A DNA stretch of 64,000 nt, taken from positions 434,001-498,000 of the forward strand of contig NW_026515671.1 in assembly GCF_025526975.1 (NCBI RefSeq), written 5' to 3'. Of this stretch, positions 1 through 64,000 are shown piece by piece (position 1 is the stretch's first letter; every line of letters starts with the position of its first letter). The notes beneath the pieces are model-generated. The model was not told where the DNA came from and searched no databases. It saw nothing but the letters and a program-made list of their open reading frames with translations. The position numbers were made by a program, and so were the translations under genes. This stretch comes from Fimicolochytrium jonesii. Taxonomy: Eukaryota.

Positions 1-990
1 GCATATCCGGGAGATGGGTGAGATGGCTTGCACATTGCAAAAAAATGACGTTGCGGCATGTCATAAGTATTCCGTGGGCAGCTCTAAAGGCAGCCTGAGC
101 TAGTGGCCAGCTCCAAAATCCAGATATGTGTTTGAACTTGTCACCGGAGAGCACCATATTATACCCAGACAGTGTGGGAGATAGATATCGTTAACTTTAA
201 GGGAGGAATTCGCCATATAAGCCCTGTAAGTGGGAACCATCGCCGATATCACGATCTCGATGAGCATGAAAAGAAAGCATTCTATGTACCCATCACGTGC
301 GCCAATGTGCAATTTACCGTGGGTGGGGTTTAAATGCTCCCAACACCGTGGTTTATTCCTTGGGTTATTCCATGTCATACAGTACATACTGTACATTTCC
401 TACATTCACCTACGTCCGAGTGCCCATTTCTGGTTTATTGCCGGTTTCGGACACGGCGAAGCTCAAGCAAGCACTTGCCATTAGAACTAGCTTGCCATTG
501 TTGTGTCGCTTTCATTTGCTTCACCAGGTCTCCGATCGTCCTCACCCGAACCGTCAAAGGGCAAGCGACAGTGCACCGTAGACCAATTGTGCGAGGAGCA
601 CCTCTCCATGAAGCAGTCAGCCATCATGTCCCCTAGATAGCATTCTCCTCCGCATCGATAAGCCGACGATATGGAGCACCTTTCACACAATGCCGGCGTT
701 GTTGAAGCCACGCCGTTGGATAGCATGTACTAGTAAGTGATGTACGGTACTTGGGTATGAATGAAATACGGATTTCCTGAGCGGAACGACATTTGCCTTT
801 ACCTGCTAATTCCCTCAGAGCTATAGATATGGAGGTTTTGACAGGCAGCTGTCGAATCTACCTGTGCACGTGAAGCTAATTCAATTTGAGTGGCGCAGCG
901 CAACACACGAATCGTTCCCCACTTTGAGCGAGAGATCACCATTTTGCGAATCCCAACAGAGGCCGGACGACATTCCATTGCACAGCCGCC

Positions 991-1998
991 ATGGTGAAGC
1001 TCAACTATGACGTCCTCAGTGTGGCGTCCTCTTTCATTAACGCCGTGCAAGATCGGGAGCTGAATCTCCGAGGTAGGTTCGGAGGGCGTAACGGGGGTGC
1101 GGAGGACTTTCCACTCACTTGGAGAGTACCCTATAAGGGCTCAGAAGGGGCAGGGATTTGCAAGGCTTTCCGATAGATTACTCACCATCCTCATATTCAT
1201 AGGCCTTAAGATACCACAAATAGAGAACTTAGCTATTACCAAGGTGCGTTTTCGGCTTCGGCGAATGCGAGTCGACGACCATATCTTACAGCGATCTTAC
1301 GACGATAGGACGGAAACGATGTGATCGATTTCACAGATAACGAGCTGCGACGATTAGATGGTTTCCCCTTGATGAAGCGATTGAAGGCCATACTAGCGAG
1401 CAACAATCGAATCGCAAGAGTCGATCTCGAGTTGGCAAAGCAACTACCCAACCTAAAAACCCTGATTATGGCGAACAACCTCATAGAGGAGCTGGGCGAC
1501 CTTGATCCACTGGCGAACCTAGAGCATTTGGAATGCTTGAGTCTGATGGACAACCCTGTTGCTACAAAAAAGTATTACAGGCAATATATCATCCATCGGT
1601 GCCCGAAAGTGAGGATACTGGACTTCCGAAAAGTCAAGGAAAAGGTGCGGGCCATCCTTGAACATACTGGCTGAAGTACGATGTTCTAACCAATCGATCA
1701 GGAGCGTCAAGAAGCCGCGTCGTTGTTTTCGGGGGCGGACGGCACCAAGCTCGCAGCCAGTTTATCTGCTACGAGTTCGAGGACATTCGAACCAGGGGAA
1801 GGACTGAAGAAAACACCCAAATTATACCAGGGGCCGTCCCCGGAGGAAGCGGCAAAGATTAGGGAAGCAATCAAAAACGCCAAGACGCTGGACGAAGTTA
1901 CACGATTGGAGAAGTTGCTGCAAACGGGGCAGGTTCCGGATGGCACCGCGCAGGCAACAAAACAGGATGATATGATGGAGGCCGAAGAAGAGGCGTAG
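991..1998 (+). CDS. LEA1: U2 snRNP A' protein (LRR), 4 exons
   Basis: Spliced: MVKLNYDVL..RELNLRG|LKIPQIENLAITK|DGNDVIDFTDNELRRLDGFPLMKRLKAILASNNRI..YRQYIIHRCPKVRILDFRKVK|..IKNAKTLDEVTRLEKLLQTG. GT-AG introns at about 1073-1202, 1244-1308 and 1645-1701. Confidence 0.95.
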
Positions 1999-2609
1999 GG
2001 AGATGGAATTCTAGTCGTTAGGGTCAGAAAGACCTCTTGGCAGAATGCGAGAAGGACGGCGATGCGCTTGGTGAGGTCGCTCAACAGCCGCCGACACAGT
2101 GGTCCTGTGTACAGCATTGTTGCCATCGGGCCACCCGAGCATAGGGTCGATGGCAGAGGTGTGGGCCGGCTAGGGGTCATGGAGACAGGAAAGGCCCACC
2201 ACGCTGTTGCTTGTATTTAGTTTTGTAACATAGGGAATAGCCGGAGCTTCGAATATCATGTATTCACAACTGCCTGCTACTTTATGGAACCCGCTCTGCC
2301 CTGGGATGGAGATCAAAGTATACTCGAGACTGAGAATGGCGCCAATGCTCACGTCGCAGCACATTGCAGTAGTTGGAAAATTGATTACTTTCCTGATAAA
2401 ACCGAGGAAGGATGTACAAAATACGCAATACAATAATCCTCTCACGCTTCACATCGCCCCAACCCCTCCACGAGCATGCTTATAAAGTACATAGATACAC
2501 CGAAATCGTCCCTTGCCGCGATAAATACAGTAGAAAAGTTGAAGGTGAAAGAAAAAGGAAAACGCCGTGAGGTTTTCAAAATGGAGATTGTGATACCAGG
2601 TCCCGCGTC

Positions 2610-3788
2610 TCAATTCCCAGCGACAACACAAAGCTTCGCAAGATATTGACCGCCGATCGGCGCTTGTTGCACGGTCTCGTTGAACGTGAATTGGAACGTC
2701 GCGAACCCGCTGGCGGAGAAGAAATGTCCGGTTGTGCCAATGATAGACAATGGGCCTTGCACGTCGGCGGTGGTTGGGTTGAAAATGCCCGCGAGTTGAA
2801 AGGTACCAAGATTGCCGAAGGTGTAATCGGCGGAACAGTAGTTGGCTCCGTCGTCTTGTTTGAGATCCGTGCAAGTTCTGGATGGCAAGATGTCTGTTAG
2901 GAAAGTCCAAACATTGTACCCCATTGTACATGTCAATCAAAGAATCAATACATACCCTCGTGAAATGCCGGTTGTAGTTCCGTTCACGACCAGGGAGCTC
3001 TCGAACGTCGTCCCAACGGCAGTAGGAGTGTTATTCTGGAAGATTTCGTTGAAGGCGAAGTCCTCCGCGACAAGTCCAGCCGCGCAAGAGGGACCGCTAG
3101 GGACCGCCGTCGGGGACGGTGTTTCCGTCGTATCGCACGGCGGGAGTGTGACATCCGTCCACGTGGGTGTAGGCTCTTCTGTGGTTGTGTCGCAAGGAGG
3201 GTCTTGAGTAGGGGTGGTGTGTGAGATAGAAGTAGTCGTGTCATCACACGGTGGGTCTTCGGTCGTCGTTGTGCATGGGCAAGATGTGGCATAGACAGTG
3301 GTCCAGCAGTCAGTTGAGGTTGGGGCATCCGTAGTCGTCCAAATTGGTATGCTGTCCGTGCTGCTTGCAAGTGAGACGATCGAAATATCTGCTACGGATG
3401 TGTGAACGCCCGCGATTGATGTAGCGGATGCCCAGACGTTTGAGCTGCTTTCATATGAAGTGGCCACCCACGAAGTGGACGCTGTAGAGCTTGCGAGAGT
3501 AGTGAGGGATGCCGTGTCGGTCGGGCAGTAGAAGATGGTAGTTGTTTGGCATGCCGCCGTAGTAGTCATGCTGTCGCAAGGAGGATCGGACGTCCACTGG
3601 CCAGCTGTATCAGACGTTGCGGTGGTGAAAGTGACGGTTGTCGGCGAGGTCCACATCGATCGCTTCGCAAGAGCAGCGGGTGCAGGGACAGCACGGACAC
3701 CAGATATTGTCAGACTGCAGAGTAGCGACAGCCGGATGGCGAACTGGGGACTGCGACAGCCGAGCTTGCTTGGCCGGGAAGTGTGCAT
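2610..3788 (-). CDS. Secreted Thr/Ser-rich protein with PPCD repeats and a C-terminal dirigent/allene-oxide-cyclase-like beta-barrel, 2 exons
   Basis: Signal-like RLSLLCSLTISGVRA, Thr-rich stalk, intron at about 2879-2955 joining GISRG-TCTDL, then YC..DYTFGNLGTFQLAG..LSIIGTTGHFFSASGFA. Confidence 0.7.
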
Positions 3789-4620
3789 GGCGAGGGGAAT
3801 GAATGGGAATATGCAGAAAGGGTTGAACTGAGACGATGAGACGATGAGATATCTGTTGCGTTTGCGAGCGAGATAACCGGCGTGAACTCTTGAAGCGAAA
3901 GGGCGGGCACTTGGTGGTTGCCTTTTTAACTGGGCGGGGTTTCGCACTTGCGGGCCCGATCGCAACGGAAAAAACTATGGATGCGCAGCGGGGTAACGGG
4001 GTCCGGTATTGCTCGTACAGCGTTTTGCACTCGATATTGCAACCGACAAACTGATTGAAGAGACTTGGGATGAAAGTTGTGACGATGTTCAGGCTCACCG
4101 CACGAACTGTTTGATTTGGCGCCTTGCCCCTTTCGCCGTTCATAAAACAAACTGCTCTTGACGTGCCACCGCCTCACGCACGCATTGCATATCCGTCCTG
4201 CCGTCGAGCGGAGGACAGTGATTAAAATCAGGGATGCTTTTATTGATTGCCGATGTTTGTCTGGGAGCACCCCTTGGGAACGGAAGCAATGCTCTTCTTT
4301 CCTGACGCGACCGACGCGTTTCCTTCGAAATAAGAAGCGACGCGTTCCCCTGAGACATCCCTCCGAACCCTGTCCGCCGCATGCCTTTACCGCGCCACGG
4401 CAGGCCAGACGGCTGGCCGGCTGTGCGCACATCGATTGAAGGTAGAATGAGCGCGGCGCTCGACAGAGATGCGGCAACCGACAATGGCAAACGAAACTCG
4501 AGCTGTCGGACATTTGCAAGCTAGATATCAAACCAAGTGCTTCCGCGCTCATTCTGAGCTTGCGACTCGGAAGACAGACACAATCTGATCGCACACGATG
4601 CAAACCAGTGACCAATTCGT

Positions 4621-6000
4621 ACACAATTTCAAGCAGACCACAGACATGGATTGCATAAAACATATGTGCAAGTAAACATTTACATGCTGACCCCATCAAG
4701 CCATGCCTCCCATCAATACAAATTTTTGACACTTTGCAGAGCCACATAAGCAGACAGTACCAGCAGCCTTTGAAACTTTCCCTTTGCTCCCTACTGCGGC
4801 ATTTCCAAAGTACGAGAAGGTCAGCTCCTCACCAGCTGTGACATCCCGTGTGGTGAAAAAAGCAAGGTCATGTATTTCCGCTGTTTGTGTGGTCAGAAAC
4901 ATGGCATAGCACGCCATGTTTGGATCACAGGAGTGGTTGAAAAACCGCGCAATGTTGCCAAACTTCTTTGCATCAATGACATAAGACATGCCACTGGTGG
5001 AGGATTCACCAAAGTAGTCCAGGCTGAAGAGGAAAGCGCCATCACATGTTTGGGCCTGCCAATCAGCCAGTTTGCTGGGCATCATTTCCCCTGCATACTA
5101 AACACATTAAGGTTAGAATGTTCAGGATCTCATGCTGCCTACATTGACGCAGGAACTTACCTTGGATACAAAAGTTCCCTGTGGTATATTTTCCAGTGCC
5201 CTGACACCCCATCCCTTCTGTCCCCCACAGCGAAATATCTGCAAGGCAACCTTTCTGCCGTGCTGTGCCACCTTCATTCCACAGTTCTTAGCACAAGAGC
5301 AATTAGGGTTGCACTCATACACAACACCTTGCTCTGGACGATGCTGCATATGGCCAGAAGCATCATATGGGGCCTGTGATTCCACACATTCCAAGATGCA
5401 TTGGCAGGCATATTCCCCACTGTTAAAGTCCAAAACGAGTTATATACCACATCAGGACACATACCCACTTCCCTAGTCTACAGCAACAACCACACTTACC
5501 TCATCATGCAATTGCCCACACAAGAGCAGCCAGCAAGTGCCTCTGAGCTGGGAGGTGGCATTGCTGAATACTGATACCCCTCCAGCCACTGGAACCCATC
5601 TGGGGGCCCCTCAGCATCTGTATCATTGTACACTGATGTACAATACTCCGCTGTGGCAAGTAGGCATGACCACTCATCTCGGTGTGGCGTATTGATAGGT
5701 GTATTGAGGAGGATTGGGATTTTGAGAATGTCCGCAGCGGAGGGTGCCAGCCAGATGGTGGGCATGGATGCAGAAGAGGTTGTCTTGGGGATGCTTGGTT
5801 TCCCTTTGTTGATGGGTCTTTTTATTGTTTTGCTGATGGCTCTTTTGATTGTTGTGGGATGAAGGGCACTCCTTTCCTGTGCATGAAATTTCTTGAGAAG
5901 TGCTGGGCAGTTCAGGTGGGCTGCAGGCTCCCAAGTCATTTCTTTGAAGCCCACCCACTTGACAAGATAGAGGTTTTGATCCTGTCCACAGATGGATTCA
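4621..6000. other. CpG-depleted, TpG/CpA-rich island inside the clr4 gene body
   Basis: Hand count gives about 18 CG in 1380 bp, against about 29 CG in 6121-6480 (exon 1 of the same gene) and 5 in 4561-4620. Confidence 0.85.
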
Positions 6001-6538
6001 ACCTGCGTAGATGCAGAACATTGAAGGAGATCGAAAATGGTATGGTGAATATGGAAACGAGATGGCTACGTGATGTTTTCGGGAAAAGAAATTGGCGATG
6101 GTAACATACATCCCACTCTGTCTCCTCAGTCTCGTCAAGCTCCGGGTTGCCTTTGCCACGCTGATTCTGCTTCGGCTGTTGGAGTATCTTAGTTGACGCT
6201 CCGCGCTTTCTGAGTGGCCTTCCATTGGGGTCGTCGCTGAAAGGGGTCGCCGGTGCCGATGAGCTTTCGGAAGCAGCACTCCCAGTCTCGCCTTGACCCT
6301 TCCTGCGTCTCTTAGAATCTCGTTCATCAAGCAAACCGGGTTTCGGTTGCTCAGCTCGCTTTCTGACGCCCCTCGTTTGACGCGGTTCCTCCGAGTTCGA
6401 AGCTTCAGGAATTTCCGCTCCCAAGGTTTCCAGATCCATATCCTCCGTGTCGCTTGCTCCCTGTGCCTCGCTTGTCCCCATACAATCTGAAAGCATTTGA
6501 ATGTCTACTTCCGTCTGCTGGAAGGGGTATCGCTGCAT
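4696..6538 (-). CDS. clr4: Clr4/Su(var)3-9-family H3K9 methyltransferase (chromodomain, pre-SET, SET, post-SET), 4 exons; start codon uncertain (6538, 6496 or 6481)
   Basis: Chromodomain EWD|VESICGQDQNLYLVKWVGFKEMTWEPAAHLNCPALLKKF; pre-SET CSCVGNC..CQC..YECNPNCSCAKNC; SET KGWGVRA..GTFVSK|YAGE, IDAKKFGNIARFFNHSCDPN, GEELTFSY; post-SET CLCGSAKC. Introns at about 6110-6003, 5499-5421 and 5160-5100. Confidence 0.93.
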
Positions 6539-7245
6539 GGATCTACTTTCCAGCGGTTTTGAATTCCATATGATCAGCGACCGTACCCGTGCTGTTCTCC
6601 GGAGAAGGCAGTAAAGCTTCAAGCAATGGGCTGTAAGACTCGGCCAAGTGGGCGTATTGTCTCCTCTCTGAATAGGGCCGTAGAGTCGGTGATAAAGAGA
6701 TGCCTACGAAAAGTGGCGGTGGGGTTTACGGTCCTCCAGGCTGAAGCGAAAAGTTGCGTTTTAGCCTTTGGACGAGCTGAGAGAGAAAAAGAGAAACAAA
6801 CAAAATTATACCTACACTGCGTTGCCTTGTGCGTCTCTTTCGTTCTTCCGATCCCGTCTGCTGTGTAAGTGTTGTGCAGTGTGGGAGTGTCGGTCGGATG
6901 TGCGGATGAGAGACAAGGCTGGGAAAGTCGGAGCCGGCGGCGCGGAGGTGCAAGTTTGGCGACTTGTGGCCTTCTGACAGTGCCTTCATGACATGCTGCG
7001 ACTCGGAAAGTTTCCGGGAGGGTCCCGTCTTCGTTTGGTTATATACAACGACCCTGAGACTTGACCACTACGTAGTTCGTTGCTGTATTTAGGCAAGCTC
7101 CTCTTGCTACTTCCAAGCTCCTCCCAACTTGCGCCACCTAAATCATTGAGACTGGCCGCTCCATAAAAGTCCATCGGCGAGACGAGGAGCCCTGAATCAA
7201 CCACAGTCTCACACCAACAAGTCCCGCACCCAGGGCAAAGCAAAT
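6539..7245. promoter_or_regulatory. Putative bidirectional promoter shared by clr4 and KDM4
   Basis: Divergent start codons about 0.7 kb apart with no recognisable gene between them. Confidence 0.55.
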
Positions 7246-10200
7246 ATGGCTACGTTGGAAGCCTCATCAGGACCCGGCTATACGACCACCGAAAACGGCA
7301 ACGGGCCAGCGCCGCCACTGCCCAGTAGCTCCCCGGCCCCGAGCATTCCTTCGTCCCGTCCCCCAGCGGTAGAGACTGCAGACCCTCCACCGGTGGAGGC
7401 GCCAACCACAGCCGGCCCCGTCCCTCCTCCTGAATATGAATTTGACGAGGGCGGCGTGCCGGTCTTCCGGCCCACGACCGAACAGTTCGCCAACTTCGAG
7501 AAATTTATAAAGAGCATCGAAGGGATAGGCGCCGAGGCCGGCATCGTCAAAGTGGTGCCGCCAAAGGCTTGGAAGGACGCTCTACCGGACGTCCGGACGG
7601 CATTAGCCTCTCTCAAAATCAAAAAAGCGATGAAGCAGTCGATCAGCGGGGGCAGCCTCCCCAGCGGCTGCTTCTTTCAAATGAATGAAGACCACTGTAG
7701 AACGTACACAGTTCAGGAATGGTACGAGGCCTCGCAATCAGGGCAGTATCAGGCTCCCCGCTTTAACGAGGAAGGAAGGGCCGTATTTGACCCTCTACGA
7801 ACGAAGAGGAGGCCCACAAAGGACATCAGCGACGTCCATGACCCTGTGGCTCGGGTGGCTCCCGAGCTCGCAATGAACCCAATTGGCGAGGGTTCAGCAA
7901 TGCAACCGCAGTGCAATTCCTCAATAACTTTCGATCTGGAGGAGACGTCAAGCGGGTTCGACAAGGACCATTGCTCCAGGTTGGAGCGCCACTATTGGCG
8001 CAACGTCACGTTCGCCGCGCCCCTGTACGGCGCGGACATGCTCGGGTCGCTTTTCGACCACCCAACCATTGAAGAAGCCGCACGAGACATTCCTTGGAAT
8101 TTGACTCGCCTGCCAAACTTACTCAACCGCGTGAACCTGAAGCTACCAGGGGTTAACCTCCCATACTTGTACTTTGGCATGTGGAAATCGACATTCGCTT
8201 GGCACGTTGAAGACATGGACCTATACTCGATAAATTACATCCATTTCGGCGCTCCGAAGCAGTGGTATGTTATCCCTCAAGAAAGCCGCGGACGATTCGA
8301 GACCGCCATGCAGTCGAATTTTCGGAACGATCATGCAAAGTGCAATCAGTTCCTGCGCCATAAAAGCAGTATATGCTCCCCCAAGGTTCTTGAAAGAAAG
8401 GGAATCAAAGTAAACCGTGTGGTCCAGCACGCCGGCGAGTTCATGATCACATTCCCCTTCGGATACCACCAGGGATATAACATGGGGTTCAACTGCGCCG
8501 AGTCTGTCAACTTCGCCACGGACTCGTGGATTCCTATCGGAAAACAGGCGACGTTCTGTCCCTGTGTCCCAGATAGTGTCCGACTCGATGTTAGCGCGTT
8601 GTTCGACCCTCCGGTCGTGAGGAAAATCAAGCTCGTTGTTCCCAACGGGCCATCGCCGAATAAGCGAGAACGGGAGAACAGTGAAAACGGCGATTTTGAA
8701 ACCAACTCAACCGCACAAGCGAGGCCTGTCCTTGCACCAAAGAAGCGCCGGAAGGTCAAAGCGGCCACATCTTCCAATGTGCCGAATTCCAAAGATTCAA
8801 TGCCTGCGTCTGAGCGAGAGAAATCCCCTGTGCCTGCAATGAAATGTGTTTTGTGCCCTACGACATCTGGTCTCCTACTACCGACGGACAAACCAAATGT
8901 TTGGGCCCACAGGTCGTGTGCTACCTTCATCCCTGGTAAGTCATCTATTATCTTCGGCTTCTGTCCGCATTGGTATTAATCGGCTGTTCCCCTTTAGAAA
9001 CACGTGTTGAGGCGCATCCGATGGATGCAGGCTTAGAGATCGTTATAGGTATTGACGCCATAGCTAAAGCTCGATGGCGTTTGGTAAGATACCGCTGCCC
9101 TCCAGTGCACATCTTGACAGCGCATATGTTCTTATACCTTCGTTTGCCTTTCATTTTCATAGAAATGTGCGATCTGTCGAGTTAAGGGGCTCAAGCTCCC
9201 AAAGTCAGGACTTGGCGCATGCATTCAATGCGCGAAGGTACGCATCTCATGTGAGGATTACTTCTAACCGGGCTACCTTTCTTATCCATTTGCCCGTTGC
9301 GTTACCAGGGTCGCTGCGTCGTTGCCTACCATGTAACATGCGCCATGGAAGCAGACCAGATATATACTAACGATGCGCAGGAAAACCCGCACTGCTTCTG
9401 GTAAGTATCCCTTACGTTATTGTCTTATACTGCACATTCACTCCAACGGCTCATGCTCCATAGCACCCAACATAATCCGGAAAGACAATTCGCGAAACAA
9501 ACTGAGAAGTTCCAGTTGTTGGAAGAGGCAGCGAGGAACTTCACGCCAGGTCTACCTGTTTCTGCCAGATCGTAAGTACCGATAGCAGCCTCTCCGCACT
9601 GTCCTGCTTCCCCGTTTATTCATCGCTCCACCTACAGGGAAGGGCAATGGTATGACGGGCTGATAAGCGAAGTCGATCATCATAAACAAAGGTTCGTCAG
9701 CTTGGATGCCCACTTGTGCCTTTGAGGTCACCCACTTAACACTGGAAACCTAAACAGCTGCAGGATCGCCTTTGCGGACGGCACAAACCGTGTAATCAAA
9801 TGGAGCATGATCCAGCCGAGAAACTCCCACCCTCCATCAGCTCATCATTCGGTGCACCAGACGCCCTTGTCTTCGCCAGCGATGCCGCAACCTCTGATGC
9901 GGATGAAGGTCGAAAGCGTATCGTTTCCGGGATTTCATATCAAGCGCGAAACAATAGCGGAACCGATCTCTCCGATCAAGTCCCCACATGAGAAAATTCC
10001 AATGCTTCCCTCGAGCGTGGAGTCATCCATGGCGATGGAGGACGTGAGATTTAGCCCTTCCCGAGGGCAATACGGCCTCAGCACCGACCATGAAGCGTAC
10101 GACAACCTGACGAGAAGGCTGTCATTCCCCAACCATCCTATGAATCTGCCGCCCCCATCGCCGTCGCATGTACAGCGGGTGCCGACTGATCCATACCGAC

Positions 10201-10577
10201 ATAGCGCATCTTTCAACCTACCCACCCCGTCGCCGTCGCACGGGCATGTGCCGATGGACGCGTACCGGTACTATGGCTGGGGACACGCGAGAGGGTACCC
10301 GCCGGTGCCGCACAATGGTTATCCTGTCCATCCGACCCACATCGAGCGTCCGCACGAGCCTTGGCAACCTCATGCGGACCAATGGCAGCGTTCAGGTGAA
10401 CAGTGGCAACGTCCCGGAGAACACTTCCAGCCAGGGAATACGCTCCCTCCCATCAGCTGCCTGTTCCAGCAGTCGATCTACGACGGTTCTGCACCGATGA
10501 GCATGTCGGACAACTCCAGCGGGTTCCCGCCGTACCCGATATATACCCGAACTCAGCACTATCAACAAGCTATCTGA
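7246..10577 (+). CDS. KDM4: KDM4/JMJD2-family histone demethylase (JmjN, JmjC, extended PHD, Tudor-like, low-complexity tail), multi-exon
   Basis: JmjN VPVFRPTTEQFANFEKFI..GIVKVVPP; JmjC PYLYFGMWKSTFAWHVEDMDLYSINYIHFGAPKQWY..FLRHK..GYHQGYNMGFNCAESVNFA; PHD CVLCP..WAHRSCATFIP..CAIC..GACIQC..C..AYHVTCA; Tudor-like QWYDGLISEVD..CRIAFADG. Confidence 0.93.
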
Positions 10578-11056
10578 ATATCAACCGGCCTTTGAGCCCC
10601 GCAGCAACGCACACACTTGACAGCGATACAATAAGCGTTTCTGCCCTATATCGAGAATTTCGCACAACAGCAGCCCGCGGATCTTCATTTTTCCTTCTTG
10701 CGCTTTTCTTTCTTTCATTCCCTTCCTTGAAAGTGTATCAACATCTGGAAATCGTTGTGCTGCCCACATTTTTGGAAGTCCTACATGCTCTGAACACTTG
10801 TTGTGGAAATCTCCTGTTATCAACAAAAATTGATTTCTCGTATTCCCCATTTCTGCTATCGTAATGACTTGGCGCCTTGCTGCTATTGACCATTAGCGGG
10901 TCACTATTTGATGTGGATTATTTACCGCAAAGAACCATTATGCTTGAGAATGCTCCAAAAAGCTGGAACTTGTTGTATTTCCACGGCGGCAACCGAATGG
11001 GCGATTGAACTCTTGTGGAAAGGACGCAATCGAAATCTTGTTCGATGGACGCTCAT

Positions 11057-11721
11057 TCATTCGCCTGGTGTCCATGTAGCCCCTGAACTATTCAACTCCC
11101 GCTGCACAGACTCGACTTTGTCTTTGATCGAGGACTCCTTGTCTGTCCTCGTTCCTGGTATTCCAGCATTTTTAGTATGGAGAGCACCCAATGCCGGTGT
11201 TTCCATGTTAAACCTACCTATCCTAACGGTAGTATGAACTCGTGGAGCGTTGTTCGGCGGTGCATGAAGCACTTCGTGACATCGTCTACACGAGGACCGA
11301 ACCATTAGTGTGATCCTCCATGCTTCCTGTGCGTACCCTGCCTGCACTCACTTGATTGTGTTCATCACGTCATCCCACTCTCCTTCTGCATACCCGAATG
11401 AAACATATATCCATGAGCTCCCGCATCCAGGTTTGCCTTCTTGTACCGCCGGTCAATGCAACACAATCGCCAACCAACCGATATTCGTCCCGCATGAGTG
11501 CATAGCATAGTTGACTTTCTTCTCCTTTGCGCTTTCCTGCAGCACGCGTTGCACTTGCGCGACGTACTTGGTCAGCTAAGCGTAGATCACCCCGGATGGA
11601 AAAAATATCAGCACCTGCTGTTTTGCTCTGGCGTGGGAGCTGCTTTTGACATTGGCCAGCTTACCGAGGACCCTACGCCTAAGGGTATGATGCAATAGTC
11701 GGCTACTACTTTCATGGCCAT
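11057..11721 (-). CDS. ECM15: UPF0045/thiamine-binding family protein, 5 exons
   Basis: Spliced: MKVVADYCIIPLGVGSS|LTKYVAQVQRVL..YAMHSCGTNI|EGEWDDVMNTIK|RCHEVLH..APRVHTTVRI|GTRTDKESSIKDKVESV. Confidence 0.88.
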
Positions 11722-12672
11722 TTGTGAGGTTTTCACTTGGGAAGTTACAATTTCTTGAGCCAATGCGTTGGTTTGTGTGCGGCCGTAAGTGCTGAGTTCT
11801 CTGACTTGCGATCCCTTGAACGTCGGGATTGCCAACGTGCTGTGCAGCGTGCTGTGGGCCTTGTGGCGAGGCTTAGCGCTCTTTTCGTCGCCGTGACGTT
11901 TGCATTGGTGACGCGTTTTTCTCGTATACATATATACAGCGAAGACAAGCAAAGCCATCTTGTGGTTTCGAATTTCGAAGCAAGTCCTTCTCGCTGGGCA
12001 GACCCCCCGGCATTGCAAGTACGCCGTCAATCAGCAATTTCAAGACGGTTGTGCAGCATTGATCAACGCTCTAAGAATCCAGTCTCCTTTAGGAGTCCGG
12101 TAAATCAACGATACATACTTTGGATTGCTCACAACCGTGCATTGGTTTTCCGCCTGACTGCTGAGTGAAAGGCGGCGGCTTCCCCATGCTGTCAACCAGA
12201 GCCGTCGGTGGTATGGATAAATCGTTAGATTCTATCCAGGATTCTATCGTGATTCGTATGGCGCATCGTATAGTATCTATAAGATCCTACGGAGGCTCGG
12301 AGCGGAGTACTGCACTTGATATCAAAGAAGTCCAGATCTGTGGTCAAAAAGCACGCGCGGGAGTGGATGGATGGATGGATGGCGTCGCTCTCCGCAGCAG
12401 CAGAGCACAAAATGCGCCCACTCGCAGGAGTCGCAGCCCCTGCAGGCCCTTCTCCGGGTTTTCCTTCTTTTGAACAAGCCGACTAGTTAAAAGCTGCATC
12501 TGTTGTCACTCGCCCGCTATCATCCTTTGCAAACGGCAAGTCACAACCCCTCCGTTGAAAGTCAAACTTACCATCGTGTGCGCGGATGATCTACCCGGCA
12601 CTGCTGAAGCGAAGAGTTTAATACCAACGGCCACCACAAAAATAGATTGGAAGAACCTGTGGGCTGGTCAGG

Positions 12673-13758
12673 ATGAGGCTTTCTACTCTTCTTCTCCCCC
12701 TGCTTCCCGCATTTGCATTCGCTATCAACACGGAGGATGGGAGCGCGGCATTCCTCTCCTCAACCCGTGGGAAACTCCGTGTGAGAGATCACCCGAACTT
12801 CATCCTCCGACGTCAGGCAGCGGACTCCCTGTTACCCTCTCCCCAGAGCGAACCTAGAGGCGGAGGCGGTAACGGCGGCAACGGCCAAGGCACTTCGGAT
12901 CTTCCACACGCTGACCCCACGACCGTACCCCAACCGCCATCTAAAGTACCTAACGACCCGCCAGGTCCTACCCCAACACCTGAGCCTCAACCTCAACCAA
13001 AACCACAACCACAACCACAACCAGAACCGCAGCCACAACCCGGACCTACACCGGCCGACCCTGGTCCAAACGCAGATCCGGGCAAACCACAAGCCCCGAA
13101 CCAGCCACAAGTGCCAGCGCCTGCCCCGACTCCGGACGTGATCCAAGTAACTCGCGGAAGTGATGGCCACATTGTCACCGTGATTCGATCTCGAACTTCG
13201 ACCGTACTAGCCTCTACTCCGTCTCAAAATGCAACTGCTTCAAGGGGAACAACTGACTCGAATCTAAGCCAGAGTGGCAGCTCATCAAGCAGTGGCCTGG
13301 GCCCAGGAAAGATCGTCGGGATTGCAATTGGAGGAGCCGTTGCGATTATCCTTGCGGCTATCGGCATCTTCTTATTCCGCAAATGGGGTCTCAGACCATC
13401 GAATAAGTTTCGCGATCGACTTATGCGTGCAAACGGTGGGAGCCAGACGTCGGATTCGATGCACGAGAGCATTGGAGTCTCACCATCGCCATCGCCATCT
13501 CCGCATCCGTTTGACCATGCAGGCTATGCCGTGAATGGTTTACGGAGCCCGCCATCCACATGGCGAATGTCACACCAGTATACTTCGTCTATGAGTGGAT
13601 CTATGGGTGGCCCTCCGTCTATGGGTAGATCTATGGCTGGTGGATCTATGGTCGGCAGTCCATCCATGGTGGGTCCTGCCGGCCCTCCTTCTATGGTGGG
13701 CGGCTATGATTCATATCATCCTGTTGACCCATATCACCCTGCGTATCACCGGGGCTAG
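12673..13758 (+). CDS. Type I single-pass membrane protein with Pro/Gln- and Ser/Thr-rich ectodomain (Mid2/Wsc sensor-like layout)
   Basis: Signal MRLSTLLLPLLPAFAFA, PQ repeats, TM IVGIAIGGAVAIILAAIGIFLF followed by RKW, and SM(G/V)G repeats in the tail. Confidence 0.8.
   Translation: MRLSTLLLPLLPAFAFAINTEDGSAAFLSSTRGKLRVRDHPNFILRRQAADSLLPSPQSEPRGGGGNGGNGQGTSDLPHADPTTVPQPPSKVPNDPPGPTPTPEPQPQPKPQPQPQPEPQPQPGPTPADPGPNADPGKPQAPNQPQVPAPAPTPDVIQVTRGSDGHIVTVIRSRTSTVLASTPSQNATASRGTTDSNLSQSGSSSSSGLGPGKIVGIAIGGAVAIILAAIGIFLFRKWGLRPSNKFRDRLMRANGGSQTSDSMHESIGVSPSPSPSPHPFDHAGYAVNGLRSPPSTWRMSHQYTSSMSGSMGGPPSMGRSMAGGSMVGSPSMVGPAGPPSMVGGYDSYHPVDPYHPAYHRG
12980..13040 (+). repeat. Coding hexamer tandem repeat (ccacaa/cctcaa) encoding PQPQPK
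   Basis: gagcctcaacctcaaccaaaaccacaaccacaaccacaaccagaaccgcagccacaacc. Confidence 0.8.
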
Positions 13759-14245
13759 AAGTTGTTGACTTGTGCCATTTATGTGCCCATTTCAGACGGC
13801 GTAAGACCCTGGCTGCGTACAAACACGTTACGAGATATCTGACGATGATGATCACATTTGTTTTATATATATACCCCCCTGCCCACAATTCTTGCCAAGC
13901 AGTGTCATTTTTGCAGCAATACATTTTTAGTTTTCATCACGGAAGGTTCGATTCTTGAGCGTTGTAGGAAGTTGACCCTTTCGAGCCCATGTCACATCCC
14001 TTATGGTGAATGTCCAACGCACACGCCTTCAGGCGATGTATTCCCAAAATCAAGTCTCCAGCTTCCGGAGGGTGTGTGGGCAGGGGTAAGTTTAAAAGGA
14101 GGGCAGTAACTTTTGGAAAACACGTTCCCGAGTCATCGGTATGATGCAGGGTTTTCAAGGTTCTTCTCCCGCTGCTGATCTGGCATTGCTGCTGTTCTTT
14201 TAGCATATAATATATACACCACATTGGCCTGCACCCAGTAGATAC

Positions 14246-17200
14246 ATGAGCCCCAATATGAACAGCTCCCCACGACCACTACGCAATCCTACCAGAGCTC
14301 TCAATGCCACCCCGGCATCCAAGTGCAAGAATATCTTCTCAGGGGGCGTGGGAAAGTCGCTATACACGAATATAAATCTGGATACCACTGCTACTGCGAA
14401 GCTCAAGGTAAGCTAAAGAAAAGCGTAGAATAAAGAAATCCAACGTCCAAGCATGTATATGCCATCCTAGTGCAATGATATCTTCTTTGCCGTGCCGTGG
14501 GGTATCGGGAACATCGGCGTTTTTCCGGTCCGCCGACCGCCGTTCACGGACCCGATTCGACTGGAAGTTAATCCGCCTCTGATTTTACGTGGGTATCTCC
14601 ATGAACATGATTTTGAGTCCTGGGAAGCTTGTTCTAAACGGCCCGCTGTCCACTTCACTAGCGCATGGAAAACAGATCCAAGATTTTGAGTTCTCCTCCG
14701 TAGATCCAACCATCTTAGCCACATGCACGCGTGCAGACGGTCTAGTCCGTATCTGGAAGATTCCCACGGACGTGTCGCAACAAGGTGTAGGTCGGGAGAT
14801 TGACGCGGCCGATACGTATCTGGCGGGACACGAGAAGAAGGTGGAGCTGTTGAAGTTTCATCCGACCGTGGGGAATATCCTGGCAACGTGTTCTGCGTGA
14901 GTAATGGGCGCAATTTGCGTATGCTTTATAGATGCTCAGAACCTGAAGTTTGATGCTTCCCCTCTATTTCAGAGACTCGACGATACGCTTGTGGGACTTG
15001 GTGCGGATGCAGGATAGGGTCTCGCTGGTTTGCCCCGCACAGTCCGCACAACATATATCGTTCGACTTTTGCGGAGGAATGGTGGCCGTAATGGGGTCGG
15101 ATGCCAATCTGTACCTGTACGATTGTCGGGCGGGGCCAGAGCCTATACAGGTTCGACCGTATGCTGTTTGCATGTCGCTGTTCTACAATTTCTGATAGTC
15201 CTCAGTAATCAGACAGCGATCACCGGGCACAACCCTTCGAAATCATGCAGGGTTTCATGGCTGACCCCGGATCCGCTCATTGTCACAACCGGTTTCGAGA
15301 AAGGAAACGCGAGAACAGTCAACCTCTGGGACACATCCAACCTGTCGAGCCCCATACAGTCCTTGAATGTAGACGGGACAGGTGTGGGGCACTTACAACC
15401 CTATTGGGATCCCGGGCTGCCGATCCTCTATTGCGGATCCAAAGCCGAGGGGATTCGAGCGTACGAACTCCTGCATGGGACGTTGGCATACATCGGAGCG
15501 ATGAAGTTGGAGAAACAAGCGGTAAGAGCGTGTTAGACGGTAAGACTGTGTGACTCCGATGCTGTCGGCGATGGCTGCATAAGGCTGAATCTGCGCTTTG
15601 GCAAGCTTAGACAGCAGTGGAGTTGATGCCAAAATCGCTTTGTGATGCGAGGAGATGCGAGATTGCGAGGTTCCTGAGCTTGAGGTGAGGTGGTTTGTAG
15701 TATACGGTTATGGCGGGAGAGCAAAATGGTGACACCCGATCATGGTTCTCGCAGTGTTGAGAACAGCAGCGTGGACATGACAACAATCCATGTGCCCAGA
15801 GTGCATGGCGAAGAAGCTTTCCAGGAAGACCTCTATCCTCCTATACCAATGGCGCATTCCGGACGGGATGCCGACTTGTTCTTCAATACGAGGGACACGA
15901 TCGAGCCTCTTATGGTACATGCGGTCTTGGATACGGTTTCTGGCACCAAGAAAAGGGAAGAATCCAACGAGCCATTAGCGCATCTCCTGCGGGATTCATT
16001 AGCCCCTCCCAGTGTCGAGGAGCTTCTCCATCGACATGGCGATACCATGCTGCGAAAGAGTACGACACTGAGACGGCCCATGACGGTGTCCGCAAATGGG
16101 TCATCGCGGTCGGTTTCAAACGCTTCAATCAATTCATTCACACAGTCTCGGGCTACAGAAACCATTCCTGCGTCGCACGCGCCAAGTCCGGCGACGAGTC
16201 TAGATGGGCGTCTCGATATCGAGCGGAAAACATGGCTGACTGCAACTTGGGAGCCTCATTATTTGTCCTTGAAAAAGCTCCGGCTATACTTTAGCAGTGA
16301 CGCTGATGCAGACACACCTCTGTATTCCATCTCCATGTCAGCTATAAAGCGTGTCGAGGGCTTCTCTATCGGCATTGATCGCGGCGACGAATCAGATAAA
16401 GTGGGGATTTTTCTCGAAACGACGGAGAAAACCCATCGTTTGAGAGCTGGATCAAAGTACGAGCGGGATCGCTGGCTGGATGCCCTAACGGAAGGAATGC
16501 AGAGGGGTCTTTCGCTGGCTCATCAAGGGCTTCGTGGGAGTACATTGGACCTGCCCGTATTGCCACGAGCTTCGTCAGCGAACCTGCTCTCGAGAACACC
16601 AAGCTTGGCGCCGCTCGAGCGGAAGCCATCATCGCAATCCTTCATCATAGGCAACCGCTTAGGTGCTGCTCTTCTCGGTGATCTATTATGTCTCACGGCA
16701 ACAGAAAATACCAAGCAGATCTGGAACCCGAGACTCGTCATGCTCGACGAAGACGGCCTTCTGCACCTCTTCGTCAACGACATCAAGTCGTATACCCAGG
16801 GCAAACCCCCCGTTCAAACATGGAGTCTACACAAAGCCATGGCGGTGCGACTCGTTGATTTGAAGAGTACCACGAGCATGCATGAGACCAATGGGTCAGA
16901 TACCTCGGGGATGAAAGCGTTTCAGATAACCACATTGAAGCACAATGTGTTTTTTGAAGCGCGCAATCCAGTTGAGGCTGCTAATTGGGTCACTCAGATT
17001 CGCCGAGTTATAAACGTGAAGAACTTCCTGCCAGCAGCGGAGTTGATCGAAAGCGATGTTTTGGAAGGGTTCGTCTCAATCAAGGACAGCGACAACGGTC
17101 TCAAACTGCCTCCTGGCCGGTATTGGCTGCAGGTCGTCGATGGCAACTTCCTGTATTCTGCGTTGCGGCTGAGCACTAGCCCATTCAAAGTTGTCGATAG

Positions 17201-20039
17201 TGGGAAGTTCGACGGTGTGCAAATTGGTAGAGCGGAGAGCAATCCGGACACTGCTGCTCAAGGGAAGTTTATTCCCGCCAAGGATCTGAATCTGTTCACA
17301 TTATCGTTCACAACAGACATCAAATGCGTCCATGAGGTCGAATCGCTAGTCGAAGCAAATGTTTGGGCTCGCGAGCTTACAAAAGTTAGGATGGTCGCCT
17401 ACGACGTGCTGCAAGCAATGGGAATCTCCTCCGAGGAAACCTTCCAGGATGAGATGTTCCAAGCAGAAATCGATGAAAGCCGCGGGAACTGGAAAGCAGA
17501 GATGGAAAGAATCACAATTCTGGACGAGAAGAGCATTGAAAAAGGGGAGCAGAAGTTCCTCGCTGGAGTGTTTGGGAAGGTGCGGTTGACAATCGGGTCC
17601 GTTCCTTGCACCTGGCAAAGTCTTCGTTCTGATGGAGCTTTTGTTTTGGATTTGGGTGAGTGGGGACATTTTAGCGTGATATCACATGTATGTCACTCCT
17701 AAACAGTGAATATTGGGTTCCAGGATCCGTGGTCTATCATTGGAATGGCGTAAGTTCGTCTCGGGTATGTCGGGCTCGGGCCATGGATCTTGCATCTCGA
17801 ATTCGCAAAATGCGGGCCAACCGGCCGAGAGTGCTCTTGGTAGACGACACAGATCGGGACCTGTTGAATACATTCTTCAAAGCCTTGGGATCTGAAAAGG
17901 CAACCGACGCGGTACGCACACAACAGCCCTTATCCTCACCATCGGATCCTGTACTGGATGCGAATGTCAAAATGTTCATATCGCGCCCGTCGCGATTGCG
18001 AAAGAATCGACTGAGGCTTGTGTACGAGGGAACTGCACCGTCCCGAAAACTGCTCGTGTCCGATACCGTCTGCCTTGTCCTCAGCCGCCATCAAGTTTTT
18101 GCTTGGATTGGGAACTCCTGTCCGCGCGAATCTTCCGATCGTGCCCTTGCGAATCTTGCTGCCAAACGAGGTGCCATGATGCTCCGAGATGCCTTGGGAA
18201 GCCGCGAACATCAGGTGTTTGTCAGAAGAGAGTTCGAAGGACGAGAATCAGCAATATGGAAGGTACGAGACATATGCTCGATTTTATATGTGCTGTGGGA
18301 AGAAACTTGAGGTATGATATGGGTTCTGTAGGAGACATTTGTGGACTACGAAGGCTCCCTTCCCATCAGCATGCGAATCGAAACGGAGACGAAGGGCAAC
18401 ATTGCTCCTCAGCTTGCGCAACCAAAGATTGACCTTGATACACTGCCCCGACGTGCGTCGCTGCCAGCTCACCTCCTAACCTGCCCGGATGACGGCAAGT
18501 CCGGACGCCGGTCCGTCCACCGTGTCGAGGACTTCCTGTGCCACGACGTCCCCGCACACCTGGTGGGCCAATTCTTTCAAGGGGAAAGCTATATCATCCC
18601 ATACATGTACAAACCGCCAAATAGTGGTGTGGAGAAGTGCATCAGTTACTTCTGGCAAGGTTCCACCAGTTCCGTCACCCAAAAAGGGACGAGCGCGTTG
18701 CTGACCATCGAGTTGAGCAAGCAGACTGATGGTGACGTTACTCAAATTCGAGTAGTCGAAGGGAAAGGTAGGGGCTCCACAAGTCTTTAGCGCATGATGA
18801 ACGTTCAAGTGGCAAACTCATAGATATCGTAACACCCCAGAGCCACTGCACTTGTGTAAGCTGTTCTCCGACGGCATCGTCGTCAGGATTGGGCGTCAGC
18901 GGCGAGATGGTGAAATTCTGGGCTTACCGGTGGGATTCGACATCCGAGAATGTTATGAAGGCTGCTTCAAAGCCACTGAAGTGGCAATGCAAGGTACTAA
19001 CTTTGCCGGCATCCCAAGCGTTCTTGAAATAACAACTTACACGACATGTTGCTCTTCATTGCAGATCTGCCATTCAATTCGAATCACATTACGCTCGTAA
19101 TATTCGACAAGATGGCTTACATTTGGACCGGCGCTCACTCCGTTCTAGGAGAGCAGCAGTACGCGGCGACGGTTGCACGCAAGTTCCTGGCAGAAGAGTC
19201 AGCAGTTCACATCGTCAGAGAGACGGAGAAGCTTCCGAAGGAAATAGCAGGACTTTTCGAAAGTTACGGTGCAAAGCTTCCTTCATTTCGATCGACGAAA
19301 GCCCGGTATCTTCCTCGGTTGTTCGCATGCTCCGCCGGAAGTGGAGTCGTGCAGGTGTGTGCTCCATTTCATAGCGTTTGTTAACTTTGACCAATGAACG
19401 TACCGTCCGGTCTAGGTCGAAGAAGTCCCGATGTTTGTGCAGGACGACCTGGATGCCAAGATGGTCATGATCCTAGATGGTTTCTCATCCATCTATGTAT
19501 GGTTCGGCAGCTCCTCAAGATCCTCAGAAAAGATTATCGGGATGCAAACCGCCATTGTAAGCAACTGCCTCAGCGGGATTGTGCTCGATGCGAATGCCAA
19601 CTGTGCGCTTTCTTGCAGGAGTACGGCAGCAAGGCCTCGGAAGCACCGGCTCTGTTTGTTACTTATGAACATCAAGAACCGCATGAATTTTCCCGGGCAT
19701 TCCCGGGGTGGGCTCGCTCGAAGCGGAAGTCATTGTACGCCGAGAACCAGGTCTTATCGAGACCATTGAAGGAAGTGCTCGAAGAGTATACGCGGGAGAC
19801 CTACCCGGTGGAGATATTATTAGGGGATAACGTGCCGCCCCATCTGGACCCGACGAGATTGGAGGTAGGTGATTCTTTCGCATGCTCAGGCTTTTCTGAT
19901 ATTCGACTGAAACATTTGCCCGTAGGCATACATGACTGAAGAAGACTTCGAAGCTCTGTTCAAGATGACGAAGCAAGCTTATTGGGAACTTCAGCCTTGG
20001 AAGCGGGTTGAAGTGAAGAAGGCACTTGGAGTTTTCTAA
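14246..20039 (+). CDS. Villidin-like class-4 coronin: coronin WD40, PH domains, gelsolin repeats, villin headpiece; many exons
   Basis: Coronin motifs GHEKKVELLKFHPTVGNILAT, MPKSLCDARRCEIARFL, HVPRV..FQEDLYPP; PH-like ERDRWLDAL, EAANWVTQI, EANVWAREL; gelsolin WQSLRSDGAFVLDLG, GQFFQGESYII, YFWQG, QDDLD..VMILD; headpiece FEALFKMTKQAYWELQPWKRVEVKKALGVF*. Confidence 0.9.
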
Positions 20040-20283
20040 AGCACATGGAGCACATTAACCTAGGCTGTCCTATATTTGTACAGACCTTTGCGTACTATGA
20101 ACTGCTGAACTGCCACCTGCTGCCACTACTTTTTGGCGCTGTTAAAGCCCGTCAGAATGCAAATTGTCACGTGCGAATTAAAGTATGGCGACGGAAACTG
20201 AACATTCTTGAGGCGACCTTTCACTGCGAGCTCGAACACCAGATCGACAACATCAGCCGGAAGCGTCAAGAAAGATCAGGAGA

Positions 20284-21686
20284 ATGTCTTCCACACTATT
20301 GAAGCAAACCCTGTTACGGAGCCGCCCGGCGTTGCCAGCCACGATTCTTCCTGGTGCCGGGGCTGTCTGCTCTTTGCGCACAACGTCCGCCACAAAGGCA
20401 GCTGCAGCAACTTCTTCTACGACCACGGCACCAGCAGCATCAGCAGCGCTAGCAGAACCACGAAAGGGCCTTTTGCATCTGCGACCACCACCACCAGCGA
20501 CCTTTCCCGTAGCCGATGCCTCAGGGAAAGTCGCTGAACCGAAATGGACCCCTCAATCGAAGCGAACGGGCGTCGTAGGGATCAAGAAGGGCATGACGGC
20601 GTTGTGGGACGAATGGGGTGTTCTGACGCCTGTGACAGTGTTGCAGGTAACACTCCAGAGAGACGAGATGTTCTAGAAGGGGCTGATCCTGACGAACGTT
20701 CGATTTTTTGAAGATTGTGGACTGTGAGGTGATTCGAACCCGGTGGCATGCTGGATGCGGTTCATACATTGTAGAAATGGGAGCCGTCGACCATCCTCGG
20801 CTGCATAACCTTAACAAGGCGCAGCTGTTTCACTACCGACGATGGACGGTAGCACCAAAACGGAAATTGACGGGATTCCAGGTCTCACCCGATGCCTGTT
20901 TACCAACGGGTATGTCAGGCGACCTGCCTTTCGCGGCGGCATAAACCGTTTCGTAGCTACGCTCGGCCTGCTCACACTACTTGCTGCAGGGACTCGCGTT
21001 GTAGCGGCGCACTTTGTACCAGGCCAATATGTGGACTGCCAGGCGACATCGTAAGAACGAACATTTTTACGAATTGAGGAGTTGAAGAAGCTATCTAAGT
21101 TTTCGATTACAGATCTGCGAAAGGTTTCCAAGGTGTCATGAAGCGGTGGGGATTCAAGGGGCAACCAGCATCGCACGGTGTATCTTTGACGCACCGTAGC
21201 GCTGGTTCAACGGGCCAAATCGTACGTCTTTCCGGATTCGCGGGCGGCTTGGGGACTTGGAGCATTGGACCTGACCTCAGTTTCGTATAGGATCCGGGAC
21301 GAGTGTGGAAGGGAAAGAAAATGGCGGGTAACATGGGTAACGACACCGTAACGGTGCAGAACCTGAGGGTACGTCTGGCTCCGTTTCTGAGACCGATGCT
21401 GTATTTAAAACTGACAACGGTGTGCTGGCAGGTGATGAAAATAGATACAGAAAACAATCTGGTTTACGTGAAGGGGGCAGTGCCCGGGACAGACGAACGC
21501 TACGTCCGGATAAAAGACGCCGTCCGGAAGGGATGGTACGAGAAGGCATTCCCGTCAGGAGTGGAGGTCCCGTTTCCAACATTCATGGGCGATACAGCTT
21601 CGTTGCCGAGAGAATTACTGCCAGCTCCACCGAAGGATGGTGAACGGGATCCGTTCTCGCGGCAGCGCAGAGAGCGTGAAGGCTAG
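20284..21686 (+). CDS. MRPL3: Mitochondrial ribosomal protein uL3m, multi-exon
   Basis: Presequence, [90 protein letters not shown]. Confidence 0.95.
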
Positions 21687-21839
21687 ATTCGTTGCATTAG
21701 AGCCTGATAGCGGCGTGCTGCGCTGGGGTTCACACAACCTTCACCACACTATGCTATTTGCCAAGATAATTATTCTTGTACACATAGAATCACATTGCAT
21801 TCAATCTATAAGAAACAGATATATGTAATAGGACAACTG

Positions 21840-22995
21840 CTACGCTTGGGGGTCCGTCGAAGGCGCAAAAAATGTTCACATCGAGAGGAGGGACATCATC
21901 GACTGGTTGTTCATCCGCGACATGAGTGTCCTGCTTTCCGCAATCTCAACATCGTTCGCGCTTGACATACCTTCTTAACAGCAGCGAAGTTTTGATTCTG
22001 TCCCGAGAGCGTATGAGTATGAGAGCCTAATTATCAGAGATGCTTCAATCGTACCTGGGCCGACTTGTTTGCCGTCTTCTTGAAAGTACTGACCCGCTGC
22101 TCTAGTTTCTTCAACAAGGCGGCATTTTCCGCTTGCTGGTTGACCCCTATCAAAATGCTTTAACGACAAAGGTTGACGGGTATTTGCAAACCAAGAAGAT
22201 GTTACTCAGTTCATGCGCTTGTTTCTCAAAACCCTTGCGGCATTTGGCGATAGCAGCGGAGTTCTTGTCGAAGCGTTCAAACAGCGTATTCATCAACAAC
22301 TGTCCAATGTGCCACACCTGTGAGACCGATCCGTATGAAGACGGAACATAACTTCTGAAAATCACCTCATGGTTTTCAAGAGACTCTTTCAGCTGTTTCT
22401 GAGCTTCGCCACCGCGCCCATCCGCGATTTCATCGAGCTTTCGTTTGTAGTCCTCCATCTGCGGGATACTGGAGACGACGGAAGCGGCTTAGCAATCTCG
22501 AGCGCTCGGGAATGAGGCCCGCAGAAACGCTGCGCACACTTTCGTCTGTTGCGTCTCCTTGAACTTCTCGAGGAGCTGAGTAGCACTGGCGAGACGTTGC
22601 TCGCACTTCTTCTCAAGATGCATCGACAAGCCTTGTCCACACTCCGTAACCCGTTCTTTGCGATAGTCATAGTCGGAGCCCAGGTTTAGAATTCAAGTCC
22701 ATGCATGCGAACTTAGAGAACATACTTTCCAACGCGCCAATTATCTGCTGAGCGACTCTGTGGGACGCAACATGGTCAGGTCCTCGGTGCTTTTTTCGTT
22801 GTTCCCATGAGCGCCTTGACTTACTCCGGACTAACAAGCTGAGCATCGTGTTGGAATCCGCCCCGAGGGGGCTCCTTACCCAGCGCCGGGAGGTTGTTGG
22901 CGACCTCATCGTTGGTAGAAGTGACTTCTGAGATGAAGGAGTCTGCGCGGCGGTTACGGGAGGCTCGGCGGTTGGATGACTTTGGGGCCTCCATG
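21840..22995 (-). CDS. Hypothetical coiled-coil protein, about 6 exons; ends uncertain
   Basis: Consistent GT-AG splicing gives MEAPKSSNRRASRN..|VRSKSRR..IIGALE|KRVTECGQGLSMHLEKKCEQRL..|MEDYKRKLDE..|VNQQAENAALLKKLEQRV. Confidence 0.5.
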
Positions 22996-23269
22996 ATGGC
23001 TCTTCAATAGTGTGGGGAAGTACAATTCGAGTACAGTATATCCCGTGAGCTCCGTGATCAAGCAACCTTGCACTTGGACTGTTGAGTATGCGTCGCCTTC
23101 CTGACCCGAGATGGGGAGAAGACTGCGCTGTGCTTTCGGCCCTTTCCGCGCACGCGTTGTGACATGACACGGAAGATTCGCAGAGAAAGCCTCCTTTCGC
23201 AATTCTCAGAGGCATCCGTGACTCTCTGAGGCATCTAAAAGTCCAGAGAAAACATAAGCGATCGGTACA

Positions 23270-24315
23270 ATGGCGCCACTAGCATCTCTTCGAAGTCTGA
23301 CGTTTGCCGACCTCCATTTGGAAGACTCCAAACGTCCCGTCCACAGCATCTCGCCACATGCTTACATCACGGAAGTCTTGGACTTTATGAAGTCCCAAGA
23401 CACCGTCAGTGTCCCGATTCGCCGCCGCTCAGGAGTCGGCAGTACAAACATCGCCGCCATCGTTGGACTGTCGGACATTATATCGTACATCTTGGAGAAG
23501 GGTCAAAGTATCAATCTTAGTAAAGACTGCATCGAAAGCGTTGAGAGCTTGGGATTAGGCGATGAAATTGAAGAAAGTTATCGAATTTGGGAGCGGGATT
23601 TCTTGGACACCATCGAATCGGTAACCATCAAATGCCGTAAGATAACCCCGACTCTGAGCTCATTCATCTTCTTAGACTCTGACGGCATTCGCTCGCGGAG
23701 TGCATCGTGCACTAATCACCGACGTCCTCAACCAACGCAAAGCCTACTTGTTGACGCAAACTGATATCATCCGCTTTATCCATGCCAATCCATCCGTCGT
23801 TTCGGCGTCGATCGATCTTACAATTCCGATCAAAATATCGCTTCTCAAACAACTTGGAGATCCCAGCAGCGTGATTACTATGCGGGACAACCGGACTGTT
23901 ATTGATGGGTTGGCATTGATGAAGGAGAAGAAGATAGCTGCAGTTCCAGTTGTGGATAAAGATGGCAAGATAGTAGCAAACTTCAGCGCTTCAGATCTCA
24001 GAGGTATTACAGAGGCCGGGCTGGTCGAGCTCAAGAAGCCAGTATTGGAGTATCTCAAGGTTGTTCTTTGATCATTCGCGAGCTTACTGATGCAGTAGCT
24101 CACCTTTCTGTTCACAGAGCAAGTCGGCAAATGGTCACATCCGCAATCCTATCCTTTGCACACCTCAGACTTCTCTGAGCGAGGTGCTCGAGCTTCTTGT
24201 CACAAACCGCATTCACCAGCTTTGGGTGGTGGACTCTCCCGAGAACCCCATTCCGACTGGGGTGGTGACGAGGTCGGACATCATCGGCACACTTGTCGGT
24301 GTTGAAGCTCGTTAG
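23270..24315 (+). CDS. CBS-domain protein (AMPK-gamma/Sds23-like), 3 exons
   Basis: VSVPI..IVGLSDII, VHRALI..LLTQTDII, KKIAAVPVVDKDGKIVANFSASDLRG, RIHQLWVVD..PTGVVTRSDII. Confidence 0.85.
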
Positions 24316-25298
24316 GCTGCTGTGCTTCTTTTGTGCGACTAGTTTCAAGCTTCCCTCCTGCATATCTTTAGCGTAGGTGGGCGCTACGGAGGAGCTATTT
24401 GCAATCCCATTCTTGTAGATTTCCTTGCAATGCATTATTTTGCTCGTCTATCGTCCAGACCATACTCCGGAAGCGTCCCCGTTTCCATCGATACGGCCGA
24501 GGAGTGCCAGACACTTCCCCTGTGCTTTCCCAAGAATATAAAAGAAGGGCAGTACCGGCATCCCCCCCTTGAGAATTCGGAACGCATATACGGTTGCACT
24601 ACTAGCATCTGCTTGGAAAATCCCTACCCGCATGTAAGTTTGTGTGTTTGTCTGCTGTCAAGCTGCTTGCTGTTAGACCCCGTCGCTTACAATAAACTCT
24701 CCTCCCGTGAAAGCAGTCAACCGTCTAGAACGACTCTGCGGCATGTCGAATTCAAGTCTAATGCCATAACTGCCAGACTCAAGTCACCCGCACAAGTGGA
24801 TCTCGCGAATGCCAAGCAAGCACTCGCTACACCACCCTAAAAGTGTCAAGATGCCTTTCGAGACGGCGGTGAGCCTTTCAGAGATAGTTTAGTTTCGTCC
24901 CTTTGCGAACCCCCCCCGTATTTGGCCCCACGGAGTGCCCCAGTGGGCATGGGCCATGGGCGAAGCATAAGTAGCCCAAAAGCGTAGGACAGCGTTGTTA
25001 TGTCTAGGCTGTGAGGTCTATGAATATCACCGAGTTTTCGATGATTCCACGTCAGCCACGGCTTGACGGGAAACAGCAACCATCGGCATTAATAATAGAG
25101 AGGACTCCAGCGTTTGGGTCAACCATCGCGACGCAGAAGACTTTTTGGGTCACTCTCATTCATGATACGCGGTACGCCAACTTCCGGGACTCTGTGTATA
25201 ATGTATGGAAATAGAAATTCCATGATCTATCCCGATTGAGGACTATCTACACATTGGATGACCGCCATCCCGCTGTACGCGTTCTATACTCCTTGAGA

Positions 25299-27235
25299 TC
25301 ATGACGGCTTTGCCTTCTTATTCGCCGCTTCGACTGCCTCTTCCAACGACCGCTTTTTACTGAGCACGCTTGCAAAGGTAGAACTTCCAAAATACTTGTC
25401 GTTTTTAGTTGCCGCCATGCGTTGTGCGGCCAATTCGGGATTCTCCAGTTCAATTCCTTTGACCGGCGTAAAAGCGACCGAGGAGGAGAAGCCGGATGTC
25501 GCGCCGCCAGATATCCTGCCCAACTGCGTTTGATGCTTCTTCGCGACTCCAACTGAAATGAGAAGCGGAGTCCTGTTAGAACATGCTGTATGACCTGTAA
25601 AGACAGAGACTCTTCGGTTTACCTTTGACCCGAGCATCGGCCTGCATGGCCCTGATTTTTCCAGTTTGCTGCCCAATGACTCCCAACCCCTTCGTCATCC
25701 CAGTCGAAAAGCCGACCTCATCCTCCGCAACTCCAAACTGCATGCGATTGGCCGCTTTGGAAAGCTCAGTCTGCGCCATACGATCTTTCGCCTTCCTGAA
25801 CCTCTTTCCTGCTCGGCGCTTCTTGGGCCCTTCATCTGGGATCGGCAGTGCTTTGATGTTCTTGCCGGGTGGTGGTTGAGACACGACTTCTATCTTCTTT
25901 TGCACTTCGTCACGCATGTCGCGCCCCATGGAGCCATCTGCGCATGCTCCCGCCTGATCTACTCGCGCCATCAACACTAATCTGGAGGGTGCAACTGTGT
26001 TTAGTGACCAGGTCACGCTAGGAAGGTCGAGGGGTATGTGAATAGTGACTCACTTGGCAGACAAGATTCTAGCAGCCTGGCGTCGGAACTCCTGCGGTGC
26101 ATTTGCGACCAAGTCTGTCGTGTATACGATTCCCTGATGCTTCTGCTGCGTCACGGACGACATTCCTGTATTCATTTTCATCTGTTTCCCCAGCACGATG
26201 ATGTTAGAAGCCGGAATGGCGCTAAGATGCTTCAGTCCTCCTGAAAGCCCCATCAGCTTCGCAGCAATGTTACTGCCGATGAGAGCAGAGAGATTTGGAG
26301 CGATGAACGACATGCGCGATTCGACATATTCCAGAATCTAAAGAAAAATTGCCAAGATTAGCAGATGAAATGATGTAAGAGTTTATCAGTTGAGAGACGC
26401 TCACCCTTTGCTTTGCGGCGTCGAGAGCCAGAAGGGTATCACAGGCACGTAGGACCCTTTGTAGGGCATCTTCGCTCAACGGCTGACCATTTGTTGTCGT
26501 TGCGGTAACAGTGACGACCATGACAGTCGCCTGCGGCAGGATCGACTTCAGGTCTCCTATTTGTGTTAAATCCTGCAAGTGAGGTCAGTGAGCCAGGAAC
26601 GTGGGAATCGGACAGAACAGAGATTGTTCGAACAAACCAGCTCGTTTCCTATCAGCTTCACCGTGCGAGCATATGCGAAAGCGTTGGGCACAAGCGATTC
26701 CAGCTCCGGAAACCTTGACGCATAATGGTCCCTGATGTACTATCGGAGAGAAATCTACTCTCAGTCAACGGCGAGAAGCAATGTTATAGCCTTTGAGGCA
26801 AATGGCAACATTTATGAAAATGCCTTCGCTTACCTTGTGCACAATCAACATTTCGGTGTCAATATCCTGCGTCAGGTTGTTCACTTGAACAATCAGTTTG
26901 TACTCCGGATCGTCTTCCGTATGCCCCGCCGACCGTTCTGGCGGCCGTGGGTTGTTCATGAACTGATCGATTTTCTGTTCGAAAGACGGGTTGTGAGGAA
27001 GACGTTCCCCTTCATATACGAACCACATGCAAAGTCCCACCTGCATGGCGTCTTTGAACTGCTTCGAGTCGCTAAGCTTTGCAACTGCTCGAACGTCATC
27101 ACCCGCCACCGCTGTAGGCAGAAGGTCGTCCGTCACCTCCATAGCATCGTCGTCGCCGTTGCCATCATCGAGATCATCCAGCTCCTCCTCATCTCCTCCC
27201 AGCTCCTCCAGGTCCAGGAGCAAGTCTTCGTCCAT
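25299..27235 (-). CDS. PRP31: U4/U6 snRNP protein Prp31, multi-exon
   Basis: EDDPEYKLIVQVNNLTQDIDTE, RDHYASRFPELESLV, IAPNLSALIGSNIAAKLMG, KALPIPDEGPKKRRAGKRFRK, SGFSSSVAFTPVKGIELENP. Confidence 0.96.
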
Positions 27236-27910
27236 GTTTGCCCTTCGGGATATATATGCACAGACTGTCCGCCTCGATAAAGAAGAAGCCCTATGTAATG
27301 GGCCTTCAAGAGCGATATTCGTGGTTGGCGGACGTGTTATGCGGCGAACGTAGACCGAGGCGTATGGTTGCCGATGGTCGCAGTGAATGGAGAGTCCTCT
27401 GGGAAAGGAAAATTCCAGGAACGTCAAGTAGGTGGGGAAAACGCGAACTCTTACCCCAATCCCAGCCCCAATCCTCAGCCCCTCTGCCACGACACTCAGA
27501 GCAGTAAAGTTAACCTTGTTCGGAATAGTGCCGCAAACACCTCCGGCAGGGCTCCTTGATACCCAGACCGGCAATACTGACAAAATGACGCAGCCTTCAG
27601 CGTATTTGCGACTCCAGCGTCGTCCGGGCAATAGTCAACATTACGCTGTGAAATTTTCATCGCAGCTCGGAAAACCAACAGAAAGCCGTACACAATGAAT
27701 TACGTCGTGCTCAGCGAGCGAGCATCTGAAGCTTTTGGCGTTGGTAGGTGATGATTCCCACAGTATGCTCTTCTTTCAGGACAGTACGGCTAAACTGTTC
27801 GTTCCTCGCCAGGCTTCATCATCTTCGTAGCAGCCATCGTCATATGGGCACCTTCTTTGGTCGACTCGTTCTTTTTGAAGAAGCATTCCGCTGTGGAAGT
27901 CGCGCGTCGC

Positions 27911-28714
27911 ATGTCTATCATGGAGGAAACGAATCCCTCGGTAATACGCGCAATTGAATGATTGTCAGTGGTCAAATCCGGCGGAAATCTGACTTTTGAA
28001 GGTTATAATCAGACTCGATCGCAGAAGAAGGCGCTCATCCACCAGTCCGATGCTGATGGCGATCGCATGACAGTGTCTGATTTCGGCAGCGAAGGCGAAG
28101 AAGAGTTGGACGAGTACGAAGAGCTTGACGACGGGCAGGAAGACGAGGAGGTTGAGGATGACGATGAAGAAGGCTTGGTCCCTCCAACCGAATTCAAAGG
28201 CGGCTTCCGCGTCCCGGATCTATCCTCCGCGTTCTACACCCCGCCATCGGTTGCAGACATGTCGGAAACCTCGGCGCGGGAGATCACGCGATCCCATAAC
28301 ATCATCTCGGACCTCGAGGTGCAGCACGAGGCCATGGCTGATGAAATCATTCGACTGCGTGAGGAACTCGTGAGTGAGAAGGAAACCTCCGAGCGTGTCA
28401 GGGAGGAGGCGAAGACGCTGCAGGTGACCATGTCACGAGAGATGGATATTATCAGAAGCATGCTTCGCGACTATCGGGATGGGAAGAATGCGACGCAGGA
28501 ACGTGTGGTCGACTCTGTTGAGACTTACAAGGTAGCAGCTGTTACTGCTACCGAGGGATCGCAGGCAAAAAACTTGAGTTCTAACATGTCTCCTTGCGAC
28601 TTCTAGCAGCAAGCCATCAAAGTGCCGCATGAAATCGAGACATCAAAAGGAGCATCTCAACTGGCCCAGCATAAGATGGCCTCCTCACTGAAACTCCCGC
28701 ATATGGCAGCTTGA
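27911..28714 (+). CDS. Hypothetical acidic/coiled-coil protein, 3 exons
   Basis: MSIMEETNPS|TRSQKK.., D/E tract, heptads ISDLEVQHEAMADEIIRLREEL, last exon QQAIKV..PHMAA*. Confidence 0.55.
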
Positions 28715-28959
28715 GATCGTAGTCACACATCCCGAGATTTGCAATTCAGTCCGTTGTCACAAATAATAACAATCATCCCATGAAGAAAACCGAGTTTCTC
28801 GAGGATCTTATTTACATATATACGTAGTGAATGCTTTAGAAATATGTACAGATGCACGGTAAGCACACCCACTGGAAGTAGAGGGTATAGAGGCACAAGC
28901 GTAGGCTTAGAAGTAGAAGATCCCGAGCAAGGCAGGTTCCAAAAAGAGGTCGGCGGGTA

Positions 28960-29695
28960 TCATAAGCTCGCGCTGCGATAACCTCTACTGTCTATTCGTG
29001 CATTGAAAGCATTGTGTTTTCGGGATAAAGCCCTTCCAGTGGCCGGGACGTATTCAACGGCTTTCGGCGCTTGTAGGGCCTCGGCATGTTTTGCAATACT
29101 GACTTCCGGCCCTGTGAAGTCCATCGGAACGATGGCCAGAAGGGTAGCACATGCTATCAGCAGTGTGAAGAATGTCGAGAGCAAGAACCCGCCCCATTGC
29201 CCTTCTTCGTCCTCATCCTGAAACTCATCGTCTGTGTGTTGTTCTGGAAGGGATAGTATAAGTGAGCAAAAGCGTGAAGGCACTTAATGCAACTATGAAC
29301 ATTGTACCTGTTACAAGTGATGCCTCGCCATAAGTAGGCAGCTCGTCTACAACCTCCTCAGATATCGAATCGCAGTAGTATGGTGGTGGATCCTCTCCAT
29401 ACAACGAACGATAAAGGTCATATGTTTGATCGAGGCCAGAAAGCGGGTCGCCATCTTCGTACTGATGTACGCCCAGGATAAATGGGGCGCTGTCATCATC
29501 TTCGTGCTCAACATCTGAATATGTGTGACAATAGTCTGAGATGCGGGAGTATAGCAGTGCAGGCCGCGGAATCGGTGGTGATCGGGGCGGTGATGGTGAG
29601 CCTGAGGATGGAGTATGATACAAGCCGTAATTGGAATCGACCACTACCAGCAGCGGCGTCGTCTCGTCCGAGACCGCTTGCCCGCTGGACCTCAT
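28960..29695 (-). CDS. Hypothetical membrane protein with PY motifs; 3' end uncertain
   Basis: ETTPLL dileucine signal, PPPY and LPTY motifs, hydrophobic GFLLSTFFTLLIACATLLAIV segment in exon 2. Confidence 0.55.
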
Positions 29696-30435
29696 GAAGG
29701 GCAGGGTTTGTGCTTGGCGCCGGAAAAGTTGAGTCCGAGGTCGCTTCACAGTATGTCGCTGCCGACCGTCAAGTAGCAGAGGCTCCACATCGATTCAACT
29801 ACTCGTCGGGATGTCTCTTCCTCTCCTCCACCTGCTCTAGACCAAGTTTAGACTCGTGAGCCGGAGGGTAATGGGTTACGCTTTCTGCCTTCCGTTTGCA
29901 GAGTGTTGGACGTCTGAAATCAGATTGGGCAATTGACAATGGTGGGATGCAGAAGACTCGGGATCCTGTTTTTCGGTTCCAAATGCACATCTCACATGCA
30001 AACCGGAGGCGGAGGGGGAGATCTACCCCAACTGCAGCTGAATCTGACAATTAATCTGAATGAATCGCCACGTGACTGTGCTTTGGTACTTACGTGCACA
30101 GCCACTTGCTCCTCTACTCACCTCCGCTGTCAAACTCCGCTCGCTCCCAACTTCTACCTACGGAATTGTCATCCCACTTCCTGAGCATGTATATACGTTT
30201 CAATGGTGTATTTATGCATGAGGGTGATTGCACGGGACGCCCCAATTCGTCGAGATGATATGCATATGAGAGCCTAAAACTAACTCACCTCATACCACTG
30301 CGAATAATGGCATGAGATACTAGCACACGGACAAGTTCATAAGAAGGGGATTATTTCGCAGTGCGTCCATTCCAATAACAGGATCACAATGTTGGCGAAG
30401 GGTATCAGAGTTCAGGCGTTTGATGATGGTTCTGA

Positions 30436-31788
30436 CTAAACGTCATCACTGGTTGGATGAGGATGAGGGGCAGGCTGGGCCCTGGCGCTCCTGCTCCGTT
30501 TTTGAGCGGACGGCACTTGCCCGACGCCAGCTGTTGGGGCAAGCAGGTCGTCGAATTCCGAGTTCTGTGCCGCTGCGTACATGGCCGCTTCGTGGTTGGA
30601 TGGCGGCTGCGGGAATGACTGCCTTCTTGCCCTCGCAGCGGCGACGGCGGCAGCTGATGCGGAAGGCATTGGAGGAGCGTAGGGGACAGGCACGAGGTAA
30701 CCTCCCCCAGGATACATCATCTGTCCGTAGAATTGAGGCATCAGCTGCGGTGGGGGCATGGCTGACATCGACGAGAGTGATGGGTGTCCACCAGCAAGGT
30801 CCGGATTGCCAGTTTCGTAAGTGAACCTTCGACTTGCAGCTGCACTCGCCAGACTAGCTGGCATCCCCGGCTGCAAAAAGACTGGCGTTGCGAAGTATGG
30901 CGGCGGCATGGGTGCTCCCATCGGACCAGCCAGTTGCGGGTACGGAAGCATCTGCGGTGGCATCATCGGATTGAACATGAGCGATGCGCGACGCTGCATC
31001 GGCATCGGCATCGGCATCATCATGATACTTCCGCGTGGGATTTGTTGCGCACTTGGGCGACGGGCCGCTGAGGCGGATTCGCGTCTTTGGGCTTGTGCCA
31101 ATGATTCAGTGGTTCCAGCTCCGGTGACCGCAGTTGGCCTGCGAGCTTCCGTAGCTGGTCGCGGCTGATACGACTGTGGGGCATGCTCTTGGTCAGCCAG
31201 TTCTCCGTGTCCAGATCCGTTGCTCGCCGTCGTATACTTGTGTATTGTGCGCCTGTAGATTTGTAGCAACGTAAGAAGAAGTGTTTGTATCGAGAGTATG
31301 TGCGAGCAACAACAAACGTACCTTTGGTAGAACCACGCCTCCACATCGCTGTTGCTTAGTTTCAGCTTCTTGGCCAGCACATCAGTGAGGTCCGCGGGAA
31401 TTTCTTCGGTGCCACTGACGAGCTCAGAGAAGTGGTCTTGCGCCGCACGCTTACGCTTGTTCTTTCCACGACCCCCGGTGGCCTCGGCGAGAGCTTCAAC
31501 TACTTCCTCGTCCGTTAAGATGGTGTGGTCGTGGAAGCTCGCTTGATGAGTGGCATCGGACAGATGTGGGGGGAGGTCGTGAGCATCCGCGTCCCCCAAG
31601 CCTGTGTATCTGTACTCGGCTGCAACCGCGGTGTGGTCATCAGCGGTGGCGAGGGGCCTTGCGGTCTGTCGAGGCTTTTCGGCCAAGCCTTGCCCAATAG
31701 CAGCTTTTTTCTTGGCTTGCTGGTGAGTCTGCTGGTGAGCCGAGTCATGGGCGGATGTTTCAATGAAGGCGTCCATCGCGTCGCTCAT
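30436..31788 (-). CDS. Divergent homeodomain-like protein with Pro/Met-rich C-terminus, 2 exons
   Basis: LTDVLAKKLKLSNSDVEAWFYQR|RT resembles homeodomain helices 2-3; basic KNKRKR upstream; intron at about 31321-31254. Confidence 0.65.
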   Translation of the reverse strand: MSDAMDAFIETSAHDSAHQQTHQQAKKKAAIGQGLAEKPRQTARPLATADDHTAVAAEYRYTGLGDADAHDLPPHLSDATHQASFHDHTILTDEEVVEALAEATGGRGKNKRKRAAQDHFSELVSGTEEIPADLTDVLAKKLKLSNSDVEAWFYQRYVCCCSHILSIQTLLLTLLQIYRRTIHKYTTASNGSGHGELADQEHAPQSYQPRPATEARRPTAVTGAGTTESLAQAQRRESASAARRPSAQQIPRGSIMMMPMPMPMQRRASLMFNPMMPPQMLPYPQLAGPMGAPMPPPYFATPVFLQPGMPASLASAAASRRFTYETGNPDLAGGHPSLSSMSAMPPPQLMPQFYGQMMYPGGGYLVPVPYAPPMPSASAAAVAAARARRQSFPQPPSNHEAAMYAAAQNSEFDDLLAPTAGVGQVPSAQKRSRSARAQPAPHPHPTSDDV

Positions 31789-32274
31789 GATTCAACAATG
31801 TTTTGCTGTTGTCGTTCTGCCAAAAGCGAGGGTACCTCTCAAACTTTTAGACCCTAGAGTGGCGGTCTACGTTGATGGCGGAATAGTTTTGTGCGTATGC
31901 ACGTCTGAGCCGTGGTTGCGCGAAGCTGTCAATTCCGTCGGGACGATGCGCTGTCGATGCTGACGAGGACCTTGTCGCGCGCGCTGACCGTGGCCCATGC
32001 AGATGGGTTGGCAGGACAGGCGAGACGACGAAGAGTGATAAATGAGATTTCTGCACATTCACTTCTCACGAGGTCCTGCACAGTACAGCACCTCTCTTAT
32101 ATAGCGTTGGCGGAAAAGGGACTCACGCCCCCCTTGGCGACCACTTTCCCCTTGTTTTTCTTCATCTGTGCCGAGCAGCGTGTAAACAAGTGCGCCAGTT
32201 GCAAAAATAGCAGCAGTCAGGATATTAAGCTTAATCCCCTTTGGCTCATCGCTTTTCGACGAGGGGACGTAGGC

Positions 32275-33916
32275 ATGGATAGGTAAGCAGCCCAGCCCGT
32301 GGTGCGAAACCATCTCGTATCTGATTCTTATCCCAACATAGTTCGTATGTTGAAAAGGTTGGCAAACTGTCCATGCCGTTGAGGCAGGAGGTTCTGGACG
32401 CCACGGAAGCCAATTTGCAGTTGCGGTCGATCTTTGAAAGGCTCGTGGACCTGGCCATAGAGGCAAGGGCCGGCTCCACGGAAACGCGCGCGGAAGAAGG
32501 TCCAGCCAAAAAGCGCAAATTAGATGGGCCGGACTCAACGTCGGCGGGTCCGTCTCAGCCCGATGCAGCTGATGAGCTATTGTATAGATTGGAAGACGTG
32601 TCGTTCACAAGCCCTCTTCGGAAGAAATGCTCAATGCACATTCATAGACAATCTATTCGCCTTTACTCGGCAACGAATAGCGGACACGACAGCGTCCTTT
32701 TCCTGACTTCGGACATATGCTATGCACTTTGCGTTCCGAGCCCAGCTAGGGCAAAACCGCATTTCACATTCTGCTTGATGGTATCCGGAAAAGATCCCAT
32801 TGTATTCGGCTTTGATGTCGCCAAGGGTGTAACGATCAACGGGCCCCATGGGGGCAGTCCGGCAGACTTGGGCGGCGCCGACTGCAAAGCTAATATATGG
32901 AAGACGCTGGAAACCTTGCCCTGCCCGACGTCAGAGCTGGCTGGGACCAATGGGGAGCTTCCGGCACTGGAATGTGCACAGAATACAACCCGTGGGTGAG
33001 TTACGAACTGATGTCCCGCATACTGTCCGCCAACGTCGTCGCTTGACGACTTTTGATCACACAGACATATGTTCTTTCTTCCGACGGGGCTACTGTTTGG
33101 CTTCAAAAAGCCGATTCGTTTCCTGCCATTCAGAACCGTGACCGATATAGAGCTCATAGCTGTTAGTCGGCACTTCTTTACTCTTGCCGTGTACCCGTCG
33201 GATGTGAAGGCCGAGGCATTTACGACAAGGAAGCCACCAACGGATGGCAAGCTGGAGTTTGAGATGTTCCCGCGGCAGCAGATGAACCGCGTACATGCAT
33301 ATGTTGAATCGCATCGGAGAAACTTTGCGAGACTGCGAGACGTAAAAGGCGAAGTGATCGAGAATGTCACGGTCCCTATGGATGACGATGACGAGGCAGA
33401 CGAGGATTTCGATCCTGGAGACGAACGGAAGGAGGTATGCATCGTGACCGACATGGACGCGTCACAACGTTCCGTCGACTAATTACATCAGCAGGTTGCC
33501 GAAGAGTTCGACAGTGATCATGAAACCGACAGCCAGCCGTCTGAACAGGAGCAAGATGGCGGTGATGAAAGTGAATCCTCAGAGGACGACGAGAGCGACC
33601 GCTCAGGTGGACATAACGACGCAAGTGATAAAGGTGAGGGGTCATGCAGCATCAACGAGTCATAGCTGCATGGTTCACGTCTGATGGCTTCTTTTCGGCT
33701 CCCATAGATTCTATGCTGGAACCGAAACAAGAGCGTCTGTATCCGCTGGCGACTGACGAACTTGATGTGAAGGAAGATGAGATGGGTATTGTTTCAGTCA
33801 AATCGGAGTTTTCGGCGGGCACGAAAGCACGGACAGGAATGGCAGAAATTGCGGCGCAGGTTGAACGCGAGCGATTACAGCGCCAGCAGCCCATGCAGCG
33901 GGCCATTCGAAAATGA
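32275..33916 (+). CDS. RTT106: Histone chaperone Rtt106 (double PH fold plus acidic tail), about 5 exons
   Basis: LEDVSFTSPLRKK, CVPSPARAKPHF, FFLPTGLLFGFKKPIRFLPF, EFEMF, DDDDEADEDFDP. Confidence 0.85.
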
Positions 33917-33951
33917 AGGCGGCGTATTTGCTCGAAAATGAAGGCGGCGTA
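33907..33951 (+). repeat. 20-bp direct repeat over the RTT106 stop codon
   Basis: tcgaaaatgaaggcggcgta at 33907-33926 and 33932-33951. Confidence 0.85.
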
Positions 33952-34349
33952 GGCCAGAGATGAAAAATGAAGTTTTCTACTAGAAGTTTAGCGGCTTCAA
34001 CCGCTGTAGGGGATAGAACTACCCTTGGCCCATGCCCTCGATCATGATGGCCAGCAACTTAAACTACGTGCCGTGGGGTGGGGACTCTCCACAATACTTG
34101 TGTGTTGTGAGGAGGTATAATAGTCCCTCGGCGTACAGTACTGTATATTGGGCGTGGTTGGGGAACCGGCCGACGCGTTCATGTCATGTCATGCAGAGCC
34201 GAGACCCGCAGAGTCGCAGAGCAGTCGCAAGTGGGTTACAAAACATCACATGCTACTTGACAATTGACTCCTTTGTCAACGAAGTGCGGCAAACTGTGTC
34301 CCAACCCACGTCTCAAGTCGACCTGTGCGCCCATCACCTTGGACTGCTC

Positions 34350-35736
34350 ATGAGCGAAGACTCCCTACTATTCCCTGGGATCCCGTCGGTCGTCGCATCC
34401 GTTCTGGCCCACAGCAGCACAACTCCTCCGATAGCAGGACCTGGCGGCATGGCGGACTTATCCATCACACCTCCTTCCGCACCAATTCCTTGGGAGGAGT
34501 CAACTGGGGATGAGAAGCGATGTTGGATCTGCTTTCTGGAGGAGGACGAGGAAGAGCCTTCGAAACGCTTGAAATGGGTTCGGCCTTGCAAGTGCAAGAA
34601 TTCGCTGAAGGTAATTCGGGGGTGTCAGTCGGCCAACCATCAAAACATGTCCTCAAACGCTTGTTTCTGTAGTACGCGCACGAAGACTGCCTCCTGAAGT
34701 GGATTGCGGAAAAGCAGGAACCTGGAAATACCGATGTAAAGTGCCCGGCCTGTGGGCACGTGTATGCAGTTGACGAGTGAGTATATTCTGGATGGAATGA
34801 AAGTCCTGCCTACGCCATCGCGCTGATCACCTCTCCCCACAGATCTCGAGATGTGGTCTTGTCCGTGTTCAGTTTCGTTGATGGATCTATCCAATCATTC
34901 GTGCCATACGTCACATTGGCTGGGATGTCGATGGCATTTTATGTAGTGTCTACGACGTATGGAGCATACGCTGTCATGACAATGTGCGGGCCTGATCACG
35001 GAGAGCAGATCTTGAGTGAGGCAAATTGGGGCTGGCGGACATGGGTATGTACTAGCAAATCGACATCCACCAGATCTCGGCCGTCTCTGATGCCTTACCC
35101 GCAGGTTGGACTGCCCCTCATTCCCCTTGGGCTGGTATTCTCAAGATTGAGCTCCGCGGACGCAGCTCTTCCACTTCTACCATTCCTAGTTCTTGGGAAT
35201 GATCAGATCCGCCTATCTTTCCCGCCATCGCCAGCGTTGACGATCTGCTTGATGCCTTGGGTCAGGCTCGGTTACAATGCGGTTTGGGCTAAACTGCTGC
35301 CATTCTTCCGGAGGGCAAAAGCAAATCGTTCAGCACGAGCGATACCTCGACCATATGCAGTGAATGCCGGTCTTGCAGGTGCTGGCGAAGATGATCAGGA
35401 AGACGGGCCGCTACGAGAAGTCTCGGTGGAGCGGAGGGATGGACAACGACTTGTACTTGGCAGCCTCTTTCTGCCAGGTGAGCATCGTTTGTTGGTATGC
35501 CGGGAGAGAGCGCCACTACTGACTTCGTTCACGAATACGCAGCTGTGTCTTCGATGATGGGAACGTTGTTGGGAACCATCCCATGGGTTCGACAAAAGCT
35601 GCCTGACCCATTCCATCGAAATGTACTGGGAGGATGCTTATTCATCCTTGGCAAGGACGTCGTCTCTACCATCTACCGCTCTCAGAGGCGGAGACAGCAT
35701 CGCACCAGAAGGGTCAAGGAGTACCGCGGAGATTGA
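34350..35736 (+). CDS. MARCH5: MARCH5/MITOL-like mitochondrial RING-CH E3 ligase, about 5 exons
   Basis: RCWICF..WVRPCKCKNSLK|YAHEDCLLKWI..CPACG; TYGAYAVMTMCG; VGLPLIPLGL; GSLFLP; RNVLGGCLFILGKD. Confidence 0.88.
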
Positions 35737-36293
35737 TGTTGTGCTTATTCGTTGGTCTAGGCTTTTTCATTTGTCGACTGTCTACAATTTCTTGGGTCTG
35801 AGTCTTCTCATTGTCTTTGTGTACAATTCTAGCAAAATACAGTATGTAGTTGAAGGACAGTGTTCAATAAAATGAAGTGTGTACATGTCCAATCCTGAGT
35901 GTCCACGGATTTATGCATGTGTTCATAGTGCGGCAAGACGGTTTGGAAGGGGAAGGAACGCCAGGAACTTCTGGAGACGTGGCTGCACATGCATGCGCCT
36001 CAACACGCGTCACATCGCGGCGGTAATCTCGCAATTCAAAAGGCCCGCTCCTCTCTGTCGGGAAACACACAACCCCAATTCTCTCTGCCTTGAAATCTGA
36101 ACATCTGAGAAAAACAGCAGTCGTTGGCTCACATAACGCTAGTCAGGTGAGTTCTTCGACCCGGGTATCGGACCCGGACCGTCCTTTGGAGGGAAGAGTC
36201 GAAAGCGTTCCCGTTCACACGTCACACTCCGCTTGACACTTTTCTCACTTTCCACAACACTTGCAATCTTGCACCGCGGAAACAGGATAGAAA

Positions 36294-37275
36294 ATGGCAC
36301 CAGCAACCTCAGCAACCGATCCCGCACCGTCCAGCGGCGAATCTTCTACCGCCGGAGCGTCAAGACCAGCTCCCGTCCTTCCCCTCACGCAGCGCCTCTC
36401 CAAACTCGTCATATCAGCCCAGTTTCTGTGGTTCCTGGGTCATCTCACGACCGTGATACAGACACTGGTTTACGTTTTGTACGCCAGGTTTGCCAGTACC
36501 GATGGTGGAGCTAAGGCCTACGCGAAGGCTTACTACGGGACCCTGCTTTCGTATGGGATTATCATGTTCAAGGCTCATGGGGTACGTTGGGTTGCTATAT
36601 GACATCACTTTATCTTTCTGAGACAGGGATCTCATGGGCTTTGTCTTGCGTAGAACCCACAAATCAGCATGGGCTACCTCACGAATGTCTTGAGGGACGA
36701 GAACAGCTGGTACTTTCTGAGCGCACTTTACTGGGTGACATCCAAGCCCCTTGTTGGTGAGTGCTTCGGAATGTGAATAGTCATTCCAGTTTAGGGCGGC
36801 AGCTCATGAGTTGCTTTTCCATTCATCAGCCACACTGTTCCCATACGTGACCTTCTCCCTTTTCCACTCGCTGAACTACATTCGTTCTGATGTCCTTCCG
36901 GCGCTCCTTCCTCCTTCCACATCGTCCATCACCCCGAAAATCCGAGACACGATCCTACGACTCGTCAAAACGTACCAGCACACCGCCTTGCGATATGTCG
37001 CATACGTGGAGGTGTGGACCATCATGCCCGTCGTGACGATCGGCGTCCTCTTCGGGTGGACCTCGTTCTTTGCTCCATTGATGTACGCTCGGTTCCTGAT
37101 GTTCAGATACCATTCGTCGCCCTTGACGGAGCAGGCGTTTGTGGAGCTGCGACAGAAATTGGATGCGACGGCCAGTGACCCTCGTGTACCGGCGATCGTC
37201 AAGAAGTTCTATGAGGGTGCTCGTGATGCGGTCATCAAATCGGGGGCTGTTCCCACCGCCCCGGCTCCGCAATAG
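36294..37275 (+). CDS. POM33: TMEM33/Pom33 family ER and nuclear-pore membrane protein, 3 exons
   Basis: SAQFLWFLGH, AYYGTLLSYGI, LRDENSWYFLSALYW, LFPYVTFSLFHSLNYIRS, YARFLMFRY. Confidence 0.88.
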
Positions 37276-37484
37276 AATAGCGCCGTGCAATATTTTGGAA
37301 AATTATCAATGTGCATCTTCCATACCATCGTACCATCGCTGAGGTTGTTCGTTTCTGGATCGTCCGGGTCAGATGCTACGGAATGGCCAGAAGGTCATGC
37401 AGAGTAACGGAACAGCAAAGCGAAGTGATAGAGTGTCAAGAGACTAGTATTTACTATACAGAAAGAGAGCCGCCAGATGGATAT

Positions 37485-38303
37485 CTAAGCAGCAAGCTTC
37501 TCCTGACGCCTGAAGTAAGCGCTGAGAGGACCCTTGGGGGCAAGGTACTTGACGTAGCAACCGTCGGGCTGGAGGTTACCGGCTTGACGAGCCTCAACGT
37601 ACTGCTCACGAGTAAGCTTGGTGAAACCCCACTTGTTGGAAACAAGGATACGCTGACGTCCAGGGAACTTGTACTTGGCACGACGAAGGGCCTCGGAGAC
37701 AACAGCCTTATTGGCGTCCTTGGTGCGGACGGACATCAAGACCTGTCCGATGTCGACACGAGCAACGGTACCTTGGGGCTTGCCGAAAGCTCCACGCATA
37801 CCCTGTTGCAACCTGTCAAGAAATCGAGCGATCAGCCCAGACCGAATGTTTCTCAATCTCATATCCTCCTACGCACCTATCGGCACCAGCGCAGGACAAC
37901 ATTTTGTTGATGCGGATGACGTGGAAGGGGTGGACACGGACACGCATGTGGAAGGAGTCCTTTCCAGACATCTTCACGATGTACTTGTTGGCCGTGATAC
38001 GGGCGGCCTCAAGAGCCTCAGAGGAGATCTGCTCGTACTCATCGGAGAGAAGGTGGACGGTGCAGGGGAATTCGTCAACTCCGGCCTTCTTGCGTCCCAA
38101 GTCGAAGATACGGATCTTGGGGTCTGAAAAATGCGCCAAGTTAGGATATAAACCAGTAATATGGCCCGACCGGTTTCCCATGCGGGCTATACTATGCAAA
38201 ATTGGAAAGAGAGAGACATACCAGGGACGGCACGGCAGAACCGAGACTTGGGATATGGCTTGTTCTTCTGGTAGCGGTAGCAACGAGCTGGACGACGACC
38301 CAT
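37485..38303 (-). CDS. RPL10: 60S ribosomal protein L10 (uL16), 3 exons
   Basis: [73 protein letters not shown]. Confidence 0.98.
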
Positions 38304-39021
38304 TTTGGCTAGAGAATTCCGAGAGCCAGCAGGTTAGAATCAGTGAGATCATAGTTTCCAGATGCTTGTCGGTTGTGATCGTTCTACATTCCCTTCTCCT
38401 CTAAAAGGTCGACTAGTTCCGGGGGTGGCAGGTAGGGCGGAACTTTTCCGAAGCCAGCTGAGAAACTATCCACACCAAGAGGCTTGCCCGCCTGGACTCC
38501 ATGTCGTCTCTGTCGGATTCTCCGTCCCTTATATGAATCTACACCAGCCTGCAATGTCACACTTGAAATAACCGCAGAGAGTTTCCTGCAGTGAAACAAG
38601 GCGAGTCCAGACTCAGTAGCCGTTGCTGACACTCACCGATGAGACCCAATGGGTGTATAATCCGTTTGGTGAATCTGAGAGAAGAAACCGTCGGCTGTGA
38701 CCGTTCGCTTCTTGTGTGCGGGGCTCCGCGATCGATCACGTGACCCGCAACTCTCACATTTCATTCTCACGATGGTCAGACTCCGATGGTTTGAACATAC
38801 AATGCCAAGCACAAACATCCATTCGGGACATGGCTGGCTCTATATAATCTATCTGAGCTAACTAACTGATGATGAGTATCCGACAGCCCTCGAAGACGGG
38901 CTCCTGACCCGAAACCGAAAGCTACTTGTGATATTGTGATATGCGCGTTCCCCACTTGCAGTAGCGTCTAAAGAGGCACAGCCGCGATGTCCCGCATCAC
39001 CGCCCCTCATGCTTGCGTCTT

Positions 39022-40671
39022 CTACAAGTTCATCATCAAAGTCTGCCGCTTTTTCGCCCGTTGGTTTTGCGACTTTTCCCTCCGGTACAGTTCGTGGATG
39101 TCGTGCTCGCAGTATGGCCGGCCGTTGTGACTGTAGTAGACGGACACCAGTGGGGTGCGGCATACGCAGCAGGCCCAGCAGTTGGTGTGGAAACGGCGTC
39201 CCGTCTCAGCGATGTCTGCGCATGGACCTGTAGGAAGGAACCTGTATCAGCAATCTGCCAATAGTAGTGGGACTCCATTCACAGAATGAGAGAATGAAAA
39301 GCTCGTACCTTCAATTGGGTCCCCACAAGCACCGCAAAGCGAATTATTCTTCTCATGAAAGTGAATGTTGCAAAGTGGTTCGTCGTCGTACACGTAAAAG
39401 TTACGATCTGCAAACGGTTCCTTGCAGGTCTTGCACACAAAGCACTCCTTATGGAACGACGAATCCAGTGCGCAGATGGTTTCGCCCTCGATTGGTAAAT
39501 CGCATTCTCGGCATTTTTCTGCTACGAGGTTTTTGTAGTCTGCCGCACAGTATACCTGTCGGGTGGGAAGAGTTAGAAAATCACATCCATGGGCAAATCC
39601 TGCTGAAATGAAAAGCTTACCTTATTGTTGTGCTCAAAGGGATTCCCTCTGATCGGCTTGAAGCATGCGGAACATTTCAAGTGCTCTTCGTGCCATGGTT
39701 TGCCAAGAGCATATACCACTCGGGAGAAAACACTCTGACCGCTAGGAAAGGAATGGAAGTGGTGAGTTGCGTGAGGGTGTGGTCAGCGCATAGACAACGC
39801 TAGCAATCTCACCATCCACCGCAAATGTTACGAAGCGACTGTTGATAGTCCTGCTCGCAAAAAGCCAGACCATCTTGAGGTATGAACGGATTGTCGTTGT
39901 CAAACTCCCGCTCGCACACACAGCACCTGACGGATCACGAGTATTAATAAGGTCACATTGATATGCACTCCTCGAATGTGACATATGTGAATCCGGCACG
40001 CACCTGAAGCACTGAATGTGGTAAACCCGATTGTCCAACGCCTCTATCTTGAACGCCTGCCTCGAATCATGGACCTCGGTTCTGCATCCCGCGCACTGCT
40101 TCCGTCCCGATGATCGTTGTTGCGCCTGCGCGCGGTTATTATTGCTCTCCATACTCATTTCGTCCAACAGACCGGACATAACGTCGTCCGTAGGGTAGCG
40201 CGATCCGTTAGGCGTGGTATCGTACGGACTGGAAGGGCTCCTCGCGCTACCGCTCCGAGCGCTTCTCGGCTGATCGCGACTGTCTAGCCTGTCGGTTCGG
40301 ATGTTGTCCAGTCGCGGGCCTTTCTTGGAAACGCTTCGCGGGGCGAACTGCCCGTTTGCGGGGCCACCGCCGCCGGGTGACCCGCGGCTGTAGTCTGGAC
40401 CGCCCGGACTTCGGCCATTGTTATTATAGTTATTTGGGCTGTTGTTGGAATTGTTGAAGTAGTAGGAGTCGGTCAACTCGTCGACGGGCGAGTATGGTGC
40501 TTCCTCGTAGCGCCCTCGCTGTTGTTGTTGCCGTTGTTGTGGTTGGTTTATGGCGTGGGGGCCGCGGCCTCCTGCGAACCGACATCGGTGCCGCTGGCTC
40601 ACGTCGAGCAACTCTCCACAATCCCTGCACCTAATGGTGGGGAGCTGCGAGTAGTAAGCGGACTTGACCAT
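39022..40671 (-). CDS. Paxillin-like protein with four LIM domains, 5 exons
   Basis: LIM1 CAGC..YHIQCFRCCVC..FCEQD; LIM2 CGGC..WHEEHLKCSAC..YCAAD; LIM3 CREC..FHKECFVCKTC..LCNIH; LIM4 CGAC..FHTNCWACCVC..YCEHD; N-terminal CRDC..HRC knuckle. Confidence 0.88.
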
Positions 40672-41487
40672 TCTTGACTAATGCGTTTCTAGATCGACAC
40701 AGTCAGGCGTGGGAAAGCGGGATGGAAGTTGGACCTCAACCGTGCGTAAAAAATGGGTTGTGTTGGAGATGCGACTGGTGAAGAGTGGGTAACGCAATGC
40801 GATGGAGTAGGTCGGATGAGGCTTCAACGGTTTGACAGATGCCTTTCACCTTCCCGCTGAAATATAAACTTTCTGTGTGAGAAACTTCGAAACGGCTCAC
40901 TTTCTCTTTCCTTTGCCGCTCTCATCATGCCGCGCTACGGCCCCAAAAAGAGACGGTACCGTCCCCGCGGATCTCGCAGCCGACCGCTGATTTATTGTTG
41001 TACTGTACAAACGCTTCAGGTGTGGGGTTTCGGTTGCAGAATTCGGACATTTCGCGCCAGGAGCCGGGCGTGTGGGTCAGACTCCGAACTCCGCTGACTC
41101 CGCTGTATACGTGACGCCGGTGGGAAATTTTGATTAAATATGCACGGACTCGGTTTTGGGCCAGTCAAGAAGGGAAGACACCCGATTGCGGCTCCAGAAA
41201 AGTGTTCCCTGGGGGAAGAAGCATGCCGATTAGAGGGCTTTCCGGCAACTGAACACATATTCCGCCATAGATCTTTTTACTATTCACGTATGTACATGCA
41301 TACAAGCTTGAATTACAGGTAAACCGATGAGGTAGAGAATCGGGTGATAAAGATATACACTTGCTCTATCTGATCCTGCAGATGTCCGCCCGCTCAACAA
41401 GATCACAAGTCTAACAAGATCCAGATCTAGAATACGCCCGAGTTGGCCAAACTGCAGATGAAACATGCAGGCTACCCTTGCATTCTC

Positions 41488-43187
41488 TTACGTCCCGAGC
41501 GCTGGAATCACTGCCGGAATCGCCGCCGGCCCTGGTAACATCATCCCGCCGAAGACGGATTTGAAGAGATCGGTCAACGTCGAAGGACAATCGAAGGATT
41601 GTTCGCGGATAGATGATGGTTTGAACCCCGTCCATGCGATGATCTTCAGGTCCAGCTCTATCTTCAAGGTCATGGTCAGCTTCGAGCCCGGCTGCTTTTC
41701 TAGAATCCCCGGAATGCCGCAAGCCATGATGAAAGCAGCCAAGACTGGGTCCCCTGGATCGGCGCACCCAGCGCCCGGATTGATTTTTTGCGCAAGTAGG
41801 CAGGGAATGAGCTTTAAGGCTAAAATTTGTGGATCAAATGGCAAGCTGCGTTGATAGGAAATGAGGATGGGAAGCATGATTGTCGTGTTTGCTCGTTTGT
41901 CGATGTGGATATCGACAATCTGCGAAGATGCGATGAGGGTACCACCAGGCATCGGTGTCAATGGCTTCTTCTGGGGATCCATCAAGTTCAACAAAGTGCC
42001 CTGTATGGAGGAGAGAGTACAAGGTCAGACGACATGCCCGTAGTGGCAAGCGCCGCAAAATTTGGGAAGACTTACGTCAACTTTCAAAGTGTTAATGGTA
42101 AAGCCGACGTTGTTGGGCGAGTCCACGGTTACATTGACCCCCAGACCGAGATCGAGCTCAAACGGAGCGGCGGTGGATGCATCGGTCAGACTGCCGGTAA
42201 TGCGAGGTCCAGGTGACCACTTGAAAGCTGAAGCTGCGCCGGCCGTTGTTGGGGGAAGTTTGAACCCAGCCGCTGTGACGGGTATATAGGGCGATGAGGT
42301 CGCGATGTTAGGAACCTTGGGCCAATAATACCACGCAGCAACCCCGCCGCCCGCTAGCAGCAGGAACAGAATAGTAACAAAGGTGAGACAGCAGCGTCGT
42401 GTGCCGAAGCACCCGCAGCAATATCGCGGTGTCCCAATGCGCTTATTGTTGTTCTTGTTGTCGTCGTCATTGAAGCCCGCTTTGAAAGCCCCAGCGCTCG
42501 ATTTCGTAGCCAGTGTATGAGCTGCTGGTTTAGCGGCGCCTGATGGATCTAACGGAGTCCTCGATGCTTGGGAGTACTTCGTTGATGCCTGGGAATACTT
42601 TGTGGAACCGTGGCTGAACTCTGATCTGGGCGAGGGATACCGATACGCATCCTTTGTGGGTGTGTGTGGGACTGCATAGGACATCGGAGTTGATGGTGTT
42701 TGCGGGTGGTACAGGTCATTGTTCTGGGGATAGCCACTGTACTCGGAAGGAGGGTAGGCAGACATTTCTTGCTGCTGGGGGTACTGCGCGCACTCCCTCT
42801 GTGGTTGCGCCGCATAGACATTGTGCGTGTGAGCAGACTGTGGTGCATCGTAGCTGTAGTTGTTTTGGGCGTGATAGGGATCCGGTCCGCCTGCTGATGC
42901 CGGATGGCTGAATGTTGGTTGAGGTTGAGGGTTGTAATACGACTCTTCCGGTTCGTAGTAGGACTGCAAGACATTGGAATTTAATCAGGTGTTCATGCTT
43001 GGTCAAAGCGACAGGCCCGCTAAAGCATTTCTAGTCAACAAACACCCACCTGGCCGTAGTCATTCCCATAGTGAGCCGGAGGGGCTCTGTCGTCGTGTCG
43101 CCGAGAGTCGTCGTAGCCGTAGGCATCGTAGGGCCCACCACCGTGCGGCGGTTGCGCGTGCTGGTGAGACCCGTACGGTCCGCTCAT
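41488..43187 (-). CDS. Type II membrane protein with a Cys-rich juxtamembrane segment and LEA_2-like luminal domain, about 3 exons
   Basis: Tyr/Pro-rich N-terminus, RYCCGCFGTRRCC then TM and YWPKVP, VNVTVDSPNNVGFTINTLKV, ANTTIMLPI, ACG, SFDCP. Confidence 0.65.
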
Positions 43188-45143
43188 CGCACAGTCCTTA
43201 CTTTCGTTTGACTTCTTCGTAGGTTCGTTCAGACTTCACTTCCGTAGTAGCAGCAGGAGACCGTACGTAGGATAGGAATGGGTGTGAAGATGTCGCATGA
43301 ATCGTGGTCGGAACGGGGTGAGGATGTGGGAGCCAGCTTTGAGCAGCTTTCAGCGGCAGCCCATGGCAAGCAGGTTTCTGGCGCGCACGGAGTGATGTGC
43401 AGTTGATGGGATCCTTCATGAAGTTCATCAAGTCGCGGCTTTGTCGGATCTTCGGTGGCGTCGCCAGCGGCCGAGGATCCACAATTATTTTGTATTCTGG
43501 TACACTTAATCTTACGCATGTTAAGGGCGACATCCGCCCATAGAAGCTGCGGCAATTTGCGGAAGCTTCTCACATTTATCAATTTTCAACCTTTGAACGT
43601 CCAACAACCCGTGAAGCCATCTCCGGCATCCCAGAAAGGCAAACATCAGTACGTATACTCTCACCTGTCGACATGGATCTGGAGCCCATGTGCAATGAAA
43701 GTAGATGCAATGCTCAGCACTCACGGTTTCCCAGGACTTTCGAGAGCGATGGGTCCTGCACTTGTACCAAGTTCGCCTGGGCGGTAGCCCCTATGTAAGG
43801 GTCCTTTCCGGTGCTTCCGCGACAAGTGACGAGGACGCTGCCCTTTCTGGAGTGTACATGTGTGCCACGGAAGTCAATCAACACGTGCGAGGTTATGTCC
43901 TTGAAAGATCCTTGACCGGCGCTGATCGCACATCACCCTAAATCTCTTCCAAAACCAATTGCCATTGCATGTGGCGACGCACCCAGCATCCACGATGGTG
44001 CCCCATCCTTTCCGACGCGGGACCATTTGAGCTCTGACGCGGGACGTTTGAATGTTGAGGAGTCCCCAAAGCTTGGGCAAACGGAAGTGGGAGGCTTTCG
44101 TCGTGAATCTAATGAACCTTGAGCGACCTCAACCAGCGACCCAAGATCTACATAATCTTTGAGCTCCACTTTTCATTGGAAGAAACGCCGCCTTCGGACC
44201 ATTCCCAAGTTCCCAACCGTGGCTTTGACCCGCTCCCCTTCCCCCACGTTTCGTAACCTCCCCCCATGATGAAGGAGACCGATGTGTCGCGCGAGATGTG
44301 AAAACGTTCACTGCGACGCGCACACGAGCCCTTCAGAATTCATTCCGCACGCGTCACAGTGATTGTGTTTGGACTTGCTGCTCCGACACCGGACCGACTC
44401 CTTGGGTCCTGGACTCCTGGCACATGCACTCCTCCACTGTGCATGTACATACAGTACATATGTTGTACATACAGATGTACCCAGTAGAGTACAGTCGACA
44501 CCCCAAGAGCTTCCAAGTCCTACTAACAATTTTATTGGACGAACTTGGTTGCACGGTATTACCTTGTGACGGGCGATCTTCGGGAAACTTTCAGATGCCT
44601 CTCACAAGGGAAACATCTTCCCTGACAAAAAGAAAGCCGCATCTAGGTGATGATATCGGAAGTTTCCACCACGACGGAGCATCAAGCTCCAGAAGAGAAA
44701 GGCCCCACGGTTGTCAGCGGCTTAATAACAAGGAAGCCAGATATGGAGATCCCAGCCTTTCGCATTCAAAAATCCGTTGATGGCGATAGAAAAGGTGTGC
44801 ATCCAGTGTCTGTGGAACCCATGGTTGGGCTTCTTTTGCGATCAGAGGCACAATGTGGACCAGCAACGGATACATTGCTCTCGCTCGTATGCCTTCTTTC
44901 GTCTCCTGTCCATCTCTTCTTTTTTCGGATGCTTTCCCTCCGTTTTTGGGGAATGTACGCGGGGCAGACACGCTCCTGCGGGATTTGCTGCGATGGGACC
45001 TCCTTTCCTGAGGGCATTCGCCGATGCATGCCGGAGCATAAAAGCCGGAGTGCTTCCCTGCCTCCCCATTCTCCCACACCCCACCCCACTCTCAAGCGCT
45101 TTCAAGCTTTCTACGTCTTTGCATCCCCAAAGCATCAGGCAAC

Positions 45144-46142
45144 ATGACCCTCGCCAAGCTTTTCATTGCTACCCTCGCCGGACTCTCCATCTTCGTGTCG
45201 GCCGCAACGCAGGATCCCAAGTGTGTGAACGCCGGAGGCATTTGCCAGGTAGGTCGCCCTTTGTCCATGAAACTGCTGATAGCAAAAAGCAGCTAATTTT
45301 TCTCATGATGAACAGGCCACCACCTCCTCCTGCGACGGCGGCTACGTGACCAACTACTGCCCCAGCTCCGGCGACTCCATTAAATGCTGCGTCCCCACCA
45401 ACGATGCCAAGTGCAAAGGTATCGGCGGAACATGCAAGTTCACGTCCACGGGATGCTCCAAGGGATTCTTGACCAACTACTGTCCTTCCGGCGGTGATGG
45501 CATCAAGTGCTGGTAAGCGTCCATTGACTTTTTCCGCCAAGCAAAACACATGGCGCATACTGAACATGCACCCATCCCAAATGACAGCCCTCCATCTGGC
45601 GGTGGTGGCAGCGGCCAGCCCTGCTCGCCTGTTCCCAAGACCCGTGCCGGTATCGTTGCTGCCGCACTGTGGGCCCACAACACGGGCACGCACGCGACTT
45701 ACACCCAAGGCGCCGGACGATGGTCCGGAATCGACAATCACATCTGCCCGCACAGCGGCATCCCGCCCAAGATGGATTGCTCCTCGTTCGTGACTTGGGT
45801 TTACTGGAGTGCTTTCGGCAATGGCGCTGGTATGTGTATTGATCTACGCTTCTAGTCACGCAAGATGAAGGCTGATTTTTCCTCCCGCATGACACAGATC
45901 TCCTCAACGGCGAAAGCTGGAACGCCGGCTACACCGGCACCCTGAAAGACCACGGAACCGCCGTCTCCCTCTCCAACGCTCAGGTTGGCGACCTCGTCTT
46001 CTACGAGAACCCGGCGCACGTCACCATCCTCGTCGACAAGTCCCCTGCTCAGGTCGTCAGTTTCGGATCCAGCGGCCCTGTCAACTTGTTGAACATCAAC
46101 TACAGGACCGTCTCCCAGATTAGGCGCTATAATCTGTTCTGA
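45144..46142 (+). CDS. Secreted NlpC/P60 family cysteine hydrolase with two N-terminal six-Cys repeats, 4 exons
   Basis: Signal MTLAKLFIATLAGLSIFVSA; repeats KCVNAGGICQ..YCPSSGDSIKCC and KCKGIGGTCK..YCPSGGDGIKCC; catalytic MDCSSFVTWVY, AQVGDLVFY, AHVTI. Confidence 0.88.
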
Positions 46143-46612
46143 AGGAGCGGGCTCCTTTGTCGACATAGAGGTTGCTGCATCTAGATTTCGTTTTCGTGCA
46201 TTTACATTTCCATGTGTGTTCGTTTTCCATTCTGTGGACTTGGATTTTAGATATCAATGATGAATATCAAAGACTTCTCAACATACCCTAATCGGGGCTT
46301 GAGGATGCTGCAACGGATCCTCCGCATTTTTTGACATTCTTCTCCACTGAAGGAGTGAAGTTCATAATGTCCTCATAATGTCCCCCGGGTACCTCGCGGT
46401 ATTGCATCTGTACGCTGTCGGAAGTTCAGATGTGGAAGTTGCCACATCTCACGCGTCCTGTCAGAAACGCGTCAAAAAGTGATGACACTCTCGGCGGAGA
46501 TTGCTCTCGGAGCCAGAAATCCAAGCAAATGTGATCTGTGGCGTCTCCCCCCTCAACAATACCTTACTTCCGAGAGTCCTGCAACGGAAGTCCTTCAGAG
46601 AACGTCTTCACA

Positions 46613-47433
46613 ATGCCGCTCATAATCCAAGACGCACTTTCCCGGATCCTGTTGTTTTCATTGGGTTTCATAGGAATCATGGCAGCACATGTTGGTGAGT
46701 TTGAATCTCGCGGTCAAACATGCGATTCAAATGTTGATTGTATCAAATGCTCCACTTCCATTCAGATGCAGCAAGCACCACGGCGAAAGGCACATGGACA
46801 CGGAGCACCGGCCTCTCCTGCACAGGCTTTCTCGCCTCCGCGTCAACCGACGCATGCATCCTTGCCTGCACAAACGCCTATACCGTAACCCAAAACGACG
46901 ATCTACTCACCAACGGCATCCCCTTGAACACCACTCCGCTCCCGGACAATTGCCACTGCGACGCGCTCTCCGCCGAATGGGAGCAGACGGCGACTGCAAT
47001 GACGGGATTGGTTGTATTCCTTGAGTTTCAGTGCTCGTGGAGCGGTACATTGCTGTCGGATACGTCGATTGATTCCACCGTGACATGTGTGCTGGCAGGG
47101 GTTACAGCGACTTGCAGTGGGAAATATGACTGTACGGCGGGCTGTGCGCCTTTTGAGACGAAGGGGTTTGCTGATTGGGTCGATGCGAGCACTTGCTTGG
47201 GTATCTCGTGTCCTGGCGGGATTGCGGGGACAAAGAAGCAGACGAGGACTTGTACACTACCAGCAAAGGCAGATGGGACGCCGGGATGCAATGGAGTTAC
47301 GCAGAGGACTGTTGGCTGTGTGGACGCAGATTACTGTGCTCGGTCTGTCAAATCTGGCGGGGAGAGGCAGTCCATCCTTTTGTATGGGCTGTTAGCTTTC
47401 CCATTGATGCTGCTATTCCAAAGATGGAGGTAG
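46613..47433 (+). CDS. Secreted or GPI-anchored Cys-rich protein with a thrombospondin type-1-like repeat, 2 exons
   Basis: Signal peptide, FADWVDASTCLGISCPGG..KKQTRTC..GCNGVTQRTVGC, hydrophobic C-terminus. Confidence 0.65.
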
Positions 47434-47724
47434 AATTGTTGAATACTCGTATCTATTTTGGGGTCCTATCGGTGTTCCTTTGCGATAGCGATACCCCCGC
47501 CTTCACATCTGATTCAGCGGCCAATGTTGTAACTTTCGAGTGCACATGACGGATATTCACAAATAATCAGCAGAAGAGGTGAAAGAAAAAAGAAACAAGG
47601 AAAAAACACCCCGGCCAAAAACCGCGAGTATGTCTCGCAAACTCGCCCCCCTCCCTCCGGTCCTGTGCGTTCCTTTCCCGGCACAGATTTTTTTGCACGG
47701 TCTACGCGAGCTGCTTGTGTGTCG

Positions 47725-48408
47725 TTACAAAACAGTGCAGCACGCGCATGCACGCGCAACCCCGTCGACTCCAGCAGCTGGCCTTGGTTTCTCCTCTGAA
47801 GGGGTGAAACGAGCATGGTTAGCTTCACTCAGGCCCTTCGGTTCCGTTTGAAACCGGTGCCTATACTTACCTGGCTCTGTGTTTGCGCCAGGTCGAAGTA
47901 AAAGGTGCACCACAACGGTTTGTCCTGGTTCGAGTTTTTGGGCTATAGACGAACTAGATCAGTATTTTGTATGGCTTTCTGAAGCAAAGATTCGCAGGGC
48001 TTACATGCAAGGGTTGTTGCGGGCTCGAAGAATTTGCCTTGATGTAATACGCGTAGGCCTTGAGGAGACTCTGGCTTCTCGTCAGCCCATTCTAGAAAAG
48101 CGATGAGGTTCGTACATGATGGAAGTAAAGAGTGAGCCGATCAGAGTCAAAAGCGTATGATCTGAGTTTTCTGACGTACCACCAGGCCATGCCTCAAAGA
48201 TCTGAGACCTTACAAAGTCCACCGTCGCGGTAGGGTCGAACAACAAATCCGTTCTTCGTCCAGATATAAGCAAGAACCGGAGATTCACTTTGTTGTTTGG
48301 CACCCTGTCGTTGACGACAACCGGTGGTCCCTCTTTCAAGGCATTTGGGCGGACTTCGATCGATGGACCGTCCGTGACCTGAGTATTCTCTACTGAAGCG
48401 TCTGCCAT
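47725..48408 (-). CDS. UBL3: Membrane-anchored ubiquitin-fold protein (UBL3/MUB), 4 exons
   Basis: VNLRFLLISGRRTDLLFDP..IFEAWP|EW..LRVLHQGKF..TTVVHL; C-terminal CAAX ACACCTVL*. Confidence 0.88.
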
Positions 48409-49406
48409 TCCTAACTGCCAACGCGGCTGGAACCGGACGACCACTTAGAAGCACTACGGAAACGGAACGCTGGTTCCAGCGCGCGGTGGCTACGAAGGTC
48501 TGGGCTCAAGAGAAGTTCCTGTATGAGGGATGAATTCAATTTCTGCTTTACAGCCACACTCTCATTTAGTTTCGCAGGTAGGCGAGGCATCACTATCCGC
48601 CGTGCTCAAACAAAAGCCGCCCACTCCTCAAGTTAGATTCCCTCCGGTTTGTGTCAGGGTGGATGCACGTGATCGCTTTCTCAGGCTCTTGAGCAACGTT
48701 ATAGGGCTTCCCAGCCTGGATGATTTTACAAACACCAACCTGACAAAGCTTCAGTAGCGAACGTTCCGTATAAGGTCCGCGCTGTGCCGCTAAATACTCG
48801 CGAAGCTGTAGCTCGAGAAGAATGTGCTGCTGCCCTGAAGCTCCACGGCCAAGGGTGTATTTCGAAAGTGAGGATACGATGCGGCGGATTGCAAGTAACT
48901 GTGGGGGAAGCCTCGGTGAACGAAGTCTCGACCGCTGTTGATCCTCGTTTACGTTGATCGTTTACGTAATGAGCCTCGTGCGCAATGACCGACCGGTTCC
49001 GAAGCGTGCATTTCGGACATCTGGAGGTTTCGTTGGTTTCCTCGACTCGCAATTGTAACTCTCGCACTAAAAAGGCGTGGTAAACGAGAAACGCAGGCAC
49101 AACAAGATTGGTATAGCACAGGTACGATGTATTGCTTGAAGGTGGGCTCATCACGATTTTTGCGCTCCTGCTGCCCTCATTGTCGGACGGAAAACCCACC
49201 GCTAACTGAGAATCCTGCAGAACTGAGCATCGAGCAGAAAACGTCTACTTGTCGATAAGCCGGTTCCCACCACAGGCTATCAGTCAGCTGCCTCGACGCA
49301 ACACCGTCACATACTTCCTCGCTTTCTGTATGTTTTTTTCAGGTCGCCTGGCGTACGTACAATGGTTGCTCATGCTGAGCTCCTACACCATCAGAATACT
49401 ATAAGG

Positions 49407-50257
49407 ATGGCACATCACAAGCCTCGTAGCATGCCCGTAGGGCAACGCAACGTCCTGCGGCCAAACGACTCGGCCTCACTGTGGAACTGCACACTCTCTC
49501 CCGGCTGGTCGCGAGATGAAGCCGACATACTCCGCAAAGCCCTCATGCGCTTCGGAATAGGCAACTGGAAGGATATCATGGAGAGTGGGGCACTGCCGGG
49601 CAAGACGAACGCACAGTTGAATCTGCAAACACAGAGGATGTTGGGGCAACAGAGTACGGCAGAGTTCCAATTACTCCATATCGACCCGCTTGTGATTGGA
49701 GAGAAGAATGCGCAAATACAAGGGCCGGATGTGAAGAGGAAGAATGGGTTCATCGTCAATTCTGGAGGTCAGTGATGATGCATCTGATGCACCCAGGCCT
49801 GATGGATGCCAACCTATCAGAGATTGATGAGCGTTAGTCGACAGGAAAGGTGACGAAGGAAGAGAAGCTACGAAGAATTAAGGAGAACAAAGAAAAGTAA
49901 GGCTAGCTGGGTGAATTGTACTGGTACGACACGTCGCTGACATCTCGCATTGTATCTGATCAGGTATGAACTGCCAGAAGAGGAATGGCGAGCGATAGAA
50001 CTTCCGAAGATAGACGAGCCATCAGCGCGTAAGTTGATGTAGTCTCTCGAGTTTCAGGGATCCCAGCTGAGCTTTCTCATCCAACAGTTCTGCAAGCGAA
50101 GGAAGAGCAAATAAGAAAGCTCGAGCAGGAGCTCGCACTAGTGCGCAAACTCATAGCCGCGAAACGGGAAGTGCCAGAAAACGACGAAAACGTAGATGTG
50201 CTGGGGACGGATGTCGATTCGAATGGACCAAAACGGCAGAGAATGGAGGTTGTATGA
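49407..50257 (+). CDS. p1: p1 DNA-binding subunit of the MTA1c/AMT1 DNA N6-adenine methyltransferase complex (Myb/homeobox-like), 4 exons; alternative start at 49362
   Basis: SLWNCTLSPGWSRDEADILRKALMRFGIGNWKDIMESGALPGKT..QTQRMLGQQS..LHID..RKNGFIVNSG|GKVTKEEKLRRIKENKEK|YEL matches my recollection of the ciliate p1 N-terminal domain. Confidence 0.85.
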
Positions 50258-50649
50258 TGCATCACGCCGCGAGGGATCCGGGCATGTGAGAAGGCGTATT
50301 CACGTGCATATTTTTGGCGGTGGTCGGCGTACATGTGACGAAGTCTCGTTGTCATTTTGCGAGAATTCCTGAAAGACAGCCGACTAGGCTTTCAGAACGG
50401 CGAGCCCGGAAGAGACCACTTCTGATGTCTGATAGGATAGACGGTGTCTTTTCAAATGGCTAGCCAGACTCTCATCGCCTCATTTTGGGTGGTTTGAAAA
50501 TTGGCATTGTGTGTGTACATATGTACAACGTGGGTACGACATCCAAGATCAAGGAGCACTACCGCCGTACGTCATTCTCCGCTTCTCTTCCCAGCTCTCT
50601 GTGGATATCATCGAAGTTACGTCAAGAACCGTACTTACATCGCGAAGTG

Positions 50650-51601
50650 TTATGGTCTCGTACCTGGTCCACTGGCCATCCACATCAACACCCTCTCCAG
50701 ATCTCGCTTGTTCTCCTGCCCTGCCTCATCGAACGGGTTCACTTGATCCTGGCTTACCGGCAGCCTAGTCTTCAGCTGTTTATCATATTCTCGACTTCGT
50801 GTATCTTCCAAAAACTCTCGGATGAGAATGTCGTGCCTTTCCATCCGGTCCAGAAGCGTTTGCTTGGCTGCTTCCACGGCTTCTTGGTCTAAATAGTTCA
50901 CAGAGATCCGAGATGACTCATCAAGGATCTTTTGCTCCTCCTCTGTGATTTGCGGTTCAACAGTCGTCCGGAGTAGGACATTCGGCGCTACGTTTCGAAA
51001 CACATGATGGGTCAGGGATATCTGGTGACGCTTAGAGCCGTGAATCTGCATTCACTCACTCCACTCCGGCACCTCTGGAATGATCGAGCTCGGGGCAACT
51101 ATGGTGGTCCTCAACCACTCCTTTCTGCTCCGTAAGTCTCCCAACAGACTCTCAAAGCGAGCTACGAGGATATTGAACTGCGTGAGGGCATTCGGCCTAT
51201 ACGCGGAGAATGGAGGGAGCAGATCCATACGTGAGAAACCTTTCCACAGCCCCCTTTTTATGTGAGCCCTCCTACCAGTGTCCAAACTCGGGTAACTGCA
51301 AAAAGTCCTGTAGCGCTTCACTAAGATGACTCAACCGATTCTTGACCGCCTCCAACTTGACTATTCTATCAATATCCAGGTTCTCCTCCCCACCCTCTCC
51401 AGCCCCAATCGGCAGGGCGTTTGTAGCCAGGGTCGTTGCTCCTGGTGTATATGTTGCCCGTCCTGTCGTCGTCGGTTGGGCTACATGCTCGCCACCAACT
51501 GCGTCCTCAGGTCCTACATTACTCTGGTCGTCGGCGCCGGAGTCTGAGCCACCCTGATTGCTCTCTGCTATGTCGTCCCCGGAATAGCCCTGCTCAGACA
51601 T
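50650..51601 (-). CDS. MED8: Mediator subunit Med8, 3 exons
   Basis: LEAVKNRLSHLSEAL..W|PNALTQFNILV..IVAP..VLLRT..PQITEEE, C-terminal LERVLMWMASG. Confidence 0.75.
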
Positions 51602-51832
51602 ATCGCTAGTGATGAGCCTCGGCTTGCCGCATGCTACGTGCGTGTAGACGTGGTAGGCGCGGGTTGGCTGTGATTTTGGCGAATGTTGGAGATCGCGAAA
51701 CGTGGCGGAACCCAAAGCTCCCAAAGCCGACGCTGAAGCCGCTCCGACAAGCATAAAGCCAGCCAGTGAGTGATCTCACATTCCCTCCTTTCCCAACACC
51801 GACAATACCTCTACCTCAACCGATAGACAACA

Positions 51833-52647
51833 ATGGCCAAACAAAGCCCATCAGCGAATGTAGACACCAGCAAGCCAGTGACTGAAATCGTCCTGGACGA
51901 CCTGAAGGCCGACATTGCAAAATACCCAGCCACAGCCGTCACCCCTCTCCAGCTGATAGAGCATCCCCAAACCGCGGAGTCGACCGACACGCCGCTGCGT
52001 TTCTTGGCTTATGCTGCTCGGTTCAAGACGTTGGCTATCACTGGTACTCGATACCTTGCTTACACGTCGGATGTTGGTAGGTACTGGAATGCTACCTTCA
52101 TGGGGTACGTCATTCGATCGTGTGTGTCCTAATACAGCTCTCCTTTCACCAGGTGAAGCGTTTAGGCCAGTAGTCCATAAGAACCTCGTCAATGCCGCAT
52201 ACGGTATCTCCTTCGCATACGTCGGGTTCGATGTCGCACTGGAAGGCTACAAGGCCGCCCAGCGCAACGCCGACAAGATGGAAATCGCCAGAGTAGTTGC
52301 CGAACGCGGCGTGTTCCAGGGTTTAGCGAGTTTGCTGCTCCCTGCGTTGACTATCCATACCGTTGTTGATATGACCGGCAAAGCTTTGAAGAGGTGAGGA
52401 GCACGAGTGGTGTAGCCGAACGATATACGCAGGAATTAACGACTCTTGATTTCGCAGCCGCCCGAAGACGGCCTTCGTCCGATGGACCCCAACCGTGGCA
52501 GGTCTTTTCGTCGTTCCCTTCCTCCCTATCATGTACGACCACCCTGTGGAGCACCTCGTAGCGAAAGCGTTCGACACTGTCTGGCCCCTGGAACGCCCGG
52601 TCACATTGAAAGATGTGAAGGAGAAGGTCAAGGAGAAAGTTCAGTGA
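51833..52647 (+). CDS. MTFP1: Mitochondrial fission process protein 1 (MTP18), 3 exons
   Basis: RYLAYTSDV|GEAFRPVV..AYGISFAYVGFD, VFQGLASLLLPALTIHTVV, RWTPTVAGL..YDHPVE. Confidence 0.92.
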
Positions 52648-53145
52648 GGCGCCTCATATGTTTTGGGAATTCTCGGGCCTGGGCGCGAATAGACTAGATG
52701 GTGGGTTAATTGTAAGGGTATATAGATAGGTGGCTTTCGCAGGTGCTAAGTTGTAACCAACATGAGGGTATTAGGCACTGTGAGGCAGACTCCTGGGCCT
52801 CTAGCCAGATGGAAAGTTGGACAGATTTGACAAAAAGTTTTCGAAAGCCTGATGCGCTGAACTTAAGGACCGGAGACTCAAGCAGCAATCTCCTTTCGTA
52901 GCCGGCTGTCGTATGGACCCCGTTCAGCAGACGATTGGGAGGTATGGTGTGTCAAACACCGTACTGAACAACGTAGACCAGACAAGGGAACTTCGCAGAA
53001 TCATTAGAGGATATAGATTGAGAATTGGCAAAGAAAAACGGGCAGCCAAAAGACCAGCTTTGAGATGTACAAATTTGCAGCAGCAGAGATATGCCCTTTG
53101 GAAAGAAAAGGTCCTATCTAAGTTTCTGCTTACCGCCAAGGTTGT

Positions 53146-55833
53146 TCACTGTACAGGTTCCGCTTTCGCCTCAGTAGGGAAGTTATACAACCCACCGACC
53201 CCAGCCGCGTCCACTAGTTCCTTCAGCCTATTGTGCAACTCTGGCGTCGCAGCGATAGACGGCGCCATGGCCGGGAATGCCGATGGGAAATGCTAAATTG
53301 ATGAGTCAGTATAAGTTGGCCTCAGCGCTCACTGCAAAGGTGGGGAGATACCTGAGGGTCCTTGAAACTGCTGTGCAGATGTAATATCGCGTCGGTGATG
53401 ACGAATCGAATGAGGAACTGCCGCAAGAAATCATCTTGAAGGAATCGCTTGTACGCCGCGTCTGCAAAATAAGCTTCAGTACATCGCCAGCCCGTCTTTC
53501 CCATGCACGACGTCAATCATTTACCGAGCTCGGTTGATAGGTCCAGTAGATCGCCCACGAGGATCTCGGTCTCTTTAACCAAGCCTGAGCACTTTTCCCA
53601 GACCTCTTTGCTCACTTCGGTGATGTCGGAGATGAAGGCGAATGCCTTGATGGGAGTGGTGAGGAATAGCGTAAAGAGACTTCCTATTTGCGCATTGTCT
53701 GCACAGCAAGAGATGGTTCAGTCTGTGTATTGCCGAGTCTCGCTGATCTGCATGAATGAGAAAATCACCTTTGATAGACGCGGGGTATTCTGTCGGGCTC
53801 ATCAAGAAGGCCACGGATTGTGGGAAGATTTTCGGGAAGTCCTGAAGACCAGATGAGCGAATCGTTCGCACTTCTATTCGAAGCAGATCGTCACCTACTT
53901 TGAATGCTGCACTGTTTGTACTGTCGACAATCACAAACAACGGTTTCCTCGAGAATGGGACCAGATCGTTCGGATGTAAGCAATGCACTAGCGGTGTATG
54001 CTGCTCGCTGTCAGTTTTGTCGCCGCCTTTGCGGGCGTAGTTCTGATTTACAGCGGTCGCGGCTCCTCCGGAGTAGTTGGTCAGGTATGCTACGGAGTCA
54101 AAAGCATCACTGAGTCGGGCGAAGTCGAACTAGCCGCTCCGTCCATCACATACCTGGGTCCATGTGTTCTGATTTCACGGGTCGTTTGGCTCCATCGGCT
54201 GATATGTATATCAACATCGCTGAGTTTTCGTTGATGTCCTTCGAAAGTTCATCCGTTAGCATCAACTCCACAATGCCCTCATTCCCCATTCAATGAAGAG
54301 GCGAACCTTGAAGGTGGTAGCTATGTAGTACAGAAGCTGCGCAAACGTTGGTCTGTAGAGCAGGTATTTATGCGGGTTCGATCTCCGGAGATTCGACTTG
54401 TCGCCAGCGGAAGTCGAAGATCCCAAGCCAGATCCGTCCGCAGGTGCATCCTCCTCCTTCCTGACCATGGCATTCGGGTCATCGCTGGGATGAGCGGGTT
54501 TGCCCGCCGAAGTATTGGTCGTTGGCTCCCGTTCAAGGGCTTGCAGCAACCGGTACATGTCCAACGTCAGTTCGGAAAACTTGATCTGGCGAAACAAATG
54601 AGAACGAGGGCCTTCTTCTTGGTCGCTGCTTTGATGAGCTACCAACCTGATTCTGATAGTTTCCGACCAGAATTGCCTCCTGAAGTCGCAATCGTGCTGC
54701 GCCATCTTTGTCAAACTTCGGGGTCCGCTCAATCTGCAGTCGTGTTGGCGCAAGTAGAGCTTTTCCCTCCAAGTCTACCGGTGTCGTTTTCTTCTGAGCC
54801 TGGAGAAAATTGGAATCAGACCAAGTAGCCGTTGCCCTACAATATCAGTCCCCAGCACGCACTTCTAGGAATGTTGAGATCTCGGAAAGCACGACGTTCC
54901 ATTCAGCAGAGTCACTCGGGTTGAAGATTTTCGTGTAGTCCGCGATGAGAGCAGTGAGCTCCTCCATCAATTCTCGGATCTCAACCGTCTCGTTCAAAAA
55001 CAAGCATACGACGATGAATCGCGCATAGTATCGCAGCTTCTTGATGACAAGCGCCGGGCTGTTCAAAGACCGATCGTTGTCAGCACATTGCCTCACATCC
55101 CCTTCCCGTATGTATGCATGCAAATGCATCATTACTTGTTCACTTCCAACACGTCTTTGAAGTACTGGCGTTTCCGGATGGCGTCATAGAATGTGTGGGA
55201 TTCCAGCAGGTAGTTTGTTTCGCTGGTGCGCAGGTAGTAGTGATAGTAGAGTTCTGCAAACGTCGCCTCATTAGTCTTCGAGTGGGAAGCAACACTATGT
55301 GGCGGGACGCGCAAGACTTACGTCCAATCTTTGATGCAACTTCGCCGATGTCCCATCGCTTCAGGCCGTGATAGTCTTTATTTTCGAGGATTTGCCTATG
55401 CAAGTGGAGGTCAACCCCCTGTTGTGACTTCCCCCTCGCCAATACCTAGTTCTGACGTACCTGTGTGTTTGTTGATACTTCCATAACCGCGTGTACACTT
55501 CGAACGTGCGCTGAAAGTACGTCTGCCAATTTTTGCCCGTGGGAGGGAGATCTCTACGATAACAGGAGGCGTGAGCCGACAGCTCGAGACGAGGTTACGC
55601 AAGATTCTTCCACGACGTCACACCTCAGGCCTGCGAACAACTGCTGCGATTTCTCCAACAAATATTGGAACTCTGATTCGGCACAAAGATTGTTAGTTGA
55701 AGCTTCGCCGTCCTCGTCTTCTCCATCCCAAAACCTTCGACTTACCTTGCGCGACGACTATGTTAGGGTCCGATGACGGGACATTTCCGTTGCTTGTGAG
55801 CGGGGCCGTGGCCGTGGCCGTGTCCGTGTCCAT
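53146..55833 (-). CDS. SCAI: Protein SCAI, many exons
   Basis: EFQYLLEKSQQLFAGL, FEVYTRLWKYQQTHR, GLKRWDIGEVASKIG, LYYHYYLRTSE, KKLRYYARFIVVCL, KFSELTLDMYRLLQALEREP, NPHKYLLYRPT, PFSRKPLFVIVDS. Confidence 0.95.
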
Positions 55834-56111
55834 TGTGTCAGTTCCTCCGGCCGTCAGTGGTTGCCCAAGCCGATGATGCTGCGATGGCTCCGTGGGGAAA
55901 GTGGAAACGGTCGTGGGTGGAACTCGTTCGCCCAATTGATCACAAACCCAACAAGGGCATGACAAAACGGTAACGCGTCCGCGTGCGATGGTAGGCATTC
56001 CGCAATCCATCTCCAACTTCCATCAATGACTTCACAGCGTTCGTCGACATTGGTCGTCCTTGCAACAATTCCAAAGCACTCAAAACGTTTCAGGAGTCCA
56101 TTATCGCACAA

Positions 56112-56727
56112 ATGTCCTCACTCGAAGCATCTGCCAGGTTCTTCCAACAAGGCCGGTTCGCCGTCGGTAAGCCCACCGGAATTGCCCTTAGACCCGCAAT
56201 TTTTCTCGAAATGACCTGTTACTCTCGTCTTAGTTGGCGCTAGCGCCGATCCCGCCAAGTTTGGGAACAAGGTCTTCCGGTGGTATGTGTCGGAATGCTA
56301 GCAGATTCTTTGATGATTAATTGGGCGTAACCGTGGTACATACAACATAGGTACTTGGACCACAAGCTATCGGTGGTTCCCATTAATCCCGTGAGTAAAT
56401 ATCTCGGTTCTCGTAGGGTAAAGCAGCCCACTAACCAACTATGCTCAGAGCACACCGACGATTGAGAACCACACGACAGCAGCGAAACTCTCAACCCTCA
56501 CGGATCCCGCCTCCTACTCCGTGTCCGTCATTACGCCCCCGAAGATAACCAAGAACATCATCCAGGAAGCCGCCGATCTGGGTATCAAGAACGTGTGGCT
56601 TCAGCCGGGGGCCGAGTCGGAGGAAGCACTCGCGCTGGGCAGGGAGAAGGGGTTGAATGTCATTTCGGGTGGGCCGTGTGTGCTCGTTCATGGGGAGGAG
56701 GCTATCAAGGCTGCTTCCAAGCTGTAG
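56112..56727 (+). CDS. YccU-like CoA-binding protein (Rossmann fold), 4 exons
   Basis: RFAV|VGASADPAKFGNKVFRW|Y..VVPINP|..SVSVITPP..GIKNVWLQPGAES..GPCVLV. Confidence 0.9.
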
Positions 56728-56913
56728 ATGAGCAGGTTATACGGCGTATGTTGGACCCGATAGTACCATTGATAACGATGCTGTAGCAGACCAAAAGTCC
56801 GATCTATTCAACCTAAACTTGGGAAATAAGTATGCTGTAGCATCGGGTGGGTATAAAGTATAAGAGGTGCGCTAGACTAAACCAAAATCGGAAGCTATGT
56901 TCAAAGAGTACAC

Positions 56914-58672
56914 CTATAAGTGTCTCTTAGGGCGATCAGTGTCCATATCGTCCTTCTCCTTCTCCACAGCCGCTTCAATTACTTTCGTACCCAGGATCCG
57001 GCGTTCAAGTTCGTTCTGCACGCCTTTGGCCACTGCGGTGGCTGTCTTGAACACGCGTCCGGGAACCACAGCGACGATCACGTTGGTGGCCATGTTCGCG
57101 AGAGATGCGATGGGTCGAGGTGTGAAGTTTACCACTTGAGTGGTACAGGTATGAATCTTCGAGCGTAGCCTCAGATAAACGACGTCCGAGTTCTGTCGCA
57201 AGTCTTTGATCTGGAGAAATACAACATCGGTTAGCGGCCTCTTCCCAGCGCACGTGGACTTGGAAATGCGCCACTCGAACCCACCTCCTCTTTGATTCCC
57301 TGAATATCCATTTCCCACAGATGGACCCGTGTTCGATAAGTCCAGTGGCTCCAATCCCATTCCCGCGAATGATCCGCCTCTGCGTCGTCTTCGTCACCCG
57401 TAATAGTCTCGTCTTCGTCCGTATCGAAATATCCGGAAGGCAGAAGGCATTCTTCAAGGGTATTCTCGCTGCTCGTCCGCGCGAGCAGTGACTCCGCTTT
57501 CTCCTCCGACGTAGCAGTTCTCATGTCTTCTAGCTGCTCCGTCAACTCTTCGATGATCTTCCGCTGTCTTTCGCATTCATCGTGCCAATCCTCGCTTGAT
57601 TCAAACTCCAGTTGAAGGGCTTTGACGTGATCGGTCAATTTTGCCAGCTCCTCCTTCTGGACCTGACTTCGTGACTCTGCCTTGTCTTTGGCTGCCAACA
57701 ACTTGGTGATTTCGGCTTCGAGTTCATAGATGTGGTTCTGGAGGTCTGCAATAATGAGCTCGTCGCTCTTCTCCATGTCTTCCGAGTCTCGGCGGATTGT
57801 TCGCTTCTCGTGCAACAGTCTCTGACGGTCAACCTCCAGTTCGGCCGCCGTCTGCTCAGTGATCTGAAGATCCTGACGGAGTTGATCGAGGTCTCGCTCC
57901 AACGTGCACATTGCTTCGGCGTTGGTGGCTTCAACGTTCCGCAAATCTTGCAACGTAGCGCGAAGCTGATCCTCTAACGCCTCATTCCGCCGTCGCAAAT
58001 GTGACACCACTTGTCTGTGCATGCGCTCGGTATCGCGCAGCTCAGCTTCAGACGCTTCCAAGCAGGACTGCAGGTCCGCGTTCGCCTTCTCGAGCGATGC
58101 AACGTAAGGATCATGGCCGCCCCGCTCGTCGAACACTTCGTGGATAGACGGCCTCCTCACTGGCGAGCACTCTACGATGGTTTCGCGGATTCTGATCGAG
58201 TTCAGTTGCACGGTTTTGAGCGCGGCTCTCGACTTTCGGCTCGATAAGCGGCCTTTGGGGGTCGGCAAGGCGCCGCTTGACAGTTTTCTCTCCAATTTCC
58301 CTTTGGTCATGAAGTCGTGGTACTCTGTCATCAGGTTGTTGTTCGTTGCCACCAGTTGCTGCCCGATTTCTGCAGCCAGCTGCAGATCTATGGAAAGATC
58401 GAATAGGACATGTAAGCGACTGATATCGGCCCGCAAAAGAGATCATGGTGATTACCTCGCTCCCTCTCCCTCAGAGCCGTCAAAGCTTCCCTAAGCTTGG
58501 CACGTAGTTCCTCTTCTGACAACGAGTCAACTGAGAAAAAGTCCTTGAGCAGAACATTGCTTCGCCTCTTTGGTCGTGGGGAGTACTTCTGAGAGCCATG
58601 AAGGTCGCTCATAGACTGAGCGTGTTTGACTGCTGTTGCTGAGGCGGAACGTTGAGGCTCATGCGGGACCAT
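56914..58672 (-). CDS. Long coiled-coil protein with an N-terminal CC1-box-like motif, 3 exons
   Basis: LREALTALRERER|DLQLAAEIGQQLVATNNNL followed by about 200 aa of heptad repeats. Confidence 0.7.
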
Positions 58673-60377
58673 AACGCGAACTTTCAAAAGTCGCTCTTAC
58701 GTGACATGGCTGTCCTAAGTGGACCGGGCACCAGGAAACCGTTTTTGACTGCGTTATAAACTGCGTTGATATCGGAGGAAACTTGCTCTATGTTATAATG
58801 CTTCGGCGGCTGGATGCGGCGAATGAAATTGTGACAAGTGAGATGAACTTTTGGCCAGCCAATTCAGGAGGGTCCAGCGTTGACGACTGGAGGATGCCGC
58901 AGCAGTTCCCGCAGGCGTGGGAACTTTCAACTTTTTATGCCAGAAACATCACGCCGTGCCAAAAGACGCGCAAAAAGTCATTTCCTCATCGCAAGGGCTA
59001 ATCACATCCTGCACATCATCGTCAATCCGCTAATCAAGGGGGAACATGTGGAGAATCACGTTCCTCTCTCACCCCACGGCGCACATGCCGTCGGCATGTC
59101 CAATTTGTGAGGGTTGGCGCCTGCCGCCTCTCAGGAGGACGAAAGCCCGGTTTGCCGTCTCGATCGTCTGTCCAACGTCGAACAAATTCGCGTTATGTCA
59201 CCACAAAACCATCTCACGATTTCACGGTCTTCTCAACCCCGAAAACAAGGTTAGGGTTATCGGAGCGTCTTCGCCGACGGTGGAACTGCGGTGGAATCGA
59301 AGGGTTTTGTTGTGCGTTTGTCGTCGACCAGGGCAGACTCATTTGATGCAGTCGAGGCGAACGTTGTTCATCTCCATACCCACTGCTCGATCGTATATTG
59401 TGGTGAAGAGGCGAGCATCCATTTCCAGTCGAGGCCGTGGTGAAGGCAGATTGACGAGATGCTCTCAAGGAACACCCGTGAGACTGACCGTTGCCGACCG
59501 TTGACAGGCAGAACTGTTCTTCATGGCGGTTCGATCCATTCAGCAGAAAGATCAAAGGAGAGTTCGCCGGGGCCTTCGTTTGCTGCGCAAATGCCGGTTA
59601 ATCCCTCTTCTCGTCGAACTGCCACTCTAGGCCATGTGCCGTCTGGGTCGTGATTTACATTCAGTAGCGCCATTAAGAGCGCAAGCAATCGCCGAACCGC
59701 TTCAAGCGCCTCCTCAAGGCAGAACAACTACTGGGGCTGATGGAAGAGGCTTGAGAGATCCGTGCAAGGCTGAGATTGAGAGATTTCCTGTATTCTGACT
59801 GAGGAAACCCATCCAGGTGCACCAACAAGCATGTTGAGCAACGGCGAGATCCTGATAAGCTACTTGCGAGGGTTTGCCCGTGGAGCTGAATTTGGAACAG
59901 GGAATCCAGTGAGATTGCGTGTGTTGAACCAACAAGTCTTCGACTTGACCTGGGCATATATATGAGAGCCACCCCGTATCCCGGTGGCCACCATCCCTCC
60001 CGTCCGAGACTCTCAAGCCCAGCAGTGCCAGCACTGCCAGGTGATTTGCAAGAAAGGCTTAGTGGCTTCCGGAGAGACGGAAGTGTGGCTTTGCGCAGAG
60101 TTCCAAAACAGAACTTCCACAATGATGTCATGCACGCATTGCGCAGTCGCAACTTCTGAAAAATGCGAGCCGCGGCTCGTCTTTCGCCTCTTTTCTGCGA
60201 CGGCGTGGAGAGGGGAAATGCAACGTTGCAAACGCATACAAGAGCCACGGAGGCCCCGGCAACAACTCTCGTCCTTGCATAATATTCGACTTATCGACTG
60301 TCGCGGCCCATAAAAACTCACCTTGGATCTATATTATTTCTTTCGAAGTCGTCCCATTTCAAACCTCGCTCTCAGCA

Positions 60378-61479
60378 ATGTCCGAGAGCACCACACAGAG
60401 TACGGCACAGCGAGAGGTCGTGGGCGAGCAACAAAACAGGGACATCTCTGAGACAAGTCCATCTCAGCAAACCCAACGGCGGGACCCGGTTCGGTGTAAA
60501 GTACACTTCAACCGGCTGCTCACCCTCGCAAACCATAGAGAAGCCTACCCGGTTTTCACCACGCGGCTATCGGGAGTTGAAAAGTATTTCGCAGACCCCG
60601 ATGCTATGCACGTTACAGCTGACGGTCCGCAGGAATCAGATTCCGGCATAGAGCTCGCTGCAACCCACGGGCAAGCTAAACCGTCCAAGACTCTTATTGG
60701 ACGTCTATTCAGTGGGGTTCAGAACCATCTGCACTCCTCACGCGAACGTCAACGACTTCGGGAAGTGCTGAGCGCCAAGCTTCTAACACAAGAGTACAAC
60801 ACAAAGCCACCATTCATCCGCGCCCTGTTTGCCGACACTCCGCAAGGGCGTGCTGCACGAAAAGCACTGCGAGCCATGCACAGGCGAATGTACGGCCAAG
60901 GCCTCTTCAAATTCCTGAAGAAGCCTCGAGACAAATACTGGGTTCAGACCGGGGACGAGTTCCTCGATATCATTGAGGAACATGGCGGGAAGACAGTCAA
61001 ACGGGAAAACGCTCCGAACGAAAAGGAAGCGGATAAGCTGGCGAGGAAGCACGTTGGACAGATTGCCGGGCCCGAATATACGTTTACATTGCTGGCAGAT
61101 GGGACGTTACACTTCTCGCGCGCAGATAGCAACTTTCTTGACAAGTTCTCGAAACATGCCATGCATTCGAACGCCTCAGAGTCGGTCGTCTATGCCGGGA
61201 CGTTACGAGTTGAAAGGGCAGAAGGGACAATGAAGCGAGTGTTGATAATGGGTACGTGTTGATATAATCAGTTTTGGTACAATTTTCAATGCATCACTTA
61301 CCCACTTGCGGACTGCTGTCATACCTGCAGATAATGATAGTGGCACATACGCCCCACGAGTGGACAGGAACGAGCTCGCACGGCTGCGGGAGCTGATGGA
61401 GTATAATTTTCGCGACTTGGACGTGAAAACCCTGAAATACGAGTTTCCGGGTTCTGAGGACTCGGACGACTCGAATTGA
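60378..61479 (+). CDS. Uncharacterised conserved protein with SKH..H / AG / DNDSGTYxP motifs, 2 exons
   Basis: YTFTL..FSKHAMHSNASESVVYAG..LIM|DNDSGTYAP..LRELMEYNF; intron at about 61252-61330. Confidence 0.7.
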
Positions 61480-62131
61480 ATACCATATTTTACGTAGTAT
61501 GACCGTCGACACCGGCATTTGGGATTGGCGCATATTTGGAAGCAGAATGAAGTCCTCCTTACAGAGATCTGTCGTTGCTCTCCATCATGAGACGGCATTG
61601 TAAATAGTTTTGTACGGCGTCTAAAGTGTTAATGTAATGTGTAATATATTTGTTATGTTCGGGAACGATTTTGCCGATAGAGTCTGGAACCCCATTGATG
61701 AAGGGATTTCACTATTGATTGGCGCAGGTAATAGACGGTGTTCGATTCTGCTCTGATACGTATCATCCGCCGGAAGCCGACGAATGCGCAAGCCCAGCCA
61801 GCCCGTTCAGGGGCACCTGCTCCCCTGGGGGTTCCCGCATCAAACCACATAAGCTTAAACATACCTTCGAATATTCGATGCCGTGCCGCCGCTCGACCGC
61901 AGAGTTCTGCAGCCCTGATCTCGGGCTGGAGAGCGGAAGGGGATAAGCGGCACGAGGTAAACTCCTTTAAGCTTAAACTTCCCAGCTCTTCAGCCACAGC
62001 TGCAGATGTGGGGAACAACGCACGACTGTCCTTCGGGGGATGTATAAAAGAGGGACTTGTCCATTGCATCCGTCCAAGCGTCGAAGAACCAACTACAACC
62101 AACAGCATTGACATCAAGTCACATCTCGGAA

Positions 62132-63031
62132 ATGGTTTATACCGGACTATTCACATTACTGGTCACCATCCTGGGCTTCCAAGTTGTCAGCGGATTCCCC
62201 CATATCCACTGGCAACGACAGAACCAGGATCCTTCAAACGACGGTCAAGATCCATCAGTACCCGGCAGCGGCCTCACCTTCGACCAGCCCAACGAAATCG
62301 ATCCCCAGTCGCAAACCGCGAACGTCGCAACCCGGTGCGACCCAACCGTAGATGTTTATGCCTGTGACAACAGACTCTTCATGCGCTGCGGCCAGAAAAG
62401 TGGCCGCTGGATTCCCAAAGAGACTTGCAAAGGCCTGTGTCTGGAAGATAATAAGATCCGCCCACAATGCTACTGCAACCAAGGCGGAAACGGCGTAGAC
62501 TGCCCTCCTCCGCCGACCTCGACGCAAGACTTCTTTACGCGATCATGGGACATTTTCGGAACACGGGCCTCGTATGAGACTGTCACCGCAACCACCACTA
62601 CGACAGAAGAGGCACCCACTACGTCAGAGGAAGCGACCACTACGGCGACCGACTGGGGTTGGGATGACGAATTCCCTGCGCCCACTTTTGGGCTAGGCGA
62701 CGATGGGCAGGGTCCAACCGTTACCCGGGTTTTGAACACGGAAGCCGTGCCTGAAGCGACAGAGACCGGAGGTGCTGGTGTGCAGATTGGACTAGCTGGG
62801 GCCAAGTGTCCCAGAATCAATGACGTTTTCTGCGACTCGTCGGTACTTCTCGTGTGTTCCAAGCTAAGTAAGTTAAGAAGTATATACGCGTGCAAATTTC
62901 ATATTCGTTTTGCATTTTGGTAGCATGACCGCTGTTGCTCACTTCGATGCATGTCGTGTTGTCTAGATGTCTGGACCACCGTTGGCTACTGCGACTGCTC
63001 TCTGGAAATATGGGCTGGTGCTTGCCCTTGA
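62132..63031 (+). CDS. Secreted protein with two small Cys-rich modules (putative carbohydrate-binding) linked by a Thr-rich stalk, 2 exons
   Basis: Signal peptide; RCDPTVDVYACDNRLFMRC..GRWIPKETC and KCPRINDVFCDSSVLLVC..|VWTTVGYCDC; TATA-like gtataaaag at about 62042. Confidence 0.65.
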
Positions 63032-63420
63032 ATAGCATAGTGGTGAATCCTGAGATGAATACAAAAAGGATGGGACGTTGATGAACCTCATTTTGCAGGA
63101 CTCCCTGCTCTTCATGTAAAAGTGTAAAGTCAATGGTAAAAGTACTGTATATTACAATTGCGAAGCTTCTGTTCTCTGCACGTTTCGTCGGCGATGAAGA
63201 CGATATGCTAGCCATTGGGTGCGGACGGATAGACGGTTTGCCCCTGAAAGCGTCCGGCGGAATCCTCATTGACGGCCCCGCAACAAGAATTCGACAGGGC
63301 GACGAAATCACAGGGCGTGTGCCTCTATCACTAAATCACTAACCTCCAACAGTTGATACCTCCAGATGATACCTCCAACAGTTTCGGCCAGCTGTGTGGC
63401 AATTTCCTGAACGAATTGTA

Positions 63421-63580
63421 GCTGCTATGACTGCCGCTATACGCCGGGGCATGCTCGACACAAGTTTTTCTAGCACATCTGGCTCAATATCCTGAAATGT
63501 CTGCTGTGCAATGGCCTTTAGCTGCTCTCGAGATCTCGCTCGGGTTGTCTGGAGCGTCCGGCCGGCGACGCGGTCGAGCA
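63421..63580 (-). mobile_element. Tc1/mariner transposase C-terminal fragment (relic)
   Basis: RSREQLKAIAQQTFQDIEPDVLEKLVSSMPRRIAAVIAA fits the Tc1 tail consensus L..LV.SMPRR..AVI.A; no SPDLNPIE/DDE core seen upstream. Confidence 0.7.
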
Positions 63581-64000
63581 CTTCTCTGACGGCACTCTCA
63601 AATGCGGTCTTGCTTTATGAACAGTAATATCGCTCGAGTGAAAGAAAAGAAGCTTTAGTAAGCACAACCTTGAACGGAATCCATTACATTTGTCCCTCAT
63701 CCAACAGTGTGTCGTCCGGAGACAAGTGGAGCGGAACCGCAAACCCAAGTCCTCCCTACTCACACATCCACAGTATTCTCGTCATGTCTACGTGGCCATC
63801 AGGACGCCCAACTTCGGGAGAAATAGTTTACTACGAGTTCCCACGGGCTGACGGACAGTTGCCTCCTTTGGAGCCACGTCCTGCAATTGTATTACGAACT
63901 TACAACGGTGGCCGCTTTTTCTTGCTGCCTCTTCAAAGTCGGGCGCCCCCGACTTTCATTCCTCAGTGTCCCATTGGCACTGATGGAGCCGCCGATATCA

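Follow-up and report, generated by a model that had tools for sequence, protein, structure and literature searches.

Why has a gene for a predicted H3K9 methyltransferase lost most of its CpGs over one sharply bounded part of its body? The gene lies in a 64-kb stretch of DNA (the whole of which is here called the window) from Fimicolochytrium jonesii, a soil chytrid fungus, and about 80% of the CpGs in its 3' two-thirds appear to have gone to TpG/CpA. In the fungal order of F. jonesii, 5mC is reported on transposons and not on genes, and a deep, bounded scar on a housekeeping chromatin gene is therefore an exception worth explaining.

The extent of the depletion was assessed with a three-class segment scan over the 64 kb. 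The segment 4619-6005 scored 63.1, the runner-up 8.6, and it was the sole segment of such depth in the window. It holds 18 CG, whereas all other 1380-bp windows hold at least 72 (mean 93.6, SD 9.3). The CpG o/e averages 0.98 over the 64 kb, and the drop is confined to the bins of 4501-6000 (0.56, 0.22, and 0.16), in which the o/e of TG and CA rises to 1.45-1.78; 128 TG and 150 CA were counted in 4621-6000. The hand counts of the initial annotation (18 CG in 4621-6000 and none in 5761-6000 or 5461-5640) were reproduced, and so was the contrast that it drew with the flanks and with exon 1, which has a CpG o/e of 0.95 (31 CG in 429 bp). Both edges are sharp and can be placed within intervals of ~90-120 bp. 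The 95% interval of the 5' edge, 5959-6077, spans the intron 1 acceptor (6003) and most of intron 1, and that of the 3' edge, 4565-4651, lies 45-131 bp beyond the Clr4 stop. Hence, introns 2-3 are covered as claimed, whereas the edges are less exact than stated: an end about 75 bp past the stop and a start at the intron 1/exon 2 junction are both compatible with the intervals obtained.

The depleted segment corresponds to exons 2-4 and introns 2-3 of a Clr4/SUV39 gene. Four minus-strand exons joined by GT-AG introns give a 530-aa reading, free of internal stops and frameshifts, whose last 366 aa match a deposited F. jonesii protein (P0001) at 100%. Exon 2 (5500-6002; chromodomain, linker, and start of Pre-SET), exon 3 (5161-5419; end of Pre-SET and start of SET), and exon 4 (4696-5097; SET core, post-SET, and stop) have CpG o/e values of 0.16, 0.20, and 0.34, respectively. 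Of the 16 exonic CpGs that survive, exon 4 keeps 8, among them that in the CGG codon of R448. Intron 2 (5420-5499, 80 nt; 1 CG and 12 TG) and intron 3 (5098-5160, 63 nt; 1 CG) agree with the deposited model. The inferred exon 1 (6110-6538, minus strand) would encode a low-complexity N-terminus and the first chromodomain residues, and its in-frame join to exon 2 through a GT-AG intron suggests that it belongs to the same gene. That intron, intron 1 (6003-6109, 107 nt), splits the chromodomain and shows no overall depletion (6 CG, CpG o/e 1.62). The deposited 366-aa model begins at Met165; it omits exon 1 and the greater part of the chromodomain, and the 530-aa reading restores both. An 8-codon upstream ORF (6543-6569, minus strand) stops 4 nt short of the inferred start codon of Clr4; it matters only if the Clr4 transcript begins farther upstream.

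As judged from its sequence, the gene product is a member of the SUV39/Clr4 family and a predicted H3K9 methyltransferase. A chromodomain (PF00385) was found in exon 2 with 28 bits at a cut-off of 25.1, and Pre-SET (PF05033) and SET (PF00856) were both above the Pfam cut-off. The motifs RFxNHSC, ELxFxY, and post-SET CxCx4C are at residues 447-457, 486-493, and 513-520, and the best solved-structure (PDB) matches are to S. pombe Clr4 (E 5e-49). In a tree of 45 SUV39 rows, the Thoreauomyces protein is the sister (support 97/88); the wider chytrid group around F. jonesii Clr4 has weak support (86/71) and is drawn open. This sister placement within the chytrid group fits vertical descent. The chromodomain, Pre-SET, SET, and post-SET are common to S. 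pombe Clr4/SUV39 and the F. jonesii protein, but in F. jonesii the coding sequence is CpG-eroded, the protein is Arg-poor and Met-rich, and the gene stands head-to-head with a KDM4 gene. The Thoreauomyces orthologue (P0314), 5'-partial on a 1754-bp contig, is without the conserved helix between the SET motifs.

Loss of CpGs can result from a change in codon usage or a general drift toward AT as well as from methylation. In exons 2-4, the ratio of synonymous NNC to NNT was 4:59 before G versus 100:42 before other bases (P=6e-19); in exon 1 it was 10:11 before G and 19:17 before other bases. NCG:NCA was 7:42 in the depleted exons versus 233:246 in six control ORFs, and the share of G at third positions without a preceding C was 0.59 versus 0.57 in the controls. 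The controls were six of nine long ORFs; the three others, Arg-rich (9-11%) and dropped as possible wrong frames, are likewise undepleted. Since non-CpG third positions are normal relative to the controls, a general AT drift or a change in codon bias was rejected. The CpG loss is found on both strands, with a reciprocal gain of TpG and CpA, in exons and in non-coding parts, and strand asymmetry was not significant (P=0.09). Introns 2 and 3 together with 77 bp of 3' flank contain 2 CG against 8.1 expected (P=0.013), and given that these parts are also depleted, codon choice alone is no explanation.

The sequence context of the loss was also examined. All four NCG trinucleotides are down to 0.10-0.30 of background, and CAG/CTG are up. 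The CpA o/e is ~1.6 in the depleted segment and the TpA o/e 0.4-0.7, which is not raised. With CAG/CTG up and TpA flat, neither CHG decay nor CpA-type RIP fits. RIP acts in the context CpA to TpA; the Neurospora-type process resembles the present case in leaving a bounded run of C-to-T transitions, but its bias from CpA to TpA is absent from the F. jonesii segment, in which CpA is enriched and TpA is not, and RIP was rejected. That 5mC deamination yields a CpG to TpG/CpA pattern is established (PMC12695648), and the loss described here is very probably its footprint. The initial annotation had proposed stable methylation or a heterochromatic state in a gene that stays functional, and the CpG-specific synonymous loss, together with the retained frame and catalytic motifs, supports a 5mC footprint of long standing.

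Such an abrupt change in composition could also arise from an assembly chimera or from the transfer of DNA out of a CpG-poor genome. We consider either of these very improbable, since the protein groups with chytrid relatives, the chromodomain frame continues uninterrupted over the edge, and the non-CpG codon positions match the host controls. One DNA run (X1), with a depth of 2, provided 12 records, and four among those listed are near-identical 151-bp pieces. The piece over 5979-6129 differs at two sites, and at one of them a CG of intron 1 is restored; as the piece has fewer than 31 letters on the depleted side, it was not counted as bridging the edge. At a depth of 2, the missing X1 cover over 4501-5836 carries no information.

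The scar extends to the amino-acid make-up of Clr4. Of the 45 SUV39 rows, only F. jonesii Clr4 was a composition outlier (chi-square P<0.001). In the 305 residues compared, it has 2.3% Arg and 3.6% Met, versus 4.9-7.9% and 0-1.0%, respectively, in five chytrid orthologues; one non-chytrid row among the 45 has 2.6% Arg. The ratio (M+Q+C+H+W)/R is 7.9 in F. jonesii versus 1.3-3.6 in the other 44 rows. At chytrid-conserved columns, i.e., those in which at least four of the five orthologues agree, 5 of the 21 changes are single CpG transitions, versus 4 of 65 in the adjoining KDM4 (P=0.036). Several G-to-A changes were seen at conserved residues with G-starting codons after a pyrimidine (V438I, V463M, A479T, and E406K), which speaks for no more than modest selection at CpG sites.

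Given these changes, it must be asked whether the gene is still functional or is instead silenced and drifting, either by a CpG-targeted RIP- or MIP-like hypermutation after duplication or as a stable silent epiallele. In accord with the latter, 7 of 54 near-invariant columns differ in F. jonesii, four of them between the SET motifs (residues 403-422), and one of the seven is an Arg conserved in 98% of homologues and altered by a CpG transition; at least seven departures were found in only 3 of 119 rows, other chytrids showing 2-10. The initial annotation had described all catalytic motifs and frames as intact: the core motifs and the frame are so, and 47 of the 54 near-invariant columns are retained, but the remaining seven qualify that description. 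About one-third of the CpG losses at codon junctions are non-synonymous, which also fits a drifting gene. Yet the ratio, ~29 synonymous to 14 non-synonymous, was set against the control expectation (binomial P=0.03, a rough value), and three of the five surviving CGN codons sit at conserved Arg positions; together they point to a modest signal of selection at CpG sites. Further against silencing, the frame and the three introns are preserved, no SET, Pre-SET, or post-SET motif is damaged, and departure from the chytrid consensus (21 of 110, 19%) is like that of the orthologues (11-22%). R448, which we take, from the structure-match alignment and the residue numbering, to be the counterpart of a particular S. 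pombe Clr4 arginine, still has the codon CGG. That arginine of S. pombe is tied to high activity (PMC4395908).

An intact frame is by itself compatible with recent silencing, since few stops would be expected from a rapid process confined to CpG. Relatives of F. jonesii provide further hints of drift. The Geranomyces orthologue (P0002) lacks a Pfam chromodomain. With it as the query, five further Geranomyces protein sets, in each of which KDM4 had been found, yielded no Clr4 in a word-limited search that also missed known orthologues; this absence may reflect loss, mis-annotation, or the limits of the search. On balance, the gene is apparently still functional, and we regard a silenced, drifting gene as rather unlikely.

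The initial annotation had proposed that clr4 orthologues in related chytrids be checked as CpG outliers too. Their proteins gave no sign of this: CpG-type erosion was seen in none of five chytrid orthologues at the protein level, at which synonymous depletion would be invisible. The scar thus looks lineage-specific. Among 80 of 493 confirmed metagenome SET loci, none had chytrid Clr4 as its clear best match, most resembled Set1/Set2-type genes, and none showed depletion against its flanks. Twelve of the 80 had a SUV39-type best match and a CpG o/e of 0.95-1.30; these come from other organisms and make a weak comparison.

The surroundings of the gene were analyzed with Pfam. The nearest gene upstream encodes a KDM4/Rph1-type JmjN-JmjC-PHD demethylase, whose first long exon (7246-8979, plus strand) is CpG-rich and served as a control. 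The genes for Clr4 and for this H3K9/K36 demethylase are head-to-head, their deposited proteins carry consecutive accessions, and the 707 bp between the divergent start codons (6539-7245; CpG o/e 0.89, undepleted) are likely a shared promoter region. The adjacency was absent from three other chytrid assemblies (Spizellomyces sp. 'palustris', Rhizophlyctis, and Borealophlyctis), in which Clr4 and KDM4 are on different contigs with distant tags; for this comparison, Thoreauomyces was too fragmented and KDM4 was not retrieved for the Geranomyces strain having P0002. The Clr4-KDM4 pairing is a new observation, unseen in the other chytrid assemblies that allowed a comparison. Elsewhere in the window, housekeeping-type domains were identified: LRR_9 (1309-1674), PH and gelsolin (15684-18310), ribosomal L3 (21291-21686), Prp31 (25576-26049), Pom33 (36781-37275), Myb (49227-49775), and SCAI (53575-54129). 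No transposon domain was found among the 59 other ORFs scanned, of 122 listed. With housekeeping neighbors and no transposon domain, the region looks euchromatic.

The initial annotation went further and regarded the gene as an epigenetic feedback sensor, in which the Clr4 body is selected as a target of its own mark and high H3K9me/5mC lowers the output of the writer. In a variant, the head-to-head KDM4 may share the control region, tying writer to eraser. The 5mC-type footprint underlying this idea stands; the sensor step is so far unsupported, and CpG decay reports 5mC, not H3K9me. There are points in its favor: the only depleted segment in 64 kb falls on a chromatin-writer gene, the 5' end escaped depletion and the reading frame is preserved, and the writer and eraser genes are adjacent and divergent. 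Precedents exist as well. ROS1 is reportedly an Arabidopsis eraser gene whose own locus is methylated, as described in a study of it as a rheostat. In S. pombe mst2 epe1 mutants, H3K9me at clr4 is reported to lower its mRNA in a negative feedback (PMC4395908), and IBM1 has a methylated sensor intron (PMC11265718).

These precedents are alike in part only. The ectopic heterochromatin of S. pombe shares with our case a silencing mark at the gene of the H3K9 writer itself, but as described it is a transient, H3K9me-based state of mutants, absent from clr4 in the wild type (PMC4395908), while F. jonesii carries a fixed, 5mC-type mutational scar that is read from sequence. IBM1 and ROS1 are, like Clr4, chromatin regulators with a methylated own locus; in the accounts consulted, however, they are erasers with the sensor in an intron or upstream, whereas F. 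jonesii has a writer with the scar over coding exons and introns of 63-107 nt. Methylation of exons has cost Clr4 conserved residues, a cost for which the intron used by IBM1 offers no parallel. The IBM1 sensor is also described as widespread in flowering plants (PMC11265718), whereas the orthologous proteins of F. jonesii Clr4 look unscarred, which argues, if indirectly, against an old conserved sensor. The absence of the Clr4-KDM4 pairing from the three other assemblies likewise stands against it. What drew attention to the locus was that it encodes a chromatin writer, and coincidence is possible. Taken together, a selected feedback sensor is a possible but unlikely reading. We see only an outside chance for its most elaborate form, a rheostat in which the writer gene body is a standing target of 5mC/H3K9me and a protected shared promoter couples it to KDM4, both genes being tuned at one locus. 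We found no report of a writer-side sensor in fungi; if the sensor were true, the IBM1/ROS1 rheostats would have a fixed, natural counterpart on the writer side and outside plants.

The position of the edges raises another explanation, namely that Clr4 belongs to a minority class of body-methylated genes, in which 5mC runs from the end of a 5' 6mA domain to the end of the transcript, irrespective of the product. Depletion sets in ~530 bp downstream of the ATG and runs to 45-131 bp beyond the stop codon, and in species with both marks on genes, 5mC is reported to rise where the 5' 6mA fades (PMC12695648). However, no other gene in the 64 kb is alike, longer ones included; the outcome that many unrelated genes are equally depleted, which the initial annotation had set against its own reading, did not appear in the window. 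A single case in 64 kb cannot bound the genome-wide frequency of such a class. Fungi are described as having largely lost gene-body methylation (PMC13297926), and Spizellomyces, in which 6mA marks expressed genes, is listed with 5mC confined to transposons (PMC12695648). We accordingly find this explanation doubtful.

The explanation that we favor, tentatively and with somewhat less than even confidence, is that a duplicated or transposon-captured copy directed CG methylation to the gene through homology, and that the methylation was then long maintained in one lineage. It is ranked first because it accounts for a mark that is sharp, specific to one lineage, and confined to one gene amid CpG-rich neighbors, in a group that methylates repeats. 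It would start from the CpG-specific loss observed on both strands of exons and non-coding parts, which in all probability arose by 5mC deamination. Since the orthologous proteins are uneroded, the scar would postdate the split from Thoreauomyces. The first ~0.5 kb would have remained unmethylated, lying in a promoter-proximal 6mA/active domain, and with such a protected 5' domain transcription could continue. Purifying selection would have steered most losses to synonymous routes and spared catalytic codons. The candidate trigger would be sequence homology to a silenced copy; if H3K9 methylation were damped in consequence, this negative feedback would be incidental and would not account for the mark. 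A 6mA level of 1.84% is reported for F. jonesii (PMC11258239); near the promoter, the TAT/ATA signal of 6mA proved too sparse for interpretation.

A parallel for homology-directed methylation is found in maize, in which donor genes of captured fragments are reported to be methylated over the captured region, with no spreading, and can stay expressed (10.1101/777037). The likeness lies in the bounded methylation of a host gene that can stay functional. In maize, however, the capturing element is known, whereas no second copy of the F. jonesii segment was found in the 64-kb window, with only short chance-level repeats in 1-12000, or among annotated F. jonesii proteins of 234-2000 aa in a word-limited search. 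Capture by viruses was likewise not seen: four pattern matches in viral contigs yielded no confirmed case. Also against a homology trigger, the edges fit transcript anatomy, beginning after the 5' domain and ending near the likely transcript end, as is expected of gene-body methylation and is not needed for a random duplication. If a duplicate did cause the scar, a transposon-silencing conflict would have struck the silencing machinery itself, and methylation-driven mutation would have reshaped a conserved enzyme.

Whatever the trigger, the feature is, on the sequence evidence, real, strong, and unusual: an H3K9 writer gene that is apparently functional, and that neighbors the gene of its eraser, bears a lineage-specific scar of the 5mC type. 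The footprint reading is well supported. No methylated or CpG-depleted chytrid Clr4 gene was found in the literature searched, mostly non-subscription texts, and methylome supplements may list methylated Spizellomyces genes.

Two further features were observed downstream of Clr4. A Ser/Thr-rich ORF on the minus strand (2937-3974) is CpG-rich and has no Pfam match. A very CpG-rich imperfect palindrome at 4300-4350, ~300 bp past the 3' edge, contains two ACGCGT sites (4314 and 4340), which to our eyes resemble cell-cycle boxes. This element could belong to a promoter with additional antisense activity into Clr4.
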